Source of the DNA: an uncultured Gammaproteobacteria bacterium
GTDB lineage: Bacteria; Patescibacteriota; Microgenomatia; Levybacterales; GWA1-39-11
DNA length: 64,000 nucleotides
Reading direction: 5' to 3'
Assembly: GCA_964596415.1 (NCBI GenBank)
Contig: CAZQSX010000001.1
Coordinates: forward strand, 37,508-101,507
Part shown: positions 1-64,000 of the stretch, in pieces
Layout of the letters: every line of letters begins with the position of its first letter
How positions within the stretch are numbered: position 1 is the stretch's first letter
Notes under the pieces: generated by a model
Told to the model about the DNA's origin: nothing
The model's input: only the letters and a program-made list of their open reading frames with translations
The model's database searches: none
Position numbers and translations under genes: made by a program

Positions 1-12
1 GAAACGCAGTGA

Positions 13-98
13 GGCGGAGAGTACAGGATTCGAACCTGTGAGGGATTGCTCCCACTAGTTTTCAAGACTAGCGCCATAAACCGCTCGGCCAACTCTCC
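13..98 (-). tRNA. tRNA-Ser (anticodon UGA), class II with long variable arm
   Basis: Reverse complement reads GGAGAGTTGGCCGAGCGGTTTATGGCGCTAGTCTTGAAAACTAGTGGGAGCAATCCCTCACAGGTTCGAATCCTGTACTCTCCGCC. It has a 7-bp acceptor stem, a 3-bp D stem, anticodon stem CTAGT/ACTAG with loop CTTGAAA (anticodon TGA), a long extra arm, and T-arm CAGG-TTCGAAT-CCTG. CCA is not fully encoded. Confidence 0.8.
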
Positions 99-215
99 AA
101 ACATTATGCCTCGCAGTTTGCCTTTTTGCAAAGATAAAACCGCTCGGCCAACTCTCCAAACATTATGCCTCGCAGTTTGCCTTCTTGCAAAGATAAAACC
201 GCTCGGCCAACTCAT
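76..215 (-). repeat. Tandem 59-bp direct repeat (2 full copies + ~15-bp partial), each carrying a sigma70-like promoter (TTGCAA-17nt-CATAAT) plus the first ~20 nt of tRNA-Ser(UGA)
   Basis: Units at 81-139 and 140-198 differ by one base; a partial third copy lies at 199-213 (ccgctcggccaactc). Unit 1 is the native promoter and 5' end of the tRNA at 13-98. Confidence 0.9.
103..131 (-). promoter_or_regulatory. Promoter of tRNA-Ser(UGA): -35 TTGCAA, 17-nt spacer, -10 CATAAT, 4 nt before the tRNA 5' end
   Basis: Read on the minus strand: TTGCAAaaaggcaaactgcgaggCATAATgttt-GGAGAG. A duplicate copy lies at 162-190. Confidence 0.6.
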
Positions 216-225
216 TATAGTTTTC

Positions 226-318
226 TGCGGAGGGTACAGGATTTGAACCTGCGCGAGCTTGTTTAAGAGCTCAGGGGATTAGCAATCCCCCGCAATGGAC
301 CAACTATGCGAACCCTCC
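226..318 (-). tRNA. tRNA-Ser (anticodon GCU), class II
   Basis: Reverse complement reads GGAGGGTTCGCATAGTTGGTCCATTGCGGGGGATTGCTAATCCCCTGAGCTCTTAAACAAGCTCGCGCAGGTTCAAATCCTGTACCCTCCGCA. Anticodon stem is GGGGA/TCCCC with loop TTGCTAA (anticodon GCT). It has a long variable arm and T-loop TTCAAAT. Confidence 0.8.
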
Positions 319-508
319 TCACTTTTTATATTAGTTCGCACAAGCTTTGCTTATGCGAACCCTCCAGACTATAGCCATTCATTATAGCAGAGCAGGCACG
401 CAAATTGAAGCAGGTGGCAAGTCACAAATGACTAAATGTTTCTTTTAGAAAAATATGTACGAATGCATGCGTAGGTTGTATTAGTGGGATTTTTATATAT
501 AATACGCT

Positions 509-937
509 ATGGGAAAAATTATTGAATTACAAAGTTATAGAAGGAGAATATCGCGTGAACAGATTCCTGTTCCGTCTAGGGAAGAGCTGATTATTAATAG
601 ATTTAAAGAAGCTGAAATCCAATACGTAGGTTTTGTAAATGTTCTATTTTATAGTGGGAAGAAAGCTTCTAGAATGAGAAGAGTTTTGAATCGTTTAGGT
701 CGTAAATTAGATGAGCAGAATGAACAAACCGTACGTACTCTTTTTGATTCGCGTTTCCCCTTTCATGATGGGTTAGCAATGAGAGCGCAGGCTACGCTTT
801 TTGCTTCACATCATCACGCTGAGCAATTATCAAATAAAAACCTTCCATTTGGAGTTCGGGTATTTATACAAGAAAGAAATGATACGCTTAATAATAGAAT
901 TAGAGAATATAGAGAACAATACTCATCTGAGGCGTAA
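509..937 (+). CDS. hypothetical protein (142 aa), basic, no recognisable motif
   Basis: Intact ORF directly downstream of the tRNA pair, preceded by TATATAAT. No family recognised by eye. Confidence 0.5.
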   Translation: MGKIIELQSYRRRISREQIPVPSREELIINRFKEAEIQYVGFVNVLFYSGKKASRMRRVLNRLGRKLDEQNEQTVRTLFDSRFPFHDGLAMRAQATLFASHHHAEQLSNKNLPFGVRVFIQERNDTLNNRIREYREQYSSEA

Positions 938-973
938 CGTGATAAAAGTTTTTTTAGGCAATATTTGTAGTTT

Positions 974-1372
974 TTGATTTTCATAAGTATAATACAAGGC
1001 ATGAATGCAGAACGTAAAGAAATACTACTGCCAGTAAGTGTTGAATTTAAGGCAAGTCCAGAAATTCAGTCTGTTAGGCGTGCGCTTGCTGCCAAACAGG
1101 AAATACTTGAAAGGACACGAGAAAGGAAAGGCAGATCTAATCCCTCAATTTTAAGCGTAGAACAGGCCAATAATAGAAGAGATAAGGAAATAGAAAAACT
1201 GGAGAGATCTATTGCTGGAGCAGTAAGAATTATTGAGTTTGCAGATTCCATGTGGAAGTTAGGTGGCTCAGGGCAGCTGGAACATCTTGGGTTTTTCCCA
1301 TCTGAGGCAGCTGTTGAAACTGCAAAAAATCAAGTAGCTGAAAAAAGAAGACAGAAACGCAAAGAAATTTAG
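974..1372 (+). CDS. hypothetical charged/coiled-coil-like protein (132 aa; the real start may be the ATG at 1001, MNAERK...)
   Basis: ORF rich in K/R/E (ERTRERKGR, EKRRQKRKEI). A TATAAT at 989-994 inside the longer ORF favours the internal start. Confidence 0.45.
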   Translation: MIFISIIQGMNAERKEILLPVSVEFKASPEIQSVRRALAAKQEILERTRERKGRSNPSILSVEQANNRRDKEIEKLERSIAGAVRIIEFADSMWKLGGSGQLEHLGFFPSEAAVETAKNQVAEKRRQKRKEI

Positions 1373-1438
1373 CTTACATCTTCACGACCATAATAATAAT
1401 CTGCATCCCGCTCTGAGAAAGTTAAGAAGGAATTTCTT

Positions 1439-2188
1439 CTAAGCTTTATTTGAGATTACAATTATTTGAGACTCACCAGTGATGGAGGTGAGCGTATTAT
1501 CTATTCTAGTAACAATACCTACAAAAAAGTATTTGATATATCTAATAGTTTTTCCTGCGAATGGATTAAGGAATAAAAAATTTCTTAGCATGCTTTCTTT
1601 TTTATAAATCTTTTTTATTTTAAATCCACTTTTTCTTAATTTATTCTGCAGTTCCTCAGCAGTATAGCGCCTCAAATGTCCAACTTCTATATCAAACTTT
1701 TTTGCATAGCCCAATTTGTATAATGGCGCATTTTTTGACGGAGTGGAAAGAAAAAGTATTCCACCTGGTTTTAATAGTTTATAAATCTTTTGAAGCGCTA
1801 ATTCATCGTCTGGGAGATGTTCGATAACTTCACTAAAAAATATTAAGTCATATTTTCCCGACGGAATTTTATTTGGAAAATCACAAACTTCAAAGTTTGC
1901 ATTTTTTAGTCCAATGATTTCTACAGATTTTTTAGAAGCATCAATTGCTTTTTTTGAAATATCTATTCCTTTAACTTTGTATCCTTTAGATGCAAGGTAG
2001 AGAGATATGGTTCCGCTTCCACAACCTATGTCTAGAATGGATTTTATATTTTTTGAAAGACAAGAGTTTAATATGGGAATGATATTTATATAAGTGAAAT
2101 TATTTGCACTAATTACTTTTTTTTGAGCAGATGATTTACTATGGTATTTTTCGTATAAACTATTTAACAACATTTTATTTATTGACAT
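1439..2188 (-). CDS. class I SAM-dependent methyltransferase
   Basis: Motif I LDIGCGSGTISLYLA, an acidic residue ending beta-2 (KGIDIS), and post-motif II KPGGILFLSTP. Confidence 0.8.
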   Translation of the reverse strand: MSINKMLLNSLYEKYHSKSSAQKKVISANNFTYINIIPILNSCLSKNIKSILDIGCGSGTISLYLASKGYKVKGIDISKKAIDASKKSVEIIGLKNANFEVCDFPNKIPSGKYDLIFFSEVIEHLPDDELALQKIYKLLKPGGILFLSTPSKNAPLYKLGYAKKFDIEVGHLRRYTAEELQNKLRKSGFKIKKIYKKESMLRNFLFLNPFAGKTIRYIKYFFVGIVTRIDNTLTSITGESQIIVISNKA

Positions 2189-2221
2189 TGTATTACCATA
2201 GTGAGTTAATGTAAATATCGT

Positions 2222-4375
2222 ATGAAAATCATACTAAGATTATCTTCGATATTTTTTCTTTTATTACTTCTTTCTTTTTTCCCTGTTTCTGCGCATGCTG
2301 ATGATTTAACCAAATCATGGAACGTAACCACTAGTCTCCCCTACAGTCTAGCAAGCCACGTTGCATTTGGAAACGGGAAGAAAGCATTCGTATTAGACGG
2401 TTCTGCTCAAACTGGTAATAGTCATAATCAAATAATCTCAGCCATATCAGGAGTGAGCGGTGGGTTAAGTAACTGGAGTGTTGAAGCAAGTTTTCCTACT
2501 GCTCTGATATTTCATGCTATTGCTAGAAAAGATAATAATATTTACATTCTTGGAGGCAGAGAGGAAAATCCTGGGTCTGCAATGGATCATGTTAGTAAAG
2601 TTTTTGTAGCAAACATGAATTCGTTGGGTTCTTGGGGGCAGACATTTCCGTTGCCTAGCAATCGGTCATTGGGTGCTGCCGCAATTTCAGGTGATTACAT
2701 TTACTTTTCTGGGGGATTTAATACTACTGGTTATACCAATAAAGTATATGCTTCACATATTAAACCTGACGGTATGCTTGATCCCTGGTTTGAAGTGAGT
2801 GCTTTGCCGCTAACAAGAATTGGACATGGCATGATTGAAGACAATGGAAGTCTGTATGTGTTAGGAGGAGATAATGCGAATCAAGTATATAGAGCAACTG
2901 TTAACACAAGTAATGGGACTATTTCTTCATGGTCTCAAATATCTACATTGCCAGAGAAACTATATAGATCAGCTGTTATAAAAATAGGAAACCAGATATA
3001 TATGATCGGGGGTCATAATGGGACCTCTACGATTAATAAGATTTACTTCACAACTATAAACTCTGATGGTTCGCTTGGGTCTTGGCAGCTTTCAGCGAAT
3101 ACACTTCCTTTACCTGTTCAAGGGGGAGCGGTTGCACAAGCTGGAAAATATCTTTATCTTACTGGAGGATTTAGGTCCCCACCAGGCACATATCTTAACA
3201 GTGTTTATAAAACAGAGTTAAATATTTCAATAGAGCCTGATTTAAATGTTCCGCTTTTTAAACAAACGGATCCTGCATGGGGATCACAAGTATACGATTC
3301 AGCAAATATATGGCAACCAAATAATCCCGGGATTGATGCATCGGGATGCGCCCTTACTTCTGCTGCGATGGTATTTAATTATCATAAGATAACAAAATTA
3401 CCCGATGGATCAAGCCTTGATCCAAAATCTCTGAACATCTGGCTAAAAAACAACAACGGATATGTCGGGGGTGCTGTAAGTTGGGTAAGGTTATCGGCTC
3501 TGAGTGAGTTCGCTAAGTCTCAAAATTCTGCATTTACGTTTGATAGTCTGAAGTATTTCAGAGTAAATGAATTTAATGGAGAACAACTATTAAATGATTT
3601 AGAGCAAGGTATTCCTGGAATTCTTGAGGTTCCAGGGCATTTTATTGTGGGTAAGGGAGTTCAGAATGGAAAATTTTTAATTAATGATCCGTTTTATAAT
3701 AGAACTTCTCTTTCAGATTATGGGGACACGTTTCTTAGCTTAGGAAGATTTGTCCCAACAAATAGTGATGTATCTTATATTGAACTTGCTGTAGATGAAG
3801 GAGCAATTCTTTCAGTCAAAAATCAAAACGGAGAAGTTGTAGGAGAAGGATTTTTGCAAGAACCATATTCTGTTGATGGGCATCCTAGTTCTAATGTTGC
3901 GCGTTATTTTTACCTCGTTCCTGTGCCAGACAATGAAGAGCATACAATTATCGTTTCAGCTGGGGAAACAAAAGAATATACGCTTATTATTCGACTTCAA
4001 GGTGAAGATGGGGAGTTTACAGAAAAAACTGTAAAAGGCATAGTTGATTCAGGTTCCCACGATATTTTTTCTTTTAATTTCAGTAAGTCCGGTAATAATA
4101 AATCAGACATCCAACAAGAACTTTCTTTTGATTCTATTATTTCGGATCTGGAGTTATTGTATAACCTGGGTGAAATTTCAAATATTGGTATCTACATTAC
4201 ATTAAGGCAAAATATTTCAGTTTCACAACAGCTTTTATCCGTAAGTAAAGCAGCATCTACAGCGCATTTAAAAAACGTATTAAGCATACTAAAATCACAA
4301 AGAAAGAAATTTGTTTCAGAAACAGCTTATAAAATTTTATATCCGCAAGTTCAGCAACTCTTATCCACGATCTGA
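2222..4375 (+). CDS. secreted Kelch-repeat beta-propeller protein fused to a C-terminal C39-like (papain-fold) cysteine peptidase domain
   Basis: N-terminal signal peptide (LLLLSFFPVSAHA). Repeated Kelch blades: IYILGG, IYFSGG, LYVLGG, IYMIGG, LYLTGG. C-terminal C39-like catalytic residues: SGCALTSAAMVFNYH (Cys), PGHFIVGKG (His), LINDP (Asp). Confidence 0.75.
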   Translation: MKIILRLSSIFFLLLLLSFFPVSAHADDLTKSWNVTTSLPYSLASHVAFGNGKKAFVLDGSAQTGNSHNQIISAISGVSGGLSNWSVEASFPTALIFHAIARKDNNIYILGGREENPGSAMDHVSKVFVANMNSLGSWGQTFPLPSNRSLGAAAISGDYIYFSGGFNTTGYTNKVYASHIKPDGMLDPWFEVSALPLTRIGHGMIEDNGSLYVLGGDNANQVYRATVNTSNGTISSWSQISTLPEKLYRSAVIKIGNQIYMIGGHNGTSTINKIYFTTINSDGSLGSWQLSANTLPLPVQGGAVAQAGKYLYLTGGFRSPPGTYLNSVYKTELNISIEPDLNVPLFKQTDPAWGSQVYDSANIWQPNNPGIDASGCALTSAAMVFNYHKITKLPDGSSLDPKSLNIWLKNNNGYVGGAVSWVRLSALSEFAKSQNSAFTFDSLKYFRVNEFNGEQLLNDLEQGIPGILEVPGHFIVGKGVQNGKFLINDPFYNRTSLSDYGDTFLSLGRFVPTNSDVSYIELAVDEGAILSVKNQNGEVVGEGFLQEPYSVDGHPSSNVARYFYLVPVPDNEEHTIIVSAGETKEYTLIIRLQGEDGEFTEKTVKGIVDSGSHDIFSFNFSKSGNNKSDIQQELSFDSIISDLELLYNLGEISNIGIYITLRQNISVSQQLLSVSKAASTAHLKNVLSILKSQRKKFVSETAYKILYPQVQQLLSTI

Positions 4376-4464
4376 ATGTAAAGCACAAGTTATTAATTTT
4401 ATTAAGTTAAAAATCCATAATCCTATTCTTGATCTATTGCTTCCTTCTCCTGCATAATAAGTAT

Positions 4465-5292
4465 ATGTACGGGAAGTTTGTTATCAAAAAAAACGGTGAG
4501 CTAGAGCCATACAGTGAAGAAAAAGTAATTTCCTCCATGAATCGCGTTGGCGTTCCAAGCATTCTTCAGCCAGAAGTACTAGCTCACATACGGGATCGAT
4601 TTACGGGTGAATACATGGAAACAGATGAGTTGTTCAGGCACGTATTTGAGTTTTTAGAACCAAGAGATAAAAAATCAACGCTGAGGCTTAATTTGCGCCG
4701 GGCAATTTTTGAACTAGGTCCAACCGGGTTTCCGTTTGAAAAATATGTTGCAAGAATTTTTCAGTCCCAAGGATATAAGACTTTGGTTGGTTCATATTTA
4801 AATGGAGAGTGTGTTCGGCATGAAATAGATGTATTAATAGAAAAGGATGGGAAAAAAAGTAATGTGGAGGTGAAATTTCATAATGACGGAGGAATAAAAA
4901 CTGATATTCAGGTAGTTTTATATACATATGCTAGGTTTTTAGACATTTCAAAACAGAATGGCATATCTGAATGTTGGGTTATAACTAATACAAAACTTAC
5001 AACTGAGGCAATTACCTATGCAAAATGCAAAGGAATACACGTACTTGCTTGGAATTATCCAGGGGAAAATAATTTGCAAGATTTTGTGGAAAAACCAAAT
5101 ATGTACCCAATTACAACTATTACTGAGTTAACCCGTCAAGAAAAGCAGAGGCTTATTGAGGATAATATGATTCTAGCATCTGATCTTTTAAAAATTACCC
5201 CTGATGAAGTAAAAACATTTCCTCTTGTTAAGCGTCATAGATTAGTAAAGGCTATAAAATCCGCAGAAATTTTGTGTAATGGCGGGGTATAA
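4465..5292 (+). CDS. ATP-cone domain fused to an Mrr-like PD-(D/E)xK restriction-endonuclease-fold domain
   Basis: N-terminal KFVIKKNGELEPYSEEKVISSMNRVGV matches the ATP-cone consensus (V-KR-G--E-F---KI). The middle region GFPFEKYVARIFQSQGYKTL...HEIDVLIEKDGKKSNVEVK matches the Mrr_cat core (D...E-x-K). The ORF track starts at 4429; the ATG at 4465 (MYGKF) was chosen. Confidence 0.7.
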   Translation: MYGKFVIKKNGELEPYSEEKVISSMNRVGVPSILQPEVLAHIRDRFTGEYMETDELFRHVFEFLEPRDKKSTLRLNLRRAIFELGPTGFPFEKYVARIFQSQGYKTLVGSYLNGECVRHEIDVLIEKDGKKSNVEVKFHNDGGIKTDIQVVLYTYARFLDISKQNGISECWVITNTKLTTEAITYAKCKGIHVLAWNYPGENNLQDFVEKPNMYPITTITELTRQEKQRLIEDNMILASDLLKITPDEVKTFPLVKRHRLVKAIKSAEILCNGGV

Positions 5293-5345
5293 TTTTTACT
5301 CTACTTTTTATTGACAAGTGAAGTTTTTGACGGTAGTATAAGACA

Positions 5346-5813
5346 ATGAAGCTTACATTTCTTTTTAAAATTTTACCAGCACAATATGCACATGCTCATT
5401 GTGATATTCCATGCGGAATTTATGATCCAAACCAAGCGCAGCTTGCAGCTCATACCGTCTATCGTATGGTGCAGTTATTGGAGGAGCACCAGGAAAATGT
5501 TCATGATGTTGCTCGCATAACACATGTGAAAGAAGAACACGGAGAATTAGTTGAAGATGCACTCGGAACACTTGAAAATGATTATTTTAAGAAAGAAAAT
5601 TTTGAGAAATTTCCTGAGCTTAGGGATTTAATTTCTGATGCGGTACAGCTTTCAATAAAAACACGTCAAAAAGTTGATCTGCAACTTGCTGGAGAATTAG
5701 TTGAAAAAGTAATGCTTATTTCAGAAATCTTTTATAAGTCAAAAGGGGTTACTCCTGTTCGCATGAAATCTGTCTACCCTACAGAATTAGAATTTGTTAC
5801 TTATGCCGCATGA
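5346..5813 (+). CDS. sodN: nickel superoxide dismutase precursor (Ni-SOD)
   Basis: Leader MKLTFLFKILPAQYAHA is followed by the Ni-hook HCDIPCGIYDP, the diagnostic Ni-SOD N-terminus His-Cys-x-x-Pro-Cys-Gly-x-Tyr. Length is about 155 aa with a four-helix-bundle-like remainder. A promoter-like TTGACA-17-TAGTAT lies at 5321-5349. Confidence 0.85.
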   Translation: MKLTFLFKILPAQYAHAHCDIPCGIYDPNQAQLAAHTVYRMVQLLEEHQENVHDVARITHVKEEHGELVEDALGTLENDYFKKENFEKFPELRDLISDAVQLSIKTRQKVDLQLAGELVEKVMLISEIFYKSKGVTPVRMKSVYPTELEFVTYAA

Positions 5814-6073
5814 TTGTTAGACGTTTTAAAATTACTGGTCACAGTATGCAACCTACTTTTAGCCCTGGAGATCAAGTAATATCTTGGAAATTCTCAAAGA
5901 TAAAAAAAGGTGACGTTGTGGTTGTTCAATATCTTTCAAAACATATAATAAAGCGTGTTATACAAATATCAAAAGATTTCATTATTTTAACAGGAGATAA
6001 TAAAAAAGATAGTTTAAAAATTCCCCCAATCCCAAAACGTGATATTATTGGAAAGGTGATTCTAAAAATATAA
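5810..6073 (+). CDS. sodX: S26/S24-family signal-peptidase-like maturation protease for Ni-SOD (SodX)
   Basis: GHSMQPTF motif (Ser of the Ser/Lys dyad) and IKRVIQ (Lys). ATGA start/stop overlap with sodN. A Ni-SOD gene adjacent to an S26 peptidase gene is the classical arrangement. Confidence 0.75.
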   Translation: MIVRRFKITGHSMQPTFSPGDQVISWKFSKIKKGDVVVVQYLSKHIIKRVIQISKDFIILTGDNKKDSLKIPPIPKRDIIGKVILKI

Positions 6074-6075
6074 TT

Positions 6076-6591
6076 ATGCTTTTATATATTGCTGCGGCAA
6101 TTCTTATTATTTTATTACTTCTCCTTCTTTCCGCTGTCTGGCCACCTGATAGTCCATGGAGCCCTTGGTGGAAAACGTATAAAGAAGCAGGAATGGGCAT
6201 AATTACACTTGCAAACATTGATAAAAAAGATACGGTATATGAGTTAGGTTCAGGAGATGGCGAATTTCTTATTTTACTTGGAAAAAAAATAGGAGCAAAA
6301 AGTGTTGGCATAGAGATTGATCCATTACGGCATTATGTTGCAAAGCTTCGAGTAAAACTCGCTGGGCTTGAGAAGCATATTACCCTGAAAAAAAAATCAT
6401 TTCATGATGAAGACATTTCTCAAGCAACAGTTGTATATGTCTATTTAATTCCAAGAGTTTTAAAAAAAATTTTACCCAAACTTAAAAAAGAATTAAAAAA
6501 AGGAACAAGAGTTATATCATATAGATATCAAATGGATTTACCTCTTGTGAAAGAAGACAAAAAGCACAGATTATATCTTTACAAAGTCTAG
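6076..6591 (+). CDS. membrane-anchored class I SAM-dependent methyltransferase
   Basis: N-terminal TM helix (AAAILIILLLLLLSAVW), then motif I VYELGSGDGEF and acidic IEID. Confidence 0.7.
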   Translation: MLLYIAAAILIILLLLLLSAVWPPDSPWSPWWKTYKEAGMGIITLANIDKKDTVYELGSGDGEFLILLGKKIGAKSVGIEIDPLRHYVAKLRVKLAGLEKHITLKKKSFHDEDISQATVVYVYLIPRVLKKILPKLKKELKKGTRVISYRYQMDLPLVKEDKKHRLYLYKV

Positions 6592-6631
6592 CTTGCTAAA
6601 GCGTGATATACTTAAAAGTGGCAGCGTATAT

Positions 6632-6889
6632 ATGACTGAGTGCCAGAGCTGTGGGATGCCTCTATCCCTTGGCAATTATGGAACAAATGCAAGCGGTACC
6701 TATAATGATGAGTACTGCAGTATCTGTTTTCAGAAAGGACAATTTACTGATCCTGATTTAACTCTTCCTATTATGACTCAGATTATTGTTAACAGACTTG
6801 TTGGAGAAGGAATGAATGAAGATGAAGCCCGTATAAAAACTCAAACGATTGTTCCAACCCTCAAACGTTGGAGAAACGTTACGATTTAA
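6632..6889 (+). CDS. putative zinc-ribbon domain protein (Zn_ribbon_2-like)
   Basis: CQSCGMPL...GTNASGTYNDEYCSICFQKGQFT contains two CxxC pairs, typical of this small family. The start was taken at MTECQ (the ORF track starts at 6593). Confidence 0.6.
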   Translation: MTECQSCGMPLSLGNYGTNASGTYNDEYCSICFQKGQFTDPDLTLPIMTQIIVNRLVGEGMNEDEARIKTQTIVPTLKRWRNVTI

Positions 6890-7905
6890 ATACGTTTTTT
6901 TAAATTTAAAAATGCCCAACGGGCGGTATCTGCTACTTTTACAACTTCATACAGTTTTGTCATTACTACTAAATCATAGCTTCCCATAAATTCTGTAAGT
7001 GTTGCTCCGTATCCTTGTTTAAACTTGTGAAATCCATACCAAGGGTCTTGAGGGTTTGGGTTCTCAGAAAGTGCTCCCCACATGTCAAACTTTTTAAGAC
7101 CTATCTTTTTTCCCATTTTTATTGCTTCCCACATAATGAGATTGCTTGCCATTACATCTCTGTGTTCCCGTGAACTAGCACCGTATGGATAATATAATGT
7201 GTCCTTGAAAGAGAAAAGAACCCAAGAGGTCAGGATTTTTTTATCGTAAAATGCATGGAGTAGATGGTAGGAAAGATGATTCGTGTTTTGCGTTTGGTCT
7301 GTTGAGCAAAGAGTTTCCCAAAGCTTTTTGTGATATCTGGGAGTATGGGCATAGAATTTTTGACGTGTTGTTGTCTGCTCATACAGTTTTAAAAACTCCT
7401 TAAATCCTTTTTCTGAATTATCTTGCACTACTAAGACTTTGTGTTTTTGCGCGACTCTTATGTTATAGCGTGTTTTTGAGTGCATGTTTTTTAATAACTC
7501 ATCTTCTGAAGAGGTGAGATTAAGAATGAAAGAATACTTTGTGAATAACGGGTGAAAAGATTTTCGAATATCAAAATCTTTAATTTTTAATTCATTATTT
7601 TGAGTTACTTCATCCGGTTCAAGTTGGACATACACGCATTTGTGTTTTTTTGCTTGTTTCCGAACATCTTCTAGCATTTCTTTAGTAGGAAAATCAGATT
7701 TTGGAATATAGCCTATATAATAAGGAAGCTTTGGGACTTTATGGATAGTCATAGAGTAAGCGAACTTGAAATCATCACGTGCGCGTCTTACAACTTGGAT
7801 TCCTGTTGCGAGCCTAAATTCTCCCCACTCAAAAGATTGCAGCGGATGAGTTACAGCTTGATTAAATTTTTCTCGATCTTTTTCTGATACGTCAATAAAA
7901 TCCAT
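6886..7905 (-). CDS. FemAB-family peptidoglycan interpeptide-bridge aminoacyltransferase
   Basis: Length about 340 aa. FemAB-like segments: SKTRYNIRVAQKH, FKEFLKLYEQTTTRQKF, YYPYGASSREHRD. Confidence 0.7.
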   Translation of the reverse strand: MDFIDVSEKDREKFNQAVTHPLQSFEWGEFRLATGIQVVRRARDDFKFAYSMTIHKVPKLPYYIGYIPKSDFPTKEMLEDVRKQAKKHKCVYVQLEPDEVTQNNELKIKDFDIRKSFHPLFTKYSFILNLTSSEDELLKNMHSKTRYNIRVAQKHKVLVVQDNSEKGFKEFLKLYEQTTTRQKFYAHTPRYHKKLWETLCSTDQTQNTNHLSYHLLHAFYDKKILTSWVLFSFKDTLYYPYGASSREHRDVMASNLIMWEAIKMGKKIGLKKFDMWGALSENPNPQDPWYGFHKFKQGYGATLTEFMGSYDLVVMTKLYEVVKVADTARWAFLNLKKRI

Positions 7906-7907
7906 TA

Positions 7908-9794
7908 TTAGAGGAAATCTGGAGGTGCTTCTTCCAATTTCCTTTTATTATTATCTAACACTTCTTGTGGTAATTCAAAGATAAAACGAGATATGGAATT
8001 AGTTACGCGTTGTCCAAAGAATAATCTACGTTTTGCAAACGTGAGATACAGTTTTTCTTTTGCTCGTGTGATGCCCACATAGGCAAGTCTTCTTTCCTCT
8101 TCAATTGCAGATGAATCTAAAAGGGATTGTGCATGTGGGAAGAGACCTTCTTCCATGCCGATTAAAAAAACCATTTTAAATTCAAGTCCTTTTGCAGCAT
8201 GAATTGTCATGAAGGTTACAGCGTCTGGTTTGCCAAAATTTTTTGGCTGATCAGGCAAATGTTCTTGTTCAACGAGCGCAACATTTTCTAAAAATTGTGT
8301 AATATTTGGGAATTCAATCGCAACAGATCTAAGTTCCTTAATATTTTCAAGCCTATTTCTGTCTTCCGGATCCGATTCGTCATAAAGTGCAAGATAGCCA
8401 GTTTTTTCCAAAAGTAAATCAAGTAAGTCTATCGTTGGTTCTTCGTCAACATTCATGCCCTCTAATTCTTCAAGCAGTTTTGTAAAAATAGAAAACCTTC
8501 TTTTTCCAAGTTTCTCAATCCTTTTTTTTGCAACTGAATCTTTTCTGTTAACTAAAAAAGCAAGATAAGAAAGCGCATCTTTGATTTCTTTACGAGCATA
8601 AAATCTAGTTCCCCCAACTAATAAATACGGAATTGCGTGATGTATAAACGTTTCCTCAAGGGCACGTGACTGTGCATTCGTTCTATAAAGAACCGCAACG
8701 TCCGAGAAAGAAAAATGACGGTCATGATTTTTTTCCTCAAGTATTTTTTGTATGATAAATTCTGCCTCACTGTGTTCATTGTCTGCTAAAAATAAATCTA
8801 TATCTGCTCCGTAATTTTTATCAGTCCACAGTGCGAGAACGGGGTGAGATGAGTTATGAGAAATGACCGAATATGCAGCGTCTAGTATAGGTTTGGTAGA
8901 TCTATAATTCTGTGAGAGGGAAAGCTTTTTTGCGTTTGGAAAATCGATAATGAATTTTTCTAAATTTTTGTAGTCAGCTCCTCTAAAAGAGTAAATGCTT
9001 TGAGCAAAATCTCCCACAATGCAAATATTTTTAAAAACACCTGAGAGCATTTTTGTGAGTAAGTATTGTGGTTGATTTGTGTCTTGATATTCATCTACTA
9101 AAATATACCTAAATTGATTTTGATAATTTTCAAGAATTTGTTTTTGAGTTTTAAAAAGCTTTATAACAAGAAGCAGTAGGTCATCAAAATCAATTGCATC
9201 TGCTTCTTTTAACAGTTCTTGGTATAAAGGGTAAATTTTTGATATATGCTTTTGAAATTGTCCTCGTGCTAGTTCGGTATATGTTAAGGGATCAATCATT
9301 TGGTTTTTAATATCAGATATAGTGTGAAGTGCAGACCTTGGCTTAATATCTTTAATAGACAAGTCTAATTTTTGCATTGCTTGCTTTACGACCTCTAATT
9401 GATCTTCGCTATCATATATTCTGAAACTTGAAGAATAACCAACGTAGGCTGCATAGCGTCGTAAAATTCTTGCACAAAGTGAGTGAAAAGTTCCTACAAT
9501 CGGAAGATTTGAGTGTAGATTTAAATCGAGTAATGCTTTTTCAATTCTTTCCTTCATCTCAGAAGCGGCCTTATTTGTAAATGTGACCATGAGGATATTA
9601 TCTGCTTGAGCAGTTTTTTCAGTCATGAGGTATAAAACTTTATGAATAAGCACCTTTGTTTTGCCACTGCCTGCACCAGCAAGAATTATGATTGGTCCAT
9701 CTGTTTGCTCAACTGCTTTTGTTTGTTCCGGGTTCAGCGTATTGAGGATGTGATTCATATGTTGGTATAATAAGTGTACCTTAGAGTAACCCAT
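7908..9794 (-). CDS. UvrD/PcrA-type superfamily-1 DNA helicase
   Basis: Walker A AGAGSGKTKVL, motif II LVDEYQDTN, motif IV YRS, and a C-terminal GITRAKEKLYLT. Confidence 0.9.
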   Translation of the reverse strand: MGYSKVHLLYQHMNHILNTLNPEQTKAVEQTDGPIIILAGAGSGKTKVLIHKVLYLMTEKTAQADNILMVTFTNKAASEMKERIEKALLDLNLHSNLPIVGTFHSLCARILRRYAAYVGYSSSFRIYDSEDQLEVVKQAMQKLDLSIKDIKPRSALHTISDIKNQMIDPLTYTELARGQFQKHISKIYPLYQELLKEADAIDFDDLLLLVIKLFKTQKQILENYQNQFRYILVDEYQDTNQPQYLLTKMLSGVFKNICIVGDFAQSIYSFRGADYKNLEKFIIDFPNAKKLSLSQNYRSTKPILDAAYSVISHNSSHPVLALWTDKNYGADIDLFLADNEHSEAEFIIQKILEEKNHDRHFSFSDVAVLYRTNAQSRALEETFIHHAIPYLLVGGTRFYARKEIKDALSYLAFLVNRKDSVAKKRIEKLGKRRFSIFTKLLEELEGMNVDEEPTIDLLDLLLEKTGYLALYDESDPEDRNRLENIKELRSVAIEFPNITQFLENVALVEQEHLPDQPKNFGKPDAVTFMTIHAAKGLEFKMVFLIGMEEGLFPHAQSLLDSSAIEEERRLAYVGITRAKEKLYLTFAKRRLFFGQRVTNSISRFIFELPQEVLDNNKRKLEEAPPDFL

Positions 9795-9811
9795 TATACA
9801 CGTTTTTACAT

Positions 9812-10489
9812 ATGGACAAAAAGAAAATAATTGCGAATTGGAAATCCTTTAAAACCGCAGAGGAGACTATAGTTTTTCTGGACGTTTTAAAAGATGTACT
9901 TCCAAGCGTAAATCTATTAAACAAGGAAATAATTATTCTTCCATCCTATTTATCTATTCCACCTGCATTTGCATACATTGAAGCTGAGGGTTTACCCATT
10001 GCTATAGGCGCGCAGGACATATCAGGCTTTGACCCCGGTGCTTATACTGGAGAGGTGAACGGGGAGCAGATTGCTGAATTTTGTAGGTACGTTTTAATAA
10101 ATCATTCTGAGCGTAAACGGTATAATCATGAAGCGGATCAAGAGGCAAGAAGTAAGGTATTAATGGCGAAGAAATATAATTTGTCTTCCCTGTTTTGCAT
10201 TCAAGATGAAAATGCTGCTGTGCCTGATGGAGTTATTGATGTTATGTATGAGCCTCCGTCTGCAATTTCTACGTTTCAAAAAGATGCGCACGTAGAAGAT
10301 GCTTCAGAAATTGAATACGTATTTAAAAAAATGAAGGAGCGTATTCCATCAGCAAATTTTTACTATGGTGGGTCCGTTAATGCGGATAATATAGATTCAC
10401 TCTTGCAGATTCCAGGTATTTCAGGCTTTTTAGTTGGTGGAGCAAGTCTTGATATTGAAAAATTTTCAGAACTACTTCTGTCTTTTTAA
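9812..10489 (+). CDS. tpiA: triosephosphate isomerase
   Basis: ANWKSFK, GAQDISGFDPGAYTGE, HSERKRY, catalytic YEPP, YGGSV, GFLVGGASL. Confidence 0.8.
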   Translation: MDKKKIIANWKSFKTAEETIVFLDVLKDVLPSVNLLNKEIIILPSYLSIPPAFAYIEAEGLPIAIGAQDISGFDPGAYTGEVNGEQIAEFCRYVLINHSERKRYNHEADQEARSKVLMAKKYNLSSLFCIQDENAAVPDGVIDVMYEPPSAISTFQKDAHVEDASEIEYVFKKMKERIPSANFYYGGSVNADNIDSLLQIPGISGFLVGGASLDIEKFSELLLSF

Positions 10490-10495
10490 TTTTTC

Positions 10496-11626
10496 ATGAA
10501 ACAACGAAAAAAGAAAAAAATATTTCTCATTGTGTTTCTTCCAATTTCAATTCTTATTGTACTTATTATTATTAGGTTTTTTTCTCTGTTTTGGGGAGTA
10601 GTTGTTGATAAAAACATTCACATAAAAAAGAATGAACAAGGGGTTATTAATATATTACTTTTGGGGATAGGAGGGGGCGCACATGACGGACCAAACTTGA
10701 CCGATACTATTATTCTTGCATCACTTGACCCTAAAAAAAATACAGTAAATCTTATTGCTATCCCCAGAGATTTATACGTGCCTGCTCTAAAGGGAAAAAT
10801 AAATAGAGTGTATTCTGATGGGGAAGAAAAAGGGAAAGGAAAAGGGATACTTTTAGTAAAGTCTGCAATAAATTCAGTAACAGGAATAAAGCCAGATTAC
10901 GTGGTTGTTATTGATTTTTCAGGGTTTGTGAAATTGGTAGATTTACTTGGTGGGATAGATGTTATGGTTAAGAATCCACTGACAGATTATGAGTACCCAA
11001 TTACTGGTTCAGAAAATGAGCTTTGTGGATATGAACAGGATAGTATTGCTTCTTTTTCTGCACAGATTGCGACTGGTTCTGCAACAGAACCGGAAATATT
11101 TCCCTGCCGATATGAAACACTTCATGTAGATGCTGGAGATATTCATATGGATGGTGAATTAGCATTAAAATTTGTTCGGTCAAGACACGCGATAGGGATG
11201 GAGGGAACTGATTTTGCAAGATCAGCGAGACAGCAAGCAGTGATTAACGCAGTAAGAAGTAAGGTACTCTCCCTTGGTACCTTAACAAATCCGGTAAAAA
11301 TTGTGGGGATAATTGACATATTAACTGATCATATTAAGATGGATATTGCAGAAAATGAGATAGATGATTTCATAAAACTTGCCCAGAAAATGAAAGATGC
11401 AAAGATAACAAATTACGTATTAGATATGGGGGATGAGCGGGTAGCAAGACCTGGATTACTTGTTCATCCTGATATTTCTGAAGAGTATGGATTTCAGTGG
11501 GTCTTGGCGCCAAGACTTGAAGGGAATGATTTTTCAGAAATAAAAGAATATATAACCTGTATTGTTCTGGGTAAAGTTTGCGAAGTGACGAAAAATGCAG
11601 TAATTGTTTCAGAGCCTAATAAGTAA
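10496..11626 (+). CDS. LytR-CpsA-Psr (LCP) family cell-wall polymer transferase
   Basis: N-terminal TM, then INILLLGIGGGAHDGPNLTDTIILASLDP...NLIAIPRDLYV (the LCP signature). Confidence 0.8.
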   Translation: MKQRKKKKIFLIVFLPISILIVLIIIRFFSLFWGVVVDKNIHIKKNEQGVINILLLGIGGGAHDGPNLTDTIILASLDPKKNTVNLIAIPRDLYVPALKGKINRVYSDGEEKGKGKGILLVKSAINSVTGIKPDYVVVIDFSGFVKLVDLLGGIDVMVKNPLTDYEYPITGSENELCGYEQDSIASFSAQIATGSATEPEIFPCRYETLHVDAGDIHMDGELALKFVRSRHAIGMEGTDFARSARQQAVINAVRSKVLSLGTLTNPVKIVGIIDILTDHIKMDIAENEIDDFIKLAQKMKDAKITNYVLDMGDERVARPGLLVHPDISEEYGFQWVLAPRLEGNDFSEIKEYITCIVLGKVCEVTKNAVIVSEPNK

Positions 11627-13844
11627 GTTTGTAAATTATTGTTTTCTCCTGGGATCCTTTGAAGATTATTTTTCCAAGCGTTTTAAATTTTTCTTCTGAA
11701 ACATTATATTTTTCTTTTTCCTCATTTCCCACTATTACATATTCCACCTGATATTTTTTAAATAACGGTATTGAAGTTGCAAGATCTCCTTCATACATTG
11801 TTCTTACCTCCTCGATTCTTGGTGCAGGAATGTCATAGCTTCCACGCCATAACCATTCGTGTACTGTCCAGCCCAATATCGTTGGAAGACCGGTGTTTGC
11901 AGAAATTCGAGCGGCGTTCGTATAGGAATCTCCCTGAGCCTCTAAAATAACTGGTTGATTAGAGATAGATGAATTTAGAAATTGAATTGCTTGTAGGTCA
12001 TCTGGATTTATTTTTTTAATATAATCAGTTCCGTTAAGTCCTTTGTATTCTCTTAAGTCTGAATAATAGGATCGAATTGCAAAATAAGGATAAATAAGAA
12101 CTCCTGTCAGAAGGACAAATGTTATAAGAAAGAAAATTATTTTAAGTGCAACATTTTTTATACGTGAAAAAAGGAAAACTATGATATAGGCACTTGCAAG
12201 CGTAAGTAGCATAAATGCTTGATAAACTAATTTAAACATTGTATTTGCTCGGTAATGCGCTGGATAAATATCTTTTGCATATAAAAACTCAGGCGTGAGA
12301 ATAAGTAGAAATGAAATAATAATAATAAGTAGAATAAAAATATTTGTCATATTTTTGGGAAATGCTAAAATGTAGGACTTGTCTTTTTGGGAAAATTGAA
12401 AGATTTTTTTTGTTCTCATCATTAGAAACGCAACAAATGAACCGGTATAGAAAATAAAAAATCCGTATAAAATAAGCAGTTGATAAAGTTCAGATTTTTG
12501 ACAGTGATCTTTTTCAAATAAAAAAGGTCCAACCTTTCCGATATTCGTTAAGAAATCAGGAGCACATATAATTCCTACTCCAGATACAAACGGTTTGAAA
12601 AAGATATTGAAAGGTAGAGAAAATAAAAAATAGAAAATGATAATCAGTCCCACTGCGTATATGTTTTCTTTTATAAATTTTTTAAAATTATGAACGGCAC
12701 GTATATAGGGAAATACTAAGTGTTTTTCTTTTTTATGCATGGAAAAGTTGAGTAGTTTAATTTTTAGAATAATTATTATGAAAGTGGTGAGCCCTAAATA
12801 AATGATCCCGTCCCATACATTTGTCATATACATAATTGCAAGAAAAAGAGCTAATGTTGTAGTTTGAAGTTTTGTAAAAACCCCGTTTTTTAATACAGTA
12901 AAAGAAAGCGCCAGTGTTAAAAGTACGAATGGAATATCTAGAACGTGTCCATGCAAATCAGAGACAATAAATGAATACAGTGGAAATTCATGGATTGTTA
13001 AAGGGATAAATCTAGTCGCATTTGGATACCAGTAGTCATTTGGGAATGTATTTGGTAAAAAAACAAGATTCCATGGGGGAGTTGGTTTCTCTCCTATATA
13101 TGGTTGAAATAATGTATATATTGTATGTAGGTTTCCTGACAGGGATAGTAGTGTGCCGCCAAGAATTCCTCCTAGTATGCGTTTTTTTACTTCAAACTTT
13201 TCTAAGAAGTTGAAAAGAATGGAAAATCCACCACTTAGTGTAAATGCAAAAAGTGTAGCAATCATTAAGTTATAGGAAATATAGTTAGGAACCATAGATA
13301 ATTTTGTGAGCACTGCAGTTGCTAAATGACCAAAGAAATAATAATTTATGGGAAGTGGAGTAAACCACATATCTTTTGGAGGAAAATATTCACTTCTTAA
13401 GATTGAGTTTACAAACCCATAATCCATGAATTTTTCAAGCGATTGAATGCTTGGTTCATGTGCTCGAACATACGCCCAGAAACAGAGCGCTGAGAAAAAA
13501 AGAAGTTCTTCAAAAATAATTACTTTTGCAAGAAAAGAGACTTTTTTTGAAATGTGAATATTTTGTTTGAGGGTTTTTTTTAAAATATACATATTTCCAA
13601 TAAGTGAGATAAGTAAAACAAAAAGTATGGAGTAAACGTTAAACGGTAGAATGTGAAGCGTTCCTAAAACCAGAAGTACATAAGACAAAATGCCAATTCC
13701 CAATACTTTTGAGAAAATATAAAAATAGTCCTGACTTTTATGAAATAAAAGCATGGAGAGGGGAAGGAAAATAAATCCTATTCCTAAAAGTATCGCCCAC
13801 CATTGTAATATATATAAAAAATCACCTTGCATGAATGAAAACAA
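11616..13844 (-). CDS. large polytopic membrane protein (>12 TM) with a C-terminal extracytoplasmic domain; putative GT-C-fold glycosyltransferase (DUF2298/YYY-like?)
   Basis: 742 aa, a hydrophobic N-terminal two-thirds, and a C-terminal soluble domain of about 150 aa. Family assignment is uncertain. Confidence 0.55.
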   Translation of the reverse strand: MFSFMQGDFLYILQWWAILLGIGFIFLPLSMLLFHKSQDYFYIFSKVLGIGILSYVLLVLGTLHILPFNVYSILFVLLISLIGNMYILKKTLKQNIHISKKVSFLAKVIIFEELLFFSALCFWAYVRAHEPSIQSLEKFMDYGFVNSILRSEYFPPKDMWFTPLPINYYFFGHLATAVLTKLSMVPNYISYNLMIATLFAFTLSGGFSILFNFLEKFEVKKRILGGILGGTLLSLSGNLHTIYTLFQPYIGEKPTPPWNLVFLPNTFPNDYWYPNATRFIPLTIHEFPLYSFIVSDLHGHVLDIPFVLLTLALSFTVLKNGVFTKLQTTTLALFLAIMYMTNVWDGIIYLGLTTFIIIILKIKLLNFSMHKKEKHLVFPYIRAVHNFKKFIKENIYAVGLIIIFYFLFSLPFNIFFKPFVSGVGIICAPDFLTNIGKVGPFLFEKDHCQKSELYQLLILYGFFIFYTGSFVAFLMMRTKKIFQFSQKDKSYILAFPKNMTNIFILLIIIISFLLILTPEFLYAKDIYPAHYRANTMFKLVYQAFMLLTLASAYIIVFLFSRIKNVALKIIFFLITFVLLTGVLIYPYFAIRSYYSDLREYKGLNGTDYIKKINPDDLQAIQFLNSSISNQPVILEAQGDSYTNAARISANTGLPTILGWTVHEWLWRGSYDIPAPRIEEVRTMYEGDLATSIPLFKKYQVEYVIVGNEEKEKYNVSEEKFKTLGKIIFKGSQEKTIIYKLTY

Positions 13845-13856
13845 TTATATACTGTT

Positions 13857-15287
13857 TTAATATTCTTGACCAGAAGAGACAAGCCCACATTTTTTTACAG
13901 CTTTGCTATGAGAAAATTCTAATAGGTACGCAGTTATAGAGTCATTTTGTGGATCTGGGAATAGAAATCTACAATATTCTTGAGGGAATGTTATATCTTG
14001 GCGAATTATTTCAGTTCTTTTTTTAGCAATGAGCAGATACTGATAATTATATGTAATACCATCATTTCCTGAGAGATGATAATTAGTTGCATATACATTT
14101 TGCCCTAAAACGTTCACTTTTCCCCAGATAGTATTTGCAATTGGATCAACTGAGAAAAAAAGTCCTAAAATAGTGAGAAGAAATACTACAAAAATTGAAG
14201 TAGCCTTTACGAAAAAGTTTTTAAGTTGTGTAACAACCACAGAAAACCAAAGGAGAAGGAAGGGAATTATGGGAAGCGCGTATCTTGGGATTGTATAAGT
14301 TTGAAACGTTAGAACAGTTAATGCATACAAAATACAAAAAATTAAAATGAAAAGTATAGTTTTTGTTTGAGCATCAAATCGGGTTACTGTTTGAATGATT
14401 TTTTTTCGATTTTCCTTTCTTATTAAAATAATAATAGTTATAAAAATAGAAATCGCGATTATTATCCAATTGAAGTTTAAAAATAATAGCTGAAGAAAAT
14501 GCTGCGTAGCATATTCATTAAAAATTTTAAGTGTAACTACATTATTAACAATTGTATAGAATGTTCCCTGGTCAGCTGTGTCCGTAAAAATCCAATCGCT
14601 CCACTCACCTTTACCGTTCATATTTAAAAAATTGTCCCAAATATAATAAGCAGCAATAGGAATAATATAAAAGAAAATGTATTTAATTTGCTTCGATTTT
14701 TTTGTAAGTAATATAGTAGTGATATCCAAAAGTAAAAATGTTCCAACTATCAAAAGTCCAGTTTCCTTAGTGAGAATAATTAAACAGAGCAAAAGCGAAA
14801 AAAGTAGATGCTTTTTTTGCAAATATACTAACAAAGTCCAGATGAGAATAATTGTTATAACATAGTCTATTAGTGAAAAAAATGCAGTTGAAATAAGCAG
14901 AGGATTCATAGAAAAGATTATAGTTGAGATTTCTGCGGAGGGTTTACTTGATACTTTTTTGGTTAAGAAATACATTCCTATTATTCCAAGTACTCCCAAG
15001 ATGTATCCAAAGAGATTAAATCCTATACTAGAAAGTCCAAAGAACTGGAGAAGAAAAGCCGAAGACACAATTTTTAATGGTGGGTGTATCGAAGAAAATT
15101 GAGAAAAATAAAGATCAAATCCACCATTAAAAAAATAATACGATTTTACAAAGTCAATATTCCCATCAAGATATGGAAAGCTATTTATAAAAGGAAGAAA
15201 TAACAAGGAGAATATAACAAAGGAAATAAGAAGCGATATGTTATTTCGTGCAGTTTTTAGATACGTTGTAAATTTCAAATTCTCCAT
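13857..15287 (-). CDS. polytopic membrane protein, putative GT-C-fold (ArnT/PMT-like) glycosyltransferase
   Basis: 476 aa with more than 10 predicted TM helices and an acidic first-loop motif (PYLDGNIDF). Overlaps the upstream gene by 47 nt. Confidence 0.55.
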   Translation of the reverse strand: MENLKFTTYLKTARNNISLLISFVIFSLLFLPFINSFPYLDGNIDFVKSYYFFNGGFDLYFSQFSSIHPPLKIVSSAFLLQFFGLSSIGFNLFGYILGVLGIIGMYFLTKKVSSKPSAEISTIIFSMNPLLISTAFFSLIDYVITIILIWTLLVYLQKKHLLFSLLLCLIILTKETGLLIVGTFLLLDITTILLTKKSKQIKYIFFYIIPIAAYYIWDNFLNMNGKGEWSDWIFTDTADQGTFYTIVNNVVTLKIFNEYATQHFLQLLFLNFNWIIIAISIFITIIILIRKENRKKIIQTVTRFDAQTKTILFILIFCILYALTVLTFQTYTIPRYALPIIPFLLLWFSVVVTQLKNFFVKATSIFVVFLLTILGLFFSVDPIANTIWGKVNVLGQNVYATNYHLSGNDGITYNYQYLLIAKKRTEIIRQDITFPQEYCRFLFPDPQNDSITAYLLEFSHSKAVKKCGLVSSGQEY

Positions 15288-16866
15288 TCTTATATTCTAA
15301 TTGAAATTCTCTCTCAAATACATCTGATATTTTAGGTTGATCGGGGTTGTTTATTTGGCTTCTATTAATTTCTATATATGAGATTTTATTTTTAAGAAGT
15401 AATCTGCAAATTTCTCTTTTGGAAGCAGATGAAAACATTATGCTTCTTTCACTTCCTCTTTTTTCCGTGTCATACCCTGCTGACCAAGCAAAATATGGCC
15501 ACCCTAAAAATATTTTTCTTCCAACAATTGATTCAGGAGCAAGAAGAAATGTATTATTAAGAAAAATACTATCAGGAGCTGTGTTGTATAAAATCCATTG
15601 CGCCGTTTTATTATGAGTGTAATCCGAAAGTTGTATTTTTTGATCATTCAGGATGGGGAATAGATCTATAATTCCTGACAGTGTAAGAAAAAACACGAGT
15701 AGAATAGTAACAGGTTTCATGAATTTTTTACGCCAAAGCTTTATGAGAATAAATCCGGTAAACATACTACCCATAAGCATAAAATAATTAAAAAATTTGT
15801 GGTTAGCAGCCATTTCTGGAGAAAATTGAAATAAATTTCCTATTACAAACATGCTAAAAAATGCGAGAAGTACTTTTTTTTGATTTTTATTTGCAAAGAG
15901 AAAACCAAGAATGATAAGTAAAAAGTGAAGTCCTAAATTCATAAACCAATACAAGGTAAAATTTGCAACTGAAAGATTTTCAGAGATAAGATATCCCGGT
16001 TTAAAAACAATACCAAAAGCATTTCCTCCCGAATTCATGTAGAGATATTGGGGATACGAGAATAAACCTGCCATTAAAAGTAGAATTAGCAACTGGCTTC
16101 TTATTTTTGAAAAGAATAATCCAAGAAAAACTAAAACAATTCCGGTCATCATAAAAACGGCTACATGAAAGTAAAAAGAAAGACCAAGTAAAGACCCTAG
16201 TAGCAAGGATTCTGTAATTCCAAGATTTTTCTTTTTAGAAAATATAGGTTTTAACACTTGAGATATTACAAAAAGTGAAAGAGCGAGTGCTGCTGCAAAG
16301 TGTCTCTGGTTTGTATAGATGTTCAGATTCCAGAATGCAGATACAATACCAGTTCCATAATAGGGTGCGAACGAAGAGAAGGAGGTGTTTTTAATTATAT
16401 CCTGAATGTATAAAGTTGAAAGTGGATGTTTTTGAAAGAAATATATGAATGAGAGCGATCCGTTAAATAAAAAAAAGATTACGGTAAGAATTCCAACTGC
16501 CCTTGATGAGAAAACTAACTTTGCAAAAGAATATAACATAACAAGGAGGAGAAAAAATCCAATACTTGATGGAATATTTAATGCGAGATTTATGGGAAGT
16601 CCTATTTTTTCAAGTAGTCCCACAAATGCATAAAACAAGAAATGGTAGTGGATTGGTTCACCTGGGAATAAAGGGTATTCTACTGGAAAATTCCATCCTA
16701 ACGAAAAAGAGCGTATAAGCGGTATGTGCGAAGCGAAGTCGCTCCATAATTTTGAACCAATCAGTATGTTTCCGTTTTGGTATGAGAATGTTTGAAGCAT
16801 TAATATGCATGAGAAAAGGAAGCAGAGTCCAAAGAAGACGCGAATGAGGATTTTGTTAGAAAGCAT
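15241..16866 (-). CDS. polytopic membrane protein, putative GT-C-fold glycosyltransferase
   Basis: 541 aa with about 12 TM helices. Third of three co-oriented GT-C-like genes. Confidence 0.55.
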   Translation of the reverse strand: MLSNKILIRVFFGLCFLFSCILMLQTFSYQNGNILIGSKLWSDFASHIPLIRSFSLGWNFPVEYPLFPGEPIHYHFLFYAFVGLLEKIGLPINLALNIPSSIGFFLLLVMLYSFAKLVFSSRAVGILTVIFFLFNGSLSFIYFFQKHPLSTLYIQDIIKNTSFSSFAPYYGTGIVSAFWNLNIYTNQRHFAAALALSLFVISQVLKPIFSKKKNLGITESLLLGSLLGLSFYFHVAVFMMTGIVLVFLGLFFSKIRSQLLILLLMAGLFSYPQYLYMNSGGNAFGIVFKPGYLISENLSVANFTLYWFMNLGLHFLLIILGFLFANKNQKKVLLAFFSMFVIGNLFQFSPEMAANHKFFNYFMLMGSMFTGFILIKLWRKKFMKPVTILLVFFLTLSGIIDLFPILNDQKIQLSDYTHNKTAQWILYNTAPDSIFLNNTFLLAPESIVGRKIFLGWPYFAWSAGYDTEKRGSERSIMFSSASKREICRLLLKNKISYIEINRSQINNPDQPKISDVFEREFQLEYKNGEFEIYNVSKNCTK

Positions 16867-16870
16867 AACG

Positions 16871-18235
16871 TTATTGTACTATTATTTCTGTAATCCTTTT
16901 TCCTAGCTCTACCGCGTAATTTGTTCCTCTATCCCAAGGGTATACCTGTTCAATGTTTGCAAGATAAACATTTTTAAGAGGGGTTTTAAATTCTGGAATC
17001 TGTTTTGAATAATTTGGAAAAATAATGGGCTGGGCAAATGGCGCATGGAATAGTTCAGATCCAATGATATATTTTTTATAGTTAGGGTTTATTTTTTTAA
17101 GCCAGGGGTCATATAACTTAAGAAGTTGCTGTTCAGTCATTTTGAATCTTGGATCAGTTATTTCCATATAATTACCTAAATAAACGAGATGCTCATTCCC
17201 ATAGTGCTTTTTATCCATAAAATTCGTATGTTCAACGATTGCCAAAATCGGGGATTTTAAATCACACATGTTCAGCCAATATGTATTATCTGAAAAAAAC
17301 GGTTGTTTTAGTCGAAGTACTAAATTCATGGCTCCAATTCCAACTAGTTTTCCTAACTTCTCAGAATAATCCTTGGGGAGTGAGGGTGTAATTTTTTTAA
17401 AAAGAAATGATGGGGTAGTTACAATGACTGTATCATAATTACTAACTACTAACTTTTCTAGACCCACAGTTGAAGCCGAGGATCGCAAGCTTTGCTTACC
17501 ACGAACTTTTTTAAATGTCACTTGAGGATTATTATTTGATGTTAGGTTAACAACCTCTGTTTCATAAAAAAACTTTGCCCCATTTTTTTCCGCCGCTTTT
17601 TGCAGGTGAAGCGCAAACTCCAAAAATCCTCCTTCAGGATAAGCCAAGCTTGGAGTTCTTTTATAGATTCTTGCCCAAAACCAACTGAGAGATACGTCTT
17701 TTGCATATTTTCCCAGCTTGTTATCCATTAAAGGTTTCCAAATCATGTCATATCCTTTTTTTCCCATGAACTTTTTAAGGTACGGTTCTGCTTTGTATTT
17801 TTCAAGTGGGCGCCAGATAGGATTATATTTAAGAAGGGCAAGGGAGACTCCCATGCGGATCCGGTCGGTTAAAGAAAGCTTTGGAAATTTAAGAAGAGAT
17901 GTGGGGGAATCAAGTTGGAAAATTTTGTCATGCACAAATGATGAAGTTTTAGGTCTGACTATTTCAACTTGATGGTGAATCTCAGAGGCAAGATCCAGCA
18001 CATTTTTATCATTTGTGAACCAATGATGATAATGCTTTTCAAGCGTCCAGTCCCACTTCGTCGTTTTACTCCTCAGTGCAGGCACTTTTTTTCTTTGATT
18101 GACAGGCTTAAATCCGACTGCAAGACCTCCCGGTTTTTCATCGAGCTCAAAGACATTAACAGAATGACCACCCTTTGATAGATAGTAGGCTGCTGAAAGA
18201 CCGGTAAAGCCGGCACCGATAATTGCAATTTTCAT
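16871..18235 (-). CDS. FAD/NAD(P)-binding oxidoreductase (amine-oxidase / phytoene-desaturase / protoporphyrinogen-oxidase superfamily)
   Basis: N-terminal Rossmann dinucleotide motif MKIAIIGAGFTGLSAAYYLSKGGHSVNVFE...GG. Length 454 aa. Confidence 0.75.
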   Translation of the reverse strand: MKIAIIGAGFTGLSAAYYLSKGGHSVNVFELDEKPGGLAVGFKPVNQRKKVPALRSKTTKWDWTLEKHYHHWFTNDKNVLDLASEIHHQVEIVRPKTSSFVHDKIFQLDSPTSLLKFPKLSLTDRIRMGVSLALLKYNPIWRPLEKYKAEPYLKKFMGKKGYDMIWKPLMDNKLGKYAKDVSLSWFWARIYKRTPSLAYPEGGFLEFALHLQKAAEKNGAKFFYETEVVNLTSNNNPQVTFKKVRGKQSLRSSASTVGLEKLVVSNYDTVIVTTPSFLFKKITPSLPKDYSEKLGKLVGIGAMNLVLRLKQPFFSDNTYWLNMCDLKSPILAIVEHTNFMDKKHYGNEHLVYLGNYMEITDPRFKMTEQQLLKLYDPWLKKINPNYKKYIIGSELFHAPFAQPIIFPNYSKQIPEFKTPLKNVYLANIEQVYPWDRGTNYAVELGKRITEIIVQ

Positions 18236-18282
18236 ATATTTCGTTTTAACTTAATGAATTCTAATGAACTATAAATATCTTT

Positions 18283-19656
18283 CTAAAGAACAAAGAAGAG
18301 AACCGATCCTGCTACTATAAAAAGTAAAGCTGCTCCTGTCAAGAGGATGCCTTGTTCTGTCGTGCCAGTTTGGGGTAGTGGAATTTTTGTTGGAACAAAA
18401 GTAGTTGGAGTAGGGCTTGCTGGAGTAAGTGTTTCATTTGGCGCTCCAACAGGAATCGATGTAACGGTTATGCCAGTTGGTGTTGGTGTAACCGTTGTAA
18501 GAGGCTCAGAGGTTGGACTCACCGTAACACTTTCTGTAGGTGTAGGCGTTGGAGTGGATGGCGTTAGTGTTGCAGAAGGAGTAGCAGTCTCTGCAATTTG
18601 AGAACCACTTGAAAATACAGAAAATTCCTGTTTAACACTTCTGCCACCGCTTGTAACAGAGATGGTGTGGTCACCGGTTGAGAGTGGTGCACTAGACCTA
18701 AAAGACCAGTTTCCATTAGGCGACGATCTTAATTGTGCTGCATTTTTACCATCAATAGCTATTCTGACAATACTTCCTGCCGGTGCGGTTCCTCTAAATT
18801 GTGGACGAACATCTATAAACGTTTCGTTTTCTTTTGGCGACAACACTTGGAGAGTATTTGAAATATTTGGGTCAGGCTCTTTGAAAAGTGAAGATGGAGT
18901 AGCCAGTAATTGTTCATTTATATCCGCTATGAATTCGTAATTTTCTGATAGACTAATTGGTGGTATTGAGCCATTTGGGATAAAAGTGGTAGTTATCGTA
19001 GATGTTAGATTTTTTTGCAGTGCTTGAATTTGAATATTAATATGTTCAGAAGTATCTAGGTATTTTGTTCCGTCACTCGTTTTTAATAATCGAGCAGGTA
19101 TTGAATAGTTTCCATCATTATCTGTGACAACGGATGTAAGCATTCCATCAGTGGGAGTTATAAGAATTAATGTGTCGGATCCCTTACTACCATCAGGTAA
19201 TAAAATTTTTCCTTGCATGCTTACATCCTCTGGTTTTTCTGATATTTTTTCTGATGTTTTTCCTTGAAACAATTCATCTGATTCTGGGTAGGCAGTTCCA
19301 TTTGAAAGAATTTTATACCCATAATTATTGTTCGGTTTGAGACCGGGAATTGTTATTTCATGGGAAAAATATGCTTTCTTTTCATCCCCATCTCTATCAT
19401 CAAACAATAATGTTTCGGTCCCATCAATCGTTAGAGATATTGCAGAAACTGTTTTTTCATGCGTTGTAAACGCAACAGTAAATGATGAGCCGGTTCTGTT
19501 TGTGACTGAAACATTTTGAGGTTCCTGGTCCGGGGTGGCTCTTGTTATGGTAAAAATTCCTTGATTTATTAAAAGCATTGTAGTTGCTATGCCGCCAATT
19601 AAAAGAAACAGCGCAAAAACTGTTGGTATTCTTCTATCAAAAAATCCTTTTTTCAT
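18283..19656 (-). CDS. LPxTG-type surface protein (FN3-like, carboxypeptidase-regulatory-like and Ig-like domains; T/P/S-rich stalk)
   Basis: N-terminal signal anchor. C-terminal LPQTGTTEQGILLTGAALLFIVAGSVLFFVL carries an LPxTG motif plus a hydrophobic helix. CarboxypepD_reg-like GKILLPDGS...VVTDNDGNYSI. TPSxTP linker. Confidence 0.8.
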   Translation of the reverse strand: MKKGFFDRRIPTVFALFLLIGGIATTMLLINQGIFTITRATPDQEPQNVSVTNRTGSSFTVAFTTHEKTVSAISLTIDGTETLLFDDRDGDEKKAYFSHEITIPGLKPNNNYGYKILSNGTAYPESDELFQGKTSEKISEKPEDVSMQGKILLPDGSKGSDTLILITPTDGMLTSVVTDNDGNYSIPARLLKTSDGTKYLDTSEHINIQIQALQKNLTSTITTTFIPNGSIPPISLSENYEFIADINEQLLATPSSLFKEPDPNISNTLQVLSPKENETFIDVRPQFRGTAPAGSIVRIAIDGKNAAQLRSSPNGNWSFRSSAPLSTGDHTISVTSGGRSVKQEFSVFSSGSQIAETATPSATLTPSTPTPTPTESVTVSPTSEPLTTVTPTPTGITVTSIPVGAPNETLTPASPTPTTFVPTKIPLPQTGTTEQGILLTGAALLFIVAGSVLFFVL

Positions 19657-19660
19657 AATT

Positions 19661-19972
19661 TTAAAACTCTCCTTCTGCGGTTATTGTTGGTATTAAGTTT
19701 TGCTCCAAAAGAAGTGCTGATTTTGAAGATGTTGTCTCTTCCTCTGTTGTTGAGCTAATCGTTGACGGTTGTGATAGGTCAGCTTTTATCTGTTTTCTTT
19801 TTTTTAAATTTGAAATAGTTTCCCTATCAAAAGTTGCCTTGATAGGAACTATTTGAATTTGTGTAACTTCTGAAATTGTTGTTGTTGAGAAGTTGTGATA
19901 AATAGTTACTCCTATCCAAACAAGAACTATGAACGTTGTGAATATAGTAAGATAAACAAGATTTTTTAGCAT
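19661..19972 (-). CDS. small single-TM protein (103 aa), possible pilus-assembly accessory
   Basis: TM helix LVYLTIFTTFIVLVWIGVTIY. Sits between pilO and the LPxTG gene in the same operon-like run. Confidence 0.45.
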   Translation of the reverse strand: MLKNLVYLTIFTTFIVLVWIGVTIYHNFSTTTISEVTQIQIVPIKATFDRETISNLKKRKQIKADLSQPSTISSTTEEETTSSKSALLLEQNLIPTITAEGEF

Positions 19973-19975
19973 AGC

Positions 19976-20611
19976 TTAATTAGTAATATCTTTTGAAAAA
20001 TATACTTTTCCGCCTATAGATGTTTTATATACGTTTCCTGAAATATTTCCCGTTGTTATTCTATCAATACTGATAACTCTATTAAATGAGATGATGGTAT
20101 TAATAAAGCTGTTTATGTTTTTTTCAGCGCCTACTGCTTCAAGCGAGAAAGTATATGAATAGAGATCGTTTGCATTATTCTCAAGCGGAAAAAATTCAAC
20201 AGTACCAGAGGTAAGTGATTGTATATTTACGTTATTATCTTGTGCGATTGTTTCAACCTGTCTCATAAACGTTGGAATTTGTGACGAGGATGGTACCGCA
20301 CCATAAATATAAGGAAGATCTTTTTCTAGTAATTTATATTCTCGAGTCAAATTAGCAAGAGCATTCAGCTTGGTTTCCAAGGCATCAGCTATTTTTTTAT
20401 TATCTTCATACTGTTTATTAAGCGTTGATATTGTTGAAAAGGCAGGCAGAAGAGCAAATATTCCAAAAATAGAAATGGTAAGAAAACTGAAAACAAGGTA
20501 TGTGTATGTAATTACTTTCTCTTTATTTACACCTGTACCCAAAGGAGTACTATTTGGATTTTTTCTTGGTTGAATTATTGGTTGTTGTGTATTTGAAGAT
20601 GTAGGTATCAT
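19976..20611 (-). CDS. pilO: type IV pilus assembly protein PilO-like
   Basis: Short cytoplasmic N-terminus, one TM, a coiled coil (NKQYEDNKKIADALETKLNALANL), then a ferredoxin-like C-terminal region. 4-nt overlap with upstream pilN. Confidence 0.6.
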   Translation of the reverse strand: MIPTSSNTQQPIIQPRKNPNSTPLGTGVNKEKVITYTYLVFSFLTISIFGIFALLPAFSTISTLNKQYEDNKKIADALETKLNALANLTREYKLLEKDLPYIYGAVPSSSQIPTFMRQVETIAQDNNVNIQSLTSGTVEFFPLENNANDLYSYTFSLEAVGAEKNINSFINTIISFNRVISIDRITTGNISGNVYKTSIGGKVYFSKDITN

Positions 20612-21162
20612 ACTTCTTTTTTGTTAGACAATAACTGTACAGTTATTCTGAACCGAACTCCCTGATCAAGCGTTGAAAGCTCCTCCATGGAGATTGTTTC
20701 AACATTTGGATTTTTTTTCAGCGCTTCAACAAATGAGTTAAGAGAAAAAACAGAACTTGCCTGACCATCAATTGCGACTGTGTTGTCAGTAAGGTTTAAA
20801 CTGTTTGAGAGTAGAGCGCTTTGAGAAGCAAGCGAGAGTATGTCTTTTAAGAATTGAACTTTGGTTTGCGTATCAGAGGTTATTGATTGGATAGTATCTA
20901 TGCGTGACTGTAGGTTTCTGAATTGTTTTTCTTGCTGAGCTTGTGCCTGAATAAAAATTTGCTGGTTTTTGATTTCGTCATTCAAGTCTACAATTTTTTG
21001 ATCTATAAAAAACCGATATCCAAGCGCACCAAGCGCGAGAAGCTCTATTACTATTACAATAATTCTTCCTCGGCTAATAGCCCATTTTATAAATATATTT
21101 CCAGTGTTGGTTTCCTTCTTTTTTCCAAGGTTAATATTGAGACGATAGGCGTCATTCTGCAT
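20608..21162 (-). CDS. pilN: type IV pilus assembly protein PilN-like
   Basis: N-terminal ~33-aa cytoplasmic segment (LNINLG), one TM (IIVIVIELLALGALGY), a long coiled coil, and a C-terminal beta-rich domain. Confidence 0.6.
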   Translation of the reverse strand: MQNDAYRLNINLGKKKETNTGNIFIKWAISRGRIIVIVIELLALGALGYRFFIDQKIVDLNDEIKNQQIFIQAQAQQEKQFRNLQSRIDTIQSITSDTQTKVQFLKDILSLASQSALLSNSLNLTDNTVAIDGQASSVFSLNSFVEALKKNPNVETISMEELSTLDQGVRFRITVQLLSNKKEV

Positions 21163-21208
21163 AAATTTAGTTTAGATTGTTTTTGGGGGATTGTCAAAGA
21201 AAAAAAGC

Positions 21209-21529
21209 CTATTTTGTAGTTTTTTTAGAAGTTGTTTTTTTGACTGTTGATTTTGATTCAGGTTTTTTTTCTGTGGTTGTAGGTTTTGTTGTTTTTTTGG
21301 GAAGTAAGGTTGAAATTTTTGATTTTATTCTTGCAGCTTTATTTTTGTGGATAAGGTTTTTCTTAACAGCTTTGTCTACGAAAGAAAATGCAGCTGATGC
21401 AGCTTTTTGGGTTGGATTTTTTGTTGCTTCCTTTACTGCTTTTTCCACAGAAGCTCGAAACAGGTTATTTTCCTTTTCCTGTTTTTTATCTCGTCTCAAT
21501 TTTTTTATTGCAGATTTAATAACTGGCAT
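21209..21529 (-). CDS. rpsT: 30S ribosomal protein S20 with Lys/Thr-rich C-terminal extension
   Basis: MPVIKSAIKKLRRDKKQEKENNLFRASVEKAVKEA... matches the bS20 N-terminus. About 45 extra C-terminal residues (KKTTKPTTTEKKPESK...). Confidence 0.85.
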   Translation of the reverse strand: MPVIKSAIKKLRRDKKQEKENNLFRASVEKAVKEATKNPTQKAASAAFSFVDKAVKKNLIHKNKAARIKSKISTLLPKKTTKPTTTEKKPESKSTVKKTTSKKTTK

Positions 21530-21540
21530 AAATTAATTTG

Positions 21541-21564
21541 TGCCAGTAACATTCTTTACTGGCA
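21541..21564 (-). promoter_or_regulatory. Perfect 9-bp inverted repeat (TGCCAGTAA-6nt-TTACTGGCA) in the rpsT 5' leader, 12 nt upstream of the start codon
   Basis: Seen directly. The 3' arm is also near-complementary to the rpsT start region (ATGCCAGTTA). Confidence 0.6.
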
Positions 21565-21620
21565 TAGTATGAAAAAATCAGCAAAAGCTGCTGACAAGTG
21601 GTATTGTACCATGCTATACT

Positions 21621-21644
21621 TGAAAAATAAAGCCCTGTGGGCTT
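21621..21644 (-). terminator. Intrinsic-terminator-like hairpin on the minus strand (AAGCCC-aca-GGGCTT followed by TATTTTT)
   Basis: 6-bp GC-rich stem with a 3-nt loop and a T-run in minus-strand orientation. No annotated minus-strand gene lies immediately upstream (to the right). Confidence 0.4.
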
Positions 21645-21757
21645 GATTCGAGTTTGTTATTCTGCAGTTATTCCCATATATTCCGGTTTTGTTAGGAATA
21701 TAGATAAGGTTGCAGGATGGGCTTTTTTAAAATTACATAATTTGTAGACAATAATCT

Positions 21758-23401
21758 ATGCGAAAATTTTTTCAGAAAGGTCTTGGTGCGCTCACCTCAA
21801 AGCAAACTAATATTTTCTCTGCTGCTCTATTCATAATACTTACGACCGTATTTTCACAGTTTTTGGGACTTTTTAAATATAGGATTCTTGTTTCATTTTT
21901 TGGCGCATCTGAAGATTTAGGTGTATTTTTTGCTGCGTTTAGAATTCCAGACTTTATCTTTTCAGTCGTTATTGCAGGTGCTCTTTCAACTTCTTTTATT
22001 CCAATTTTTTCTGAATATGTAGCACAAAACAAAAGAAAAGAAGCAGATCTTTTTACCTCAAGTCTTTTAACGCTTGGGGTTCTATTTTATATTGTTGTAA
22101 GTATTATAATTATCATATTTGCACTCCCATTAAGCTCTGTTATCGCGCCTGGATTTTCTCCTGCAGAGCTGAGGCTTATGGCTCAGTTTATGATTGTAAT
22201 TCAGCTTGCACAGTTGTTTTTCATTTTAGGAACTGTTGCTACTGCCGTTCTTCAATCACTGCAACACTTTTTAATTCCCGGAATGGCAACTGCGTTTTAT
22301 AACTTAGGAATTATACTTGGACTACTACTTCTTGCTCCTTTTATCGGAATTTATGCAGCAAGCATAGGTGTTGTGATTGGATCGTTTTTGTTTTTTATTA
22401 TCCAAATACCAGTTCTTATTCATTCAGGGTTTCGGTATAGGCCTATTTTAGATTTTAAAAATGGGGTTATGAAGGTAATTCGCCTTATGGTTCCACGGTC
22501 TATGACTTTAATCGTTACGCAATTTGCAATAACAGCTAATGTTTTCTTTGCCTCATTTTTAGGAGCAAGAAGTCTTGTTATTTTTGATCTCGCGCAAACA
22601 CTCGTGCTAGCTCCTGTTGTTTTGTTTGGTCAATCAATTGCACAAGCGAGCTTTCCGGCTTTATCTCAGAAAACAAATGACAAAGAAACTTTTACGCATA
22701 TTTTTGTATCATCATTTACGCAAATTTTATATCTTACGCTTCCTATATCAGCGCTTCTTGCAGTGCTTCGGATTCCTGTTGTTCGGTTGTTTTTTGGCGC
22801 AAGCAGATTTGACTGGGTTGCAACGGTTGATACTGGACGAACACTCGCTTATTTTTCAGTTGCTATTGCCCCTGCAGCCCTTATTTATTTATTTGCTCGT
22901 GCTTTTTTTGCGTATAAAGACACAAAAACACCACTTATGGTAACGACTATTGCAGTAGGAGTAAATATTTTTCTTTCATACCTATTTTTACTTGTTTTAC
23001 ATCTTCCAATATTTTTTCTTGCAGCAGCGTATTCAATTTCTAACGTTTTAGCAATTGTGTTGTTGTTTATTTTACTTGACAGAAAAATCTTGCTTCCAAA
23101 AAAACAAATAATAACAGTAAGTGTGAAGATAGGCACTTGTGCATTTTTAACGGGAATTGCGCTTTATATTCCCATAAAACTTCTTGATCAATTAGTTTTT
23201 GATACAACAAGAACTATAAACCTAATACTTTTAACCGGAATTGCATCACTTGCTGGGTTTTTAACATACGTATTTTTTACGTGGATATTTAGAATTCAGG
23301 AGGCATCATACGTGTTGGCAGTGTTGAAGCGATTTAGTCAAGGGAAGAGTTCATTACGAGATATTAAAGAGATTATTGATGGTCCCAAGCAAACCCTCTA
23401 A
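21758..23401 (+). CDS. murJ: lipid II flippase MurJ/MviN
   Basis: 547 aa, 14-TM-type profile. N-terminal FSAALFIILTTVFSQFLGLFKYRILVSFFGASEDLGVFFAAFRIPDFIFSVVIAGALS is the canonical MurJ start. Confidence 0.85.
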   Translation: MRKFFQKGLGALTSKQTNIFSAALFIILTTVFSQFLGLFKYRILVSFFGASEDLGVFFAAFRIPDFIFSVVIAGALSTSFIPIFSEYVAQNKRKEADLFTSSLLTLGVLFYIVVSIIIIIFALPLSSVIAPGFSPAELRLMAQFMIVIQLAQLFFILGTVATAVLQSLQHFLIPGMATAFYNLGIILGLLLLAPFIGIYAASIGVVIGSFLFFIIQIPVLIHSGFRYRPILDFKNGVMKVIRLMVPRSMTLIVTQFAITANVFFASFLGARSLVIFDLAQTLVLAPVVLFGQSIAQASFPALSQKTNDKETFTHIFVSSFTQILYLTLPISALLAVLRIPVVRLFFGASRFDWVATVDTGRTLAYFSVAIAPAALIYLFARAFFAYKDTKTPLMVTTIAVGVNIFLSYLFLLVLHLPIFFLAAAYSISNVLAIVLLFILLDRKILLPKKQIITVSVKIGTCAFLTGIALYIPIKLLDQLVFDTTRTINLILLTGIASLAGFLTYVFFTWIFRIQEASYVLAVLKRFSQGKSSLRDIKEIIDGPKQTL

Positions 23402-23406
23402 TTTTA

Positions 23407-23448
23407 TTGTGTAACCTAGCCACATAGATTATAATTGCGAAGGAGAAC
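23407..23448 (+). promoter_or_regulatory. lepA promoter (-35 TTGTGT, 17 nt, -10 TATAAT) and RBS AGGAG
   Basis: TTGTGTaacctagccacatagatTATAATtgcgaAGGAGaactgtATG. Confidence 0.55.
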
Positions 23449-23451
23449 TGT

Positions 23452-25212
23452 ATGAAAAACAACATTAGGAATTTTGCCATCATTGCTCACGTGGATCACG
23501 GGAAGTCTACCCTTGCTGATAGGCTCCTTGTTTTAACGGGGACTATTCGTCGTGAAGATATAGGTGAGCAGTTCTTAGATTCCAGTGAAATTTCCAGAGA
23601 ACGAGGTATTACCATAAAGCTTGCTCCGGTTCGGATGAATTATAGCTTGAACGGGCAAGAGTATATATTAGATTTAATTGATACTCCTGGGCATGTGGAC
23701 TTTTCCTATGAAGTTGTAAGAACGCTTTATGCATGCGAAGGTGCAGTTTTACTCGTGGATGCAACAAAGGGCATTCAAGCTCAAACTGTTGCCAATCTTA
23801 ATTTTGCAAAAAAACTTAACCTAACAATTGTTCCTGCAATTAATAAAATTGACCTTCCTATGGCACGAGTAGACGCCGTTGAGAAAACGATGGTTGATAG
23901 TCTTGGCTTTGAGAAAAGTGAGATCCATTATATTTCTGCAAAAACAGGTGATGGAGTTGAAGACTTACTAACTGCGGTAATCGATAAAATTCCGCCGCCT
24001 AAAGTGTCTGAAAATTCAAAAACGCAAGCTTATATTTTTGACTCAAAATATGATGAGCACAGGGGAATTGTTATCTTCGTTCGGCTTGAGTCTGGTGAAA
24101 TTAAGAAGGGTGATGAAATATTATTTTTAGCAGATAAGACTTCAGCGCAGATTATGGATATAGGCTTTATGAAACCCACCTTTTATTCAAGTGAAAAATT
24201 ATCTGCAGGAGAAGTGGGATACGTTATAACAAACATTAAAGATATTACGCAAGCAAAAGTTGGAGATACCATGACGCTATTAAAAGATCCAGCAGAACCG
24301 CTTCCTGGGTTTTTACCCATGAAACCGTTTGTATATTTATCTATATATCCAAGCTCGAATTCAGAATTTCAGAGCTTACGAAAAGCAATTTATAAATTAA
24401 AGCTTAATGATGCTGCGCTTACTATTTCACCTGAAATGTCTACGATTTTTGGACCAGGATTCAGATGTGGATTTTTAGGACTTTTGCATTCTCAAATTGT
24501 AATTGAGAGGCTTGAAAGGGAAGAAGGAATTGAGGTGTTTACGGCTCCTCCTACCATAGAATATAAAATAGATGGAAAAAGCATAACATCACCAAAAGAT
24601 TTTAATAATGGAGCATTTGAAATGCTTGAACCTTTTATATTGGGTGAAATCTATACTCCCGGTGATTATTTGGGGAACTTACTTGAGATAATAAACAGCA
24701 GGCGAGGTGTACAGAAAAATGTAGAGTATTTTGAAAATTTAGTAAAACTTACATTTGAAATGCCACTTGCTTCAGTGGTCTATGATTTTTATGACAAAAT
24801 AAAATCTGCTTCGAGTGGATTTGCATCTTTTGATTATGAAATAAAAGAATTTAGGCCTTCAAAGCTTGTCAGAGTAGATATATTTGTAAACGAGCAAAAC
24901 ATTCCAGAATTATCATTTATAGTTCACGAGTCAGAGGTAGAGTCGTTCAGCAGAAGAATTGTTGAGATATTAAGTAAGGAAATACCCAGGCATAATTTTG
25001 TGGTTGCAGTGCGTGCGCAAGTAGGAGGGAAAATAATAGCATCAGAAAAAATCTCAGCTTTGAGAAAAGATGTTACTGCAAAATTATATGGAGGGGATAG
25101 AACAAGAAAAGATAAGCTTTTAGAAGCTCAGAAAAAAGGTAAGGCTAAAATGAAAACGATCGGAAATGTGAATGTGCCAAAGGAGGCATTTTTGAGTGTT
25201 TTGAAAGTTTAG
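23452..25212 (+). CDS. lepA: elongation factor 4 (LepA)
   Basis: G1 AHVDHGKSTL, G3 DTPGH, G4 NKID, and a LepA-specific C-terminal domain. 586 aa. Confidence 0.9.
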   Translation: MKNNIRNFAIIAHVDHGKSTLADRLLVLTGTIRREDIGEQFLDSSEISRERGITIKLAPVRMNYSLNGQEYILDLIDTPGHVDFSYEVVRTLYACEGAVLLVDATKGIQAQTVANLNFAKKLNLTIVPAINKIDLPMARVDAVEKTMVDSLGFEKSEIHYISAKTGDGVEDLLTAVIDKIPPPKVSENSKTQAYIFDSKYDEHRGIVIFVRLESGEIKKGDEILFLADKTSAQIMDIGFMKPTFYSSEKLSAGEVGYVITNIKDITQAKVGDTMTLLKDPAEPLPGFLPMKPFVYLSIYPSSNSEFQSLRKAIYKLKLNDAALTISPEMSTIFGPGFRCGFLGLLHSQIVIERLEREEGIEVFTAPPTIEYKIDGKSITSPKDFNNGAFEMLEPFILGEIYTPGDYLGNLLEIINSRRGVQKNVEYFENLVKLTFEMPLASVVYDFYDKIKSASSGFASFDYEIKEFRPSKLVRVDIFVNEQNIPELSFIVHESEVESFSRRIVEILSKEIPRHNFVVAVRAQVGGKIIASEKISALRKDVTAKLYGGDRTRKDKLLEAQKKGKAKMKTIGNVNVPKEAFLSVLKV

Positions 25213-25673
25213 GATTTTAATTTTGCTGCTTCTTGTATGTAAGCTTTTGCATGGTTAAGGATGTTACTAGTTTGCCTTAGCTCAACGTGTGATAATGGCC
25301 TTCTTGCGCCCTGCATTGTACGATTATTCTTTCTTGCTATAATTTCATCTCTATAGCCTTCTCGTAGGGTAGCAACCTCTTCTTGAACGTCAAGAGTGGT
25401 TGTACCTATCTCAATAGAAATGGTAGGATTGCCAATCTCAAAAGAATTGTTAATCCTAACTGCTCTTTTTAGCAAAATATACCATTCGACTTTTTGTGTT
25501 TCTATGTCAGATGTTAAAGGGATGAGTACGGTATCAGCCCTAGACTTATCAGAAGTTTTTGTTTCCCTTTGTGGTGGTTGCGAAGATCGAATTATGTGAT
25601 CTGCATAGTCTAGTAACTCTGCAGGAGTTGGAGCTGGGAGATATCGATCTCTTTGCTCAAGTGCTTGTGACAT
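25209..25673 (-). CDS. hypothetical protein (154 aa)
   Basis: Intact ORF convergent with lepA (4-nt overlap). No motif recognised. Confidence 0.45.
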   Translation of the reverse strand: MSQALEQRDRYLPAPTPAELLDYADHIIRSSQPPQRETKTSDKSRADTVLIPLTSDIETQKVEWYILLKRAVRINNSFEIGNPTISIEIGTTTLDVQEEVATLREGYRDEIIARKNNRTMQGARRPLSHVELRQTSNILNHAKAYIQEAAKLKS

Positions 25674-25741
25674 GAGGAGATTATATAACCTGGAAATGTA
25701 AAGTCAAGAGTTGGGGAAATTAGAGAAACGGATGTTCTCTT

Positions 25742-26839
25742 TCAGAGAATGAAAAGGAAGGCGCCTACCACAACGGCAACTGCTGCGGCACCTGCAACCA
25801 TAAGCGCTGTTTCAAAAGTTCCTGTCACGGGAAGTGTGGGAACAGCTGTTCCGCCTGTACCACCAGTTGATCCACCTGTTGAGCCAGATCCTGAACCTGC
25901 AGTGATGGTAACTGTTTGCGTGCATGATCCAGCTGTGCTTGTGAGCCCTCCATCATCAGTAAGCGTTGCCGTTACGTTATAGGTGCCAGCAGTTGTAAAG
26001 GTATGAGCTATTTGAACATTTACTGAATTTGTTCCAATTCCTCCACCTGTTGTTACAGCTTGGGCAGGTCCGTCTCCAAAGTTGAATGAAGCATTAGAAA
26101 TGGTGCCTCCATTATCTGACCCAGTTGCTGTAAATATGATTGCGTAGGGTGCTGCTCCAGCTGCTGATCTATCAAGTGAAAGTGCGGTGCAGACAGGTGC
26201 TTGGTTTGCCAAAGGAGTCGGGCTTAAAGTTCCTGTGGGATTGGTTCCACCGACTCCACCGGTTGGAGTAGGGGAAAGATTAGTGCCATCAGTTACCGTG
26301 ACAGATGCTGTGCCTCCACCCTGGAGAACGTTTTCTGTTTCACCATCTGCTGAAGCAAGCGAAAATGCTTGTGATGGTGGGGTATCAAACTTAATAATAG
26401 ATGGACCACTTGTTAGTTTTTTACTTTTAACAGTCAAAGTTGCCGCTTTTGTAACGGTTTGGATTGCACGAGCAACATCATTTGATGTTGACATGGCAGC
26501 AGTTACTGTGCCTGATTGGATATCAGGGCCTTTTAAGCTTACTGGAAATGCTGTTTCATTTCTCTCTAGGCTTACAATTTCAAAAACGTCAGGATCAACG
26601 GAGATGGTTACATCTAGAATGGAGACTACGTTTTGTCCAGGATCTACAAAAATATCAAACGTTGCGGTTTCGCCAAGTCCTATTTCAGCAGTTGCCGGTT
26701 GGAATGAAAGGTTTGTGGAAGGCGCAGCTTTAGATTTAAGATTTGTTTGTTGACGAACTACAAAAAGCGTGACAGGAATAACGATTAGTAAAAGAAGTAT
26801 GTTTCCTAAGATAAACCATTTATTTTTTAAAATACCCAT
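25742..26839 (-). CDS. LPxTG-type surface protein with cohesin-like and PKD-like domains
   Basis: Signal anchor (FILGNILLLLIVIPVTLFVV), a cohesin-like domain, a PKD-like region (YNVTATLTDDGGLTS), a Gly/Ser/Thr linker, and C-terminal LPVTGTFETALMVAGAAAVAVVVGAFLFIL. Start taken at the internal Met (MGILKNKWF); the ORF track starts at 26947. The gene is visibly G+C-richer than its surroundings. Confidence 0.75.
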   Translation of the reverse strand: MGILKNKWFILGNILLLLIVIPVTLFVVRQQTNLKSKAAPSTNLSFQPATAEIGLGETATFDIFVDPGQNVVSILDVTISVDPDVFEIVSLERNETAFPVSLKGPDIQSGTVTAAMSTSNDVARAIQTVTKAATLTVKSKKLTSGPSIIKFDTPPSQAFSLASADGETENVLQGGGTASVTVTDGTNLSPTPTGGVGGTNPTGTLSPTPLANQAPVCTALSLDRSAAGAAPYAIIFTATGSDNGGTISNASFNFGDGPAQAVTTGGGIGTNSVNVQIAHTFTTAGTYNVTATLTDDGGLTSTAGSCTQTVTITAGSGSGSTGGSTGGTGGTAVPTLPVTGTFETALMVAGAAAVAVVVGAFLFIL

Positions 26840-26912
26840 AGAACAGGCAAGAAATATGCCTCTATCAGCGTATCCAATTTGGTATGTATTGTCAACTATT
26901 TGAAAAAAACAC

Positions 26913-26966
26913 TTGACAAAGAATGAAGTTTTTCTTAAAATTAGCAATCAGAAGACTAAATTGATA

Positions 26967-26967
<1 letters not shown>
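26913..26967 (+). promoter_or_regulatory. groES promoter (TTGACA-17-TAAAAT) followed by a degenerate CIRCE-like operator TTAGCA-N15-TGATAA
   Basis: acTTGACAaagaatgaagtttttctTAAAATTAGCAatcagaagactaaatTGATAAtg. The outer half-sites match CIRCE TTAGCA/TGCTAA (one mismatch). Confidence 0.55.
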
Positions 26968-28984
<2,017 letters not shown>

Positions 28985-29120
28985 CGTAGAGAGATTAGAG
29001 CTTAGTGAATAGAGAATAGTTATTTTTCTATAGATTCGATTACCCACTCTTCATATTTTTCATTTAAACTACGTTCTCATTTATACTGAATACTAAATAC
29101 AGTATACTTGATACTGAATT

Positions 29121-29945
29121 ATGGTTGATGTGCATTGTCATTTAAATTTCTATAAATTTGAAAATGATTTTGATCAAGTGATAAAAGATGCATTTCAGGC
29201 TGGAGTTAAAACCATTGTTAATACGGGAACAAGTATTGAATCAAGTAAAAAAGCAGTTGATCTAGCCTCGAAATATCCTAATTTGTACGCTATTGTTGGT
29301 ATTCATCCGCATCATGCGGACAAATCAGATGAAAAATATGAGGGCTTGATGCCCGAGGATTGGCTGGAGCAACTCGAAAAATTAGCTAAAAATGAAAAGG
29401 TGATAGGAATCGGAGAAATAGGGATGGATTATTGGAATTACCGGACAAATGGGATAGTTCCAAAAGATTTGCAGGAAGATGCTTTTAGAAAACAAATTGA
29501 ACTTTCCATAAAGCTATCTCTTCCGCTTCAAATTCACACGCGTCTTGCGTGGGATGATACGCTTTCTATACTTTCTGATTATGTAAAAGACTTGCAGGAT
29601 GTGCCAGGAATGTTTCATTGCTTTTCAGGAAGTACTGAATTTGCAAAAAAAGTTCTTGACGCAGGTTTTTATGTAGGATTTGATGGGAACATTACGTATC
29701 CAGGTATTCCACCAGGAGAAAGTACTGCGTTGTCAGAACTTGTGAAGTATGTGCCAATTGAGCGTATAGTTACTGAAACAGATAGTCCATTCTTGTCACC
29801 ACAAATTCTTCGTGGAACCAGAAATACCCCTAAAAATGTTATAATTATAGCAGGGGAGATCGCCCGGTTAAAAGGTATATCCTTTGAAGAGGTAAATACT
29901 ATTACCACAAAAAACGCACAAACAGTTTTTAGAAACATTGTATGA
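29121..29945 (+). CDS. tatD: TatD-family metal-dependent hydrolase/DNase
   Basis: MVDVHCHLNF, GIGEIGMDY, and His/Asp/Glu ligand pattern through HCFSG and FDGNITY. Confidence 0.85.
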   Translation: MVDVHCHLNFYKFENDFDQVIKDAFQAGVKTIVNTGTSIESSKKAVDLASKYPNLYAIVGIHPHHADKSDEKYEGLMPEDWLEQLEKLAKNEKVIGIGEIGMDYWNYRTNGIVPKDLQEDAFRKQIELSIKLSLPLQIHTRLAWDDTLSILSDYVKDLQDVPGMFHCFSGSTEFAKKVLDAGFYVGFDGNITYPGIPPGESTALSELVKYVPIERIVTETDSPFLSPQILRGTRNTPKNVIIIAGEIARLKGISFEEVNTITTKNAQTVFRNIV

Positions 29946-31438
29946 ATTATTATTTGAGCCTGTTTTTTACCAGATATCCGAGAAAATCAATAAGACTTCT
30001 TGAATTAATCCCTCCTTTGACCGCCCTATTTCTTATTAGTATCCCGTTTTGGGGATCGTTTTTCTTTCCGGTAATTCTTGCTTACTTTATTATATTCTTT
30101 GATATTTGGTGGCTTTATAAGTCTGTAAATTTGGCAATTTGTTCATTTATTGCGTCTAGAAAAATAAAAATTGCTGAAAAAACAGACTGGATGGAGAAAG
30201 TAATGAGTTTGCCACAAAGTTTAAAAATACATCATATTATTATCATCCCTACCTATAAAGAATCGCTAAATAAGCTCATGGAGACCATAAATAGTATCCA
30301 GTCTCAGACATTTCCCAAAAAACAAATACATATTTATTTAGCAATGGAAGAGAGGGAGGCAGAGGCTTTTCAGAAAGCAAAAGAATTGATAAAGCATTAC
30401 AAAAATGTTTTTGGAACAATAACGGCAACATTCCATCCGGATTTACCAAATGAAGTAAAAGGAAAATCTTCGAACCAAGCATTTGCAAGTGTTAAAGCGT
30501 ATAAGGAGTTAGTTGAGGGGGGTCGCATTGATATAGATTATGCGACAATCTCATCTGTTGATGCTGATTCTATTTTTGATGAGCAATATTTTGCGCACGT
30601 AGCTTACACATTTCTTACTTGCAAGAATCCTCATCTCTCATTTTTTCAATCTGCAAATGTTTACTATAATAATTTTTGGAAAGTTCCAGCTGGAACTCGG
30701 GTTATTGCATTTTTTGGAAGCTTATTGAGGACTTCACTTCTCGTTCAGGGATTAAAACTTATTCCTAATTCAACATATACACTTTCCTTTAAGCTTTTGA
30801 AAAACATCGGATATTGGGATACAGATGTTATTCCAGAAGACTATCGGGTATTTTTTAAAGCATTTTTTATGAATGAAGGAAAGGTTTCAGTTGAGCCAAT
30901 TTTTCTTAAAACGTCTATGGATGCACCTCAATCTATGACGTATGTTGGAAGCCTTATGAATAAATATAACCAAGAAAGAAGATGGTCTTGGGGAATTTCA
31001 GATGATGCTGTGTTTCTAAGATGGTGGTTGACCGTAAAAAATGTTCCTTTTCTAAAAAAGACATATTTGGTTTCAAATGTTTTGCTAGATCATATTTTAT
31101 GGCCAGTAAACTGGTTTATTATTACCATTTCTGCAAATTTAGTCGTATTTTTGAATCCTGTTTTTTCAAGAACAAGTCTTGGATATACGCTTCCTCAACT
31201 TTCAGGGTTCATATTAACGGTATGTTTATTTACTCTTTTTATTATGATTTATGTTGATTTTGATCTTCGTTCAAATAAATACGCGAAACCTTCTAAAATG
31301 AAACAGTTTATGTTTCCTTTAGAATTTGTGCTTATGCCGATTGCTGGATTTTTACTTTCCACAATTCCAGCGCTTATGTCACACCTACAACTCATACGAG
31401 GAAAGAGGATGGAGTATAAAGTAACTGAAAAGGTCTAA
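29942..31438 (+). CDS. membrane-integrated processive family-2 glycosyltransferase (cellulose/chitin-synthase-like)
   Basis: N-terminal TM pair, a GT-A domain with DxD (SSVDADSIF), the QxxRW motif (QERRWSWG), then a C-terminal multi-TM region. ATGA overlap with tatD. Confidence 0.8.
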   Translation: MNYYLSLFFTRYPRKSIRLLELIPPLTALFLISIPFWGSFFFPVILAYFIIFFDIWWLYKSVNLAICSFIASRKIKIAEKTDWMEKVMSLPQSLKIHHIIIIPTYKESLNKLMETINSIQSQTFPKKQIHIYLAMEEREAEAFQKAKELIKHYKNVFGTITATFHPDLPNEVKGKSSNQAFASVKAYKELVEGGRIDIDYATISSVDADSIFDEQYFAHVAYTFLTCKNPHLSFFQSANVYYNNFWKVPAGTRVIAFFGSLLRTSLLVQGLKLIPNSTYTLSFKLLKNIGYWDTDVIPEDYRVFFKAFFMNEGKVSVEPIFLKTSMDAPQSMTYVGSLMNKYNQERRWSWGISDDAVFLRWWLTVKNVPFLKKTYLVSNVLLDHILWPVNWFIITISANLVVFLNPVFSRTSLGYTLPQLSGFILTVCLFTLFIMIYVDFDLRSNKYAKPSKMKQFMFPLEFVLMPIAGFLLSTIPALMSHLQLIRGKRMEYKVTEKV

Positions 31439-31463
31439 CGACCATTTTTCTATAACTTTGCGT

Positions 31464-31478
31464 CTTGCCTTTGGCAAG
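31464..31478 (+). terminator. weak hairpin (CTTGCC-ttt-GGCAAG) followed by TTTAAAAGTT after the GT2 gene
   Basis: 6-bp stem with a 3-nt loop. The downstream run is A/T-rich but not a clean U-tract. Confidence 0.3.
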
Positions 31479-31486
31479 TTTAAAAG

Positions 31487-33040
31487 TTGCCAATAAATTC
31501 TAGAATGGAGTTATTAAAAAAAATTTATAAAAAAGAAGTAAAGCCTGACTATGATTATTTCTTTCTCATTGGGGTTGTATTTTTATTTATCCTTCTAAGG
31601 ATTCCATCCCTTGTTGAGCCAGATTGGTATGGTGATGAAGGAATATATCAGGTAATTGGACGAGCACTTAATTCGGGGAGAATGTTATATTCTGGGATCT
31701 GGGATAATAAGCCGCCGCTTTTATACGTTTTATACGCGTTTGTAAATGGAGATTTATTTTTAATTAGATTGTTGTCTCTTGTTTTCGGAGCGCTTTCAAT
31801 AATTGTGTTTTTCTTTGTTGCAAGAAATCTTTTTCAGAAAAGGGTTTCATTATTTTCTGCAACTTTTGCTTTTGGATTTTTGTTTGGGATACCTCTTCTG
31901 GAAGGAAATATTGCAAATGCAGAGAATTTCATGATTCTGCCAATTCTTCTTGCTTTGTATCTTTTAATAAAACTTAAAAAATCTTCGTCAGTTTTTCAGC
32001 CTGCCCTTATAGGGATACTTCTTTCAGTTGCATTTTTAACGAAGATAGTTGCGTTGTTTGATTTTATTGCATTTGTTTTTATTTTATTTACGTTACGTTT
32101 TTATGATTTAAGTTTTATTGATTTGAAGCATTTTCTTTCACGTCCAAAAGAGCTTATCAGGGTTATAAAGCTTGAAACGATTCTTGCGGTTGCATTTCTA
32201 ACCCCCATTTTTTTAACAGGTCTGTACTTTTTACTCGTAGGTAGTTTTCAAGATTTTTTTAGGGCAGCGTTCTCCCAAAATGTAGGATATGTAGGATACG
32301 CGAATTTATTACAGTTTAAGCTGGGAACCATGGACGTGTCTGTGCCGCAAGGGATTTTAATACTGAAAGTAATTGCTTTATTTATCGCAATAATACTTAC
32401 CATTCTGTTTAGAAGAAAACTTGGAAGGGCAGGAGTAGCAATATATCTTTGGATGTTATTTTCACTTTTTAATACGTTTTTTTCAGGAAGACCGTATACG
32501 CATTATATGTTAGTTTCCCTACCTGCTTTTTGTTTATTTTTTGGTTTATTATTTGAAAAAGCAGAAGTGCGATTAAAAGTGTTTCATGTTTTCATATTTA
32601 TTATTGTCTTACTTCTTTTGCGAAAAAACTTTTGGATGTATACAAAAATCACACCGTACTATGCAAATTATGTTGAATTTATGAATGGGCAAAGGTCTAT
32701 TACAACATATCAATCTTTTTTTGATAGAATAACACCTAGAGATTATGAGATAGCTCGATTTATTGAGATAAATACAAAACCAGAAGATGCAATATTTTTA
32801 GTTTCTGACAGTGGGCAAATTTATTTTCTCGCGGATAAGTTACCACCTGGACGTTATATAGTTGCATATCATATTTCATTTTATAAAGATGGAATTTTAG
32901 AAACTCAGAAAGCAATAGATGAAGCAAAACCAAAATATATAATTGTTACAAAAGATGGTGAGTTGAAAAATAATTTTTTATCAAATTATGAATTAAGATA
33001 TTTACTAAATTCAATCCAAATTTATGAGCGTGAGGAATAG
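31487..33040 (+). CDS. GT-C-fold glycosyltransferase of the ArnT/PMT (family 39/83-like) type
   Basis: First extracytoplasmic loop DWYGDEGIYQVIGRALNSGRMLYSGIWDNKPPLLYVLYAF, with the DE/D-x-D acidic motif and hydrophobic pattern typical of PMT_2/ArnT. About 12 TM helices plus a C-terminal soluble domain. Confidence 0.7.
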   Translation: MPINSRMELLKKIYKKEVKPDYDYFFLIGVVFLFILLRIPSLVEPDWYGDEGIYQVIGRALNSGRMLYSGIWDNKPPLLYVLYAFVNGDLFLIRLLSLVFGALSIIVFFFVARNLFQKRVSLFSATFAFGFLFGIPLLEGNIANAENFMILPILLALYLLIKLKKSSSVFQPALIGILLSVAFLTKIVALFDFIAFVFILFTLRFYDLSFIDLKHFLSRPKELIRVIKLETILAVAFLTPIFLTGLYFLLVGSFQDFFRAAFSQNVGYVGYANLLQFKLGTMDVSVPQGILILKVIALFIAIILTILFRRKLGRAGVAIYLWMLFSLFNTFFSGRPYTHYMLVSLPAFCLFFGLLFEKAEVRLKVFHVFIFIIVLLLLRKNFWMYTKITPYYANYVEFMNGQRSITTYQSFFDRITPRDYEIARFIEINTKPEDAIFLVSDSGQIYFLADKLPPGRYIVAYHISFYKDGILETQKAIDEAKPKYIIVTKDGELKNNFLSNYELRYLLNSIQIYEREE

Positions 33041-33377
33041 TTTTATAGTACGAGATAGTAGCATAAAATATCCATTTTTTTTATGTATTTTTTTTCTGAC
33101 AATTCAAGTAATACTTATAGCCATTTTTTACAGTAGTCTTCCGCCTCTTATTCCACTTTTTAATAGTTTACCTTGGGGGGGAAATAGATTAGCTCTTTCC
33201 CAGCTTATTTTTTTAGTTCCTGCAGTTTCTATTGTTGTTATCTTTTTAAATCTATATATAGCAAAACTTATTTACACAAAACATACGCTTGTTGCTAGAA
33301 TACTAACGGTAAACGGTTTCTTAGTCTCATTATTAGGTTTTTTTGCATTGGTACAGATTTTACTGCTTATATTTTAA
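33024..33377 (+). CDS. small membrane protein (117 aa, 3 TM)
   Basis: Hydrophobic ORF overlapping the preceding gene by 17 nt and ending 1 nt before the next. Confidence 0.45.
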   Translation: MSVRNSFIVRDSSIKYPFFLCIFFLTIQVILIAIFYSSLPPLIPLFNSLPWGGNRLALSQLIFLVPAVSIVVIFLNLYIAKLIYTKHTLVARILTVNGFLVSLLGFFALVQILLLIF

Positions 33378-33378
33378 T

Positions 33379-34428
33379 ATGAATTTTTTACAACCAAGTA
33401 TTATTTTTTTAGTACCGTTTATTTTGTGTATTATTTTTGTTCCGGTGGTAATCTCCTTTGCTAAAAAGTATGGATTACTCGATGACCCTAAAACACATAA
33501 GCATCCTGCAATAATTCATAAAAAACCAATCCCTCGGGCGGGGGGGTTACCAATTCTTATTGCGATTATAATTTCTTCACTGTTTTTTCTTCCCGCTTAC
33601 CCTCAGCTACTTATTATATATATGTGCTCTATTGGGGTAGTTATCGTAGGTTTACTTGATGATAAGTATGATATTTCTCCTTACTTTAGATTTTTTACAA
33701 ATATTTTATTCGCTGGAATAGTTGTTTTTGCAGCAGGGGTTACTATTCCTTACGTGACGAATCCTTTAGGGGGAATAGTGCACTTTACGGGTTTTGAGCT
33801 TTCAAAACTATTTGTTCCTCAGCTTTTTGCAATCATATGGATTGTATGGATTATGAACATGTTGAACTGGAGTAAAGGAGTTGACGGACAAATGCCTGGT
33901 ATAGCTGCTATTTCATCAATTATCATTGGTGTTGCAGCGTATAGATTTCCTGAAGTTACTGAGGCAAATATTATTGCAGGCAATTTATCTTTCATAGTTG
34001 CGGGTGCAGCTGCTGGTTTTTTGGTTTATAATTTTTATCCTGCTAAGATATTTCCCGGGTATTCAGCAACTATTCTTGGTTTTTTAATTGGAATTTTGTC
34101 AATTCTTTCAGGCGTTAAGCTCGCAACTGCACTTCTTGTTATGGGTGTTCCCGCAGTTGACGCTTTATTAACCGTCTCAAGAAGGCTACTTTCCAAGAGA
34201 TCTCCTTTCTGGCATGATAAAGGTCACTTGCACCATCTATTACTTGATGCAGGAATGTCTCAAAAACAAATTGCCATATCATACTGGATCATGTCTCTTA
34301 TTTTAGGACTTATAGCATTAAACCTTTCAAGTAAAGGAAAATTATTTGCTATAATTTTGTTACTAGTGATAGTTGGTGGGGTAATCATTACGCTTAAGTA
34401 TATTTTAAAAAAAAATAAAACTGCATGA
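33379..34428 (+). CDS. polyprenyl-phosphate N-acetylhexosamine-1-phosphate transferase (MraY/WecA, GT4 family)
   Basis: About 10 TM helices. Cytoplasmic loop motifs MNMLNWSKGVDGQ and the YPAKIFPGYSATILGF region. Start taken at MNFLQP. Confidence 0.75.
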   Translation: MNFLQPSIIFLVPFILCIIFVPVVISFAKKYGLLDDPKTHKHPAIIHKKPIPRAGGLPILIAIIISSLFFLPAYPQLLIIYMCSIGVVIVGLLDDKYDISPYFRFFTNILFAGIVVFAAGVTIPYVTNPLGGIVHFTGFELSKLFVPQLFAIIWIVWIMNMLNWSKGVDGQMPGIAAISSIIIGVAAYRFPEVTEANIIAGNLSFIVAGAAAGFLVYNFYPAKIFPGYSATILGFLIGILSILSGVKLATALLVMGVPAVDALLTVSRRLLSKRSPFWHDKGHLHHLLLDAGMSQKQIAISYWIMSLILGLIALNLSSKGKLFAIILLLVIVGGVIITLKYILKKNKTA

Positions 34429-35366
34429 GAAATACAATTTTTTTCTATTATTTTAAATTATTAAGACCAAGGCAGTGGCTAAAGAATTTTGCACTTTTTG
34501 CAGCTCCTATGTTTGGTGGTCAGTTGTTTTTACCTGAAGTAATGATTCCGATTGTTTGGGGCTTTATTGCTTTTTGTTTACTCTCATCTGCAACATATGT
34601 TATTAATGATTTACTAGACATTGAAAAAGATAAACTACATCCATTCAAAAAAAATAGACCCATTGCAGCTGGGGTTATTTCTCCTCGGGCAGGGATTATA
34701 TATTTTGTGTTTTTGATTTCTACATCTCTGTATATTTCATTTCACACGTCAATTCTGTTTTTCTTAATTGCCGTTTTGTATCTTATTTTGCAACTTTCAT
34801 ATTCACTTATCTTTAAAAATATTGTAATCTTTGACATTCTAATTATTGCTTCTGGATATTTTTTACGTGTGTATGCTGGCGAAATTCTTTCAGGGTACCA
34901 TATATCTATTTGGCTTCTCTTAACAACCGTGTCTATTTCGCTCTTTTTGGCGGTAGGTAAAAGAAGATCAGAGTTAACGCTTTTAAAAGATAAAACAGGA
35001 AGCCATTTGGCAGCGGTGAGAAAAAGTTTATCTCATTATTCTGAGCATTTGCTTGATGCGTATTCTATGATGTTTGCTGCTTCAACGCTTATTTTCTATG
35101 CACTTTTTACTTTTCAGGAATCTTCCAGAGGAATTCAGGCCCCTGAGATTTTTCTTCCAGAATTTCTACCGGATTACTTTCAGCGTAAATGGTTGATGGT
35201 TACAACTTTTCCTGTGATTTACGGAGTTATGAGATATCTTCAGGATATTTATGAAAAGTCTGAGGGTGAAAGTCCTGAGCGAGTACTTCTTTCAGATAAA
35301 GCTTTATTATCAGCTGTTATTATGTGGGGGCTTCTTGTTATATTTGTTATTTACGTTATTGGTTAG
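34425..35366 (+). CDS. UbiA-superfamily prenyltransferase, decaprenyl-phosphate phosphoribosyltransferase-like
   Basis: KLLRPRQWLKNFALFAAPMFGG and the Asp-rich motif YVINDLLDIEKDKLHPFKKNRPIAAG (NDxxDxxxD). About 8 TM helices. ATGA overlap with the upstream gene. Confidence 0.7.
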   Translation: MRNTIFFYYFKLLRPRQWLKNFALFAAPMFGGQLFLPEVMIPIVWGFIAFCLLSSATYVINDLLDIEKDKLHPFKKNRPIAAGVISPRAGIIYFVFLISTSLYISFHTSILFFLIAVLYLILQLSYSLIFKNIVIFDILIIASGYFLRVYAGEILSGYHISIWLLLTTVSISLFLAVGKRRSELTLLKDKTGSHLAAVRKSLSHYSEHLLDAYSMMFAASTLIFYALFTFQESSRGIQAPEIFLPEFLPDYFQRKWLMVTTFPVIYGVMRYLQDIYEKSEGESPERVLLSDKALLSAVIMWGLLVIFVIYVIG

Positions 35367-36201
35367 AAAGCTTTGTATAATCTTCACTTACCCAACCTTG
35401 CTTACCTTCTGCTAGTTGTATTTGATACCATCCATCTTGCTCATTCACATAGGGAAAAATTTCTCCGGGTTTAACTTGGCTTACTTCTGAGAAGTTAACA
35501 CTTGGTCCGCTTCTTACCCGAAGGAATCCAACAGGCGTTGAGAGAATGGTCACTGTTTGTGAGTCTGGAGTGGGTGTGGGGGTTGGTGGTTCTTGTCCAG
35601 GAAGATTTTCTGTTTCAGTGGGTACGGTGCCAAGTACCGCTTCAACGATCAATTTATATCCAGGGACGGTTCTAACAAGAATTGTTTTTTTACCATACCC
35701 TCCTTTTTGAAGCTCAACTTCATGTTCAGATGTTGTTATATCAGTTATTGTTTTTGGAGTTACCCCAACGTCATCTCCGTCAAGTGTTATAAGAGAACCG
35801 TCTGGAATTGAGGTAACAAATAATTCTGTTTTTTGTCCTTTTATCTTTTCTAGATATAAGACATATGATGAGGCATATGATCCAGGAAGAAAAGTTCTGT
35901 CAACAGCTGTGAGTACTCCGTTTAGAATCTTAACTTTTGTGGAATAGGTTTCTGATCCGTCATCAGGAATAAGTTGAAGCGTATAGAGACCAGCGTTTAT
36001 GGTATCTTGTGGGTCGCATAGACAAAGAGGTGTGTTTCCGATTGCTTTTCCGTTTAGAACTACTTTTGCTCTTACATTGCTATCTACTTTTAATGCTCCT
36101 TTTCCTTTTGGTAAAAACCGGTCTATTAATTGGAAGAGAAGAAAAAATCCGATAAAAATAAGAATTATTGCGAAAAATGAAAACAAGCGTTTTTTCTTCA
36201 T
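35356..36201 (-). CDS. membrane-anchored PEGA-domain protein with C-terminal SH3b-like domain
   Basis: TM anchor, PEGA-like repeats (AKVVLNGKAIGNTPL; ITLDGDDVGVTPKTI), a PT linker, and a C-terminal GFLRVRSGPS...GWYQI...GWVSEDY region (SH3_3-like). Start taken at MKKKRLF; the ORF track gives 36279. Confidence 0.7.
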   Translation of the reverse strand: MKKKRLFSFFAIILIFIGFFLLFQLIDRFLPKGKGALKVDSNVRAKVVLNGKAIGNTPLCLCDPQDTINAGLYTLQLIPDDGSETYSTKVKILNGVLTAVDRTFLPGSYASSYVLYLEKIKGQKTELFVTSIPDGSLITLDGDDVGVTPKTITDITTSEHEVELQKGGYGKKTILVRTVPGYKLIVEAVLGTVPTETENLPGQEPPTPTPTPDSQTVTILSTPVGFLRVRSGPSVNFSEVSQVKPGEIFPYVNEQDGWYQIQLAEGKQGWVSEDYTKLSNQ

Positions 36202-36313
36202 AAAACAGTATGATTTATAATACCAGAGGAAAAGTGACGAGACAAGTAAAGATAAACTATATGATATTGACCCCACCAACTTACTTCTCGCCTTTTTAAT
36301 TCTATCTAAAAGA

Positions 36314-36336
36314 ACGAGTACTCGAGTATTCGAATA
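36314..36336. promoter_or_regulatory. Nested perfect palindromes GAGTACTC / TACTCGAGTA / GTATTCGAATAC in a divergent intergenic region
   Basis: Seen directly, between the PEGA gene (minus) and hsp20 (plus). Confidence 0.5.
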
Positions 36337-36381
36337 CGGCTCAAAGAGCGTTTATGGAGGGGTCTGCGACCTTTCAGGTAT

Positions 36382-36425
36382 TGACAAATTAGCAGTTAAT
36401 ATGCTAGACTGCTAATGTATAAATT
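36382..36425 (+). promoter_or_regulatory. hsp20 promoter with embedded CIRCE-like operator: -35 TTGACA, TTAGCA-gttaatatgctagac-TGCTAA, -10 TATAAAT
   Basis: The inverted repeat TTAGCA-N15-TGCTAA has exactly the spacing of the canonical CIRCE (TTAGCACTC-N9-GAGTGCTAA) and lies between the -35 and -10 boxes. Confidence 0.65.
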
Positions 36426-36587
36426 CTTAAGTATGAAGAGCAAAGGAGGTGAAAAAGAAACTACAAGTATATACCGCTAACTCTTGGTGCATCCCTCGGA
36501 TATAACCTCGGGATTTACCAGAGACTCTCGGTATAGTTTCATAAACGAATACAAATTAGATATATTCTAATGTAGTTTATTTCAATT

Positions 36588-37022
36588 ATGGCAATTATAA
36601 GATGGAATCCTTGGAATATAGATCGCTTCTTTGAAGACGATTTTGACATGCCGACCATTCCTGGTGTATCTAGGCTTATGGGTCAAGGTCTTAATATCTA
36701 TGAAACAGAAAGTGCAGTAGTTGCAGAAGCAGCACTTCCTGGAATACAGGAGGATAAAGTAGACGTGACTTTCGAAGATGGAGTGGTTCGAGTAAGTGCA
36801 TCAATGGAAGATAATAAGGAAGAAAAAGATAAAAGACGATATTTTATGTCTTCTATGTCTACTTCCTTCAACTATTCATTTAAGGTTCCAACAGGGATTG
36901 TTCAGGATAAGGAACCAGAGGCAGAGCTGGAAGATGGTGTTCTGAAACTTACATTCAAAAAGATTGAAAAGAAAGAACCCAAGAAAATTAAAGTTACTAA
37001 AAAAGCAAAAGTTTTAAAATAG
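36588..37022 (+). CDS. Hsp20/alpha-crystallin small heat-shock protein
   Basis: MAIIRWNPW...DRFFEDDF N-terminus, an alpha-crystallin domain (VDVTFEDGVVRV ... AELEDGVLKLTF), and a basic C-terminus. Confidence 0.9.
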   Translation: MAIIRWNPWNIDRFFEDDFDMPTIPGVSRLMGQGLNIYETESAVVAEAALPGIQEDKVDVTFEDGVVRVSASMEDNKEEKDKRRYFMSSMSTSFNYSFKVPTGIVQDKEPEAELEDGVLKLTFKKIEKKEPKKIKVTKKAKVLK

Positions 37023-37074
37023 TAACTTGATTTTAATAACTTCGAAAGCCTCCGAGATTATCGGGGGCTTTTTT

Positions 37075-38496
37075 CTAGGAAAGCCTGGGGAATACTGGAT
37101 CAGAAGATACAATTTTTTCTGCAGTGAATTGGTTGAGTATTTTTTCAGCGGTTGTTGGTAGAAATGGTTGCAGATTATACGCAATGTGAATAATCTGATC
37201 AACCAATTTCACAAGGATTTGTTTTAATTCTTCATTTTCTTTCTCCCAGGGTTTTTGTTCATTTATTGAAACATCAGCATTTTTTATTTCACTCCAAATG
37301 TGTTCTAGTCCGCGGCTAAAATCATAAAGATCAAGTTGTTCTTTTAATTTTGAGTCAAGTTTTTCCGGCACACTTCCTCCTTGAAGTTCTACTTTTTCAC
37401 AAAGTTTTGCAATCCTTGAACACAAGTTTCCAAGCCCGTTTGCAAGATCTGAATTGTATACTTCGCGCAGTCTTTGTTCTGAAAAATCACCATCTCCGGT
37501 TGCAGGAATTTGGGACAGAAAATAATAGCGCAGTGCATCTACTCCGTATTTTTGGATCAGTGCGTTAGGATCAACTACATTTCCTAGAGTCTTTGACATT
37601 TTCTGACCATCTACCGTGAAGTATCCATGTACAAAAATTTCTTTTGGTAATTTTAGTCCAGCAGATAGTAAAAACGCTGGCCAATATACAGCGTGAAATC
37701 TGATAATGCCTTTTCCAATAACATGTACATCTGCCGGCCACCATTTGTTATATTCTTCTTCATTCGTTGCAAACCCAATTCCTGATTGGTAAATGTTGAG
37801 TGCGTCAAACCACACATACATTTTTTGGCTGTCATCTCCTGGAACTGGTACTCCCCAATTTTTTGCGCGAGCGTTTGTTCTGCTGATACTGATATCTTGA
37901 AGTCCTGTTTTTACAAATGATAAAACTTCATTTTTTCTTGACTCAGGAATAATCTTAATTACGTCGTTACTAAGAAGATCTTCAATTTGAGTTTGGTATT
38001 TTGATAATTTAAAAAAGTAATTTTCCTCCGTTACTTCTTCCAGCTTTCTTCCCGGGTGCTCAAAACATTCTCCTTTTTCATTTAGCTCTTCTTTTTCATA
38101 GAAAAGTTCACAACCCACGCAGTAAAGCCCTGAATAAGATTTTTTATAAATATCCCCAGCAGCACTACATAGTTCCCAAAGCTTTTGTGAAGACTTATGA
38201 TGCATTTCACTTGATCCTTTTTGAAACACATCAAACTTAACATTTAAATTTTTTGAGAGCTGTTCAAAAAGTTCTGTGTTTTTGTCTATAAATTCCTGAA
38301 TGGGTATTCCTTCTTTTTCAGCAGCCTGAACATTCTTCATTGCATTTTCATCCCCACCACATAGCAGTAGCACATCATCCCCTAATAATTTGCGATACCT
38401 TCGCACAGTGTCTGACTGCACAAATTCTAGCGCATGCCCTACGTGAGGTTTTGCGTTTACATACGGAATAGCATTTGTTATATAAAACTTATTCAT
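37075..38496 (-). CDS. metG: methionyl-tRNA synthetase, core only (no C-terminal tRNA-binding domain)
   Basis: HIGH-class motif PYVNAKPHVGHA, KMSKTLGN, and the connective peptide with a CxxC...C knuckle. Start taken at MNKFYIT; the ORF track's upstream Met is judged noncoding. About 474 aa. Confidence 0.9.
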   Translation of the reverse strand: MNKFYITNAIPYVNAKPHVGHALEFVQSDTVRRYRKLLGDDVLLLCGGDENAMKNVQAAEKEGIPIQEFIDKNTELFEQLSKNLNVKFDVFQKGSSEMHHKSSQKLWELCSAAGDIYKKSYSGLYCVGCELFYEKEELNEKGECFEHPGRKLEEVTEENYFFKLSKYQTQIEDLLSNDVIKIIPESRKNEVLSFVKTGLQDISISRTNARAKNWGVPVPGDDSQKMYVWFDALNIYQSGIGFATNEEEYNKWWPADVHVIGKGIIRFHAVYWPAFLLSAGLKLPKEIFVHGYFTVDGQKMSKTLGNVVDPNALIQKYGVDALRYYFLSQIPATGDGDFSEQRLREVYNSDLANGLGNLCSRIAKLCEKVELQGGSVPEKLDSKLKEQLDLYDFSRGLEHIWSEIKNADVSINEQKPWEKENEELKQILVKLVDQIIHIAYNLQPFLPTTAEKILNQFTAEKIVSSDPVFPRLS

Positions 38497-38533
38497 GCAT
38501 GAATTGTACCAAGAGGAGGCTAAAATGACAATC

Positions 38534-38857
38534 CTAAGATCTTTTTTTAAGACCAATATCCAGTATGAGAACAATAAGAAGAAGAACAGTAATATAAAAA
38601 ACATTTGCATACCCTGTTATTTGAAGGATTAACAGTGCAGAAGTAAAAAATCCGATGAGTATTCCTCGTCTTATATTTAAAAACACATAACTTGACAGCG
38701 CAAAACAGGTAAGAAAAATAAAAAGAAAGAAGATAATGACTGGGGACACACCGTAAAAAGATTTTTCAGGGTCTACAAAGTAAAAAGTAAGTGCAACACA
38801 GATGAAAGATGCAACTGTGAGCAGTAGATATGGTAAAAACTCTTTTCTTTTTTTCAT
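38534..38857 (-). CDS. small membrane protein (~107 aa, 3-4 TM)
   Basis: Hydrophobic ORF. Start taken at MKKRKEF to avoid a clash with the pyrD-like gene on the opposite strand. Confidence 0.4.
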   Translation of the reverse strand: MKKRKEFLPYLLLTVASFICVALTFYFVDPEKSFYGVSPVIIFFLFIFLTCFALSSYVFLNIRRGILIGFFTSALLILQITGYANVFYITVLLLIVLILDIGLKKRS

Positions 38858-38922
38858 ACATCTTAGCGTAGCAGAAATTTTCTTAAATTGAAAAGAATTA
38901 TGTCTTGTGATATTATTCGGAT

Positions 38923-40014
38923 ATGTCAAGTGAGGTTCCATTTTATGACCCGGGTCAAAGTTATGAAGACAATTATGAAAATGGTCCTTTTGGTTCTTTT
39001 TCTGATGGTCGAAAAATTGAAGATCCTCTTCGTCCACCACAGCATGAGTTTATGGGACACAAGGTAAATCTTCCTTTTGGAATTCCTGCAGGTCCACTTC
39101 TCAATAGTAATTATATTAAGGCAGCTTTTGAAAAAGGGTTTGATGTTGCGGTATATAAAACAGTACGAGCTGGGGAGTTTCCATGTCATCCTTTTCCAAA
39201 TGTTTTAGGGGTACATCTAGATGGTGATTTAACTATGCAGCGAGCGAACGAACCAATTTTTGCAGATACAAATTATACAAACCCAATATCTATTACAAAT
39301 TCTTTTGGCGTTCCGTCTAAAGATCCCTCAGTTTGGCAGGAGGATGCAAGACGGGCTATGAGTTTTGCAGGTGAAGGGCAGGTAATGGTACTAAGTTTTA
39401 TGGGAACTGTAAAACCAAATCAAACAGCAGAAGAATTTGTTCAGGATTTTGTACGAACAGCAGAACTATCAAAAGAAACAGGCGCAAGAATTCTCGAAGG
39501 GAATTTATCTTGTCCCAATATCGGTAATGAAGGCTTGGTTTGTTATAACTTGGACATGACTGAAAGGGTTACGCATGCGACTCGAGATAAAGTTGGGGAC
39601 ATTCCACTTATTTGGAAAGTGGGTTATTTTGAGTCTGATGCTGATCTTAAAAGGCTTGCGAAAATTATGCATGATACACACTCTGGAATTTCAGTTATTA
39701 ATACGATTCCTGCAACGATTGTTGACATAAATGGAAATCAAGCGCTTCCTGGAAGCCCAGCCAGACTTAAAAGTGGTGTCTGTGGCTCTGTTATTAAATG
39801 GGCGGGAATGGATATGGTAAAAAGGCTTGATAGAATTAGAAAAGAAGATGGGTATGAATTTTCAATAGACGGAGTTGGTGGAGTAACAACTGTTCAAGAT
39901 TATTTTGATTATAAAGAGGCAGGGGCTGATGCGGTTTTCTCAGCAACGGGAGCAATGTGGCATCCGAATCTTGCGCTTGGAATAAAAAGAGAAGTTAAAA
40001 AAAGAGCAGCTTAA
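38923..40014 (+). CDS. pyrD: dihydroorotate dehydrogenase-like (class 1 DHOD/DHPD family) flavoenzyme; alternative start at 39052
   Basis: NLPFGIPAGPL...GFDVAVYKTV, catalytic-loop LSCPN, and a TIM-barrel FMN-binding pattern (GVGGV...DAVFSATGAMW). An N-terminal ~43-aa extension is present if the first Met is used. Adjacent to pyrE. Confidence 0.65.
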   Translation: MSSEVPFYDPGQSYEDNYENGPFGSFSDGRKIEDPLRPPQHEFMGHKVNLPFGIPAGPLLNSNYIKAAFEKGFDVAVYKTVRAGEFPCHPFPNVLGVHLDGDLTMQRANEPIFADTNYTNPISITNSFGVPSKDPSVWQEDARRAMSFAGEGQVMVLSFMGTVKPNQTAEEFVQDFVRTAELSKETGARILEGNLSCPNIGNEGLVCYNLDMTERVTHATRDKVGDIPLIWKVGYFESDADLKRLAKIMHDTHSGISVINTIPATIVDINGNQALPGSPARLKSGVCGSVIKWAGMDMVKRLDRIRKEDGYEFSIDGVGGVTTVQDYFDYKEAGADAVFSATGAMWHPNLALGIKREVKKRAA

Positions 40015-40634
40015 GACTTTTTACTTTCCAAAAACTTTTTTCCATGCCCCACAGTTGTGTTTATAGGGATCCCTTTTTTGCAAAGTGGACAGTTTCTTGC
40101 TTCCCATGTTTCCACGAATAATTCTCCCAAACTCATAAACGGGGCGCCTACTGTATCCCCATTTACTGTTTTTGGACTTCTATTTACCATGACAATTACT
40201 GAAACTACTCTTCCGCCGGCATTTTTTACTGTGGTTACAACTTTCTTAACAGATCCGCCGGTTGTAGTTAAGTCTTCAATTACCAGTACATTTTTATCCT
40301 TTACATACTTATCATACCCGCGGGTAAATACCTGGTTTTTATCTGCATCTTTTTCTGTGTAAATTCCCAGAATTTCTTTATTTTTTAAAGAAGAAAGGTG
40401 ATAGGCAGTCCACGTAGATAGAATAATTCCGCCAAGTGCTGGTGCTACTACTACATCTATGTCTAAATCTTTTGCGCGTTTTGCAAATAGCATTCCCACC
40501 CTTGATGTTTCCTCAGTGTGCGGATAGAGCGCATCTTTATTAATATAAATTGGCATGTGAAGACCAGAGGTTCCCACAAAATGGTCATCTACTAAAACTG
40601 CACCAACACTTTTTAAGATATCCAAAACTTCCAT
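40011..40634 (-). CDS. pyrE: orotate phosphoribosyltransferase
   Basis: PRPP-binding loop VLVIEDLTTTGGSVKKVV. Type I PRTase length. Confidence 0.8.
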   Translation of the reverse strand: MEVLDILKSVGAVLVDDHFVGTSGLHMPIYINKDALYPHTEETSRVGMLFAKRAKDLDIDVVVAPALGGIILSTWTAYHLSSLKNKEILGIYTEKDADKNQVFTRGYDKYVKDKNVLVIEDLTTTGGSVKKVVTTVKNAGGRVVSVIVMVNRSPKTVNGDTVGAPFMSLGELFVETWEARNCPLCKKGIPINTTVGHGKKFLESKKS

Positions 40635-40641
40635 ATAGATA

Positions 40642-41733
40642 TTATATAACTGGTTTTATAACTTGTCCAAATCCTTTTTCAGCTAAAATTTTTCCCTGCC
40701 TGCCGGTAGGCATGGTGTTTTCAAAAACGGTTGTTTCTCGAATAATTACCTTCTTAACCCTTCCCTTCATTCTTCTTCCTTCAAATGGTGACCAACCACA
40801 TTTAGTAAATAACATTTCATTGGTAAGTGCGTACTCTTCATCCGTGTCCACTTCAACAATCGCATCTTGGTCAGGTAGGTTAAAAATTTTCTTTGGATTG
40901 TCATGGCAAAGCCGAAATATATCTTCAATTTTAAGTCTACCCTCGCTCACTGCGGTTAATAGCAGAGGAAGGGTCGTTTCTAAACCTGGTACTCCAAATG
41001 GAGGAGTATCGCTTTCTTTTTCCTCTTTTGTATGCGGTGCATGGTCAGATTCTATGATATCAATTTGATCCAGATGATCCCATAAAAACTGAACATCTTT
41101 CTTTGATTTTAAATATGGTTTCATTTTCCCGTATGATCCTAATTTTTTACTATCTTCTTGAGTTAAAAATAAATGATGAGGCGTTACTCCGCAGGAAACA
41201 GGAAGTCCTTTTTCTTTTGCTTGCATGATTTGCTCTAGATCCGTTCTTAAACTAATATGACAAAAATGAGCGTGCTTTTTTGTTTTGGTTACGTTTTTTA
41301 TAACTTCAGAAACTGCGTCGTCTTCTGCATGAACGAGAATTGGTCTACCATTCCAAGCGTCATATATTTTTGCAAGAGTATTTGAGTCGATTAAAAAATT
41401 TCCAGTTGTTTCATTAAGATATAGTTTTAACCCAAATACTTTTTCTTTTACTTTTTCAAATTCAGAGAGGTTATCACCTAAAGATCCAAAATAAAAACCA
41501 ACATCACTTACTATGGATTTTTTTGCAAATTCTATTTTTTCAAGAAGAAGCTTTGCGGATGTGATGGGAAATGTATTATTTGGCATGTCTAAAATTTGCG
41601 TAAACCCACCAGCTATTGCTGCAGCAGTTCCTGTATAAAAATCTTCTTTATGGGTTTGACCAGGAGTTCTTAGGTGAGTATGGATGTCTATAAGTCCTGG
41701 CAGGGTAATGTTTTTCATCTGTATTCGCTCCAC
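40642..41733 (-). CDS. pyrC: dihydroorotase (amidohydrolase superfamily)
   Basis: PGLIDIHTHLRTPG (HxH metal ligands), later His/Asp ligands (HAEDD, DHAPH). Confidence 0.8.
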   Translation of the reverse strand: MERIQMKNITLPGLIDIHTHLRTPGQTHKEDFYTGTAAAIAGGFTQILDMPNNTFPITSAKLLLEKIEFAKKSIVSDVGFYFGSLGDNLSEFEKVKEKVFGLKLYLNETTGNFLIDSNTLAKIYDAWNGRPILVHAEDDAVSEVIKNVTKTKKHAHFCHISLRTDLEQIMQAKEKGLPVSCGVTPHHLFLTQEDSKKLGSYGKMKPYLKSKKDVQFLWDHLDQIDIIESDHAPHTKEEKESDTPPFGVPGLETTLPLLLTAVSEGRLKIEDIFRLCHDNPKKIFNLPDQDAIVEVDTDEEYALTNEMLFTKCGWSPFEGRRMKGRVKKVIIRETTVFENTMPTGRQGKILAEKGFGQVIKPVI

Positions 41734-44700
41734 GATTTTATAGGAAGATCCTCGAGTGTGTACTCTGTTAATGCTTTTATATAAAGATTAGCATTTTTTC
41801 TGTTTGTTATAAGGCGAATATTATGATCAACTGCAGCTCTTCTCATAATATATCCATCATCAACATCTTTTTTATGTTTTAGATCAACAATATTAATAGC
41901 AAGATCTACTTTTCCGCGAGCAAAAAAATCTAAGATGTTAGGGTTTTTATTTTCATGAATTTTGTAAAGACGTTTAGCGGGAATTCCATGATATCTAAAA
42001 AACTTTGCTGTATTTTCAGTCGCATATATTTGAACTCCTAATTCCTTTAAGCGAAAAGCACTATCTAAGAATCTGACTTTATTATCCTCTGAGCCAAGGG
42101 ATACAAAAATTCCTTTTTTTGGAATAACTCCATCTACTGAGAGTTCAGCTTTTAGAAATGCCTCATCAACATGCTCTCCAAAAGCAGCTGCTTCTCCGGT
42201 TGAAGCCATTTCTACTCGAAGCAGAGGATCTGCTCCTTCTAGTCTTGAGAATGAGAATTGCGGAACCTTTACAAGGTAAGATTTTGGGTAAGGGATAATT
42301 TCTTTTTTACCTTTATTAAAAAACGCATCAACTAAAACGTGGGCAAGATTAACCCCTGTTGCTTTGGAGATAAATGGAAATGTTCGGGATGCCCGAAGAT
42401 TTGCTTCAATAACGTAGACTTTTCCTTCACGTGCTAAAAATTGTATATTTATGGGTCCAGTAATATCTAATTTTTTTACAATTTTTTGAGCAATTTCTAT
42501 AATTTCTCGTTCATAGTGAATGTAAAGATTATGAGGAGGGTAAACAATTGACGCATCACCAGAATGTACACCCGCATTTTCTATATGTTGGGATATAGCG
42601 TATCGGATTAATTCTCCGTGTTGACCAACTCCATCAAGCTCTATCTCCCGAGCATGCTCTATGAATTTACTTACCGTAATTGGATGATCGCTGCTGATAG
42701 TAGTAGCAACTTTTTTTAAGAAAGATTTTAAGTCTTCTTCTGTATAGCATACACTCATAGCATCACCAGAAAGTACATATGACGGTCGAATAAGCACAGG
42801 ATACCCTTCCTCTGTTGCAAATGTAATTGCGGACTGTACTGTTTTAAACTGCTTCCATATGGGTTGTGCAATATTGAGTGTGTCAAGAAGGTGGGAAAAT
42901 GTATTTCTGTCCTCTGCGCGGTCAATATTTTCAGCGCTTGTTCCAAGAATAGGAACTTTATTAAGATCTAATTTTTTTGCGAGATTATTTGGCGTTTGTC
43001 CTCCAACAGAAATAATTACACCAAAAGATTTTTCAAAATCATAAATATCCAAGACCCGTTCTAGTGTTAGTTCTTCAAAATAGAGTCTATCTGAGATGTC
43101 ATAATCTGTTGAAACAGTTTCAGGGTTACAGTTTATGATGATTGATTGTTTTTTGTATTTTTTTAGAGCAAGAGCTGTGTTAACACATGTCCAATCAAAC
43201 TCTACGGAAGACCCAATTCTGTAAGGACCTGATCCCAGCACAATGACACCGTCATTTTTAATAGGTGTAACATCATTTATTGTTGCATGATATGTCATGT
43301 ATAGATAATTTGTTTTTGCTGGAAATTCCCCAGCGAGAGTATCAATCTGAAGAACAGAAGGGATTATCTTAAACGCGAGTCGCATCTTTCGAATTTCTTG
43401 TTCAGGTATTTTTAAAATAGATCCAATTTTTTTATCTGAAAAACCGAGTTTCTTCAGGTGGTATAAAGAGTCTTTTGTTATAATTTTTTTGTTCTCTAAA
43501 ACTGTTTCAGCATGTGCGATATTTTTTATACCAGTTAGAAACCATGGGTCAATTCCTGTAAGTTTATGAATTTTTTGAATTGTTTCACCATTTTTAAAAG
43601 CTTGAGCAATTGCAAAAATTCTTTTTGGAGTAGGAGTTTTTATAAAATGATGTAGGTTTTCTTTTTTTGTTGCGAACCGGTCTTTATTCCTGAGAATATT
43701 ACTGTCAGTAATTCCTTCATTTCCTGTTCCAAGCATCCTGATTGCTTTTTGAAGTGCTTCTTCAAATGATCTTCCGATACTCATAACTTCTCCAACAGAT
43801 TTCATGCTGCTTCCTATTTTTTCCTCAACCCCTTTAAATTTTTCTAGATCCCAGCGGGGAATTTTAACAACTAAATAATCAAGTGCAGGTTCAAAACAGG
43901 ATTGGGTTACAAGCGTCACCTGATTTTTAATTTCAGTCATGGAAAATCCTAACGACAGTTTTGCCGCAACATATGCAAGTGGATATCCGGTTGCTTTAGA
44001 AGCAAGAGCAGAAGATCTTGAAAGTCTTGGATTCATTTCAATTACCTGATACTCTAATGGCGGATTATTTAAGTGGGCTTGCCCTGAGCCTTCTGGCGAA
44101 GGGTGAAGTGCAAATTGGACATTGCATTCGCCAACAATATTTAAACTTCTCACAATCTTAATGGATACATCTCTGAGGTATTGATATTCATAATTGGTAA
44201 GCGTTTGAGAAGGCGCAACCACAATAGATTCTCCTGTATGAATTCCCAGGGGATCTAAATTTTCCATATTGCAAACTGTTATGCAGTTATCATATGCGTC
44301 TCGTACTACTTCGTACTCAATCTCTTTATAATGATGAAGATATTTTTCTATGAGAATTTGTGGTGAAAAAGAAAGGGCTTCTTCTATTTTGAGATTAAAT
44401 TCTTCCTCTGTGTAGCAGATTCCAGACTTCTGTCCTCCTAGAGCAAATGCAGCCCGTACCATAACAGGAAGGCCTAATTTTTTCATAACTTTTTTTGCCT
44501 CAGAGATACTTGCAGCTGCATAACTAAGAGGAGTATTTACTTGGATTTTTTTCATGTGTTTTGCAAATTCAGCTCTATCTTCTGCGATAATGATGCTTTC
44601 AACGGATGTTCCAAGAACTTTTGTTTGATATTTTTGAAGAACCCCTTTTTTATATAAGTTAACACCGCAGTTCAATGCAGTTTGTCCGCCAAAAGAAAGT

Positions 44701-44966
44701 GTTATGGCATCTGGTTTTTCTTTTTTTATTACTTCTTCTACAAAATGTTCAGTTACGGGAAGAAAATAAACGGTATCTGCTAAAAATTCAGAAGTTTGAA
44801 TGGTTGCAATGTTAGGATTTATAAGAACTGTTGTTATTCCTTCTTCTTTATATGCTTTAATTGCTTGTGAACCTGAGTAATCAAATTCACCAGCTTGTCC
44901 GATTTTTAATGCACCAGATCCAAGTATCAAAATTTTTTTAATTTTCTGTATTTTTTTATTTGTCAT
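41715..44966 (-). CDS. carB: carbamoyl-phosphate synthase large subunit
   Basis: 1083 aa, duplicated ATP-grasp halves (ILILGSGALKIGQAGEFDYSG ... IVLGSGPYRIGSSVEFDW), and a C-terminal MGS-like domain. Confidence 0.95.
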   Translation of the reverse strand: MTNKKIQKIKKILILGSGALKIGQAGEFDYSGSQAIKAYKEEGITTVLINPNIATIQTSEFLADTVYFLPVTEHFVEEVIKKEKPDAITLSFGGQTALNCGVNLYKKGVLQKYQTKVLGTSVESIIIAEDRAEFAKHMKKIQVNTPLSYAAASISEAKKVMKKLGLPVMVRAAFALGGQKSGICYTEEEFNLKIEEALSFSPQILIEKYLHHYKEIEYEVVRDAYDNCITVCNMENLDPLGIHTGESIVVAPSQTLTNYEYQYLRDVSIKIVRSLNIVGECNVQFALHPSPEGSGQAHLNNPPLEYQVIEMNPRLSRSSALASKATGYPLAYVAAKLSLGFSMTEIKNQVTLVTQSCFEPALDYLVVKIPRWDLEKFKGVEEKIGSSMKSVGEVMSIGRSFEEALQKAIRMLGTGNEGITDSNILRNKDRFATKKENLHHFIKTPTPKRIFAIAQAFKNGETIQKIHKLTGIDPWFLTGIKNIAHAETVLENKKIITKDSLYHLKKLGFSDKKIGSILKIPEQEIRKMRLAFKIIPSVLQIDTLAGEFPAKTNYLYMTYHATINDVTPIKNDGVIVLGSGPYRIGSSVEFDWTCVNTALALKKYKKQSIIINCNPETVSTDYDISDRLYFEELTLERVLDIYDFEKSFGVIISVGGQTPNNLAKKLDLNKVPILGTSAENIDRAEDRNTFSHLLDTLNIAQPIWKQFKTVQSAITFATEEGYPVLIRPSYVLSGDAMSVCYTEEDLKSFLKKVATTISSDHPITVSKFIEHAREIELDGVGQHGELIRYAISQHIENAGVHSGDASIVYPPHNLYIHYEREIIEIAQKIVKKLDITGPINIQFLAREGKVYVIEANLRASRTFPFISKATGVNLAHVLVDAFFNKGKKEIIPYPKSYLVKVPQFSFSRLEGADPLLRVEMASTGEAAAFGEHVDEAFLKAELSVDGVIPKKGIFVSLGSEDNKVRFLDSAFRLKELGVQIYATENTAKFFRYHGIPAKRLYKIHENKNPNILDFFARGKVDLAINIVDLKHKKDVDDGYIMRRAAVDHNIRLITNRKNANLYIKALTEYTLEDLPIKSWSEYR

Positions 44967-46003
44967 ACTTTTTTAAGAAATTCATCAAACAAAAAGTCAG
45001 TATCTTGTGGCCCTGGATAGCTCTCTGGATGAAACTGTACAGACATAAACGGCAATGAGTTGTGGATAATTCCTTCATTGGTGTTATCATTTGCATTCGT
45101 AAACCAAGTTTTGAACCCAGGAGGAATTTTCCCAACTGCGTATCCGTGGTTTTGCGTTGTGATATAGCATCTATCAGTTCCCGTCATCACGCAGGGTTGG
45201 TTTTGGGATCTATGTCCATACTTTAATTTATAGGTGTCTCCGCCAGCAGCAAGTGCAAGAATTTGATTTCCCAAACAAATACCAAAGGTAGGAATTTTTT
45301 TCTCAAGTGCTTTTTTTATAATCTCAATTGTTTTTACTGCCATTTTTGGATCACCTGGTCCATTTGAGATAATAATTCCATCACATAAAACGTTATGCTT
45401 AAAAATATCATAATCCCACGGGACAGTTATTACTTCAACGCCACGATTCAAAAGGCTTCTTACGATATTTCTTTTTGCACCGCAATCAAATAAAACAATT
45501 TTTTTCTTGCCAGTTCCTTGCCTAACTATTTTTTTTGTTGAAACTTCAGCAACTAAATTTTCAATATTTGGATTGTATTGTTCTAATCCGCCAGCTGGTG
45601 GATTTATCAATATTTTTCCAAGCATCGTTCCTTTTGTTCTTAATTTTTTTGTTAAGAATCTTGTGTCTGAAATTTCAAGACCAGGAATACCTTCTTCTTT
45701 CAACCAGCTCGCAAGCGTTTTACGACTGGTGTGATGAGAGGGGTTGTCAATATAATTACAAACAATAAGACCTTTTATATGAATAGAATCTGATTCAAAA
45801 TATTTGTTATCTGTTACGCCGTAGTTTCCAATTAATGGATAGGTAAATATGAGAATTTGTCCTCTGTATGAAGGGTCGGTAATTGATTCTGGATACCCAA
45901 CCATGCCAGTTGCAAAAACCACTTCCCCTGCGGTTGAAGTGGGCGCTCCAAATGAAGCACCTTCAAGATGTGTTCCATCTTCTAAAATTAAATAACCTTT
46001 CAT
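44963..46003 (-). CDS. carA: carbamoyl-phosphate synthase small (glutaminase) subunit
   Basis: Class I GATase catalytic GICLGNQ (Cys) and HPE near the C-terminus. ATGA overlap with carB. Confidence 0.9.
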   Translation of the reverse strand: MKGYLILEDGTHLEGASFGAPTSTAGEVVFATGMVGYPESITDPSYRGQILIFTYPLIGNYGVTDNKYFESDSIHIKGLIVCNYIDNPSHHTSRKTLASWLKEEGIPGLEISDTRFLTKKLRTKGTMLGKILINPPAGGLEQYNPNIENLVAEVSTKKIVRQGTGKKKIVLFDCGAKRNIVRSLLNRGVEVITVPWDYDIFKHNVLCDGIIISNGPGDPKMAVKTIEIIKKALEKKIPTFGICLGNQILALAAGGDTYKLKYGHRSQNQPCVMTGTDRCYITTQNHGYAVGKIPPGFKTWFTNANDNTNEGIIHNSLPFMSVQFHPESYPGPQDTDFLFDEFLKKV

Positions 46004-46965
46004 AATAATCCAAGAACAAGAGATATAAGAGCCATGCGTAAATACATCCCATTTCTTATTTGGGATGTGAGATATACTGCCCGAGGATCAGAGTCAACAC
46101 CTGTATCAATTTCACCTACTCTTGGAAGTGGATGCATGAAGATAGTTTTTGCACCTGCATAATTTTCAATAAGTTTTGGAGTGAGTATATATTTATTTTT
46201 TACTTTTTCATATGCTTCATGTTTTGAAAAACGCTCTTTTTGAACTCTTGTCCAATACCAGAAATCAGCATTTTTAGGAATATCTTCTTCTTTTGAAATT
46301 TCATGAATGGTAATTCCTGAGTCTTTGAATTTTGTTAATTCAGTTCTATTAATCATTAATTCCTTTGGTGACAGAAGATATACAGTGTTTTTCTTAAACA
46401 AGCTTAAAGCTCTAATTAAAGAGTGTACTGTTCTTCCATTCAGCATATCTCCTGCAAGAACTCCTGTAAGATTATCTAAGTGTTTTGTGTGTTCATAGAT
46501 GGTATAAAGATCAAATAATGCTTGTGTAGGGTGCTCATTAGTTCCGTCACCTGCGTTAAGAATTGGAACAAAGTTTGCAGCATCAGCAGCTTTTTTAGCA
46601 GCTCCTACTTCCGGATGTCTTATGACAATTGCGTCACAATATGCTTCAAAAACACGAATAGTATCTTCAAGTGTTTCACCTTTTGAAACTGAGGAAAATT
46701 GCTGCGGATTTAAGATTTCAATTGTTTGACCTCCCAATTGTTTAACTGCTGCGCCAAAAGAGGCAAAGGTTCTGCTTGAGGGTTCGTAGAATAATAAGGT
46801 AACTATTTTTCCTTTTAAAAGACTTGAAGGGCGACCGTTTTTGGCAATTAATGCCATCTTGGGAACGTGTGAGAAAAGTTTTTCAATTGAAGAGGTATCA
46901 AATTGAGAAAGAGAGAGGATGTCTTGGTTTTTAAACTTGCCAGAAATTGTTTTAGTGTTTTGCAT
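46000..46965 (-). CDS. pyrB: aspartate carbamoyltransferase catalytic subunit
   Basis: FYEPSSRT (STRTR-type carbamoyl-phosphate site), HPTQAL, and HPLP motifs. Alignment with canonical ATCase N-termini favours the start at 46965 (MQNTK); the ORF track extends to 47046, and 46989 is another candidate. Confidence 0.8.
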   Translation of the reverse strand: MQNTKTISGKFKNQDILSLSQFDTSSIEKLFSHVPKMALIAKNGRPSSLLKGKIVTLLFYEPSSRTFASFGAAVKQLGGQTIEILNPQQFSSVSKGETLEDTIRVFEAYCDAIVIRHPEVGAAKKAADAANFVPILNAGDGTNEHPTQALFDLYTIYEHTKHLDNLTGVLAGDMLNGRTVHSLIRALSLFKKNTVYLLSPKELMINRTELTKFKDSGITIHEISKEEDIPKNADFWYWTRVQKERFSKHEAYEKVKNKYILTPKLIENYAGAKTIFMHPLPRVGEIDTGVDSDPRAVYLTSQIRNGMYLRMALISLVLGLL

Positions 46966-47035
46966 TGATTTTACGACGTTCTGGAACATAACTTTACCAG
47001 AATATAGGCTCTTTTTCAATATTGAAAAAATTCCC

Positions 47036-47073
47036 CTTGACACCAATTAGCAGTCGTGGTATATTATTGCTAA
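47036..47073 (+). promoter_or_regulatory. hrcA promoter region with CIRCE-like operator TTAGCA-gtcgtggtatattat-TGCTAA preceded by TTGACA
   Basis: Outer half-sites are perfect with a 15-nt spacer. Lies in the pyrB/hrcA divergent intergenic region. Confidence 0.6.
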
Positions 47074-47124
47074 TCCTTCGACTCGCTCTGTTTGCTCAGG
47101 ACAAGCACAAGGATTTTTAATACC

Positions 47125-47850
47125 ATGTATGATTTGACACCACGCCAAGTAGATATCTTAAAGCTTATTGTCAAGGAGTATATAGATAATGCAGAGCCTG
47201 TTGGCTCTGAAACCCTTGAAAAAAAATATGATATTGGGGTTTCACCCGCAACTATCAGAAATGAGATGGCAGAGATGGTGAAGCTTGGATATCTTTCAAA
47301 ACCTCATACATCAGCTGGTCGAATACCTTCTACAAAGGCATTAAAGCTTTACATAAATGAGCTTATGCGTGAAAAAGAAATTTCAGTAGCTGATGAAGTT
47401 CAAGCAAAAGAAAAAGTGTGGGATTATAGGGCAACACGAGATAAGTTTTTGCGCGAAGTTACAAAAAATTTAGCCCAAAAAACACATTCGCTTGCGGTTA
47501 CAACTACTTCTGAGGGAGATATTTATTATGCAGGATATGGAAATATTTTGGAGATGCCTGAATTTTACGATATTGATATAGCAAAAAATTTTCTTACCCT
47601 TCTTGATAATACTTCTTGCTTTGAAAGCATCATTGAACGTATGGAAAACGATTTTGGAATTTTTTTGGGTGATGAGTTAGGGAGCGAGCTGTATAAACCA
47701 TACAGTTTTATTTTTAGTAGATTTGATGTAAAATCTCATCAATGTCAGGGTTCAATTGGAGTGGTAGGTCCAGCTAGAGTAAGGTATGATTCGCTTGTAC
47801 CAACCGTTAAATTTTTTGGAGGGCTTATAGAAGACGTTGCTGAATGGTAG
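47125..47850 (+). CDS. hrcA: heat-inducible transcription repressor HrcA (short form, ~241 aa)
   Basis: N-terminal wHTH LTPRQVDILKLIVKEYIDNAEPVGSETL...SAGRIPSTKALKLYINELM. C-terminal GSIGVVGPARVRYDSLVPTVKFFGG is HrcA-like. Confidence 0.85.
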   Translation: MYDLTPRQVDILKLIVKEYIDNAEPVGSETLEKKYDIGVSPATIRNEMAEMVKLGYLSKPHTSAGRIPSTKALKLYINELMREKEISVADEVQAKEKVWDYRATRDKFLREVTKNLAQKTHSLAVTTTSEGDIYYAGYGNILEMPEFYDIDIAKNFLTLLDNTSCFESIIERMENDFGIFLGDELGSELYKPYSFIFSRFDVKSHQCQGSIGVVGPARVRYDSLVPTVKFFGGLIEDVAEW

Positions 47851-47897
47851 GATTTGAAACAGTAGTTTTAGAAGTTATAATTTATAATTAAATTCAG

Positions 47898-48443
47898 ATG
47901 GATAAGAAAAATAAGCAAAGCTTGCGACCCTCAGATGAGTCTGAAGGTCTAAAGAAACATGAAGAAACAACAGAAGAATTTGAAGAGGAGCTTGATCAGG
48001 AAGAGCACGTAGGAGAGGAACAAGAGGAGTCAGAAGCAGATGCTAGGGTAAAAAACTTAGAGGATCAATTAAAGCGGGCAGTTGCAGATTATCGTAATCT
48101 TGAAAATAGGGTGCAGGAGGAACGGATTGAGTTTGTAAAATTTGCAAATAAAAATTTGTTAGAAAATTTACTTCCTGCTTTTGACACAATAATTTTGGCC
48201 TCTCAATATTCTGAGGACCAGAACTTGCAAGTGACCGTAAAGTATTTACTTGATATTTTAAAGCAGGCAGGAGTAGAAAAAGTAGAAACAATTGGTCAGA
48301 AATTTGACCCGGTGACCATGGAGGCAATTGAGGTTATTGCGGGAAATGAAGGAGAGGTTGTAGAAGAGTCTCAGCCAGGATTTACACTGCATGGTAAGAT
48401 ATTAAGACCTGCGAGAGTAAAAGTGGGAAGGGAGAAGGAGTAA
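47898..48443 (+). CDS. grpE: nucleotide exchange factor GrpE
   Basis: Acidic N-terminus, long coiled coil (LKRAVADYRNLENRVQEERIEF), and a C-terminal beta-domain (GKILRPARVKV). Confidence 0.85.
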   Translation: MDKKNKQSLRPSDESEGLKKHEETTEEFEEELDQEEHVGEEQEESEADARVKNLEDQLKRAVADYRNLENRVQEERIEFVKFANKNLLENLLPAFDTIILASQYSEDQNLQVTVKYLLDILKQAGVEKVETIGQKFDPVTMEAIEVIAGNEGEVVEESQPGFTLHGKILRPARVKVGREKE

Positions 48444-48530
48444 GAAAAAACTATAATTTAAAATTTTTAATTTCTCATGAATTTTTAAAAGTGATTGAAA
48501 ATTTAAGATTTATAATTTAAAATTAAACCT

Positions 48531-50462
48531 ATGTCTAAAATTATTGGTATTGATTTAGGAACAACAAATTCATGCGTTGCTGTTATGGAAGCAGGCACGC
48601 CTAAGGTTATTTTTTCTGCTGAAGGTAGAAATGTTACTCCTTCTGTGGTTGATCCAGTTGATCGTGTTGTGGGAGATGTGGCAAAGCGTCAAATGGTTTT
48701 AAAGCCAAAAAGAATAATTTTCTCCATAAAAAGACTCATGGGAAGACGTTTTAAAGATAAGGAAGTGCAAGATGATTTAAAGCTTCTTCCGTATACCATA
48801 GAGGCAGGAAAAGAAGGCATGGCGATAGTTGAAGTAGAGGGTAAAAAATATACTCCAGAGGAAATTTCTGCAATGATTTTAACAAAGCTTAAAAATGACG
48901 CAGAATCATACTTGGGTGGAAAAGTAACACAAGCAGTTATTACAGTTCCAGCATATTTTGATGATTCTCAGCGTCAAGCAACAAAACAAGCAGGAGAAAT
49001 TGCTGGACTTGAGGTGCTTCGAATAGTAAATGAGCCAACAGCAGCGGCACTTGCCTATGGGCTTGATAAAAAACATGCGCATACCATTGCAGTTTATGAC
49101 ATGGGAGGCGGAACATTTGATATTTCTATACTTGAACTTGGTGAAGGAGTATATGAAGTAAAAGCAACAAATGGAGATACCCATTTAGGTGGAGATGATT
49201 TTGATCAAAAAATAATTGATTATATTGCTGATGAATTTAAAAAAGAAAATAGTATTGATTTGCGAAAAGATTCTCAGGCACTTCAAAGACTCAAAGAAGC
49301 AGCAGAAAAAGCAAAAATTGAACTTTCAACTTCTCAAGAGGCAGAGATTAACCAACCGTTTATAACACAAGGCGCAAATGGTCCGCTTCATCTAACCATG
49401 AAGTTAACGCGTAGCAAGCTTGAAAGCATCGTAGGTGAGTTAATAACAAACTCCTTTAAGCCAGTTGAGGCAGCCTTGAAAGATGCTGGAATGGATGCAT
49501 CTAAAGTAGATGAGGTGATTTTAGTAGGAGGTATGACGCGTATGCCAAAAATTGTTGAAGAAGTTGGAAAGTTCTTTGGAAAAGAACCAAATAAATCTGT
49601 CAATCCTGATGAGGTTGTTGCGGTTGGAGCAGCTGTTCAGGCAGGAGTTTTGGGTGGAGACGTGAAAGATGTACTGCTTTTAGATGTAACACCATTGACA
49701 CTGGGGATAGAAACATTAGGAGGAGTTGCAACGCCATTAATAAATCGCAATTCAACAATCCCTACTAAAAAATCTCAAGTATTTTCAACAGCTGCTGATA
49801 ATCAGACTCAGGTTGAAATTCATGTAGTTCAAGGGGAACGACCAATGGCTGCCGACAACAAGTCATTGGGTAGATTTATTTTAGATGGAATTCCACCAGC
49901 GCCCCGTGGTGTTCCCCAGGTTGAAGTGACCTTTGACATAGATGCTTCAGGACTTTTATCAGTTACCGCAAAGGATAATGCTTCAGGAAAAGAGCAAAGC
50001 ATTAAGATAACCGGTGGAACTGGTTTGTCAAAAGAAGAGGTTGAGAAAATGACAAAAGAAGCAGAAATGAATGCTGCTGAAGATGAAAAGAAAAAAGAAA
50101 TGATTGAAGTGAAAAACCGCGCGGATGGACTGATCTTTACTGCAGAAAAATCCCTTAAAGACTTGGGGGATAAAGTGCCCGCAGATTTGAAAACAGACGT
50201 TGAAGCAAAAATTGAGGCGCTAAGAGAAGCGCTGAAAGGTGATGATAAAGAGGCAATTGAAGCAAAAACAACAGAACTTTCAGAGCATCTCTCAAAAATA
50301 GGTGAACAGATGCAGCAGCAGCCAGGAGGACAGCCTGGAGCCGAACAGGCATCAGGGGAAACAGCGGGAGAACAGGCTGAGACTTCTTCAGAAGAAAACG
50401 GAGAAAAAAAAGAAGAAACGAAAGATAAAGACGAAGCAGTTGAAGGTGAAGTGGTGAATTAG
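48531..50462 (+). CDS. dnaK: molecular chaperone DnaK (Hsp70)
   Basis: [22 protein letters not shown], and an acidic C-terminal tail. Confidence 0.95.
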
Positions 50463-50591
50463 GAATTAGATACGAGGAATTAAAGATTAGAAAAATGCAA
50501 GAAACATCTTTACCAATGCCTACGCAAGACATCCCAATGGGATGTTTAATGTGTGGGAAGATGTAGAAAATAGCTTCAGTAGTAAATTGCA

Positions 50592-50619
50592 GATCTCCCA
50601 CAAAAGGGGAGATTTTTTT
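50592..50619 (+). terminator. rho-independent terminator after dnaK (AGATCTCCC-acaaaag-GGGAGAT followed by TTTTTTT)
   Basis: 7-bp GC-containing stem followed by a 7-T run, directly before the next ORF. Confidence 0.7.
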
Positions 50620-50630
50620 ATGTTAAAAAT

Positions 50631-50957
50631 ATGGTTACAAGAATAGAAATTAGAAGGTTTTATGAGAAGAAAATATCAGACACTTCTCTGCATATTATTG
50701 CGGAGCTTCCTGATGTTTCGGGGGAATATAGACTTAACTCAGGCGAAATTGTTGAGATAAGCTTTGAAAAAGATACAAAACAAGGATATAGGTTTGTTCG
50801 GTTGAAAACAGAGAGTCTTAGAAATTTTCAAAGAAGAGGTAGAAAAGAAAGGAAAGTGAATGTTTCTAATGAGGGTAAGGGTTCTATAACTCTTTCTGCA
50901 AATGAAGTGCTTTTTGTTTCAACAGATGCTAAAGAAGATCAGTTTAAAAGCATATAA
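50631..50957 (+). CDS. hypothetical protein (108 aa)
   Basis: Intact ORF. No motif recognised. Confidence 0.45.
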   Translation: MVTRIEIRRFYEKKISDTSLHIIAELPDVSGEYRLNSGEIVEISFEKDTKQGYRFVRLKTESLRNFQRRGRKERKVNVSNEGKGSITLSANEVLFVSTDAKEDQFKSI

Positions 50958-50971
50958 AGGAGGTGGTATGA

Positions 50972-51307
50972 GTGATTTCATATGATGATTTTGAAAAAGT
51001 TGATATTCGAGTTGGAAAAATAATTGAGGTGAAAGATTTTCCAGAAGCCAGAAAACCTTCCTACAAGTTCACAATAGACTTTGGCTCTGAAATAGGCATT
51101 AAAAAATCAAGCGGTCAGTACACTAAATATTATAAAAAAGAAGAGCTTTTGGGAAAACTTGTTTTGGGTGTAGTTAATTTTCCGGAAAAACAAATTGGAC
51201 CTTTTATGTCACAATCTTTGACTCTTGGAGTTCCAGATAGTGAAGGTGCGGCGATTCTTATTGAGCCAAGTAATGAAAATGCAGTTATTGGCGGAAAGTT
51301 ATTTTAG
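50972..51307 (+). CDS. stand-alone tRNA-binding OB-fold protein (Trbp111/CsaA/MetRS-beta-like)
   Basis: FEKVDIRVGKIIEV...GVVNFP matches the tRNA-binding domain found at the C-terminus of MetRS/PheT and in CsaA. Confidence 0.75.
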   Translation: MISYDDFEKVDIRVGKIIEVKDFPEARKPSYKFTIDFGSEIGIKKSSGQYTKYYKKEELLGKLVLGVVNFPEKQIGPFMSQSLTLGVPDSEGAAILIEPSNENAVIGGKLF

Positions 51308-51730
51308 TTTATCAATTTTTCCATTCAAAACTATTGGTTGCATGGCGGAGATCTCGTCATAAAATGGGTGAGTTTTTAAATATGGATGCAGGAGGTAGAT
51401 TTTTATACCCGCATTAAATGCGATTCCCATTTCCATGAGTGCGTTTCCTCCTACATAACCCTTTATTCCATTCTTCGTCTTATTTACCACAAGAATTGCG
51501 CTTGATGTTAGCTCTTTTTCAAAGTGAAGTTTAATAAATTTAGCTTTGTCTTTTGCGGTAATGTGTTTTCTAAATTCAATAGGGTCAAAGTTTTTGGTCT
51601 TTTGCATGATGAGCGCTGATTCAGGGTAAAGAACTTTCCACCCTTTTCTTTCGAGTTTCTGCCCAAGTTTTAAAACCTCAGGATAAAACGTCATTGAAGA
51701 GCAAATGGTTATTGTTTTCATTGAGCTCAT
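51299..51730 (-). CDS. nucleoside 2-deoxyribosyltransferase-like protein
   Basis: ITICSSMTFYPE ... AILVVNKTKNGIKGYVGGNALMEMGIAFNAGIKIYLL resembles the Rossmann-like NDT/YtoQ fold. Confidence 0.55.
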   Translation of the reverse strand: MSSMKTITICSSMTFYPEVLKLGQKLERKGWKVLYPESALIMQKTKNFDPIEFRKHITAKDKAKFIKLHFEKELTSSAILVVNKTKNGIKGYVGGNALMEMGIAFNAGIKIYLLHPYLKTHPFYDEISAMQPIVLNGKIDKLK

Positions 51731-51784
51731 TATATCAATGGAATTGTTTCTTTCAAATAGTCTTTTGTGATACTATAAATAGGT

Positions 51785-52075
51785 ATGGAATGTGCTGTTA
51801 ATGAGGTGGCAACAGATTTAGGTTGTCTACCTAATGATCCTGTTGGATTTATTCAAAAGTTTTATGGTATTGGCCTGTCACTTATTGGCATGGTTGCATT
51901 ACTATTTCTCATTTATGGAGGGTATCATATTTTAACCTCTGGTGGAAATTCCGAACAACTTCAAAAAGGAAAAGAATATATCTATTATGCTATAGCAGGA
52001 TTATTGCTTGCTATTTTTGGATTTGTTTTTGTGCAGTTTATTGCTGCAGGATTAAGAATTCCCGGATTTTCGTAA
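51785..52075 (+). CDS. small two-TM protein resembling the TrbC/VirB2-type T4SS pilins common in CPR-like genomes
   Basis: Two Cys near the N-terminus (CAVNEVATDLGCLPNDP). Helix 1 IGLSLIGMVALLFLIYGGYHILTSGGN, a short polar loop (EQLQKGKE), then helix 2 YIYYAIAGLLLAIFGFVFVQFIAAGL. No cleavable signal peptide. Confidence 0.5.
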   Translation: MECAVNEVATDLGCLPNDPVGFIQKFYGIGLSLIGMVALLFLIYGGYHILTSGGNSEQLQKGKEYIYYAIAGLLLAIFGFVFVQFIAAGLRIPGFS

Positions 52076-52086
52076 AAGGTAACACT

Positions 52087-54345
52087 ATGTATAAAAAACT
52101 GCCCATTTTTATAACCTGTTTTATATTTGTAAGCATACTTTTCTTTGGATTTGTCAAAAGTGTTTTCGCTCAGACAACAACAACTTCTGTTACTCCAACG
52201 CCTGAATTAATACAAGAAATTCAGCAAAGTTTTCCAGGTCTTCCTATAGATATTCCAGATTTAACTAATCCATCTGGAGGGCTTCCGATTGGAACAAGTC
52301 CAGTTGCTGAGGGCACTTGGGTTTCTGATTCAAATGTAACGTTTGTTGGAAAAACCGCATCTCGGTCAGGAGATTTTCTTGATTGGACTTTAAGAAATTA
52401 TGATTGGGCATGTGCTACAAAAAATGCAAATGGGTCATGTTCTAACCAAGGAAATCCACTTGTTGGGTTTTGGGCTTTAATTAGAAATATTGTGTACGCA
52501 CTTCTTATAGCAGTTGTACTTGTTGCAGCATTTGTCATGATTATAACTCGCGGAAGAAGCATTACCGTTATGCGTTTTATTCCTCGATTTATCTTTATTC
52601 TTGTTCTTGTGACTCTTTCGTATTCCTTGATACAGTTTATTTATCAAATAACAGATATTATAACTGGTTTTTTTCTTAGAGTAAGCGGATCTCTTATTTC
52701 AACAAAAGATTTAATTTTTATAGGATTTAACTATCAGACTTTTGAGGGTTTAAGGCTAGCTGGTTCAAAGTATGACGAGTCTGCGTTTATAACGCTTTTA
52801 TTAGTCAGGCTTACTGCCATAACGTATTATGTTATGACAGGGATTCTTCTTATTAGAAAAATTATTCTTTGGTTTTTTATAGTACTTTCCCCTATTTTCC
52901 CTCTTTTATTTTTCTTTAGGCCCGTAAGAAATACAGGAAAAATTTGGATAGGAGAATTTTTTAGATGGTTATTATATGCGCCGCTTTTCGCAATCTTTTT
53001 GCATGGATTGGTTGTTTTATGGAGTAGTGGAAGTCCTGATAAACCAGGAATTCCACTTGCTTTTGATTTGACAAGTCCAGGGCGCATTCCAGGTGTTGAG
53101 GCAAATGTTGTATATCCAACTGCCGTGAACATATTAATTGGTGGTCCAGGTCAGCAAATTGGAATTTATAATTCAGTTAATCTTCAGGACACATTTGCGC
53201 TTTATGTTGTTGCTCTTCTTATGCTTTGGGTTGTGATACTTCTTCCATTTATCTTACTTAAAATCTTCTTAGACTATCTGACTAATATTTCGCTTAAGGA
53301 TAATGTAACGCTTCAGAAGATGTGGGATAGGGGTATGGCGCCATTTAATCCAAAACCACCTTCTCCTGCGACCCCACCAATAGTTCCACCACCTGCTACA
53401 ACAGGGCTTGCAAAGTCTTTGCCATTTGCAGCAGGAATTTCTAGAACATTAAATCAAACAAAAAACATCACAGAAAATAAGACTGTTAATCAAGCTATGT
53501 CTAGTCCTGTAAATACGCAAATTCTCCAACTCTCAAATCTCTCAATTCCAAAAATGAGAGATATCGCAAAGTTTGAGACTTCTATGGTTTCAAAAGATAC
53601 AACTCGTCAACACGAAGTTAATAGATTAAAGACTTCACTTTCAAGAATTGCGAATCCAAGCTCAGTTCAAAGCGCATCAGAAAGAGATCGTTACACGCAG
53701 GTGAAACATCAGTTGACACAAGAAAAACAAAAAGGTAACGCTTTGGCTTCATCTATTCTTTCCGCAGCAAACACAACAAATCAGGCTTCCCGCGCTCATG
53801 TACCTGGGCAAAAAATTGCAGCCGTAGCAAATCTTCCAACTGTTAATAGGGTTCAGCAGGTTTCACTTGAAGATTATGAGGAGGTTAGAAAAATGTGGGT
53901 TGAAACATATCAATCATCAGAGCCCCCAACTGATCTAGCAGGAAAACAGGCAAATCGTGAAGAATGGATTAAGGGTGATATTGATAAGATTAATCAAGCA
54001 ATTACGCTTCTATCATCTATTGATCCAAGTCGTTCACAAGAAGGGATGGATATGGTTTCAAATATTTTGCCATTTCTAATGGTTGGAGGATTTTCAAAAA
54101 CTGAAGTTATAGCATACCTAAAAGCAAAACTTGAAGCAGCAAAGCAGGTAATGTCAGACACTAATAAAAAGAAAGAGGATGAGGAGGGTATGGTTGAAAG
54201 AGCCACTGGAACAACAACCGCTGAAAAACATATGACAATGGAAGCAGAAGCAAAAATTCCAGATGAAGAAGCGCCTAAAAAAACATTTGATACCCCTGAA
54301 GATGGTCAAGCAAAAATTGACGATTTGAGAAAAACAGGAGTGTAG
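52087..54345 (+). CDS. signal-peptide-bearing polytopic membrane protein (6 TM) with a long C-terminal hydrophilic domain; VirB6/TrbL-like topology
   Basis: SP MYKKLPIFITCFIFVSILFFGFVKSVFA, a Thr-rich N-terminal exodomain, six hydrophobic helices between about aa 125 and 400, and a C-terminal domain of about 350 aa rich in polar residues. Confidence 0.45.
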   Translation: MYKKLPIFITCFIFVSILFFGFVKSVFAQTTTTSVTPTPELIQEIQQSFPGLPIDIPDLTNPSGGLPIGTSPVAEGTWVSDSNVTFVGKTASRSGDFLDWTLRNYDWACATKNANGSCSNQGNPLVGFWALIRNIVYALLIAVVLVAAFVMIITRGRSITVMRFIPRFIFILVLVTLSYSLIQFIYQITDIITGFFLRVSGSLISTKDLIFIGFNYQTFEGLRLAGSKYDESAFITLLLVRLTAITYYVMTGILLIRKIILWFFIVLSPIFPLLFFFRPVRNTGKIWIGEFFRWLLYAPLFAIFLHGLVVLWSSGSPDKPGIPLAFDLTSPGRIPGVEANVVYPTAVNILIGGPGQQIGIYNSVNLQDTFALYVVALLMLWVVILLPFILLKIFLDYLTNISLKDNVTLQKMWDRGMAPFNPKPPSPATPPIVPPPATTGLAKSLPFAAGISRTLNQTKNITENKTVNQAMSSPVNTQILQLSNLSIPKMRDIAKFETSMVSKDTTRQHEVNRLKTSLSRIANPSSVQSASERDRYTQVKHQLTQEKQKGNALASSILSAANTTNQASRAHVPGQKIAAVANLPTVNRVQQVSLEDYEEVRKMWVETYQSSEPPTDLAGKQANREEWIKGDIDKINQAITLLSSIDPSRSQEGMDMVSNILPFLMVGGFSKTEVIAYLKAKLEAAKQVMSDTNKKKEDEEGMVERATGTTTAEKHMTMEAEAKIPDEEAPKKTFDTPEDGQAKIDDLRKTGV

Positions 54346-54438
54346 ACGAAAGCCTAAGAAATAGCTACATTGTTATAATAGTTAAATAGTTTATAATTAT
54401 TCTAGCCATTTAGCTATTTTTAACTAATTATTATTTTT

Positions 54439-57204
54439 ATGTTTGGTAATTTATTTTCTGTAAAGCATGACGCACAACAAGATAGCGGACAATCACAAGT
54501 TGTATCTGCTGGGACTACTATGAGTATTGGCGAGCAACCTGTTCATAGTACAAATATTTCCATAAATAGTAATCCATTAAACGTTCCACCTTCTCAACAG
54601 CCAGTTGTAGATCCTTCAGTTGGACAAGGAGGCATGGATCCTCAAAAACGCCAGAACCTTTTTGCCATGAGTAAGCTTGACCCACGAACTATTCAGGTTT
54701 TGCATCATGCACAAGAAGAAACAAAACGAATTGCCCAGCAATTTATTGGTCCGGAGCAGCTTTTAATAGGAATGTTTTATGACGGTGAGATTTTTAAAGT
54801 TTTCCAAAACTTTAATGTAGATGTAGCAAAGTTAACACGTGAAATCCAAACAAAAGAAGTAAGTGGGAGTTTTACCGGAGAACCCACATTATCTGATTCT
54901 GTTAAGCATATTTTTGAAGAGGCCTACACGGCAGCACAGGGAAGAGGGGCAGATTTTGTTTCTCCGGAAGATGTACTCGTTTCACTATTTTCACAACCAG
55001 TAACTTCTGAATTTTTAAAATCTTTTGGAGTAGAAAAGCAAAAATTGGAAGAAAACCTATCTAAATCTTCAGGTTATTCTGCTTCCAGAAAATCAGTATT
55101 AGATAAGTATGGAATAGATTTAACAAAAGAGGCGCGTGACGGAAAATTAGATCCTATTACGGGACGCGATAAAGAAACTGAGCGACTGATTCATATTTTA
55201 CTTCGAAGAACTAAAAACAACCCAATTATTATTGGTGAGGCAGGAGTTGGAAAAACTGCCATAGTTGAAGCGCTTGCGCAAAAAATTGTGCAAGGCTCTG
55301 TCCCTCACGATTTATTAAACAGAAAAATTATTCAGCTTGAATTATCATCTTTGGTAGCAGGCGCATCCCATAGAGGTGAATTTGAAGAGCGACTTCAAAA
55401 TGTCATCAAAGAAGCGCAAGCATCAGCTGGTCAGATAATTTTATTTATTGATGAAATTCATACGCTTATAGGAACTGGTGATACACAAGGCGCAATGGAT
55501 GCATCCAATATAATAAAGCCGTACTTAGCGCGTGGTCAATTACAATTAATAGGAACAACAACAACTTCAGAATATAGAAAATATTTTGAGAAAGATAAAG
55601 CTTTTGAAAGGCGGTTTCAGGCAGTTCTTGTTGAAGAACCATCAGAAGAAGTAGCAATGCAAATGCTTGAAGCGCTTAAGGCAAAATATGAGAAATATCA
55701 TCAAGTTGTTATTACCCCTCAAGCAATTGAGGCGGCTGTTAAGCTTTCTAAAAAATATATTGGTGAAAGATATCTTCCTGATAAGGGTGTAGATTTACTA
55801 GACGAGGCAGCGGCTGAAGTGAAACTCCAACATACTGAAGGAAAACGACCGGATAACCAAGTGGTGAAAGCAGATATTGAAAAAGTTGTATCTGCCTGGA
55901 CAGGAATACCAATAACAAAACTTACTGAAGATGAATCTGCAAAGCTTATTAATCTGGAGGATACAATTCATAAACGGTTTATTGACCAGGCAGAAGCTGT
56001 AAAAGCTGTGGCAGAAGCTGTAAGGCGCGGAAGAATTGGACTTGCTCCAGGAAATAGACCAATCGCATCCTTTATTTTCTTGGGACCAACAGGAGTTGGA
56101 AAAACAGAACTTGCAAAAACACTTGCTGAAATATTATTTGGTCGCGATGACCTCATGATTCGACTTGATATGTCTGAATATATGGAGAAGCACGAGGTAG
56201 CAAAACTTATCGGTGCTCCTCCTGGGTATGTGGGATATGAAGAAGGGGGTCAATTAACTGAAGCAGTGAGAGCAAAACCGTACTCCATAGTTCTTCTTGA
56301 TGAAATAGAGAAAGCACACCCTGATGTTTTTAATATACTCTTACAGCTTCTTGAAGACGGAAGACTGACTGACAATAAGGGAAATACTATTTCATTTAAA
56401 AATACAATTGTTATTGCCACATCAAATATTGGATCAGCTCTTATACAACAACAACTTCTTGCGTCGCAAAAAGATGGAACAAAAACAGCTGTAACAGAAG
56501 AAGATGAGAAGAAAAAATATGAAGCGCTTTCAAAGACACTTATGGATGAACTCCGAAAATTCTTTAAGCCTGAGCTTTTGAATCGTTTTGATGATTTAGT
56601 TATGTTTAAACCACTTCGTCAGCAAGATATGGCACAAATTGCAAAGTTAGGAATTGCCAAAACAAAAAAACTTTTGAAAGATCAAGAACTTGATTTGCAA
56701 ATATCAGATTCTGCTCTTCAAGTTTTGGCGAAAGAAGGATATGATCCGGTTTATGGAGCCAGACCTTTGAGACGTCTTATTCAATCCGCAATAGAAAACC
56801 CGATTGCTATTTTAATAATAAATAAAACATTTGTTCCAAAAGACACTATTCTTATTGATTATGATACTGCAAAAACTGAGTTTACATTTAAGAAAACAAC
56901 TCCTCCTCAGCCGTTAGTTCCGGGTCAGTACCCGCCTGGGGCTCAACCTCAACAAAGCGTTACAGGTATGAATCAAAACGGACAAGCGTTACAGGGTCAG
57001 CCAGTTATTGCAAATGGTATGTCATCTCAGGCAGGAAACCAAGCAGTACCAGGTGGATCTCAAGGAGGCGGTGGTATATTAACAAGTATTGCACAGGAAC
57101 ATACAGCAACTACTCCTCCAGCTGCTTCTCCTTCGTCTCCGACGTCTTCACAGAATCCGCCTCCCGTGATAGGCACAGATGGTACTGCCATGCAAAGAGC
57201 ATAA
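54439..57204 (+). CDS. Hsp100/Clp double-AAA+ ATPase (ClpC-like) with Q/P-rich N- and C-terminal low-complexity tails
   Basis: Clp_N repeats ([17 protein letters not shown]; EDVLVSLF). D1 Walker [13 protein letters not shown] and Walker [10 protein letters not shown]2 Walker [13 protein letters not shown], Walker [15 protein letters not shown], and a sensor. Short D1-D2 linker with no long M-domain. C-terminal ~130 aa Q/P/G/S-rich. Confidence 0.85.
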
Positions 57205-57225
57205 TGCTGTACAATAATAGTACGT

Positions 57226-59019
57226 ATGCATAAGGTTCGTAAGATTCTTCAGATTCAAGGAAAATTGGCTTATTCATTTTTACTACTCGGTATAGGAATT
57301 GGGATAGTGCTCATTCTTTTATATTTCTTTTTTTCAAGCAGAATTGCGGCAGAAAATGTCAGAACAGAAATATTTCCAGAAGGAGCAAGATATGCAAAAA
57401 ATCAAATAATTGTTAAATATAGATCAGGTTTTTCTCCACATGTATTAAACGCGCAAAACAAAAAACAAGACTTAGATCTTCTTGAAAATAAGCTAAAAAG
57501 TATTGGGGTTATTTCTCAAAATCGATTGTTTATTTCAGATAATATATTGCTTGAAAATTATTACATTTTAAATTTGCCTCAGGATAGTGATATTTTTCAG
57601 GTTTACACAAAGCTTTCAAAATTTTCAGAAATTGATGCAATCACCCCAGATTACATCTTAAGTGTTCAGGAGGTTCCTGATGATCCGGCGTATTCCTCTC
57701 TTTGGGGACTTTCTGAAATTTCAGCACCGAAAGCTTGGGATATTAAAAATGGGAAGAGTAATGTAATAGTAGGAATTGTTGATACTGGAGTTGATTTGAA
57801 TCATGAAGACTTGAAGGGAAACGTAATAAAAGGTGTAAATACTGTTGATGAAACTCGTGATCCTTCAGATGATCACGGGCATGGGACGCATGTTGCGGGA
57901 ACAGTTGGTGCAATCACTAATAATGCAATTGGAATTTCCAGTATTTCTTGGGGCGCAAAGCTATTGGCAATAAAAAGTTGTGATGAAAATGGAGATTGTA
58001 AAACCTCAGATGTATCAAAAGGTATAAAATACGCAATAGATAACGGCGCAAAAATTGTAAATGTGAGTGTTGCGGGTGAAGGGAGTTGTCGGGGTACATA
58101 TGATGATATGAGTAAATATGCAAAAGAAAAAAATGTACTACTTGTTGTTGCTGCCGGAAATGGAATAAATGGGAGAGGAGTAGATGCGAGAAAATGGATA
58201 CCTGCCGGATGTAATGATATATTTACTATTGGTGCGTTTGGTCCGTCTGGAGATCGGGCTCCATATTCAAACTATGGGAATGTTTTGTCTATGTCAGCTC
58301 CAGGAGGAGATAGGGGTTCAGAGGCGTGTACAGAATCAACTTGCATCTTATCAACCAGCAATAACAATACATACTCGCTTCGTCAAGGTACTTCTATGGC
58401 GGCGCCTCAAGTAAGTGGAGCCGCAGCGCTTTTGTTATCATATAATCCATTACTTTCTGTTAGTCAGATTCGCTCGTGCTTGATTCAAGGCGGAGATGTC
58501 TTAACAACTGATAAATACATTGGAAAAAAATTAAACACCCAAAAAGCGCTTATGAGATGTGCGCCCATTGCATCTCCTACGCCTATTCAGAAAGTTGAGG
58601 ATTCTGGAAACTTATCTATTTCTGGCATTGTATATGCAGATGAAAATAATGATAAGTCTTTTGACTCAAATGAGATGCCAATTGTTGGTGCACAGGTTAT
58701 ACTTTCAGGATATGATTCACAAAGTGTTCTCTCAAATTCTACTGGTCGTTATATCTTTCCAGATTTAAAACCTGGTTTTTATACGATTTCAGTTTCAGTA
58801 GGCGGTCAAAGCGCGGGAGATTTGTATGATGTTTCGCTTCTCAAGTTATTTCCAAATGTACAAATAGATCTTCCTATTTCCTCTGAGTATATACCTTCAC
58901 CTACTCAGGATCAAAATCCAAAACCAACCCAGCAAGCATCCAGTATTCAATGTGTCCCTGACCCTGCTTGCGAATCTGCTGAGGGAAGTATTCAAATCTG
59001 CTCGCTGAAATGTGAATAA
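57226..59019 (+). CDS. secreted subtilisin-family (S8) serine protease with I9-like propeptide and C-terminal SdrD-B/Cna-B-like domain
   Basis: N-terminal TM/signal. Catalytic triad motifs VGIVDTGVD (Asp), HGTHVAGTVGA (His), GTSMAAPQVSGAAALL (Ser). C-terminal GIVYADENNDKSFDSNEMPIVGAQVILSGYD...GRYIFPDLKPGFYTISV. Confidence 0.9.
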   Translation: MHKVRKILQIQGKLAYSFLLLGIGIGIVLILLYFFFSSRIAAENVRTEIFPEGARYAKNQIIVKYRSGFSPHVLNAQNKKQDLDLLENKLKSIGVISQNRLFISDNILLENYYILNLPQDSDIFQVYTKLSKFSEIDAITPDYILSVQEVPDDPAYSSLWGLSEISAPKAWDIKNGKSNVIVGIVDTGVDLNHEDLKGNVIKGVNTVDETRDPSDDHGHGTHVAGTVGAITNNAIGISSISWGAKLLAIKSCDENGDCKTSDVSKGIKYAIDNGAKIVNVSVAGEGSCRGTYDDMSKYAKEKNVLLVVAAGNGINGRGVDARKWIPAGCNDIFTIGAFGPSGDRAPYSNYGNVLSMSAPGGDRGSEACTESTCILSTSNNNTYSLRQGTSMAAPQVSGAAALLLSYNPLLSVSQIRSCLIQGGDVLTTDKYIGKKLNTQKALMRCAPIASPTPIQKVEDSGNLSISGIVYADENNDKSFDSNEMPIVGAQVILSGYDSQSVLSNSTGRYIFPDLKPGFYTISVSVGGQSAGDLYDVSLLKLFPNVQIDLPISSEYIPSPTQDQNPKPTQQASSIQCVPDPACESAEGSIQICSLKCE

Positions 59020-59044
59020 TAACGTTAGCAAAAAAGGACTTAAT

Positions 59045-59071
59045 TTGCTAAAATATATGCTCAAAGCTGGA
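59045..59071 (+). promoter_or_regulatory. CIRCE-like operator TTAGCA-aaaaaggacttaatt-TGCTAA upstream of the dnaJ-like gene
   Basis: Perfect outer half-sites with a 15-nt spacer, followed by TAAAATAT and the start codon at 59082. Confidence 0.6.
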
Positions 59072-59081
59072 TAAAGAAAAA

Positions 59082-59954
59082 ATGAAAAAGGATTTTTATG
59101 AAATTTTAGGTGTAGCAAAAACCGCAACTGCGGACGAGTTAAAACGTGCCTATAGAAAGCTTGCTCTTGAGTATCACCCTGATAAAAATAAAGGAAAAGA
59201 TACAGAGGAGAAATTCAAAGAAATAAACCAAGCCTACGAGGTTTTATCAGATCCTCAGAAACGTGCAACGTATGATCAGGTTGGACGTGCAGGATTTGAT
59301 GCAGGGGCGGGAGCTGGTGGTGGGCCTTTTGGTGGATTTGGCGGACAGCAAGGTGGCGGATTTGGACCATTCACCTACTCTTATTCTACCGGTGGAGGGG
59401 CTCAGGGTTTTGATTTTGGTGGCGGTGCTGACCCTTTTGAAATATTTGAGCAATTTTTTGGTGGCGGATTTGGAAGGAGAAAGCCACGATATAGTATTTC
59501 AATAGATTTTTTAGAGGCAGTAAAAGGTGTGACAAAAAAAGTCAGTATAGATGGGAAAGCGCAGAATATTAAAATTCCAGCAGGGGTTGATAATGGTTCA
59601 CGAATTCAATTTCCAGATTATGATGTAGTGGTACAAGTAAAGGGAGATAAAAATTTTCACAGAGAAGGGTATGATATATTAACAGAAAAGCAAATTTCAA
59701 TTGCACAAGCAATTTTGGGGGATGAAGTAGATGTTGAAACTGTTCATGGGTCTGTAAAATTAAAAATTCCAGAAGGCACGCAATCAAATATTCTTATTAG
59801 AATTAAAGGAAAAGGAGTGCCTCATGTAAGGGGGAGAGGGTTTGGTGACCACTTTGTGAGAGTGAAAGTAGAAATTCCCGGGAAAGTAAGTAATAGACAA
59901 AAAGAATTGATACAAGAATTTGAAGAAGAAGGAAAGAAAAAAGGTTGGTTTTAG
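59082..59954 (+). CDS. dnaJ: DnaJ-family co-chaperone lacking the zinc-finger domain (CbpA/type II-like)
   Basis: J domain [35 protein letters not shown], a G/F-rich region, and a C-terminal substrate-binding beta domain. No CxxCxGxG repeats. Confidence 0.8.
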
Positions 59955-60012
59955 TTTTTTCGTCCACATCAATCCTTGATTTGTAAGCTCATCCACTCTA
60001 AACTAATACCAT

Positions 60013-60342
60013 ATGGGGATTCTGCTCTATCCTATTGCTGTGGTTCTGTTTTGGTACAAAGATGGTGCTTTCGCGCTTTTATTATATTTTCGTTCTTTGA
60101 ACGATTATTGCATTAGGCTTTTTTCCCTCCCAGGTTTATTTGTAACTTTTTTTAGACCTCTTAAGAATGAATATAGAAAAAATTTAGTAGTATTCTCTAT
60201 TTTATTCGGAATGATTGTTAAGACATTTTTAGTTATTGCTTCTCTTGGAGTACTTGCGGCGCTTTTTGCGTTAGAGGTTTTAATTTTTGTTTCCTATATA
60301 CTTTTTCCTATTTTACCGATTTTAGTTTTATTCTATGTCTAG
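60013..60342 (+). CDS. small membrane protein (109 aa, ~4 TM); possible N-terminal module of the downstream Hsp100-like gene (8-nt overlap, +1 frame)
   Basis: Hydrophobic ORF whose stop overlaps the start of 60335..62731. Confidence 0.45.
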   Translation: MGILLYPIAVVLFWYKDGAFALLLYFRSLNDYCIRLFSLPGLFVTFFRPLKNEYRKNLVVFSILFGMIVKTFLVIASLGVLAALFALEVLIFVSYILFPILPILVLFYV

Positions 60343-62731
60343 ATATTTATTTTTATACTATCAGATTAACAACACGCTTCTTGCGCGAGTGATTCGCTTA
60401 TTTTTCTTAGTGGGTGGGTTTATTGGAGTATTTTTTATAAGCACAAATACAGAAGTTTTTAAAATTGTGCTAATCTTCTACTCTTATTTTATTCTTCATG
60501 AAATTTTTATTCACTTTCATGTAGATAAAGCATTTCCGTATATAAAAGTCATTGATAATCCGCAGCAGATTTTAGATACAGTTCTTTTTAAAACAAGAAA
60601 AAAATATGTATCTGGAAAAGATGGACTGAAAGTTATTCAAAAAATTATGCATGATAAGGATGTTGAATTTATGATACAAAAAATAGGCGGTTTTAAGATA
60701 GATAATTTTTCTATTCCAAAAGATGAAATCTTAAAGAAAGCATTCGAATTAGTTTTAGAGATAAAAGGTGCTTATATTACTTCTGCAGATATGTTTACCG
60801 CTTATCTTTTACTTACTGAACTTCAGACGAAAATATTGCAAGAAAAAGAGTTGACGGAAAAAGATTTACTGGAAATATTAATATGGACACGTCAAGAATT
60901 TCATCTTGAACAGCCCAGAAAACAGGTTTTGCATTTTACCGGGTATGGGGTTTTTGATTTCTTTATCTACGGTTGGGATACATATATAAAGGAGTTTGCA
61001 TATGACATTACGTATTCTGTCTTAGGTAAGAAAGCATACCCAATTGTTGGTCGAGAAAAAGAATTTAATGAACTGACTGAAATCCTTTCAAAATCAACAG
61101 TAAATAACGCATTACTGGTGGGTGAGACGGGTGTTGGAAAAACATCACTTGTTTATAGGCTCGCTCTTGAATCATATCGTGATCCACGTTTTATTTTGGG
61201 ACATCGAAAAGTATATGAGGTAATGGTAGATAGATTACTTTCTGGTGTAAATTCATCAAGCGATTTAGAATCTCGGCTTGGATTGTTATTCGCTGAGGTT
61301 AATCATTCTGGAAATATTATTTTGTTTTTTCAAAATATTGAAAATATTTTTGGTGGAGGAGGTTTTGGGTTTGACATGTCTGGAATTCTATTTGAGTATT
61401 TAAAAAACGGAAGCATTCAAATTATCGGAAGTACTACGCCTGGATCCTACAAGGAAATTATAGAAAAAAAACAAAGCATTTTGCATTTATTTGAAAGAGT
61501 TTCTATTCAAGAACCAGAAAGAGAGCAAGTGTTTGAGATGATTGCGTCACATATTCCGGTAATAGAACACGAGTATGGAGTTTCTATTTCATACAAAGCA
61601 ATTCACGATGCTACAGAACTTGCATCTTCATATTTTCCAGATCAGGTATTGCCAGGAAAGGCGATAAACCTATTAACAGATGTTGCGGCAAAAGTAAGAC
61701 ATAGTGGTGGAAAAACTGTTGATAAAGATGATGTGGTAGCGGTAGTTCAGGAAAAAACAAATATTGTATTAGAGAAGCCATCAGATGAGGAGAAGGATAC
61801 ACTGCTTCATTTAGAGGAGCAAATGCATAAGCGTGTTATCGGACAAGAAGATGCGATAACAGCAGTTGCCAAAGCGATTCGACGACTCAGGTCTGGTTTC
61901 ACACAGCATACACGTCCTATTTCTGTATTTCTCTTTTTAGGTCCAACTGGAGTTGGAAAAACAGAAACTGCAAAGACGCTTGCCGATCTTTATTTTGGAG
62001 ATGAAGCTCATATGATTCGACTTGATATGTCTGAATACCAAACCCAGAATGAGGTAGAAAGGTTATTGGGAGGTTTGCCTGGGGGTGAAGAAATTTCTGG
62101 TTCACTACCTGATCAGGTTCATGAACATCCCTTCTCTTTGATTTTACTTGATGAATTTGAGAAGGCACATCCGCATATATTAGACATATTCTTACAAGTT
62201 TTTGAAGATGGAAGACTTACTGATAATCAAGGGAAAACTGTTTCATTTAAAAATACTATTATTATTGCTACTTCAAATGCAGGATCTGAAACAATTCGCG
62301 AGATGGTTGGAGGAGGGATGGATATAAGCACTGAGAAGAATAAAATTATAGATGGGCTGCTACAATCTGGAATTTTTAAACCAGAACTTTTAAATCGTTT
62401 TGACGATGTAATAATTTTTCAGCCGTTAACAGTAGAGGATGCAAAGCAAATTGCTGAATTATTAATAAAAACTTCTCTTCAGGCATTAGAAAGTGACCAG
62501 ATATATCTTACGTTTGATGAAAAAGTGATAAATAAGGTAGTTACTGAATCATTTGATGTGGAGGCAGGAGCTCGGAATATGAGAAGGTATATTGGAGCAG
62601 AGATTGAAGATTTCATTTCTCAGCTTATCTTAAAAGACCAGCTTCCTGCAGGGGTGCACGCGATGCTTTCAACTGATGATAACAATAAATTTATTTTAAT
62701 AAATGAAAAAGAGGTTGTAGCAGAAGCATAA
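60335..62731 (+). CDS. membrane-anchored Hsp100/Clp-family double-AAA+ ATPase paralog with degenerate D1 Walker B
   Basis: Two N-terminal TM helices. D1 Walker A GETGVGKTS is intact, but Walker B reads IILFFQNIENIF (the canonical h-h-h-h-D-E is replaced by Q-N). D2 Walker [13 protein letters not shown], Walker B LILLDEFEKAHPHI, and sensor-1 ATSNAGS are intact. Confidence 0.8.
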   Translation: MSRYLFLYYQINNTLLARVIRLFFLVGGFIGVFFISTNTEVFKIVLIFYSYFILHEIFIHFHVDKAFPYIKVIDNPQQILDTVLFKTRKKYVSGKDGLKVIQKIMHDKDVEFMIQKIGGFKIDNFSIPKDEILKKAFELVLEIKGAYITSADMFTAYLLLTELQTKILQEKELTEKDLLEILIWTRQEFHLEQPRKQVLHFTGYGVFDFFIYGWDTYIKEFAYDITYSVLGKKAYPIVGREKEFNELTEILSKSTVNNALLVGETGVGKTSLVYRLALESYRDPRFILGHRKVYEVMVDRLLSGVNSSSDLESRLGLLFAEVNHSGNIILFFQNIENIFGGGGFGFDMSGILFEYLKNGSIQIIGSTTPGSYKEIIEKKQSILHLFERVSIQEPEREQVFEMIASHIPVIEHEYGVSISYKAIHDATELASSYFPDQVLPGKAINLLTDVAAKVRHSGGKTVDKDDVVAVVQEKTNIVLEKPSDEEKDTLLHLEEQMHKRVIGQEDAITAVAKAIRRLRSGFTQHTRPISVFLFLGPTGVGKTETAKTLADLYFGDEAHMIRLDMSEYQTQNEVERLLGGLPGGEEISGSLPDQVHEHPFSLILLDEFEKAHPHILDIFLQVFEDGRLTDNQGKTVSFKNTIIIATSNAGSETIREMVGGGMDISTEKNKIIDGLLQSGIFKPELLNRFDDVIIFQPLTVEDAKQIAELLIKTSLQALESDQIYLTFDEKVINKVVTESFDVEAGARNMRRYIGAEIEDFISQLILKDQLPAGVHAMLSTDDNNKFILINEKEVVAEA

Positions 62732-62780
62732 ATATTTTTGTATGATAAGAAGTGTGTAAAGTATTTTAGTATTTAAGATT

Positions 62781-63794
62781 ATGAAAATTGCATGTTTTGA
62801 AGTTGAAAAGTGGGAAGAGGATTATTTAAAAGAAGGTTTACCCCAAGACGTAACGCTTCTTTCCTTTGATCATCCTATAAAAAAAGAAAACATTGAGGAA
62901 ATAAAAGACGTGGAAGGACTTATTGTGTTTATTTACTCCGGCATAACAAAGGACATAATTGATTTACTTCCAAATCTTAAGTTTATCGCTACGATGTCAA
63001 CAGGTTTTGATCATATTGATTTGGAGGCATGTAAGAGTAGAAATATTATTGTATCTAATGTTTCAGGATATGGGGAAACTACAGTAGCTGAGCATACATT
63101 TGCGTTACTACTTGCAATTTCAAGAAGAATTATTGAATCATATGAACGAGTGAGGGAGGGATATTTTTCCCCAGAAGATTTAACAGGATTTGATCTTTAT
63201 GGAAAAACACTTGGAGTTGTCGGGATTGGTAGCATCGGAAAACATGTTATTAAAATAGCAAAAGGATTTGGAATGAATGTGATTGGGTATAAGCGCTCAC
63301 CAGATCCAGAGCTTGAAAAGGAATTGGGATTTAAAATTGTTGACATGGATACGCTTTTGAAAACTTCAGATGTAATTTCATTACATGTTCCATATAATCC
63401 TGAGACGCATCACATTATTAACGTAGAAGCTTTTGAAAAAATGAAGCAAGGAGTAGTAATACTTAATACCGCACGTGGTCCACTTATTGATACGAGTGCT
63501 TTATTAAAATATGTTGAAAATGGGAAGGTCGGTGGTGTGGGCCTAGACGTATGTGAAAATGAGCCACTTCTTCGAGAGGAAAAACAAATTCTATCAAAAG
63601 AATTCAACAAGGAAGATTTGCTTTGTTTACTTGAAGAAAAAATGCTGATACTTCATAAAAATGTTATTCTTACACCGCATAATGCTTTTAATAGTCATGA
63701 GGCTTTGACTAAAATTCTTAAAACAACGGTTGAAAATGTACGTGGTTTTATTGGAAATATTCCCCTGAATGTTGTTAGTCAACAAGCGAGTTAA
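62781..63794 (+). CDS. D-isomer-specific 2-hydroxyacid dehydrogenase (D-lactate/glycerate/phosphoglycerate dehydrogenase family)
   Basis: NAD-binding GVVGIGSIGKHVIKIAKGFGMNVIGYKR. Catalytic Arg/Glu/His pattern (ARGPLID ... LDVCENEP ... TPHNA). Confidence 0.85.
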   Translation: MKIACFEVEKWEEDYLKEGLPQDVTLLSFDHPIKKENIEEIKDVEGLIVFIYSGITKDIIDLLPNLKFIATMSTGFDHIDLEACKSRNIIVSNVSGYGETTVAEHTFALLLAISRRIIESYERVREGYFSPEDLTGFDLYGKTLGVVGIGSIGKHVIKIAKGFGMNVIGYKRSPDPELEKELGFKIVDMDTLLKTSDVISLHVPYNPETHHIINVEAFEKMKQGVVILNTARGPLIDTSALLKYVENGKVGGVGLDVCENEPLLREEKQILSKEFNKEDLLCLLEEKMLILHKNVILTPHNAFNSHEALTKILKTTVENVRGFIGNIPLNVVSQQAS

Positions 63795-64000
63795 GAAAAG
63801 AGCTCACAAGTGAGAGTACTATTGCAAAAAGAAGTGCCCACCAAAAATTGTCTACGATAAAACCTGGAATAACAGCTGATGCTAGAAGAATAAGTAATGC
63901 GTTGATAACAAGAGCAAAAAGTCCAAAGGTGAGAATTGTAATTGGTAAAGTAAGAAGAAGTAAGATGGGTTTAATAAACGTGTTTAGTACGCCAAGCACA
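63775..64000 (-). CDS. YvlD/holin_4_2-family small membrane protein, 5'-truncated by the window edge
   Basis: FIKPILLLLTLPITILTFGLFALVINALLILLASAVIPGFIVDNFWWALLFAIVLSLVSSFLN closely matches the recalled B. subtilis YvlD core. That core sits mid-protein, so the N-terminus lies beyond position 64000. Confidence 0.55.
   Translation of the reverse strand, partial: VLGVLNTFIKPILLLLTLPITILTFGLFALVINALLILLASAVIPGFIVDNFWWALLFAIVLSLVSSFLNSLVD

Follow-up and report, generated by a model that had tools for sequence, protein, structure and literature searches.

Organization of the locus

Seven genes occupy positions 51785 to 62731 of the window (the whole 64,000-nucleotide stretch of DNA that was analysed), and according to the ORF list they all lie on the + strand, with consecutive spacers of 11, 93, 21, 62, 58 and −8 nt. 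They encode a pilin-like protein, a polytopic membrane protein (VirB6L), an Hsp100 ATPase (Clp921), a membrane-anchored subtilase, a J-domain protein, a small membrane protein (tm109) and a membrane-tethered Hsp100 (tmClp), as listed in Table 1. A previous sequence-only reading of the same DNA had described eight co-oriented genes here; its domain calls were confirmed using Pfam, and the shared orientation and the short spacing (−8 to 93 nt) held as well, while the count came to seven, with the eighth co-oriented gene lying beyond this interval. The product of that gene, a 2-hydroxyacid dehydrogenase, probably has no part in the machine proposed below. The upstream boundary was revised as well, given that the unit starts at CIRCE-hrcA-grpE-dnaK, and the seven genes are the 3′ two-thirds of a strongly conserved supercluster particular to the ultra-small Levybacteria and related Patescibacteria, in the order CIRCE-hrcA-grpE-dnaK-(dnaJ)-pilin-VirB6L-Clp921-[anchored hydrolase]-(dnaJ)-tm109-tmClp. 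The island consists of at least two separable modules, the second being tm109-tmClp, and our literature search found no description of such an arrangement. Elsewhere in the window, PilN/PilO are encoded at 19976-21162.

Table 1 Features of the supercluster and related elements in the window.
Feature	Position	Strand	Description
CIRCE TTAGCAGTT-N9-GACTGCTAA	36389-36415	+	Upstream of hsp20 (36588-37022)
CIRCE TTAGCAGTC-N9-TATTGCTAA	47047-47073	+	True upstream limit of the conserved supercluster
hrcA	47092-47850	+	Pfam
grpE	47898-48443	+	Pfam
dnaK	48531-50462	+	Pfam
Terminator-like hairpin	50591-50615		Downstream of dnaK
VirB2-type pilin-like protein	51785-52075	+	96 aa; PF18895 T4SS_pilin, 31.3 bits (cutoff 26.6)
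VirB6L, VirB6-fold polytopic membrane protein	52087-54345	+	752 aa
VirB6L tail repeat	53599-53784	+	Single copy, ~62 aa (VirB6L aa 505-566)
Hsp100 Clp921	54439-57204	+	921 aa; Clp_N, two AAA modules, D2-small (Pfam)
Type-II membrane-anchored S8 subtilase	57226-59019	+	597 aa; Peptidase_S8 and SdrD_B-like domain
dnaJ promoter TTAGCA-18-TAAAAT, with upstream TG	59025-59054	+	Sigma-70 −35 / TG-extended −10
dnaJ	59082-59954	+	290 aa; J domain, G/F region, DnaJ_C
tm109, small multi-helix membrane protein	60013-60342	+	109 aa; 8-nt overlap with the tmClp gene
tmClp, membrane-tethered Hsp100	60335-62731	+	798 aa
2-hydroxyacid dehydrogenase (D-2-)	62781-63794	+	Position 3′ of tmClp conserved in Levybacteria

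Conservation of gene order

The sequence-only reading had suggested that these genes form a functionally linked unit, and the synteny check upheld this, as the order was conserved rather than scattered across 86 loci anchored on VirB6L (40–57% identity, drawn from the 80 best matches to the window's VirB6L family). All counts are per locus, irrespective of kinship, in a set that includes near-duplicates: the pilin gene lies directly upstream of VirB6L in 74 of 75 loci, Clp921 directly downstream of it in 58 of 61, dnaK upstream of the pilin/VirB6L pair in 43 of 49, and tm109 plus tmClp downstream of VirB6L in 26 of 39. Median spacers in the relatives are 48 nt from dnaJ to pilin, 5.5 nt from pilin to VirB6L, 77 nt from VirB6L to Clp, 6 nt from Clp to the S8 gene and 1 nt from tm109 to tmClp. 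The pilin-VirB6L-Clp921 trio is intact in loci without the dnaK operon (L036, L037) and in those with an inversion of the entire block (L023, L030); two exceptions (L076, L077) carry a SpoIID-like cell-wall enzyme instead of Clp after pilin-VirB6L. Within the second module, tm109 is found 5′ of tmClp in all 33 tmClp-anchored loci, and in about half of the Levybacteria species the two are unlinked from the other cluster genes.

Heat-shock genes and their promoters

The CIRCE in front of hrcA overlaps the promoter of that gene (47037-47065) at its TG-extended −10, and a CIRCE with at most four mismatches is located immediately 5′ of hrcA in 41 related loci. The CIRCE upstream of hsp20 marks that gene as a further member of the HrcA regulon. 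In the relatives, pilin, VirB6L and Clp921 come within ~50 nt after dnaJ and may be transcribed by read-through from the hrcA promoter; directly upstream of the pilin, VirB6L, Clp921 or tm109 genes, no CIRCE was present in any locus examined. In the window itself, the terminator-like hairpin, two extra genes and one antisense gene stand between dnaK and the pilin gene, and heat-shock co-transcription therefore fails here.

The dnaJ gene precedes the pilin gene in 47 loci and follows the Clp/hydrolase genes in 15, and in this genome it is displaced 9 kb downstream, 3′ of the protease gene. Its promoter had been read as carrying a CIRCE-like operator. There is indeed a palindrome, TTAGCAAAA-N9-ATTTGCTAA at 59025-59051, whose outer hexamers are perfect and whose arms match each other at 8 of 9 positions, and the pattern TTAGCA-N15-TGCTAA occurs three times in the window versus zero expected, preceding hrcA, hsp20 and dnaJ. 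The inverted repeat nevertheless coincides exactly with the dnaJ promoter, departs from the CIRCE consensus at six positions and has inner arm bases unlike those of the hrcA and hsp20 sites. In relatives the −35 and extended −10 of dnaJ are conserved and the palindrome mostly is not; a weak CIRCE-like site is found 5′ of the displaced dnaJ in L091, L107 and L109. The palindrome is genuine but ambiguous as an operator for dnaJ-tm109-tmClp; a promoter is the simpler and more likely reading of the site. The encoded protein is a class B (type II) J-protein, matching PF00226 and PF01556 in Pfam and lacking any cysteine, hence also a zinc finger; of the NCBIfam models, only the 291-aa DnaJ model PRK14299 aligns with it over the full length in one stretch.

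The pilin and the VirB6-like protein

The pilin, with two TM helices and a conserved N-tail Cys pair, lacks a signal peptide, as do most of its orthologues, which are largely 96–100 aa long, and it scores 29.6 bits against the Mycoplasma ICE pilin-like family NF045849, below the NCBIfam cutoff of 40. A signal/TM1 segment and a small ectodomain precede the VirB6-like helical bundle (aa ~124–417) and the long helical cytoplasmic tail (aa 465–715) of VirB6L, a polytopic inner-membrane protein of the VirB6/TrbL fold. Its score against Pfam TrbL (PF04610) is 21.0 bits, under the gathering cutoff of 25.9, and TrbL is weakly matched in 13 of 20 relatives (best E 2.2e-5). The larger protein of the pair adopts the VirB6 fold, and the smaller one is a pilin of the VirB2 type. 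The scanned ORFs of the window and the Pfam tables of L001, L003 and L034–L039 contain neither VirB4 nor a coupling protein or relaxase.

The VirB6L tail carries a repeat with the pattern IANP...ER..Y...QKGN.LA.SIL. Its HMM gave 317 matches in VirB6L ORFs and 42 in C-terminal extensions of long Clp921 orthologues (10 loci, possibly one clade), with no match in any other of 3994 ORF segments; the window's own Clp921 is without it. The lengths of VirB6L and Clp921 co-vary (rho 0.59). A repeat common only to the VirB6L tail and Clp921 lends independent support to a linked unit.

Two atypical Hsp100 proteins and tm109

That both Hsp100s are atypical was borne out; the view that each element of the island taken alone is ordinary had to be given up. 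Clp921 starts with a conserved MFGNLF peptide followed by a low-complexity linker and ends in a P/Q/G-rich tail. In its D1 pore loop (AGASHRGEF), His311 (55369-55371) takes the place of Tyr, as in 49 of 50 orthologues, while D2 is canonical with an intact GYVG. The M-domain is absent, being skipped in the alignment with ClpC and ClpB, where residues 472/473 align to residues 411/469 of ClpC, and the same holds for 50 orthologues. The ClpP-docking [LIV]-G-[FL] loop is also missing, with LLASQKDG, which is not conserved in the family, opposite FAGFGG of S. aureus ClpC. Clp921 falls under every NCBIfam Hsp100 cutoff, among them those of ClpB (892.7 versus 1232.1), ClpA, ClpV, ClpK and ClpG. Judged by these sequence features, it constitutes a distinct Hsp100 subfamily. 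The missing M-domain, needed to couple to DnaK, rules out a mode of action like that of ClpB, and the missing ClpP loop one like that of ClpA/C/X.

tmClp begins with a two-helix TM hairpin (~60380-60514), conserved in 107 relatives, and a remnant of half a Clp_N domain. Its D1 retains Walker A, has FQN in place of IDE at Walker B (61328-61336) and has lost the Arg fingers, leaving it dead, while D2 is intact and keeps its own arginine finger. Both pore-loop tyrosines are gone (KYRGEF to NSSSDL and GYVGY to G--GEE), and the alignment revealed no ClpP-docking loop in the last AAA module. Its partner tm109 contains an invariant cytoplasmic loop, FF(K/R)P.KNEYR..LV.FS, and has no Pfam match even at E ≤ 1.

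The anchored hydrolase slot

The subtilase matches Peptidase_S8 (PF00082, E 5e-55) and, just above the cutoff, an SdrD_B (CnaB-like) domain in Pfam (30.3 versus 29.7 bits), followed by a linker rich in P/T/Q and, at the very C-terminus, a 4-Cys tail, CVPDPACESAEGSIQICSLKCE at 58951-59016. In other loci the same slot holds M4 thermolysin-like proteins or a third, ~430-aa domain class; whatever the class, the N-anchor and the 4-Cys tail are kept, as is the SdrD_B-like domain, with detection in some members and not in others. A regular expression for the tail returned 27 matches, all in the hydrolase slot and none elsewhere in ~1.7 Mb. The swapping of S8 for M4 or the third class in one slot further supports a linked unit. 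Mycosin was the best NCBIfam match of the subtilase (E 4.8e-44); this assignment was rejected, as the score (150.9 bits) is under the cutoff of 278.75 and the anchor is N- rather than C-terminal, and the protein is a general S8 member.

A possible Hsp100-coupled envelope machine

The reading that we tentatively prefer, and regard as quite possible, is that of an Hsp100-coupled VirB2/VirB6 envelope machine embedded in a heat-shock operon. VirB6L and the pilin would together make a platform or channel in the membrane, like VirB6/VirB2 at the base of T4SS, and a Clp921 hexamer would dock on the helical cytoplasmic tail of VirB6L, a contact that we infer from adjacency and the shared repeat. Powered mainly by its intact D2 ring, Clp921 could unfold, extract or feed polypeptides at this platform, with pilin subunits as the simplest candidate substrate, in the role that VirB4 fills in canonical systems. 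DnaK/DnaJ/GrpE, which most relatives would transcribe together with the cluster genes from the CIRCE promoter, might supply or hold substrates and tie the output to HrcA, and the anchored hydrolase with its 4-Cys tail would be a partner outside the cell, maturing or trimming the structure or being displayed on it. In the second module, the N-face of the tmClp ATPase would be turned toward the membrane, with ATP hydrolysis in D2 only and no threading tyrosines, features that make a remodeller or regulator of membrane complexes acting with tm109 more likely than an unfoldase. The suggestion in the sequence-only reading that the genes power extraction or secretion of surface proteins would come close to this machine. 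The machine reading is favoured by the synteny, the operon-like spacers, the shared repeat and co-varying lengths of VirB6L and Clp921, the features of Clp921, the exchangeable hydrolase with its constant tail, the CIRCE before hrcA and the lack of VirB4, coupling protein and relaxase in the ORFs and loci scanned. Against it stand the general conservation of gene order in streamlined CPR genomes, the repeat-free Clp921 of the window, the interruption between dnaK and the pilin gene here, the lack of a CIRCE before pilin, VirB6L, Clp921 or tm109, and the frequent separation of tm109-tmClp from the rest. The fullest version, in which an unrecognised Patescibacteria machine, driven by dedicated Hsp100s (Clp921 docked on the VirB6L tail, tm109-tmClp as a regulatory ring tethered to the membrane) rather than VirB4/VirD4 and expressed from the HrcA operon, builds a filament or exports polypeptides and recognises its surface hydrolase via the 4-Cys tag, we consider unlikely.

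Somewhat unlikely, in our estimate, is an account without any joint machine, in which the pilin and VirB6L are divergent VirB2/VirB6 proteins of an ordinary VirB4-dependent Microgenomatia T4SS, which became fixed within a strongly expressed chaperone operon in the ancestor of the class, and Clp921 is a housekeeping Hsp100. Adjacency would persist because a break in the operon would strand the downstream genes promoterless, and the short spacers suit a single long transcript. It is favoured by the presence of clp genes beside dnaK operons in other bacteria too, by the SpoIID-like enzyme where Clp is expected in the two exceptional loci, and by the failure of standard models to pick up VirB6L, TrbL staying under its cutoff. 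VirB6L may simply be the missing VirB6 of such systems, as a 2025 survey reported VirB4-based T4SS in Microgenomatia but few VirB6 homologues, calling VirB6 ‘scarce’ (PMC12102498). The trio, however, survives both operon absence and inversion while dnaJ and the hydrolase shift or are replaced around it; the repeat confined to VirB6L and Clp921 is hard to square with neighbourhood inertia, and Clp921 lacks the M-domain required by a DnaK-coupled general disaggregase.

Stress-regulated quality control of the envelope, in line with the other suggestion of the sequence-only reading, with tmClp/tm109 extracting damaged membrane proteins, Clp921 and DnaK/J processing them, the protease degrading misfolded surface proteins and VirB6L/pilin as clients or a release channel, would account for the embedding in an HrcA/CIRCE operon, for a membrane-tethered ATPase whose entry face points toward the bilayer, and for an extracellular protease that is always membrane-anchored and exchangeable in catalytic class. 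We hold it to be quite improbable: tmClp, with its dead D1 and no pore-loop tyrosines, is poorly equipped for extraction, stand-alone tm109-tmClp pairs have no CIRCE, the VirB6-fold protein and the pilin are left without a role, and the hydrolase-specific tail and the VirB6L/Clp repeat go unexplained. An origin in mobile DNA, such as the remains of an integrative conjugative element, which would have brought T4SS genes beside chaperone genes, is in keeping with the common mobility of T4SS genes and the weak likeness of the pilin to the Mycoplasma ICE family; it is close to refuted by a GC content in the island equal to that of the rest of the window, by the absence of integrase, relaxase, VirB4 and coupling protein nearby, and by the same chromosomal position in dozens of divergent genomes.

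Significance and comparison with known systems

Patescibacteria (CPR) make up a large share of bacterial diversity and live attached to other cells, and according to work cited in PMC12102498, T4SS-like genes are among the few proven essential for the attached lifestyle in the sole genetically tractable member. The locus supplies a strongly conserved VirB6-fold protein plus pilin where VirB6 of Microgenomatia was reported scarce or missing. Should the coupling prove physical, bacteria would have a counterpart of PTEX and other Hsp100-driven translocons, and a T4SS-type platform would have a new source of power. Even without coupling, two new Hsp100 subfamilies emerge from the analysis, one lacking the M-domain and having His in the pore loop, the other tethered to the membrane, with a dead D1 and no pore-loop tyrosines; so do tm109, a new family of small membrane partners, and a cluster-specific C-terminal 4-Cys tag common to proteases of different catalytic classes.

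Among the closest known systems is the VirB6/VirB2 platform of conjugative T4SS (the TrwI-TrwJ stalk of R388 and the DotA protochannel of Legionella), from which the present locus differs in having no VirB4, VirB3, VirB5, VirB8, VirD4 or relaxase nearby, a long, cytoplasmic, repeat-bearing VirB6L tail, an Hsp100 as invariable neighbour and a pair embedded in a dnaK operon. The heat-shock operon of Bacillus and other Gram-positives has the same hrcA-grpE-dnaK(-dnaJ) order with CIRCE over the promoter, whereas in the relatives studied here it continues into pilin, VirB6-like, Hsp100, hydrolase and membrane-Hsp100 genes, and DnaJ is a zinc-finger-less class B protein. Plasmodium PTEX, with the ClpB-type unfoldase HSP101 on the EXP2 pore, and chloroplast Hsp93 at TIC provide precedent, as functional analogy only, for an Hsp100 N-D1-D2 protein at a membrane channel; the membrane components of PTEX are unrelated, HSP101 retains its M-domain and pore-loop tyrosines, and the coupling proposed here is inferred. 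Type VII (ESX) loci likewise encode a membrane-anchored S8 protease (mycosin), an AAA+ protein (EccA) and polytopic membrane proteins together, but our locus has an N-terminal anchor, no Ecc components and an exchangeable protease class.

Torsin-LAP1/LULL1 and Msp1 are membrane-associated AAA+ systems, Torsin being paired with cofactors. Like Torsin, and by analogy only, tmClp is a Clp-clade ATPase at a membrane, without aromatic pore-loop residues and always accompanied by a small membrane protein; in contrast to Torsin and Msp1 it is bacterial, has two rings and carries its own D2 arginine finger. ClpB, ClpC/ClpA and ClpV (TssH) share the Clp_N domain, two AAA+ modules and D2-small with the Hsp100s of the locus, ClpC and ClpB being the best matches; Clp921 is set apart from them by its His pore loop-1 and the loss of the M-domain and ClpP loop, and tmClp by an added membrane hairpin, the loss of the pore-loop tyrosines and a dead D1.

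Gene content and layout of the island

The sequence-only reading had described an "envelope proteostasis" island of eight co-oriented genes; the + strand run was borne out, but it comprises seven ORFs, and reaching eight requires adding the dehydrogenase gene that follows. The seven ORFs encode 96, 752, 921, 597, 290, 109 and 798 aa, with spacers of 11, 93, 21, 62, 58 and −8 nt. Most of the domains proposed at that stage were recovered with Pfam: the 96-aa product is a T4SS pilin (PF18895, score above cutoff), the 752-aa product (VirB6L, VirB6-like) has a weak TrbL/VirB6 match below cutoff, the 921-aa product (Clp921) is an Hsp100 with Clp_N, D1 and D2, the 597-aa product joins S8 subtilase and SdrD_B (CnaB-like) domains, and the 798-aa product (tmClp) is a second Hsp100 with a two-helix membrane hairpin in its first ~60 residues. 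The J-domain protein (290 aa) was rightly called free of a zinc finger, as it carries DnaJ_C and zero cysteines. The 109-aa membrane protein (tm109) has no Pfam family, and its candidacy as a VirB3/PrgI-like protein was dropped, since zero families matched even at E ≤ 1.

The genes hrcA, grpE and dnaK lie immediately upstream of the island region. Between dnaK and the pilin gene, this genome carries a lineage-specific insertion with two small genes, one for a 108-aa ORF without known function and one for a CsaA-like protein, plus an antisense 143-aa ORF without family, of which 41%-identical copies occur elsewhere in two relatives' loci (L017, L026). Among the other genes of the window (see table below), the pyrimidine biosynthesis run is notable because CPR bacteria are generally held to be without de novo nucleotide synthesis. 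The PilN- and PilO-like genes represent a fragment of the type IV pilus assembly machinery, separate from the island's T4SS-type pilin.

Positions of features in the window and in relatives' loci
Sequence	Position	Strand	Feature
Window	2222-4375		717-aa protein, Kelch repeats and Peptidase_C39-like domain
Window	18283-21162	−	PilN- and PilO-like genes adjoining 457-aa fn3 and Big_13 protein
Window	26913-27278		121-aa ORF, TTG start, just 5' of GroEL gene
Window	27335-28984		GroEL gene
Window	36389		TTAGCA-N15-TGCTAA before hsp20
Window	36389-37022		hsp20 locus
Window	38923-47046		Dihydroorotate dehydrogenase, phosphoribosyltransferase, amidohydrolase, carbamoyl-phosphate synthase large and small chains, aspartate carbamoyltransferase
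Window	47047-47073		CIRCE before hrcA (TTAGCA-N15-TGCTAA at 47047)
Window	47092-50462		hrcA, grpE, dnaK
Window	50591-50615		Terminator-like hairpin after dnaK
Window	50631-51730		Insertion in dnaK-pilin interval
Window	50972-51307		CsaA-like tRNA-binding-domain protein
Window	51785-62731	+	Seven-ORF island
Window	59025		TTAGCA-N15-TGCTAA before dnaJ
Window	62781-63794		D-2-hydroxyacid dehydrogenase, directly after tmClp
L003	1-9611		Type IV pilus operon: T2SSE, T2SSF, N_methyl pilins, response regulator
L003	12401-12922		Sortase
L069	17237-17323		4-Cys tail
L069	19071-19145		4-Cys tail
L076	11391-12965		SpoIID-like cell-wall enzyme
L077	11284-12981		SpoIID-like cell-wall enzyme

Conservation of gene order

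Loci anchored on VirB6L (86 loci at 40–57% identity; 80 best matches, some near-duplicates, counts uncorrected for phylogeny) showed the one-strand pattern hrcA-grpE-dnaK-(dnaJ)-pilin-VirB6L-Clp921-(hydrolase)-(dnaJ)-tm109-tmClp, with the pilin gene directly upstream of VirB6L in 74/75, Clp921 directly downstream in 58/61, dnaK upstream in 43/49 and tmClp downstream in 26/39. The position of dnaJ varied, before the pilin gene in 47 loci and after it in 15, and median spacers across the cluster are operon-like. The supercluster is thus conserved, and the earlier proposal of a functionally linked unit held up in the synteny comparison, whereas the limits first drawn for the island did not, as the conserved cluster extends upstream to CIRCE-hrcA-grpE-dnaK. 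In two loci (L076 and L077) a SpoIID-like enzyme, not an Hsp100, follows pilin-VirB6L; L077 has a 1014-aa Clp gene 3.5 kb upstream.

Another set of 33 loci, anchored on tmClp, was gathered by scanning species-representative genomes with the family-specific part of tmClp (search patterns from an alignment of 12 sequences) and by three index look-ups. Full-length relatives of tmClp reach down to 40% identity, and all names given are Levybacteria or Patescibacteria, breadth being judged by record titles (Levybacteria/Levyibacteriota, "Patescibacteria group"). The tm109 gene lies 5' of tmClp in 33/33 loci, and the dehydrogenase gene lies 3' in most, immediately so in nearly all Levybacteria loci (55–76% identity). 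The pilin-VirB6L-Clp921-(S8)-dnaJ block is directly upstream of tm109-tmClp in 12/33 loci and inverted as a unit downstream of tmClp in 2/33. Since that block is not within 9 kb of tmClp in about half of the loci, the block and tm109-tmClp are separable modules. In one locus where tm109-tmClp stands alone (L003), the pair sits between a type IV pilus operon and a sortase gene.

CIRCE sites and promoters

The window contains three TTAGCA-N15-TGCTAA sites (0 expected), and those before hsp20 and hrcA have the arm TTAGCAGT(C/T) in common. The hrcA site overlaps a TG-extended −10, and CIRCE occurs directly 5' of hrcA in 41 related loci; before other cluster genes of the related loci we found none, save a weak site at displaced dnaJ genes (three loci, four mismatches, 11–15 nt before dnaJ). 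The dnaJ site of the window, previously read as a CIRCE-like operator, is a real inverted repeat, its arms TTAGCAAAA/TTAGCAAAT matching each other at 8/9 positions, but it has six mismatches to the CIRCE consensus and doubles as a sigma-70 promoter (TTAGCA, 18 nt, TAAAAT, with TG upstream). Upstream of dnaJ in 15 relatives the −35-like hexamer and "ATTTG.TA.AAT" are retained, the palindrome usually not, and the exact TTAGCA-N15-TGCTAA had zero matches in the first 33 loci searched. For this repeat, a promoter is no worse an explanation than an HrcA operator. Where tm109-tmClp stands alone, the pair is preceded by its own promoter, without CIRCE.

Elsewhere in the window, the hsp20 locus has a well-formed CIRCE (TTAGCAGTT-N9-GACTGCTAA) adjoining a TTGACA −35, ~170 nt 5' of the Hsp20 gene and separated from it by a long, structured-looking leader. 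No CIRCE was detected near the GroEL gene at ≤3 mismatches; the short ORF just 5' of it may encode GroES.

The membrane proteins and the two Hsp100 ATPases

VirB6L and the pilin have VirB2/VirB6 identity. The VirB6L family has sharp limits: searched against 1.84 billion representatives, a 120-member profile returned only 555 proteins at E ≤ 1e-3, with lengths up to 2790 aa via repeat expansion. The AlphaFold model of VirB6L (pLDDT 78) shows a signal/TM1 helix together with a small ectodomain, long membrane helices forming a bundle, and a helical cytoplasmic tail. In pilin orthologues (96–100 aa) the N-tail contains a pair of conserved cysteines; there are two TM helices and mostly no signal peptide.

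Clp921 and tmClp are two new Hsp100 subfamilies. Aligned with S. aureus ClpC, Clp921 has neither the M-domain (~57 residues) nor the ClpP-docking loop; across 50 orthologues its D1 pore loop has His in 49, D2 keeps GYVG and the extreme N-terminal MFGNLF is conserved. It scores under all NCBIfam equivalog cutoffs (ClpB, ClpA, ClpV, ClpK, ClpG), and a ClpV-like (T6SS) assignment was rejected on its score and on the presence of zero T6SS genes. In tmClp, D1 keeps Walker A but has FQN for the IDE of ClpC at Walker B, HLF for RRF (arginine fingers lost) and NSSSDL for KYRGEF in the pore loop; the D2 pore loop reads G--GEE instead of GYVGY, D2 is otherwise intact, and there is no M-domain. The stretch from its hairpin to D1 is what remains of Clp_N's second half (hhalign 91%).

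A hydrolase slot and a shared repeat

In every case the slot between Clp921 and tm109 codes for an extracytoplasmic protein with an N-terminal anchor, the main domain of which is exchangeable: S8 in the window, M4 thermolysin-like, or a ~430-aa candidate hydrolase with a weak M64 hint. All classes carry a P/T-rich linker and the extreme C-terminal "Y.C..DP.C......IQ.C.L.C" (4-Cys tail), and most retain an SdrD_B-like domain. The tail pattern had 27 matches, every one in this slot and zero elsewhere in the window or loci, and its profile returned a single 43-aa fragment from 5.8 billion proteins. More than one tagged protein can occupy the slot: L069 has two between its Clp921 and tm109 genes. 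Co-occurrence of the tail with a Cys pair in the VirB6L ectodomain was unstable and regex-dependent, apparently inverse, and was set aside.

At the sequence level, VirB6L and Clp921 have a repeat in common. Part of the VirB6L tail, a module of ~62 aa ("L..IANP....ER..Y......L..E.QKGN.LA.SIL"), is found again in long Clp921 orthologues (10 loci), whose C-terminal extensions carry 4–5 copies of it, with zero occurrences outside these two proteins among 3994 ORF segments of window and loci; long Clp921 forms were found solely next to long VirB6L forms.

Discussion

The gene cluster is real, beyond a chance co-oriented run. We tentatively favour a coupled machine, in which VirB6L and the pilin would form a membrane platform and Clp921, docked on the VirB6L tail, would drive ATP-dependent extraction or feeding of polypeptides, a VirB4-like task. 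Substrates and regulation would come from DnaK/J/GrpE and HrcA control, the hydrolase with its tag would act outside the cell, and tm109-tmClp would be a separable, membrane-tethered, non-threading ATPase module. Both the exchangeable domain with its constant tail and the repeat shared by VirB6L and Clp921 argue for functional linkage beyond neighbourhood.

A somewhat unlikely alternative is a conserved operon of independent functions with VirB6L as the missing VirB6 of the ordinary T4SS. VirB6 was scarce in Microgenomatia according to a 2025 survey of T4SS in Patescibacteria, which left chaperones unmentioned (PMC12102498); among the scanned window ORFs and annotated loci there was no VirB4, coupling protein or relaxase. 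Quality control or processing of exported surface proteins, as the sequence-only reading proposed from the co-oriented chaperones, protease and membrane proteins, we consider improbable. A mobile-element origin is nearly excluded, as composition (island GC of 0.34–0.39, like the remainder of the window), gene content and fixed chromosomal position all speak against it.

The gene cluster consists of known parts in a new arrangement, and the literature searched gave no description of it. Its likeness to known systems is one of functional analogy and not of membership: to PTEX (HSP101 on EXP2), to ClpV in T6SS, to mycosin and EccA in T7SS and, for tmClp, to Torsin or Msp1.

Follow-up and report, generated by a model that had tools for sequence, protein, structure and literature searches.

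A ClpC-derived Hsp100 of Patescibacteria without M-domain and ClpP-docking loop: candidate motor of a VirB2/VirB6-like envelope module

The function of Hsp100 proteins is usually read from their add-ons, the M-domain standing for control by Hsp70 or adaptors and the ΦGF loop for coupling to ClpP. What, then, would be the partner of an Hsp100 that carries neither of them? The question is raised by a 921-aa protein encoded in the window, i.e. the whole stretch of 64,000 nucleotides that was analysed here, its ORF having the same bounds as in an earlier note made from the DNA letters (Table 1). An identical protein is present on a 113-kb NCBI contig, and the public annotation of the family proteins reads 'ATP-dependent Clp protease ATP-binding subunit ClpC', a name asserting a ClpP partnership that the sequence does not support. 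Since the family lacks both add-ons while keeping a perfect motor, it must be coupled in some third way. From genomic evidence alone, it is quite possible, if short of probable, that this Hsp100 works as the ATPase of an envelope module in which a VirB2-like pilin is combined with a VirB6-like protein.

The Pfam domains of the protein are arranged in the order Clp_N (twice), AAA (D1), AAA_lid_9, AAA_2 (D2), and ClpB_D2-small, and its NCBIfam scores lie under every equivalog cutoff. The Clp_N domain aligns from ClpC residue 4 onwards and is modelled by AlphaFold with a pLDDT above 90. Within a 91-sequence family alignment, the Walker A residues K272 and K555, the Walker B pairs D338/E339 and D621/E622, the sensor-1 N663, the sensor-2 R775/R778, and the Arg fingers R391/R392 and R716 are all invariant, as is the GYVG of the D2 pore loop in the family. 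The earlier reading of a double-AAA+ core with Clp_N and intact Walker A/B motifs in both rings is thereby borne out by Pfam and the invariant catalytic residues, and the protein shows the build of an intact threading ATPase of two rings, its D2 pore loop being of the canonical type. The D1 pore loop is modified: AGASHR is found in 107 of 120 family members and KYR in 51 reference Hsp100s, the pore-loop Tyr being replaced by His throughout the family. Neither this change nor the terminal motifs described below appeared in the earlier note. One may wonder whether such a protein is a Clp remnant devoid of threading function, either in decay or kept for regulation only, since it has lost the D1 pore-loop Tyr along with the P-loop tip and the M-domain, and a clearly degenerate paralog, with a degenerate D1 Walker B and no D2 pore-loop Tyr, is encoded nearby. 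Nevertheless, the invariance of the catalytic residues and of the D2 pore loop, together with the 60-80% identity kept across hundreds of CPR genomes of minimal gene content, makes this explanation very improbable.

The M-domain of ClpC is a short coiled coil set into D1, and that of ClpB is long and mediates cooperation with Hsp70. In the window protein, the spacing between the two Walker A motifs is 283. The corresponding values are 281 for E. coli ClpA, 399 for E. coli ClpB, and 337 for a panel of about 70 canonical ClpCs, proteins of other phyla that were retrieved by a contig scan as matches to the universal DMSEYMEK pattern. In the same line, the match to the ClpB HMM is split in two, the second part beginning at position 525 of the profile, and the alignment to S. 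aureus ClpC skips residues 427-468 of the latter. In the AlphaFold model, a helix at 448-467 is directly followed by the D2 elements and the coiled coil is absent. The short inter-ring linker without a ClpB-type M-domain, as initially described, is thus confirmed by the ring spacing, the split match, and the model; its length is constant in 119 of 120 homologs. Without the M-domain, the protein has no known Hsp70 docking site.

The M-domain was lost in this Microgenomatia/Levybacteria-type branch. A sister CPR lineage retains a ring spacing of ClpC length (338-339), and hence an M-domain of ClpC length, so that the family of the window protein is a ClpC-derived branch. The M-domain-less state is here a secondary loss inside a ClpC-like clade, unlike that of ClpA. 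A ClpA ancestry, suggested by the matching ring spacing, was rejected in view of the 38% identity and of the sister lineage. The protein is a member of a large ClpC-derived family restricted to CPR/Patescibacteria, to which a crude NJ tree gives a separate clade, outside ClpC plus ClpB. This CPR 'S-H-R' Hsp100 clade is defined here by AGASHR, a hydrophobic motif at the N-terminus followed by a disordered linker, an expanded D2 loop without tripeptide, and a pilin or VirB6-like neighbour, all of which were found for the window protein; several matches to the 'S-H-R' pattern that were unrelated and either ClpE-like (MICENCGKRQ, VGF present) or ClpB-like (spacing 403) were left out. In the literature on Clp, ClpB, ClpC, and ClpX in Patescibacteria, no description of the family or of its pilin link was found. 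The use of the family signature enabled the retrieval of 80 further loci, which display three gene orders: pilin-TrbL-Clp (type A), Clp-pilin (type B), and Clp followed by several pilins and TrbL (Clp-pilin xN-TrbL, type C).

The second add-on, the ΦGF motif, forms the tip of the D2 P-loop in ClpC and docks in the H-site of ClpP. The AGF of S. aureus ClpC corresponds to residues 671-673, and its G672D/F673D mutant no longer binds ClpP (PMC12521514). This tripeptide aligns to A675-S676-Q677 of the window protein, in a P-loop whose insert is hypervariable across the family, from about 10 to over 100 aa. A hydrophobic-G-hydrophobic tripeptide is found in this loop in 2 of 120 homologs, and [ILVMF]GF in about 60 of 70 reference ClpCs. 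The 'IGL' at 533-535 is part of a conserved D2 element, RRGRIGL (RRARAGL in ClpC), located outside the P-loop. Taken together, these data indicate that the ΦGF docking tip has been lost in the family. The absence of an (I/L/V)-G-(F/L) loop claimed by the earlier note is consequently upheld, the alignment to other Clp proteins having turned up neither an overlooked IGF/VGF-type loop nor a full-length M-domain.

Another reading is that the protein is still the ClpP-activating unfoldase of these bacteria and would replace the D2 ΦGF loop by a relocated or non-canonical contact, for instance through the N-terminal [F/L/I]-G-N-L-F or the C-tail motifs. The stem lineage of the CPR has lost ClpX (bioRxiv 10.1101/2020.07.15.205187), and ClpP is commonly retained in CPR (PMC12361377): of 49 ultra-small-fraction SAGs, taken here as the Patescibacteria set of that study, about 20 score positive for ClpP (K01358) and none does for ClpX (K03544) (PMC12361377). 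ClpP thus needs another partner, and some Hsp100 may serve it via another contact; in this respect, the family bears on what feeds ClpP in a ClpX-less superphylum. The ΦGF tip is missing from the CPR Hsp100s examined, namely type A, most of type B, and a ClpC-like protein of Saccharibacteria (L053), and some homologs harbor [VI]-[YF]-G-[YFA] in the C-tail. HslU, PAN, and Mpa are known to dock on their peptidases through C-terminal tails with conserved end motifs, which offers a precedent for such a contact. However, clpP is absent from 862 kb of family loci, about 90 loci in all, as searched with a ClpP query validated on the annotated E. coli ClpP. Besides, the tail motifs of the window protein are not hydrophobic-Gly-aromatic tripeptides, the C-tail mid motifs occur in less than half of the homologs (29 of 63), and the N-terminal motif lies on the ring face opposite to the one binding ClpP. 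A role as ClpP partner is therefore considered improbable. ClpC operates together with ClpP and with adaptors (MecA, McsB/pArg) that bind its NTD or M-domain; among the window ORFs scanned, none was recognised as mecA, mcsB, or clpP. It can be added that ClpX-less lineages retain ClpP, yet the CPR Hsp100s sampled yielded no ΦGF-bearing partner for it.

Both ends of the protein are extended by tails, with pLDDT values below 50 over residues 1-65 and 826-921 in the AlphaFold model. The earlier note had rightly given about 70 aa to the N-terminal tail (residues 1-76) but had overestimated the C-terminal one, which covers about 100 aa (821-921) instead of about 130. Their richness in Q, P, G, S, and T also stands, Q/N/P/G/S/T making up 57% of the N-tail and 69% of the C-tail, the latter with 3% of charged residues. 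In contrast, the label 'prion-like' was rejected because the C-tail is proline-rich (16% P) with Q+N at about 20%, and because the tails have hypervariable lengths (55-149 aa for N and 56-176 aa for C in the family) and conserved end motifs. More precisely, the start motif M[FLI]G[NS]LF is present in 113 of 120 homologs, M1, G3, N4, L5, and F6 being nearly invariant in the family alignment, and an analogous motif, MxxFFDFIKK, occurs in the sister CPR lineage. In the C-tail, the motif at residues 879-888 is common to close relatives and replaced by EPVYGxDNNG at the equivalent relative position in distant ones, while a G-[TSAV]-x-[ML]-[QAMS] motif (G-T-Q-M-Q-like) is located 2-11 aa from the C-terminus in 48 of 63 homologs. 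Conserved terminal motifs on hypervariable disordered linkers are thus shared by the two CPR lineages, a pattern that would correspond to flexible tethers bearing docking peptides, unlike amyloid-prone Q/N domains. In terms of a possible amphipathic membrane-targeting helix, the hydrophobic moment of the N-terminal motif is 0.21 in type A, against 0.30 for shuffled sequences, and 0.47 against 0.30 in type B, in a comparison in which MinD/MinE control peptides scored low too.

Table 1. Features of the Hsp100 gene and of its neighbours in the window.
Feature	Coordinates	Strand	Description	Basis
CIRCE-like HrcA operator	47047..47073	+	overlaps hrcA promoter	
VirB2-like T4SS pilin	51785..52075	+	96 aa, two hydrophobic segments	PF18895 31.3 bits, cutoff 26.6
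VirB6/TrbL-like polytopic membrane protein	52087..54345	+	752 aa, immediately upstream of Hsp100 gene	
Repeat module of VirB6-like protein	53590..53790	+	residues 502-568, C-terminal region	
Promoter-like site	54370..54397	+	TTGTTA-16-TATAAT, in 93-bp gap 5' of Hsp100 gene	
Whole Hsp100 gene	54439..57204	+	CPR-type, ClpC-derived, without M-domain and ClpP loop	ORF, Pfam, NCBIfam
N-terminal motif	54439..54456	+	M-F-G-N-L-F, residues 1-6	
Disordered N-terminal linker	54457..54666	+	residues 7-76, hypervariable in family	
Clp_N N-terminal domain	54667..55083	+	about residues 77-215	PF02861, two stretches
D1 AAA+ ring with lid	55084..55848	+	Walker A GEAGVGKT, Walker B ILFIDEIH, both intact	
D1 pore loop	55366..55374	+	S310-H311-R312, counterpart of K-Y-R in ClpA/B/C	
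D1-D2 junction	55825..55872	+	residues 463-478, M-domain absent; site of the coiled-coil M-domain in ClpC/ClpB	
D2 AAA+ ring	55936..56598	+	Walker A GPTGVGKT, Walker B, pore loop GAPPGYVGY, all canonical	
Degenerate P-loop region	56437..56529	+	residues 667-697, no ΦGF, low-complexity insert	
D2-small domain and terminal beta-hairpin	56614..56898	+	residues 726-820	PF10431, AlphaFold model
Disordered C-terminal tail	56899..57201	+	P/Q/G-rich, residues 821-921	
C-tail motif	57073..57102	+	ten residues, 879-888	
Near-C-terminal motif	57178..57195	+	D-G-T-A-M-Q, residues 914-919	
Subtilase (S8), secreted or anchored	57226..59019	+	downstream of Hsp100 gene	
Conserved small membrane protein	60013..60342	+	109 aa, precedes Clp paralog	
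Membrane-anchored Clp paralog	60335..62731	+	798 aa, no M-domain, recurrent in type-A loci	

Where could such tethers dock? In the window, the Hsp100 gene is preceded by genes for a pilin and a VirB6-like protein, and the two are the only pilin/VirB6-like matches of the 64 kb. The VirB6-like protein scores 21.0 bits with Pfam TrbL, under the cutoff of 25.9, and the best 8 PDB fold matches of its AlphaFold model are all TrwI/VirB6, with probabilities of 0.66-1.00 but E-values of only 0.02-1.2 and a target TM of about 0.5. The gene following Hsp100, a subtilase here, is replaced in relatives by S8, M4, or M64-like peptidases.

In the window, the pilin, VirB6-like, and Clp genes lie directly one after the other, as they do in five more genomes (L089 among them), and a VirB6-like gene lies upstream of Clp in 6 of the 7 genomes inspected. 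At least one VirB2-like pilin or VirB6-like ORF was found within 5 kb of Clp at 39 of 45 CPR loci; the density of such matches is 2.5 per 10 kb within these 5 kb and 0.32 per 10 kb farther out, an enrichment whose P-value is inflated because the pilin HMM was trained on matches from the vicinity of Clp genes and because of the phylogenetic relatedness of the loci. No match was obtained in 1.35 Mb of non-CPR ClpC loci. Among the informative CPR-type loci, three (L098, L115, and L160) have no detected pilin or VirB6-like gene, and another locus (L090) contains a VirB6-like gene with peptidases and no Clp. At several type-B loci, there is an overlap of 4 nt between the Clp stop and the start of the pilin gene, which suggests translational coupling of the pilin to Clp. 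Furthermore, at four loci of one sublineage (L088, L118, L141, and L147), four copies of a VirB6-type repeat are fused to the Clp C-tail. By BLASTP, the fused repeat matches the window VirB6-like protein with E=1e-7 and the neighbour in L088 with 1e-16, and the repeat HMM has matches in 120 of 120 TrbL-like proteins and in 0 of 120 close Clp homologs. The hydrophobic segments of the window VirB6-like protein are a signal peptide plus six others, from which a naive count puts the C-terminal repeat region outside the cell. Nevertheless, this region would be cytoplasmic as judged from its fusion to a cytoplasmic ATPase and from the published topology of A. tumefaciens VirB6. In view of this recurrent linkage, of the three gene orders, and of the coupling and fusion, the initial description of the protein as 'stand-alone' is not supported.

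Nevertheless, chaperone genes are also among the neighbours of the Hsp100 gene in the window, a setting compatible with a role in general proteostasis that argues against one as module motor. In the window and four other genomes, Clp belongs to one cluster with hrcA-grpE-dnaK-dnaJ, and the protein might thus belong to the heat-shock system as an unfoldase or disaggregase, as the earlier note had it, of general use and independent of ClpP. It would thread proteins that have misfolded or aggregated, to be refolded by DnaK/DnaJ/GrpE, its tails binding aggregates or partners like the N-domains of ClpG and ClpL. An active HrcA regulon is indicated by the CIRCE-like operator heading the hrcA-grpE-dnaK unit (47092-50462), upstream of the pilin/VirB6-like/Clp module, and by a second CIRCE-like site 5' of an Hsp20 gene. 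The motor is intact, the ΦGF is missing as in ClpB, ClpG, and ClpL, and ClpG has a disordered C-terminal extension too (PMC11006417). However, every characterised bacterial disaggregase (ClpB, ClpG, and ClpL) has the M-domain that is lacking here (PMC11006417). In addition, a search allowing as many as 3 mismatches detected no CIRCE operator upstream of the Hsp100 gene, and dnaK is followed by a strong terminator. The pilin/VirB6-like neighbours are kept in L089, where hrcA and dnaK are not nearby, and at all type-B and type-C loci, which have no chaperone genes near Clp; the translational coupling to the pilin and the VirB6-repeat fusion would be left unexplained. A role as general unfoldase or disaggregase therefore seems rather unlikely.

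Since the pilin and VirB6-like genes almost always adjoin Clp, the latter may well serve that envelope machine instead of being a free-standing chaperone. The combination of an intact motor with the loss of the two canonical couplings, M-domain and ΦGF, speaks in favor of this role. In this model, the Hsp100 would act as the cytoplasmic ATPase of a small module comprising the VirB2-like pilin and the polytopic VirB6-like membrane protein. The tethered terminal motifs would hold the hexamer at the VirB6-like platform, a function that the fused VirB6-type repeats would share in one sublineage. There, the motor could act on polypeptides, for example pilin subunits or exported cargo, by pulling, unfolding, or extracting them. 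As the module lies beside hrcA-grpE-dnaK-dnaJ in Microgenomatia, its output may be coordinated with Hsp70 in that arrangement. The full scenario, in which a ClpC-type unfoldase has become the motor dedicated to a minimal apparatus derived from T4SS and devoid of VirB4, tethered to a membrane platform by the motifs at the ends of its long disordered arms and threading or extracting pilin or cargo, is more doubtful and is offered as one possibility. It speaks against the role as module motor that a VirB4-based T4SS is already encoded elsewhere in the genome in Patescibacteria (PMC12102498), so that the need for another motor is not obvious. The epibiotic lifestyle of Southlakia, the only CPR bacterium amenable to genetics so far, depends on T4SS pilins as essential components (PMC10633639), and the link described here is of relevance for the assembly of T4SS pilins in monoderm CPR cells.

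Among known Hsp100s, ClpC (that of Firmicutes/Actinobacteria, with ClpC1) is the closest. S. aureus ClpC is the best sequence match with 697 bits, ClpC-ClpP complexes are the best Foldseek matches, the core identity is 48-50% with the same Clp_N and two AAA+ rings with intact Walker A/B, and the minimal D2 loop length of the family (37 aa) fits ClpC and not ClpB. The differences from ClpC lie in the missing M-domain and ΦGF tip, the His of the D1 pore loop, the long disordered tails ending in motifs, and the linkage to pilin/VirB6-like genes rather than to clpP. With ClpA, the protein shares the absence of M-domain and a ring spacing of nearly the same value, the ClpA HMM aligning in one continuous stretch, whereas the core identity falls to 38%, the TIGR02639 score (717.6 bits) is under the cutoff of 993.15, and the IGL loop is missing. 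ClpB/Hsp104 resembles it by the lack of ClpP motif, the proximity of dnaK, dnaJ, and grpE, and a core identity of about 48%; the protein is nonetheless no classical ClpB, as the earlier note had stated, having no M-domain, a D1 pore-loop His, and 892.7 bits with TIGR03346 for a cutoff of 1232.1. ClpG, ClpK, and ClpL have no IGL/F motif either, and ClpG shares the disordered C-terminal extension, but they possess an M-domain and specialised folded N-domains that bind aggregates (PMC11006417); the ClpG and ClpK HMMs give 684 and 703 bits, respectively, for cutoffs of 1900.

On the side of secretion systems, the monoderm, MPF-FATA-like T4SS of Patescibacteria has VirB2-like pilins (PF18895) and VirB6-like proteins as well, pilin arrays being abundant in Microgenomatia (PMC12102498). 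Those clusters are centred on virB4 and often near dnaA, whereas no virB4 was found in the window or in the flanks that were retrieved, and a Clp or AAA+ neighbour of the T4SS is not mentioned in PMC12102498 or PMC10633639. The proposed functional analogy is with ClpV (TssH) and the HSP101 of PTEX, the Plasmodium translocon, two Hsp100s without ClpP motif dedicated to an envelope or secretion machine, and the same gene-neighbourhood logic applies to ClpV. The TIGR03345 score (697.5 bits) is under the cutoff of 884.95, no T6SS genes are found among the neighbours of the Hsp100 gene, the partners here being VirB2-like and VirB6-like, and its link to a machine is suggested by genomic context. Its action would parallel that of ClpV for the type VI system, of HSP101 in feeding the PTEX pore, and of VirB4 in dislocating the pilin in the classical T4SS. 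If true, the proposed role would add a new pair of Hsp100 and secretion or pilus system to those formed by ClpV and T6SS or by HSP101 and PTEX.

According to Pfam, the 921-residue Clp carries two Clp_N repeats together with AAA (D1), AAA_lid_9, AAA_2 (D2) and ClpB_D2-small domains, and a family alignment of 91 sequences shows no variation, in either ring, at the Walker A/B, sensor-1, Arg-finger and sensor-2 residues, in agreement with the double-AAA+ core with Clp_N and intact Walker motifs described in an earlier note. The protein falls below all curated NCBIfam equivalog cutoffs, namely those of ClpB (893 bits vs 1232), ClpA (718 vs 993), ClpV (697 vs 885), and ClpG and ClpK (~690 vs 1900). 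While the ClpA profile aligns as a single stretch, the ClpB profile aligns in two pieces, the second beginning at profile position 525. The closest solved relative is the S. aureus ClpC (697 bits), of which residues 427-468 are skipped in the alignment and whose A-G-F tip lies opposite A675-S676-Q677. In a reference panel of real Hsp100 sequences including 70 canonical ClpCs, the distance between the two Walker A motifs is 337 residues in canonical ClpCs, 399 in E. coli ClpB and 281 in E. coli ClpA, compared to 283 here, and an [ILVMF]-G-F tip is present in ~60 of the 70 ClpCs. The AlphaFold model (mean pLDDT 74, with a confident core) shows no coiled-coil insertion between the helix 448-467 and D2. 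Both the short linker without M-domain and the absence of the ClpP-docking tripeptide, as noticed earlier, are thereby borne out. The threading motor is thus intact while both classical coupling elements are lost; despite this double loss, it is very unlikely, given the invariant catalytic residues, that the protein is a non-functional Clp remnant.

The two tails are of low complexity, with 57% of Q/N/P/G/S/T in the N-tail (1-76) and 69% in the C-tail (821-921), and pLDDT values drop below 50 at residues 1-65 and 826-921; only the C-tail length initially put at ~130 aa had to be corrected, to ~100 aa. A protein search retrieved thousands of relatives, the best 120 of which (60-100% identical, 800-1215 aa) were used for family counts; their named members are Levybacteria, Microgenomates or other Patescibacteria (CPR), and the databases label them 'ATP-dependent Clp protease ATP-binding subunit/ClpC'. 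Among them, the D1-D2 linker length is constant (119/120), the D1 pore loop reads A-G-A-S-H-R (107/120) where reference Hsp100s have K-Y-R, and the D2 GYVG pore loop is canonical. Where the P-loop used to be, there is a low-complexity, hypervariable insert of ~10 to >100 aa; just 2/120 show a tripeptide-like motif in it. Though tail lengths vary (N 55-149 aa, C 56-176 aa), these disordered arms bear conserved terminal motifs: M-[F/L/I]-G-N-L-F at the extreme N-terminus (113/120), which shows the long N-tail to be genuine and not produced by ORF extension, and a G-T-Q-M-Q-like motif 2-11 residues before the C-terminus (48 of 63 homologs). An internal C-tail motif occurs in 29/63, as GILxDIAxEH in close relatives and EPVYGxDNNG in others.

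The family belongs to the Hsp100/ClpC superfamily. Over 695 gap-free columns, core identity amounts to 48-50% with ClpCs, 48% with E. coli ClpB and 38% with ClpA, and a simple, crude NJ tree places the CPR sequences in their own clade beside ClpC and ClpB. A metagenome scan with a family-specific sequence signature yielded 80 loci, including a second CPR lineage (type B), sister to the M-domain-less branch of the window (type A). Type B Hsp100s share the S-H-R pore loop and have an analogous N-terminus (MxxFFDFIKK), a D2 loop enlarged up to ~395 aa and mostly devoid of the tripeptide, and a zinc-ribbon-like CxxC...CxxC element at the C-terminus; they reach 1760 aa (e.g., loci L095, L119 and L165, within L091-L169). 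Since their Walker A spacing of 338-339 corresponds to a ClpC-length M-domain, compared to 282-285 in type A, the latter is best read, from these sequences, as ClpC-derived, having lost the ΦGF tip first and the M-domain afterwards, and its ClpA-like ring spacing as convergent. Besides, a Fervidobacterium MAG outside the CPR (L058) encodes a 737-aa Hsp100 with neither ΦGF tip nor M-domain (spacing 276), and a Saccharibacteria MAG (L053) one with ClpC-like spacing (338) that lacks the tripeptide and reads K-H-R in the D1 pore loop.

A search with a query identical to the annotated E. coli ClpP detected no clpP in the window, nor across 862 kb of family loci. ClpX was reported as lost on the CPR stem (bioRxiv 10.1101/2020.07.15.205187), and in Antarctic single-cell genomes ClpP (K01358) is frequent, against 0/49 tabulated genomes with ClpX (K03544) (PMC12361377), these 49 columns, mostly of the <0.2 µm fraction, being taken as the Patescibacteria set. 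The missing ΦGF tip is therefore not simply the sign of a ClpP-less lineage. Partnership with ClpP through a non-canonical contact stays a live reading, albeit less supported and improbable.

Features in and around the Clp locus
Feature	Position	Strand	Remarks
CIRCE-like HrcA operator	36389..36415		upstream of Hsp20 gene
Hsp20 gene	36588..37022		
Apparent pyrimidine gene set	38923..47046	mostly -	
CIRCE-like operator and promoter	47037-47073	+	operator 47047..47073 overlaps hrcA promoter
hrcA, grpE, dnaK		+	3' of CIRCE-like operator
Strong terminator	50591		after dnaK
Small ORFs		two +, one opposite	between terminator and pilin
VirB2-like pilin	51785..52075	+	PF18895 above cutoff
TrbL/VirB6-like membrane protein	52087..54345	+	
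Inverted repeat	54359..54367, 54411..54419		AAATAGCTA, TAGCTATTT; perfect, 9 bp
Clp	54439..57204	+	
S8 peptidase, signal-anchored	57226..59019	+	
dnaJ		+	3' of S8 peptidase
Small membrane protein	60013..60342	+	109 aa; 3' end overlaps paralog start by 8 nt
Degenerate membrane-anchored Clp paralog	60335..62731	+	798 aa

Several of these features deserve mention in their own right. Each of the two CIRCE-like operators deviates by 3 mismatches, and the number of such sites expected by chance is 0.02. The inverted repeat flanks a promoter-like site upstream of the Clp and could be an operator, or due to chance given the AT-rich DNA. The slot directly 3' of the Clp holds a signal-anchored peptidase in loci L001, L003 and L004 as well, its class varying by genome (S8, M4, M64-like) at constant position. 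The paralog, 39% identical to the Clp, starts with ~65 very hydrophobic residues (two putative TM helices) and lacks Clp_N and the M-domain, with a degenerate D1 Walker B (FFQNIENI) and a D2 pore loop without the GYVG tyrosine (GGLPGGEE); it might serve as membrane anchor or hetero-oligomeric partner. It also lies 3' of the Clp in type A loci L001, L003, L088, L094, L111, L118, L121, L141, L147, L149 and L152. The small membrane protein has no family match, but homologous 108-117-aa ORFs (...FWY.EAP...F.PWKNEYR.GLV.FS...) precede the paralog in at least seven other loci. Finally, the apparent de novo pyrimidine set (carbamoyl-phosphate synthase small and large chains, aspartate carbamoyltransferase, and dihydroorotase-like amidohydrolase and dihydroorotate dehydrogenase-like genes) comes as a surprise, as this superphylum is generally said to lack nucleotide biosynthesis (PMC10633639).

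The trio of pilin, VirB6-like gene and Clp is likewise uninterrupted in five other genomes, whose Clps are 60-70% identical, while dnaJ shifts position and the 3' peptidase class differs (S8, M4, M64-like). Three gene orders occur among the 80 signature-selected loci: pilin-TrbL-Clp-...-paralog (type A), Clp then pilin with envelope genes upstream on the opposite strand (type B), and Clp-pilin xN-TrbL (type C); several type B loci have a 4-nt overlap between the pilin ATG and the Clp stop. Of the 45 CPR loci, 39 contain one or more pilin or VirB6-like ORFs no farther than 5 kb from the Clp, compared to 0 such ORFs in 1.35 Mb around non-CPR ClpCs, and these ORFs number 2.5 per 10 kb in this interval vs 0.32 farther out in the same loci, an enrichment whose P-value is inflated because the loci are related and the HMM was trained on near-Clp matches, although the effect is still large. 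Within the 64 kb of the window, there are no matches beyond the two adjacent genes, pilin and VirB6-like. The top eight PDB matches of the VirB6-like neighbour's AlphaFold model are all TrwI/VirB6 of plasmid R388, with weak E-values but consistently. A helical repeat of ~85 aa follows the membrane domain in 120/120 VirB6-like proteins; absent from the closest 120 Clp homologs (0/120), it is fused in four copies to the Clp C-tail in one sublineage (L088, L118, L141 and L147; 1387-1431 aa), which, at the sequence level, is a Rosetta-stone-type link between the Clp and the VirB6-like protein. The association is thus rearrangement-resistant, partly translationally coupled and once fused. In L090 (GCA_964512695.1), a VirB6-like gene precedes two S8 peptidase genes without any Clp, which suggests a possible link between the VirB6-like protein and secreted peptidases that does not depend on the Clp.

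Given its location between dnaK and dnaJ, the Clp might be a general unfoldase of the DnaK operon; yet L089 has the trio without hrcA or dnaK nearby, and no CIRCE-like site was found upstream of the Clp gene in the window scan, and this role appears rather unlikely. The reading we tentatively favour, at somewhat less than even chances, is that of an ATPase held at the VirB6-like platform and acting on pilin or cargo: the tethered terminal motifs would hold the Clp hexamer at the cytoplasmic face of the platform, where it would unfold or extract polypeptides, pilin or cargo. The two roles are not mutually exclusive.

Literature searches did not retrieve a description of this CPR Hsp100 family, and two studies of Patescibacteria T4SS pilins and VirB6 (PMC12102498 and PMC10633639) make no reference to a Clp or AAA+ neighbour. 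The characterised ClpP-independent bacterial Hsp100s (ClpB, ClpG/K, ClpL) all retain the M-domain (PMC11006417). ClpA lacks the M-domain but has the IGL loop, whereas the CPR family has neither. If confirmed, partnership with a pilin and a VirB6-like protein would be new in kind for an Hsp100, its analogues being the ClpV-T6SS and HSP101-PTEX pairs and the dislocation of pilin by VirB4.

Follow-up and report, generated by a model that had tools for sequence, protein, structure and literature searches.

A gene for an Hsp100-like protein in the 64,000-nt stretch of DNA analyzed here (hereafter the window) raises the question of what such a protein might do when it appears to be attached to a membrane, carries one apparently inactive ATPase module, and overlaps a second open reading frame (ORF) whose product is itself hydrophobic. 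Bacterial Hsp100 proteins are soluble threading motors with two active rings. In the window, a small membrane ORF of 109 aa (60013..60342) is followed by the ORF of a membrane-anchored, Hsp100-like ATPase of 798 aa (60335..62731), and these coordinates, like all others given below, refer to the + strand. A first-pass annotation had read the larger ORF as a membrane-tethered Clp ATPase with an inactive first ring, of a type not described in well-known systems, and had suggested that the two ORFs might be one gene interrupted by an indel. The first of these proposals agrees with our results, as no published description of such a protein was found in the searchable literature. Conservation among relatives indicates that the two ORFs form a true gene pair with coupled translation and not a single broken gene, and the pair appears to represent a previously undescribed Hsp100 variant with a putative function in membrane proteostasis.

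Domain architecture of the ATPase and its partner

The identification of the 798-aa protein as an Hsp100 with two AAA+ modules is upheld both by Pfam, which detects AAA_2, ClpB_D2-small, and AAA_lid_9 domains, and by Foldseek, in which the structure model matches ClpC, ClpB, and ClpA protomers with target TM-scores of 0.86-0.88. The protein thus classified contains the Hsp100 lid and D2-small domain along with the two tandem AAA+ modules; an identical sequence is present as P0002 in the protein collection searched. Its N terminus forms a putative membrane hairpin (60377..60523) composed of TM1 (residues 15-37) and TM2 (residues 39-63) and closing with a conserved NE(I/L)FIHFK end. Both hydropathy and the AlphaFold2 model (pLDDT 87) give these two helices, as the first reading of the sequence had proposed, and the hairpin was detected in 104 of 120 ATPase relatives. 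It is predicted to hold the ATPase at the cytoplasmic face of the membrane.

The hairpin is followed by a helical N-domain (residues 79-189; 60569..60901), which has eight helices in the model. Its affinity to Clp_N, proposed in the initial description, is tentative: none of 41 ATPase members has a Pfam Clp_N match (E≤1), a PDB profile search with the N-domain found nothing, and hhalign gives a weak signal against the N-domain of the neighboring paralogue (P 0.001, second repeat only). Between this domain and the first AAA+ module resides a family-specific aromatic motif, FTGYGVFDFFIYGW (60935..60976), in which G205, G213, and W214 are invariant in 76/76 relatives and which coincides with the lowest-confidence region of the model.

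Alignment with B. subtilis ClpC confirms that the first AAA+ module (D1, 61031..61714) retains an intact Walker A motif, GETGVGKT (61121-61144), and that the Asp-Glu of Walker B is replaced by Gln-Asn, the sequence reading IILFFQN (61316-61336) where ClpC has IILFIDE. The same alignment reveals that both D1 arginine fingers are gone, with ClpC ERRFQ corresponding to LHLFE within the segment SILHLFERV (61475-61501), and that the pore tyrosine is also lost, the loop SGVNSSSDLESRL (61241-61279) reading NSSS where the KYR of Clp/Hsp100 proteins is expected. These losses are a family-wide trait rather than a private mutation, making D1 a natural Walker-B-dead module. Among 76 species, the position of the Walker B Asp is occupied by P in 60 and by Q in 12, and Arg is found at the arginine-finger positions in none; the catalytic Walker B and arginine finger pair is absent in 76/76 and 120/120 relatives, and just 3/76 have an aromatic at the D1 pore loop. 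Glu336 (IENIF) was considered as a displaced catalytic acid and rejected, the position being E in 38 relatives and Q in 34. By alignment, then, D1 is a pseudo-ATPase without Walker B Asp, arginine fingers, or pore tyrosine. The suggestion that it binds ATP without hydrolyzing it is plausible for the window protein, with its GKT and QN, but does not extend to the family in general, as the Walker A Thr/Ser is kept in only 34/76 relatives. An ATP-bound scaffold role for D1 may therefore be limited to a GK[T/S]+(Q/P)N subtype that includes the window protein.

The second module with its small domain (D2, 61817..62659) carries the Walker A motif GPTGVGKT (61940-61963), the Walker B motif LILLDE (62138-62155), and an arginine finger within PELLNRFDD (62381-62407). 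The residues scored here were the Walker A Lys and Thr, the Walker B Asp and Glu, the sensor-1 Asn, the arginine finger R688, and sensor-2, and the corresponding K542, T543, D606, E607, N648, R688, R747, and R751 are invariant in 76/76 relatives. Because every catalytic residue of D2 is invariant and D1 is dead, D2 is likely to be the sole motor. D2 had been called fully canonical, which holds for its catalytic residues but not for its pore loop, GGLPGGEEISGS (62069-62104), which is without GYVG: alignment of GGLPGGEEISG with GSPPGYVGYDEGG shows that YV is missing, leaving PGGEE and deleting the tyrosine. The loop is short and acidic (mean charge -1.6), contains an aromatic residue in 11/76 relatives, and is the most variable part of D2 (entropy 2.02 versus a D2 mean of 1.18). 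Two accessory elements are also absent. ATPase residues 459-461 align across ClpC 407-470, leaving no M-domain, and MVGGGM aligns with ClpC YVGFNV in a segment that varies across the family, leaving no ClpP-docking loop ([LIV]-G-[FL]).

The small ORF had been credited with about four transmembrane helices. That it encodes a membrane protein still holds, but the helix number does not, as its structure model (pLDDT 94.5) contains two very long hydrophobic helices, residues 2-36 and 56-97, joined by the conserved loop TFFRPLKNEYR (60145-60177). Substitutions relative to the related locus L001 are distributed 15/4/37 over the three codon positions, and this third-position excess indicates that the small ORF is a real coding gene. 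Exhaustive HMMER searching yielded 37 homologues among 1.84 billion representatives, all of 67-152 aa; when the small ORF and the ATPase N terminus were concatenated as the query, a word-indexed search returned a single match. The small protein family has no real match to any Pfam family, the best hit in a fold search reached only E=2.9, and the PADLOC defence models gave no match to the small protein.

Relationship to known AAA+ systems and predicted mechanism

The ATPase shares its tandem AAA+ architecture with Class I Clp/Hsp100 proteins (B. subtilis ClpC, 3J3T; S. aureus ClpC, 9GI1; T. thermophilus ClpB, 1QVR), to which it is 36% identical over ~585 aligned columns, and it has in common with them the canonical D2 Walker A, Walker B, sensor-1, arginine finger, and sensor-2. 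It differs in being anchored by a membrane hairpin at its N terminus and obligatorily paired with a small membrane protein, in bearing QN instead of the DE of D1 Walker B and no D1 arginine fingers, and in lacking both the KYR and the GYVG pore tyrosines, which grip the substrate. To our knowledge, no bacterial ClpA/B/C-type protein with a naturally dead D1 has been reported. Unlike ClpB and ClpC, the ATPase has no M-domain, and so it is neither of these; similarly, without the ClpP-docking loop of ClpA, ClpC, and ClpE it does not qualify as any of the three. All NCBIfam equivalog scores fall far below their cut-offs, including those for the ClpB/Hsp104 disaggregase model TIGR03346 (452.7 versus 1232.1), the ClpA model (418 versus 993), and the ClpV/TssH model TIGR03345 (384 versus 885). 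As the docking loop is missing, the current label of these proteins, "ATP-dependent Clp protease ATP-binding subunit," is almost certainly wrong. An anti-phage defence ATPase was likewise rejected, since the similarity that PADLOC detects, to DolB and PDC-M37B, is generic to D2 and confined to residues 472-658.

Several membrane-associated or partially inactive AAA+ machines offer further comparisons. FtsH resembles the ATPase in its two N-terminal membrane helices, in an AAA+ ring beneath the cytoplasmic membrane, and in a proteostasis context. It is distinguished, however, by a single AAA module of the classical clade, by the aromatic residue of its pore loop, and by its fusion to an M41 metalloprotease, whereas the ATPase has the Hsp100 double module, no periplasmic domain between its helices, no pore aromatics, and no Pfam match to Peptidase_M41 or another protease domain. 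NSF, in its D2, and Pex1/Pex6, in their D1, contain a nucleotide-binding or inactive scaffold ring while the other ring serves as the motor. This division into one scaffold ring and one motor ring recalls that predicted for the ATPase, but these proteins belong to another AAA+ clade, are soluble, and have aromatic pore loops in the active ring. Plasmodium HSP101 of PTEX also differs, in that it carries no membrane anchor of its own, both of its rings are active, pore tyrosines are present, and cargo is threaded into the EXP2 pore.

Torsins, which are related to Clp/Hsp100 proteins, have pore loops without aromatic residues and require membrane cofactors (PMC5425593). Considered as a possible mode of operation rather than as homology, the Torsin scheme shares with the ATPase pair the absence of an aromatic pore loop, membrane association, and a dedicated membrane partner. 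Torsin and its cofactors LAP1/LULL1 are, in contrast, eukaryotic, lumenal, and single-module, with the cofactor supplying the arginine finger that Torsin lacks. The D2 of the ATPase carries its own invariant arginine finger (R688, 76/76) in addition to the dead D1 ring, and thus the small partner would not be needed to complete an active site. The partners are also dissimilar in structure, LAP1/LULL1 having an AAA-like fold and the small protein being a helical hairpin.

On balance we slightly favor a reading in which the pair is a stoichiometric membrane complex, driven by D2, that acts as a probably non-threading remodeller in membrane proteostasis. In this proposal, the ATPase and the small protein would assemble 1:1 into a hexameric ring with the N-domain/D1 face directed toward the membrane. 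D1 would provide a static assembly scaffold, in the window protein probably kept ATP-bound in the manner of an engineered Walker-B trap, and D2 would be the only motor of the ring. Nucleotide-driven movements of D2 would be passed to the membrane helices and the small partner, and membrane-embedded clients would be remodelled or released, much as by Torsin with its membrane cofactors. Hexamer formation, the 1:1 complex, its topology, and the type of client are features that we infer. We consider polypeptide threading in the style of ClpB or ClpC unlikely, given the shortness, acidity, and low conservation of the D2 pore loop. Canonical threading by the ATPase is accordingly doubtful, although absence of an aromatic pore residue is no proof that translocation is absent.

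The strongest competitor, which we regard as possible but rather unlikely, is that the ATPase nonetheless threads in the canonical way, as an extractase or unfoldase of membrane proteins, comparable to a protease-less FtsH or a bacterial Msp1/Cdc48, which would pull clients from the bilayer through the D1-D2 channel and pass them to DnaK/DnaJ or a protease. In ring geometry and fold it matches Hsp100s that thread, D2 is by its residues a fully competent ATPase, and the modeled anchor would set the D1 entrance beside the bilayer, as in FtsH. The invariant F.G.G....GW motif preceding D1 could form a hydrophobic collar at the pore entrance, and the pair often neighbors dnaJ, dnaK, and genes for a canonical Hsp100 and a membrane-anchored subtilase. 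Set against these points, both pore loops are without the aromatic residue that is conserved in Clp/Hsp100 proteins and critical to processive unfolding (PMC5425593), the D2 loop is acidic and more variable than any other part of D2, and there is neither an M-domain for coupling to DnaK nor a ClpP loop.

The absence of pore-loop aromatics also bears on the earlier suggestion of an unfoldase coupled to the envelope or to secretion: membrane anchoring is supported, but the unfoldase component is weakened, as neither ring has a conserved pore-loop aromatic. A related and improbable alternative is that the pair, by way of the small membrane protein, energizes an envelope process such as secretion or pilus assembly. 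A hexamer would gather 24 membrane helices, genes for a PilB/GspE-type ATPase, PilC, and pseudopilins are found upstream in 5-10 of 79 loci, and a sortase is encoded close by in L001 and L003. These neighbors are, however, encoded on the opposite strand and restricted to a minority of loci, the small protein being the only invariant partner, and the low ClpV/TssH score is accompanied by an absence of type VI secretion (T6SS) genes among the neighbors of the pair.

The junction between the two genes and its conservation

The coordinates reported for the ORF overlap hold: the ATPase start (60335) and the small ORF stop (60342) share 8 nt, ATGTCTAG (60335..60342), forming a junction of the kind expected for translational coupling, with the ATPase in the +1 frame relative to the small ORF. 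A TAG at 60323-60325 closes the ATPase frame upstream, and so an indel that fuses the two ORFs is only possible within 60326-60339. In related genomes the same two genes occur as separate, tightly coupled ORFs in ~85 loci. When GTDB species representatives were searched with the small protein as seed, the ATPase was located directly 3′ of the small ORF in 79/80 loci, the sole exception having just 472 nt of sequence remaining, and loci seeded on the ATPase carried the small ORF upstream in 7/7 cases. This co-occurrence, which agrees with the linkage proposed at the outset, supports a functional link between the small membrane protein and the ATPase. Junction spacing varies, with -4 nt (an ATGA overlap) the most common (34 loci), followed by +1 (13 loci) and +3 (10 loci), and with -8 in three loci.

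It is highly improbable, given this conservation, that the pair is a single gene broken by a frameshift, whether through sequencing or assembly error, recent pseudogenization, or programmed +1 frameshifting, with a membrane-domain-Hsp100 fusion of ~900 aa as the product. A 1-nt deletion within 60326-60339 would indeed fuse the overlapping ORFs, and fused orthologues are known in a few Levybacteria. Yet the split state is found in ~82/85 loci with at least 15 different spacings, ~15 of the split loci having an in-frame stop followed by a new ATG. Independent assemblies with P0003 (7 contigs, 85% identity) retain the 8-nt overlap with TAG changed to TAA. The ATPase N terminus (M..Y..LY.F...R) is conserved across the family from its own ATG, the 37 relatives of the small protein are without exception short, and the junction has no slippery site or stimulatory structure. 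A frameshift or assembly error was rejected on these comparative grounds.

A look for fused or split forms among relatives had been suggested, and the split pair proved to be the rule. True fusions of the small protein to the ATPase are confined to three or four rare Levybacteria relatives (L060, L064, L005, and P0159), and they lack exactly TM1 of the ATPase, leaving one membrane helix fewer; hence they are not read-throughs of the junction. The loss of this one helix argues that the small protein and the ATPase work together, and it fits a predicted topology with both ends of the small protein outside (N-out/C-out) and both ends of the ATPase inside (N-in/C-in). One fused relative, L005, contains an in-frame TGA. 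UGA recoding (genetic code 25) was rejected because the close relative L060 has Leu (likely TTA) at this position, and a point error or nonsense change appears more likely.

The two genes form a unit that is conserved among Candidate Phyla Radiation bacteria, with named records mostly from Levybacteria; the ATPase family comprises >100 clusters and was found in 179 species-level genomes in one scan. Both ORFs are probably under purifying selection, as indicated by the excess of third-codon-position changes relative to L001. The notion that the ATPase is a decaying, functionless duplicate of the canonical Hsp100 paralogue encoded 3 kb upstream (40% identity), which the loss of most catalytic motifs in D1 might suggest, is refuted by an identical set of losses fixed throughout those clusters and genomes, a perfectly conserved D2, ATPase substitutions biased toward the third position (297 versus 83 and 40), and the gain of family-specific invariant residues, and has almost no chance of being correct.

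Chaperone context and implications

A dnaJ gene (59082..59954; J domain and DnaJ_C by Pfam) precedes the small ORF by 58 nt and is the first gene of a probable operon with the pair. A CIRCE-like inverted repeat, TTAGCA-N15-TGCTAA (59025..59051), is positioned 57 nt upstream of dnaJ and overlaps a promoter-like pair, TTAGCA/TAAAAT; similar elements lie upstream of groES (with one mismatch), hsp20, and hrcA in the window. In this genome, therefore, the pair is probably co-transcribed with dnaJ under a putative HrcA/CIRCE-type operator, which would place it in the heat-shock and membrane-proteostasis response, and a weak internal promoter in the 58-nt gap is possible. Chaperone genes are frequent upstream neighbors of the pair, with dnaJ ≤3.5 kb upstream in 30-35 of ~80 related loci. 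A CIRCE-like operator as a family-wide feature was rejected, as matches in 590 kb of related loci number five, all 37-58 nt upstream of dnaJ, and none of the 50/85 loci without upstream dnaJ has such a site near the pair. The heat-shock linkage thus appears to be specific to some lineages.

Taken as a natural family, these proteins break four Hsp100 rules at once, having a membrane anchor, a small-protein pairing, a pseudo-ATPase ring, and no pore tyrosines. They raise for AAA+ proteins the questions of what an Hsp100 ring can do without aromatic pore loops and what purpose a dead ring serves. For annotation, an absent ClpP-docking loop argues against the label of Clp protease subunit. Because Candidate Phyla Radiation genomes are tiny, a 2.7-kb module that is conserved beside chaperone genes probably has an important task in the envelope or in membrane proteostasis. 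More tentatively, and with less confidence than we attach to the D2-driven remodeller, the pair may be the first representative of prokaryotic machines that descend from Hsp100, are integrated in the membrane, and do not thread. Such a machine would parallel Torsin-cofactor logic in bacteria, with the dead D1 ring and the two-helix subunit turning D2 hydrolysis into movements within the bilayer. If this is true, the movements would be used not to pull a polypeptide but to disaggregate membrane proteins, to disassemble complexes, or for gating, and in the pair Levybacteria and their Candidate Phyla Radiation relatives would have a proteostasis device that defines the lineage.

Catalytic and pore-loop motifs of the ATPase

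A phmmer search of PDB sequences with the membrane-anchored Hsp100-like ATPase (798 aa, 60335..62731, + strand) gave an unambiguous alignment of its first AAA+ module, D1, with that of B. subtilis ClpC. The D1 Walker A motif reads GETGVGKT where ClpC has GEPGVGKT, and Walker B reads IILFFQNIENIF where ClpC has IILFIDELHTLI, so that the replacement of the catalytic Asp-Glu by Gln-Asn reported in the first-pass annotation is correct by alignment. The D1 arginine fingers, which that annotation had marked for comparison with ClpC, are gone as well (LHLFE in place of ERRFQ), and the D1 pore loop has no tyrosine (GVNSSSDLE against GTKYRGEFE). The M-domain, residues 407-470 of ClpC, is missing, the aligned segment being residues 459-461 of the ATPase. 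In the second module, D2, Walker A, Walker B, sensor-1, the arginine finger and sensor-2 are intact, whereas the pore tyrosine has been deleted (GGLPG--GEEISG against GSPPGYVGYDEGG) and the ClpP-docking tripeptide is missing (MVGGGM against YVGFNV); the earlier description of D2 as fully canonical therefore holds for catalysis alone. Pfam recognizes AAA_2 (4e-51), ClpB_D2-small and AAA_lid_9, with weak generic P-loop matches only in D1, and the protein falls well under the NCBIfam cut-offs for ClpB, ClpA, ClpV, ClpK and ClpG.

With residues 1-460 as the query, a family search matched no fewer than 120 cluster representatives; almost all are 770-802 aa long and align over the full query. They belong to Patescibacteria/Candidate Phyla Radiation records, where their names are generic throughout ('AAA family ATPase', 'ATP-dependent Clp protease ATP-binding subunit' and the like); one, P0002, is identical to the ATPase of the window. 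In all members of the MAFFT alignment the Walker B of D1 is degenerate, of the form hhhhI(Q/P)N(I/F)E(N/A)I(F/L); all likewise have a shortened D2 pore loop and no D1 arginine fingers.

A broader sample of 76 ATPases was aligned from GTDB species-representative genomes. The D1 Walker B aspartate position is occupied by P in 60, Q in 12, E in 2 and S in 2; the Walker A lysine is K in 69 and R in 7, and is followed by T or S in just 34; and arginine occurs at the finger positions in none. Each D2 catalytic residue is invariant (76/76). Aromatic residues occupy the D2 pore loop in 11 and the D1 pore loop in 3 of the 76. No part of D2 varies more than its pore loop, which has an entropy of 2.02 (mean for D2, 1.18) and is acidic, carrying an average charge of -1.6. 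Two D1 subtypes can be distinguished, GK[T/S] with (Q/P)N, to which the window ATPase belongs, versus GK[E/D] with P[E/D]; judged by its motifs, the former resembles an engineered ATP trap. Directly N-terminal to D1 lies an aromatic motif specific to this family, F.G.G....GW (FTGYGVFDFFIYGW in the window), in which G205, G213 and W214 are invariant.

Predicted structures and proposed mode of action

An AlphaFold2 model of the ATPase, built from an 89-sequence alignment (pLDDT 87.2, pTM 0.74), begins with a short amphipathic helix (residues 2-12) and two helices of membrane length (15-37 and 39-63), continues with an eight-helix N-domain (79-189) and a lower-confidence linker bearing the aromatic motif, and ends with the two AAA+ modules. 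The membrane helices noticed at first reading are thus borne out by the model, and a hydrophobic N-terminal hairpin is found in 104 of 120 relatives; the other Hsp100 of the window, the canonical paralogue, has none. A Clp_N signature was detected in the N-domain neither by Pfam (0/41 members) nor by PDB profile search, and hhalign aligns it, weakly, with the canonical paralogue's second Clp repeat alone (P 0.001).

The partner of the ATPase is encoded by a small ORF (109 aa, 60013..60342, +) and its model (pLDDT 94.5) shows two helices of great length, residues 2-36 and 56-97, connected by a conserved, positively charged loop, TFFRPLKNEYRK. It matches no Pfam or NCBIfam family, and a fold search returned no structural neighbour. 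Two nearly invariant charged residues lie inside membrane helices, Glu56 of the second ATPase helix (60500-60502) and Lys70 of the small protein (60220-60222), and a contact between them within the membrane is possible.

In the ATPase, a hairpin in the membrane precedes a pseudo-ATPase D1 and a D2 that is intact, and an M-domain, a ClpP loop and conserved pore aromatics are all absent. The ATPase would form a hexamer with its N-domain/D1 face against the membrane, and the small protein would join the complex at 1:1 stoichiometry. D1 would serve as a static scaffold, like D2 of NSF and D1 of Pex1/6 among other AAA+ proteins, and D2 as the sole motor. Driven by nucleotide cycles in D2, the membrane helices would shift together with the partner and so remodel membrane-embedded clients. 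Conserved aromatic pore loops are critical for processive unfolding by Clp/Hsp100 proteins (PMC5425593), and since the D2 loop here is short, acidic and unconstrained, we think it more likely that the ATPase works without threading, in the manner of Torsin. The main alternative, to which we would give roughly one chance in four, is a threading extractase with an unconventional grip, perhaps provided by the invariant aromatic collar before D1; the state of the D2 loop speaks against it. Coupling of the ATPase to secretion, one of the roles suggested in the first-pass annotation, is weakly supported.

The split gene pair

The small ORF and the ATPase gene overlap by 8 nt, the junction reading ...TTC TAT GTC TAG in the frame of the former and ATG TCT AGA in that of the latter. 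Relative to the small ORF, the ATPase is read in the +1 frame, in which an upstream TAG at 60323-60325 confines any fusing indel to about 15 nt. A frameshift or sequencing error splitting a single gene had been proposed, and the first small-ORF homologue, P0001, did resemble a fusion, its residues 1-103 matching the small ORF (43% identity, 9e-24) and its residues 134-201 the ATPase N-domain. However, a HMMER search of 1.84 billion representatives with the 109-aa ORF returned 37 matches, all of 67-152 aa, and ATPase-seeded loci, from 85% to 32% identity, have a separate homologous small ORF (107-123 aa) directly upstream in seven of seven. When GTDB species genomes were scanned with the small-protein alignment, 179 matched; among the best 80 loci, which were retained, the ATPase lies directly downstream in 79, and the remaining locus has just 472 nt left. 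Linkage of the two genes extends to the relatives, mostly as a split pair. Junction spacing at 85 scorable loci is -4 nt (ATGA) in 34, +1 in 13, +3 in 10 and -8 in 3 (window included), with other values scattered; at several, an in-frame stop precedes a fresh ATG, and three are truly fused. A related locus from a different sample, L001, whose protein occurs on seven contigs, keeps the 8-nt overlap with the stop TAA where the window has TAG.

At third codon positions both ORFs show the excess that coding sequence should have (15/4/37 for the small ORF and 83/40/297 for the ATPase), which indicates purifying selection. Together with the conserved split, the short homologues and the overlap in L001, this argues that a split, translationally coupled pair is the ancestral state and has been kept by selection; for practical purposes, neither a frameshift nor a sequencing error can account for it, and gene decay is excluded as well.

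Single-frame fusions are found in two Rifle Levybacteria genomes, L060 (3495-5951 of MFNS01000007.1) and L064 (MFPH01000067.1), in L005 (the source of P0001) and in the fragment P0159. Their order is small protein, one membrane helix, N-domain, D1 and D2, with loss of exactly the first ATPase membrane helix. A cytoplasmic loop would place both termini of the small protein outside, and the ATPase hairpin would be N-in/C-in, an internally consistent topology under which any fusion would have to lose one helix. Such rare fusions are classic gene-fusion evidence, and from them we infer that the two proteins act together; L060 and L064 offer useful natural constructs for structural work. The NE.FIHFK motif is missing from the fused relatives. 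In L005 (ENA k141_4270111) an in-frame TGA at about nt 632-634 interrupts the fused ORF, with homology resuming in the same frame; UGA recoding was rejected, and because the close relative L060 has Leu there, the TGA more likely reflects a point error or a nonsense change.

Genomic setting and relation to known Hsp100 proteins

In the window, hrcA (47092), grpE and dnaK are followed by several small ORFs, a 752-aa ORF, the canonical Hsp100, a membrane-anchored subtilase, dnaJ, the small ORF, the ATPase and a 2-hydroxyacid dehydrogenase. CIRCE-like repeats, TTAGCA-N15-TGCTAA, lie directly upstream of groES-groEL (26941-26967, one mismatch), hsp20 (36389-36415), hrcA-grpE-dnaK (47047-47073) and dnaJ (59025-59051), four sites against 0.36 expected by chance, and they look like a divergent HrcA operator marking a compact heat-shock regulon of this genome. 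The interval between dnaJ and the pair contains no convincing terminator, and with these four sites this suggests that the pair probably belongs to the regulon.

Across 79 species loci, upstream neighbours include dnaJ (30), subtilase (16) and DnaK (15), and, on the opposite strand, PilB (10), PilC (8) and a pseudopilin (5); downstream are NusA (26-28) and 2-hydroxyacid dehydrogenase (15). A canonical Hsp100 is often upstream as well. In the 50 of 85 loci without an upstream dnaJ, no CIRCE-like site was found near the pair, and the sole invariant association is that of the small ORF with the ATPase. Many GTDB species-representative records (L006-L085) are titled 'uncultured Gammaproteobacteria', 'Woesearchaeota', 'Sulfotelmatobacter' etc. 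despite a Candidate Phyla Radiation-type pair; the organism names are apparently placeholders or wrong.

Several neighbouring genes have features of their own. The canonical paralogue (921 aa, 54439-57204, +) retains every catalytic motif and the GYVG of D2, with no M-domain or ClpP-docking loop, SHR at the D1 pore KYR, and extensions at both ends, low-complexity at the N-terminus (~80 aa) and of ~100 aa at the C-terminus. Between dnaK and this gene, a 96-aa ORF resembling a T4SS pilin (51785-52075, +) precedes the 752-aa ORF (52087-54345, +), which has no match in Pfam, NCBIfam or PADLOC. The subtilase (Peptidase_S8, 57226-59019, +), between the canonical Hsp100 and dnaJ, starts with a hydrophobic segment near its N-terminus and carries CarboxypepD_reg/SdrD-B-like domains towards its C-terminus. 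DnaJ (59082-59954, +), the sole one of the cluster, has a J domain and DnaJ_C; a zinc-finger (CXXCXGXG) domain was not among its matches, which makes it a class B-like J-protein by domain content. Elsewhere, a 717-aa protein (2222-4375, +) joins Kelch beta-propeller repeats to a Peptidase_C39-like domain, an uncommon pairing.

Fold and D2 sequence make the ATPase a class I Hsp100, but it is without the M-domain that defines ClpB and the ClpP loop that defines ClpA/ClpC/ClpE; it differs from ClpV in score and gene context, and from FtsH in having no protease. A catalytic D1 and aromatic pore loops, to our knowledge common to all characterised Hsp100 members, are both absent from it. The survey of Candidate Phyla Radiation protein families by Méheust et al. 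(PMC6744442) mentions Microgenomates-enriched membrane hypotheticals, and Clp or AAA proteins go unmentioned there. We found no paper on the family in the full-text literature, which is incompletely searchable, so that 'undescribed' is a provisional term. The ATPase is an Hsp100 derivative that is both robust and widespread, and odd in its mechanism.
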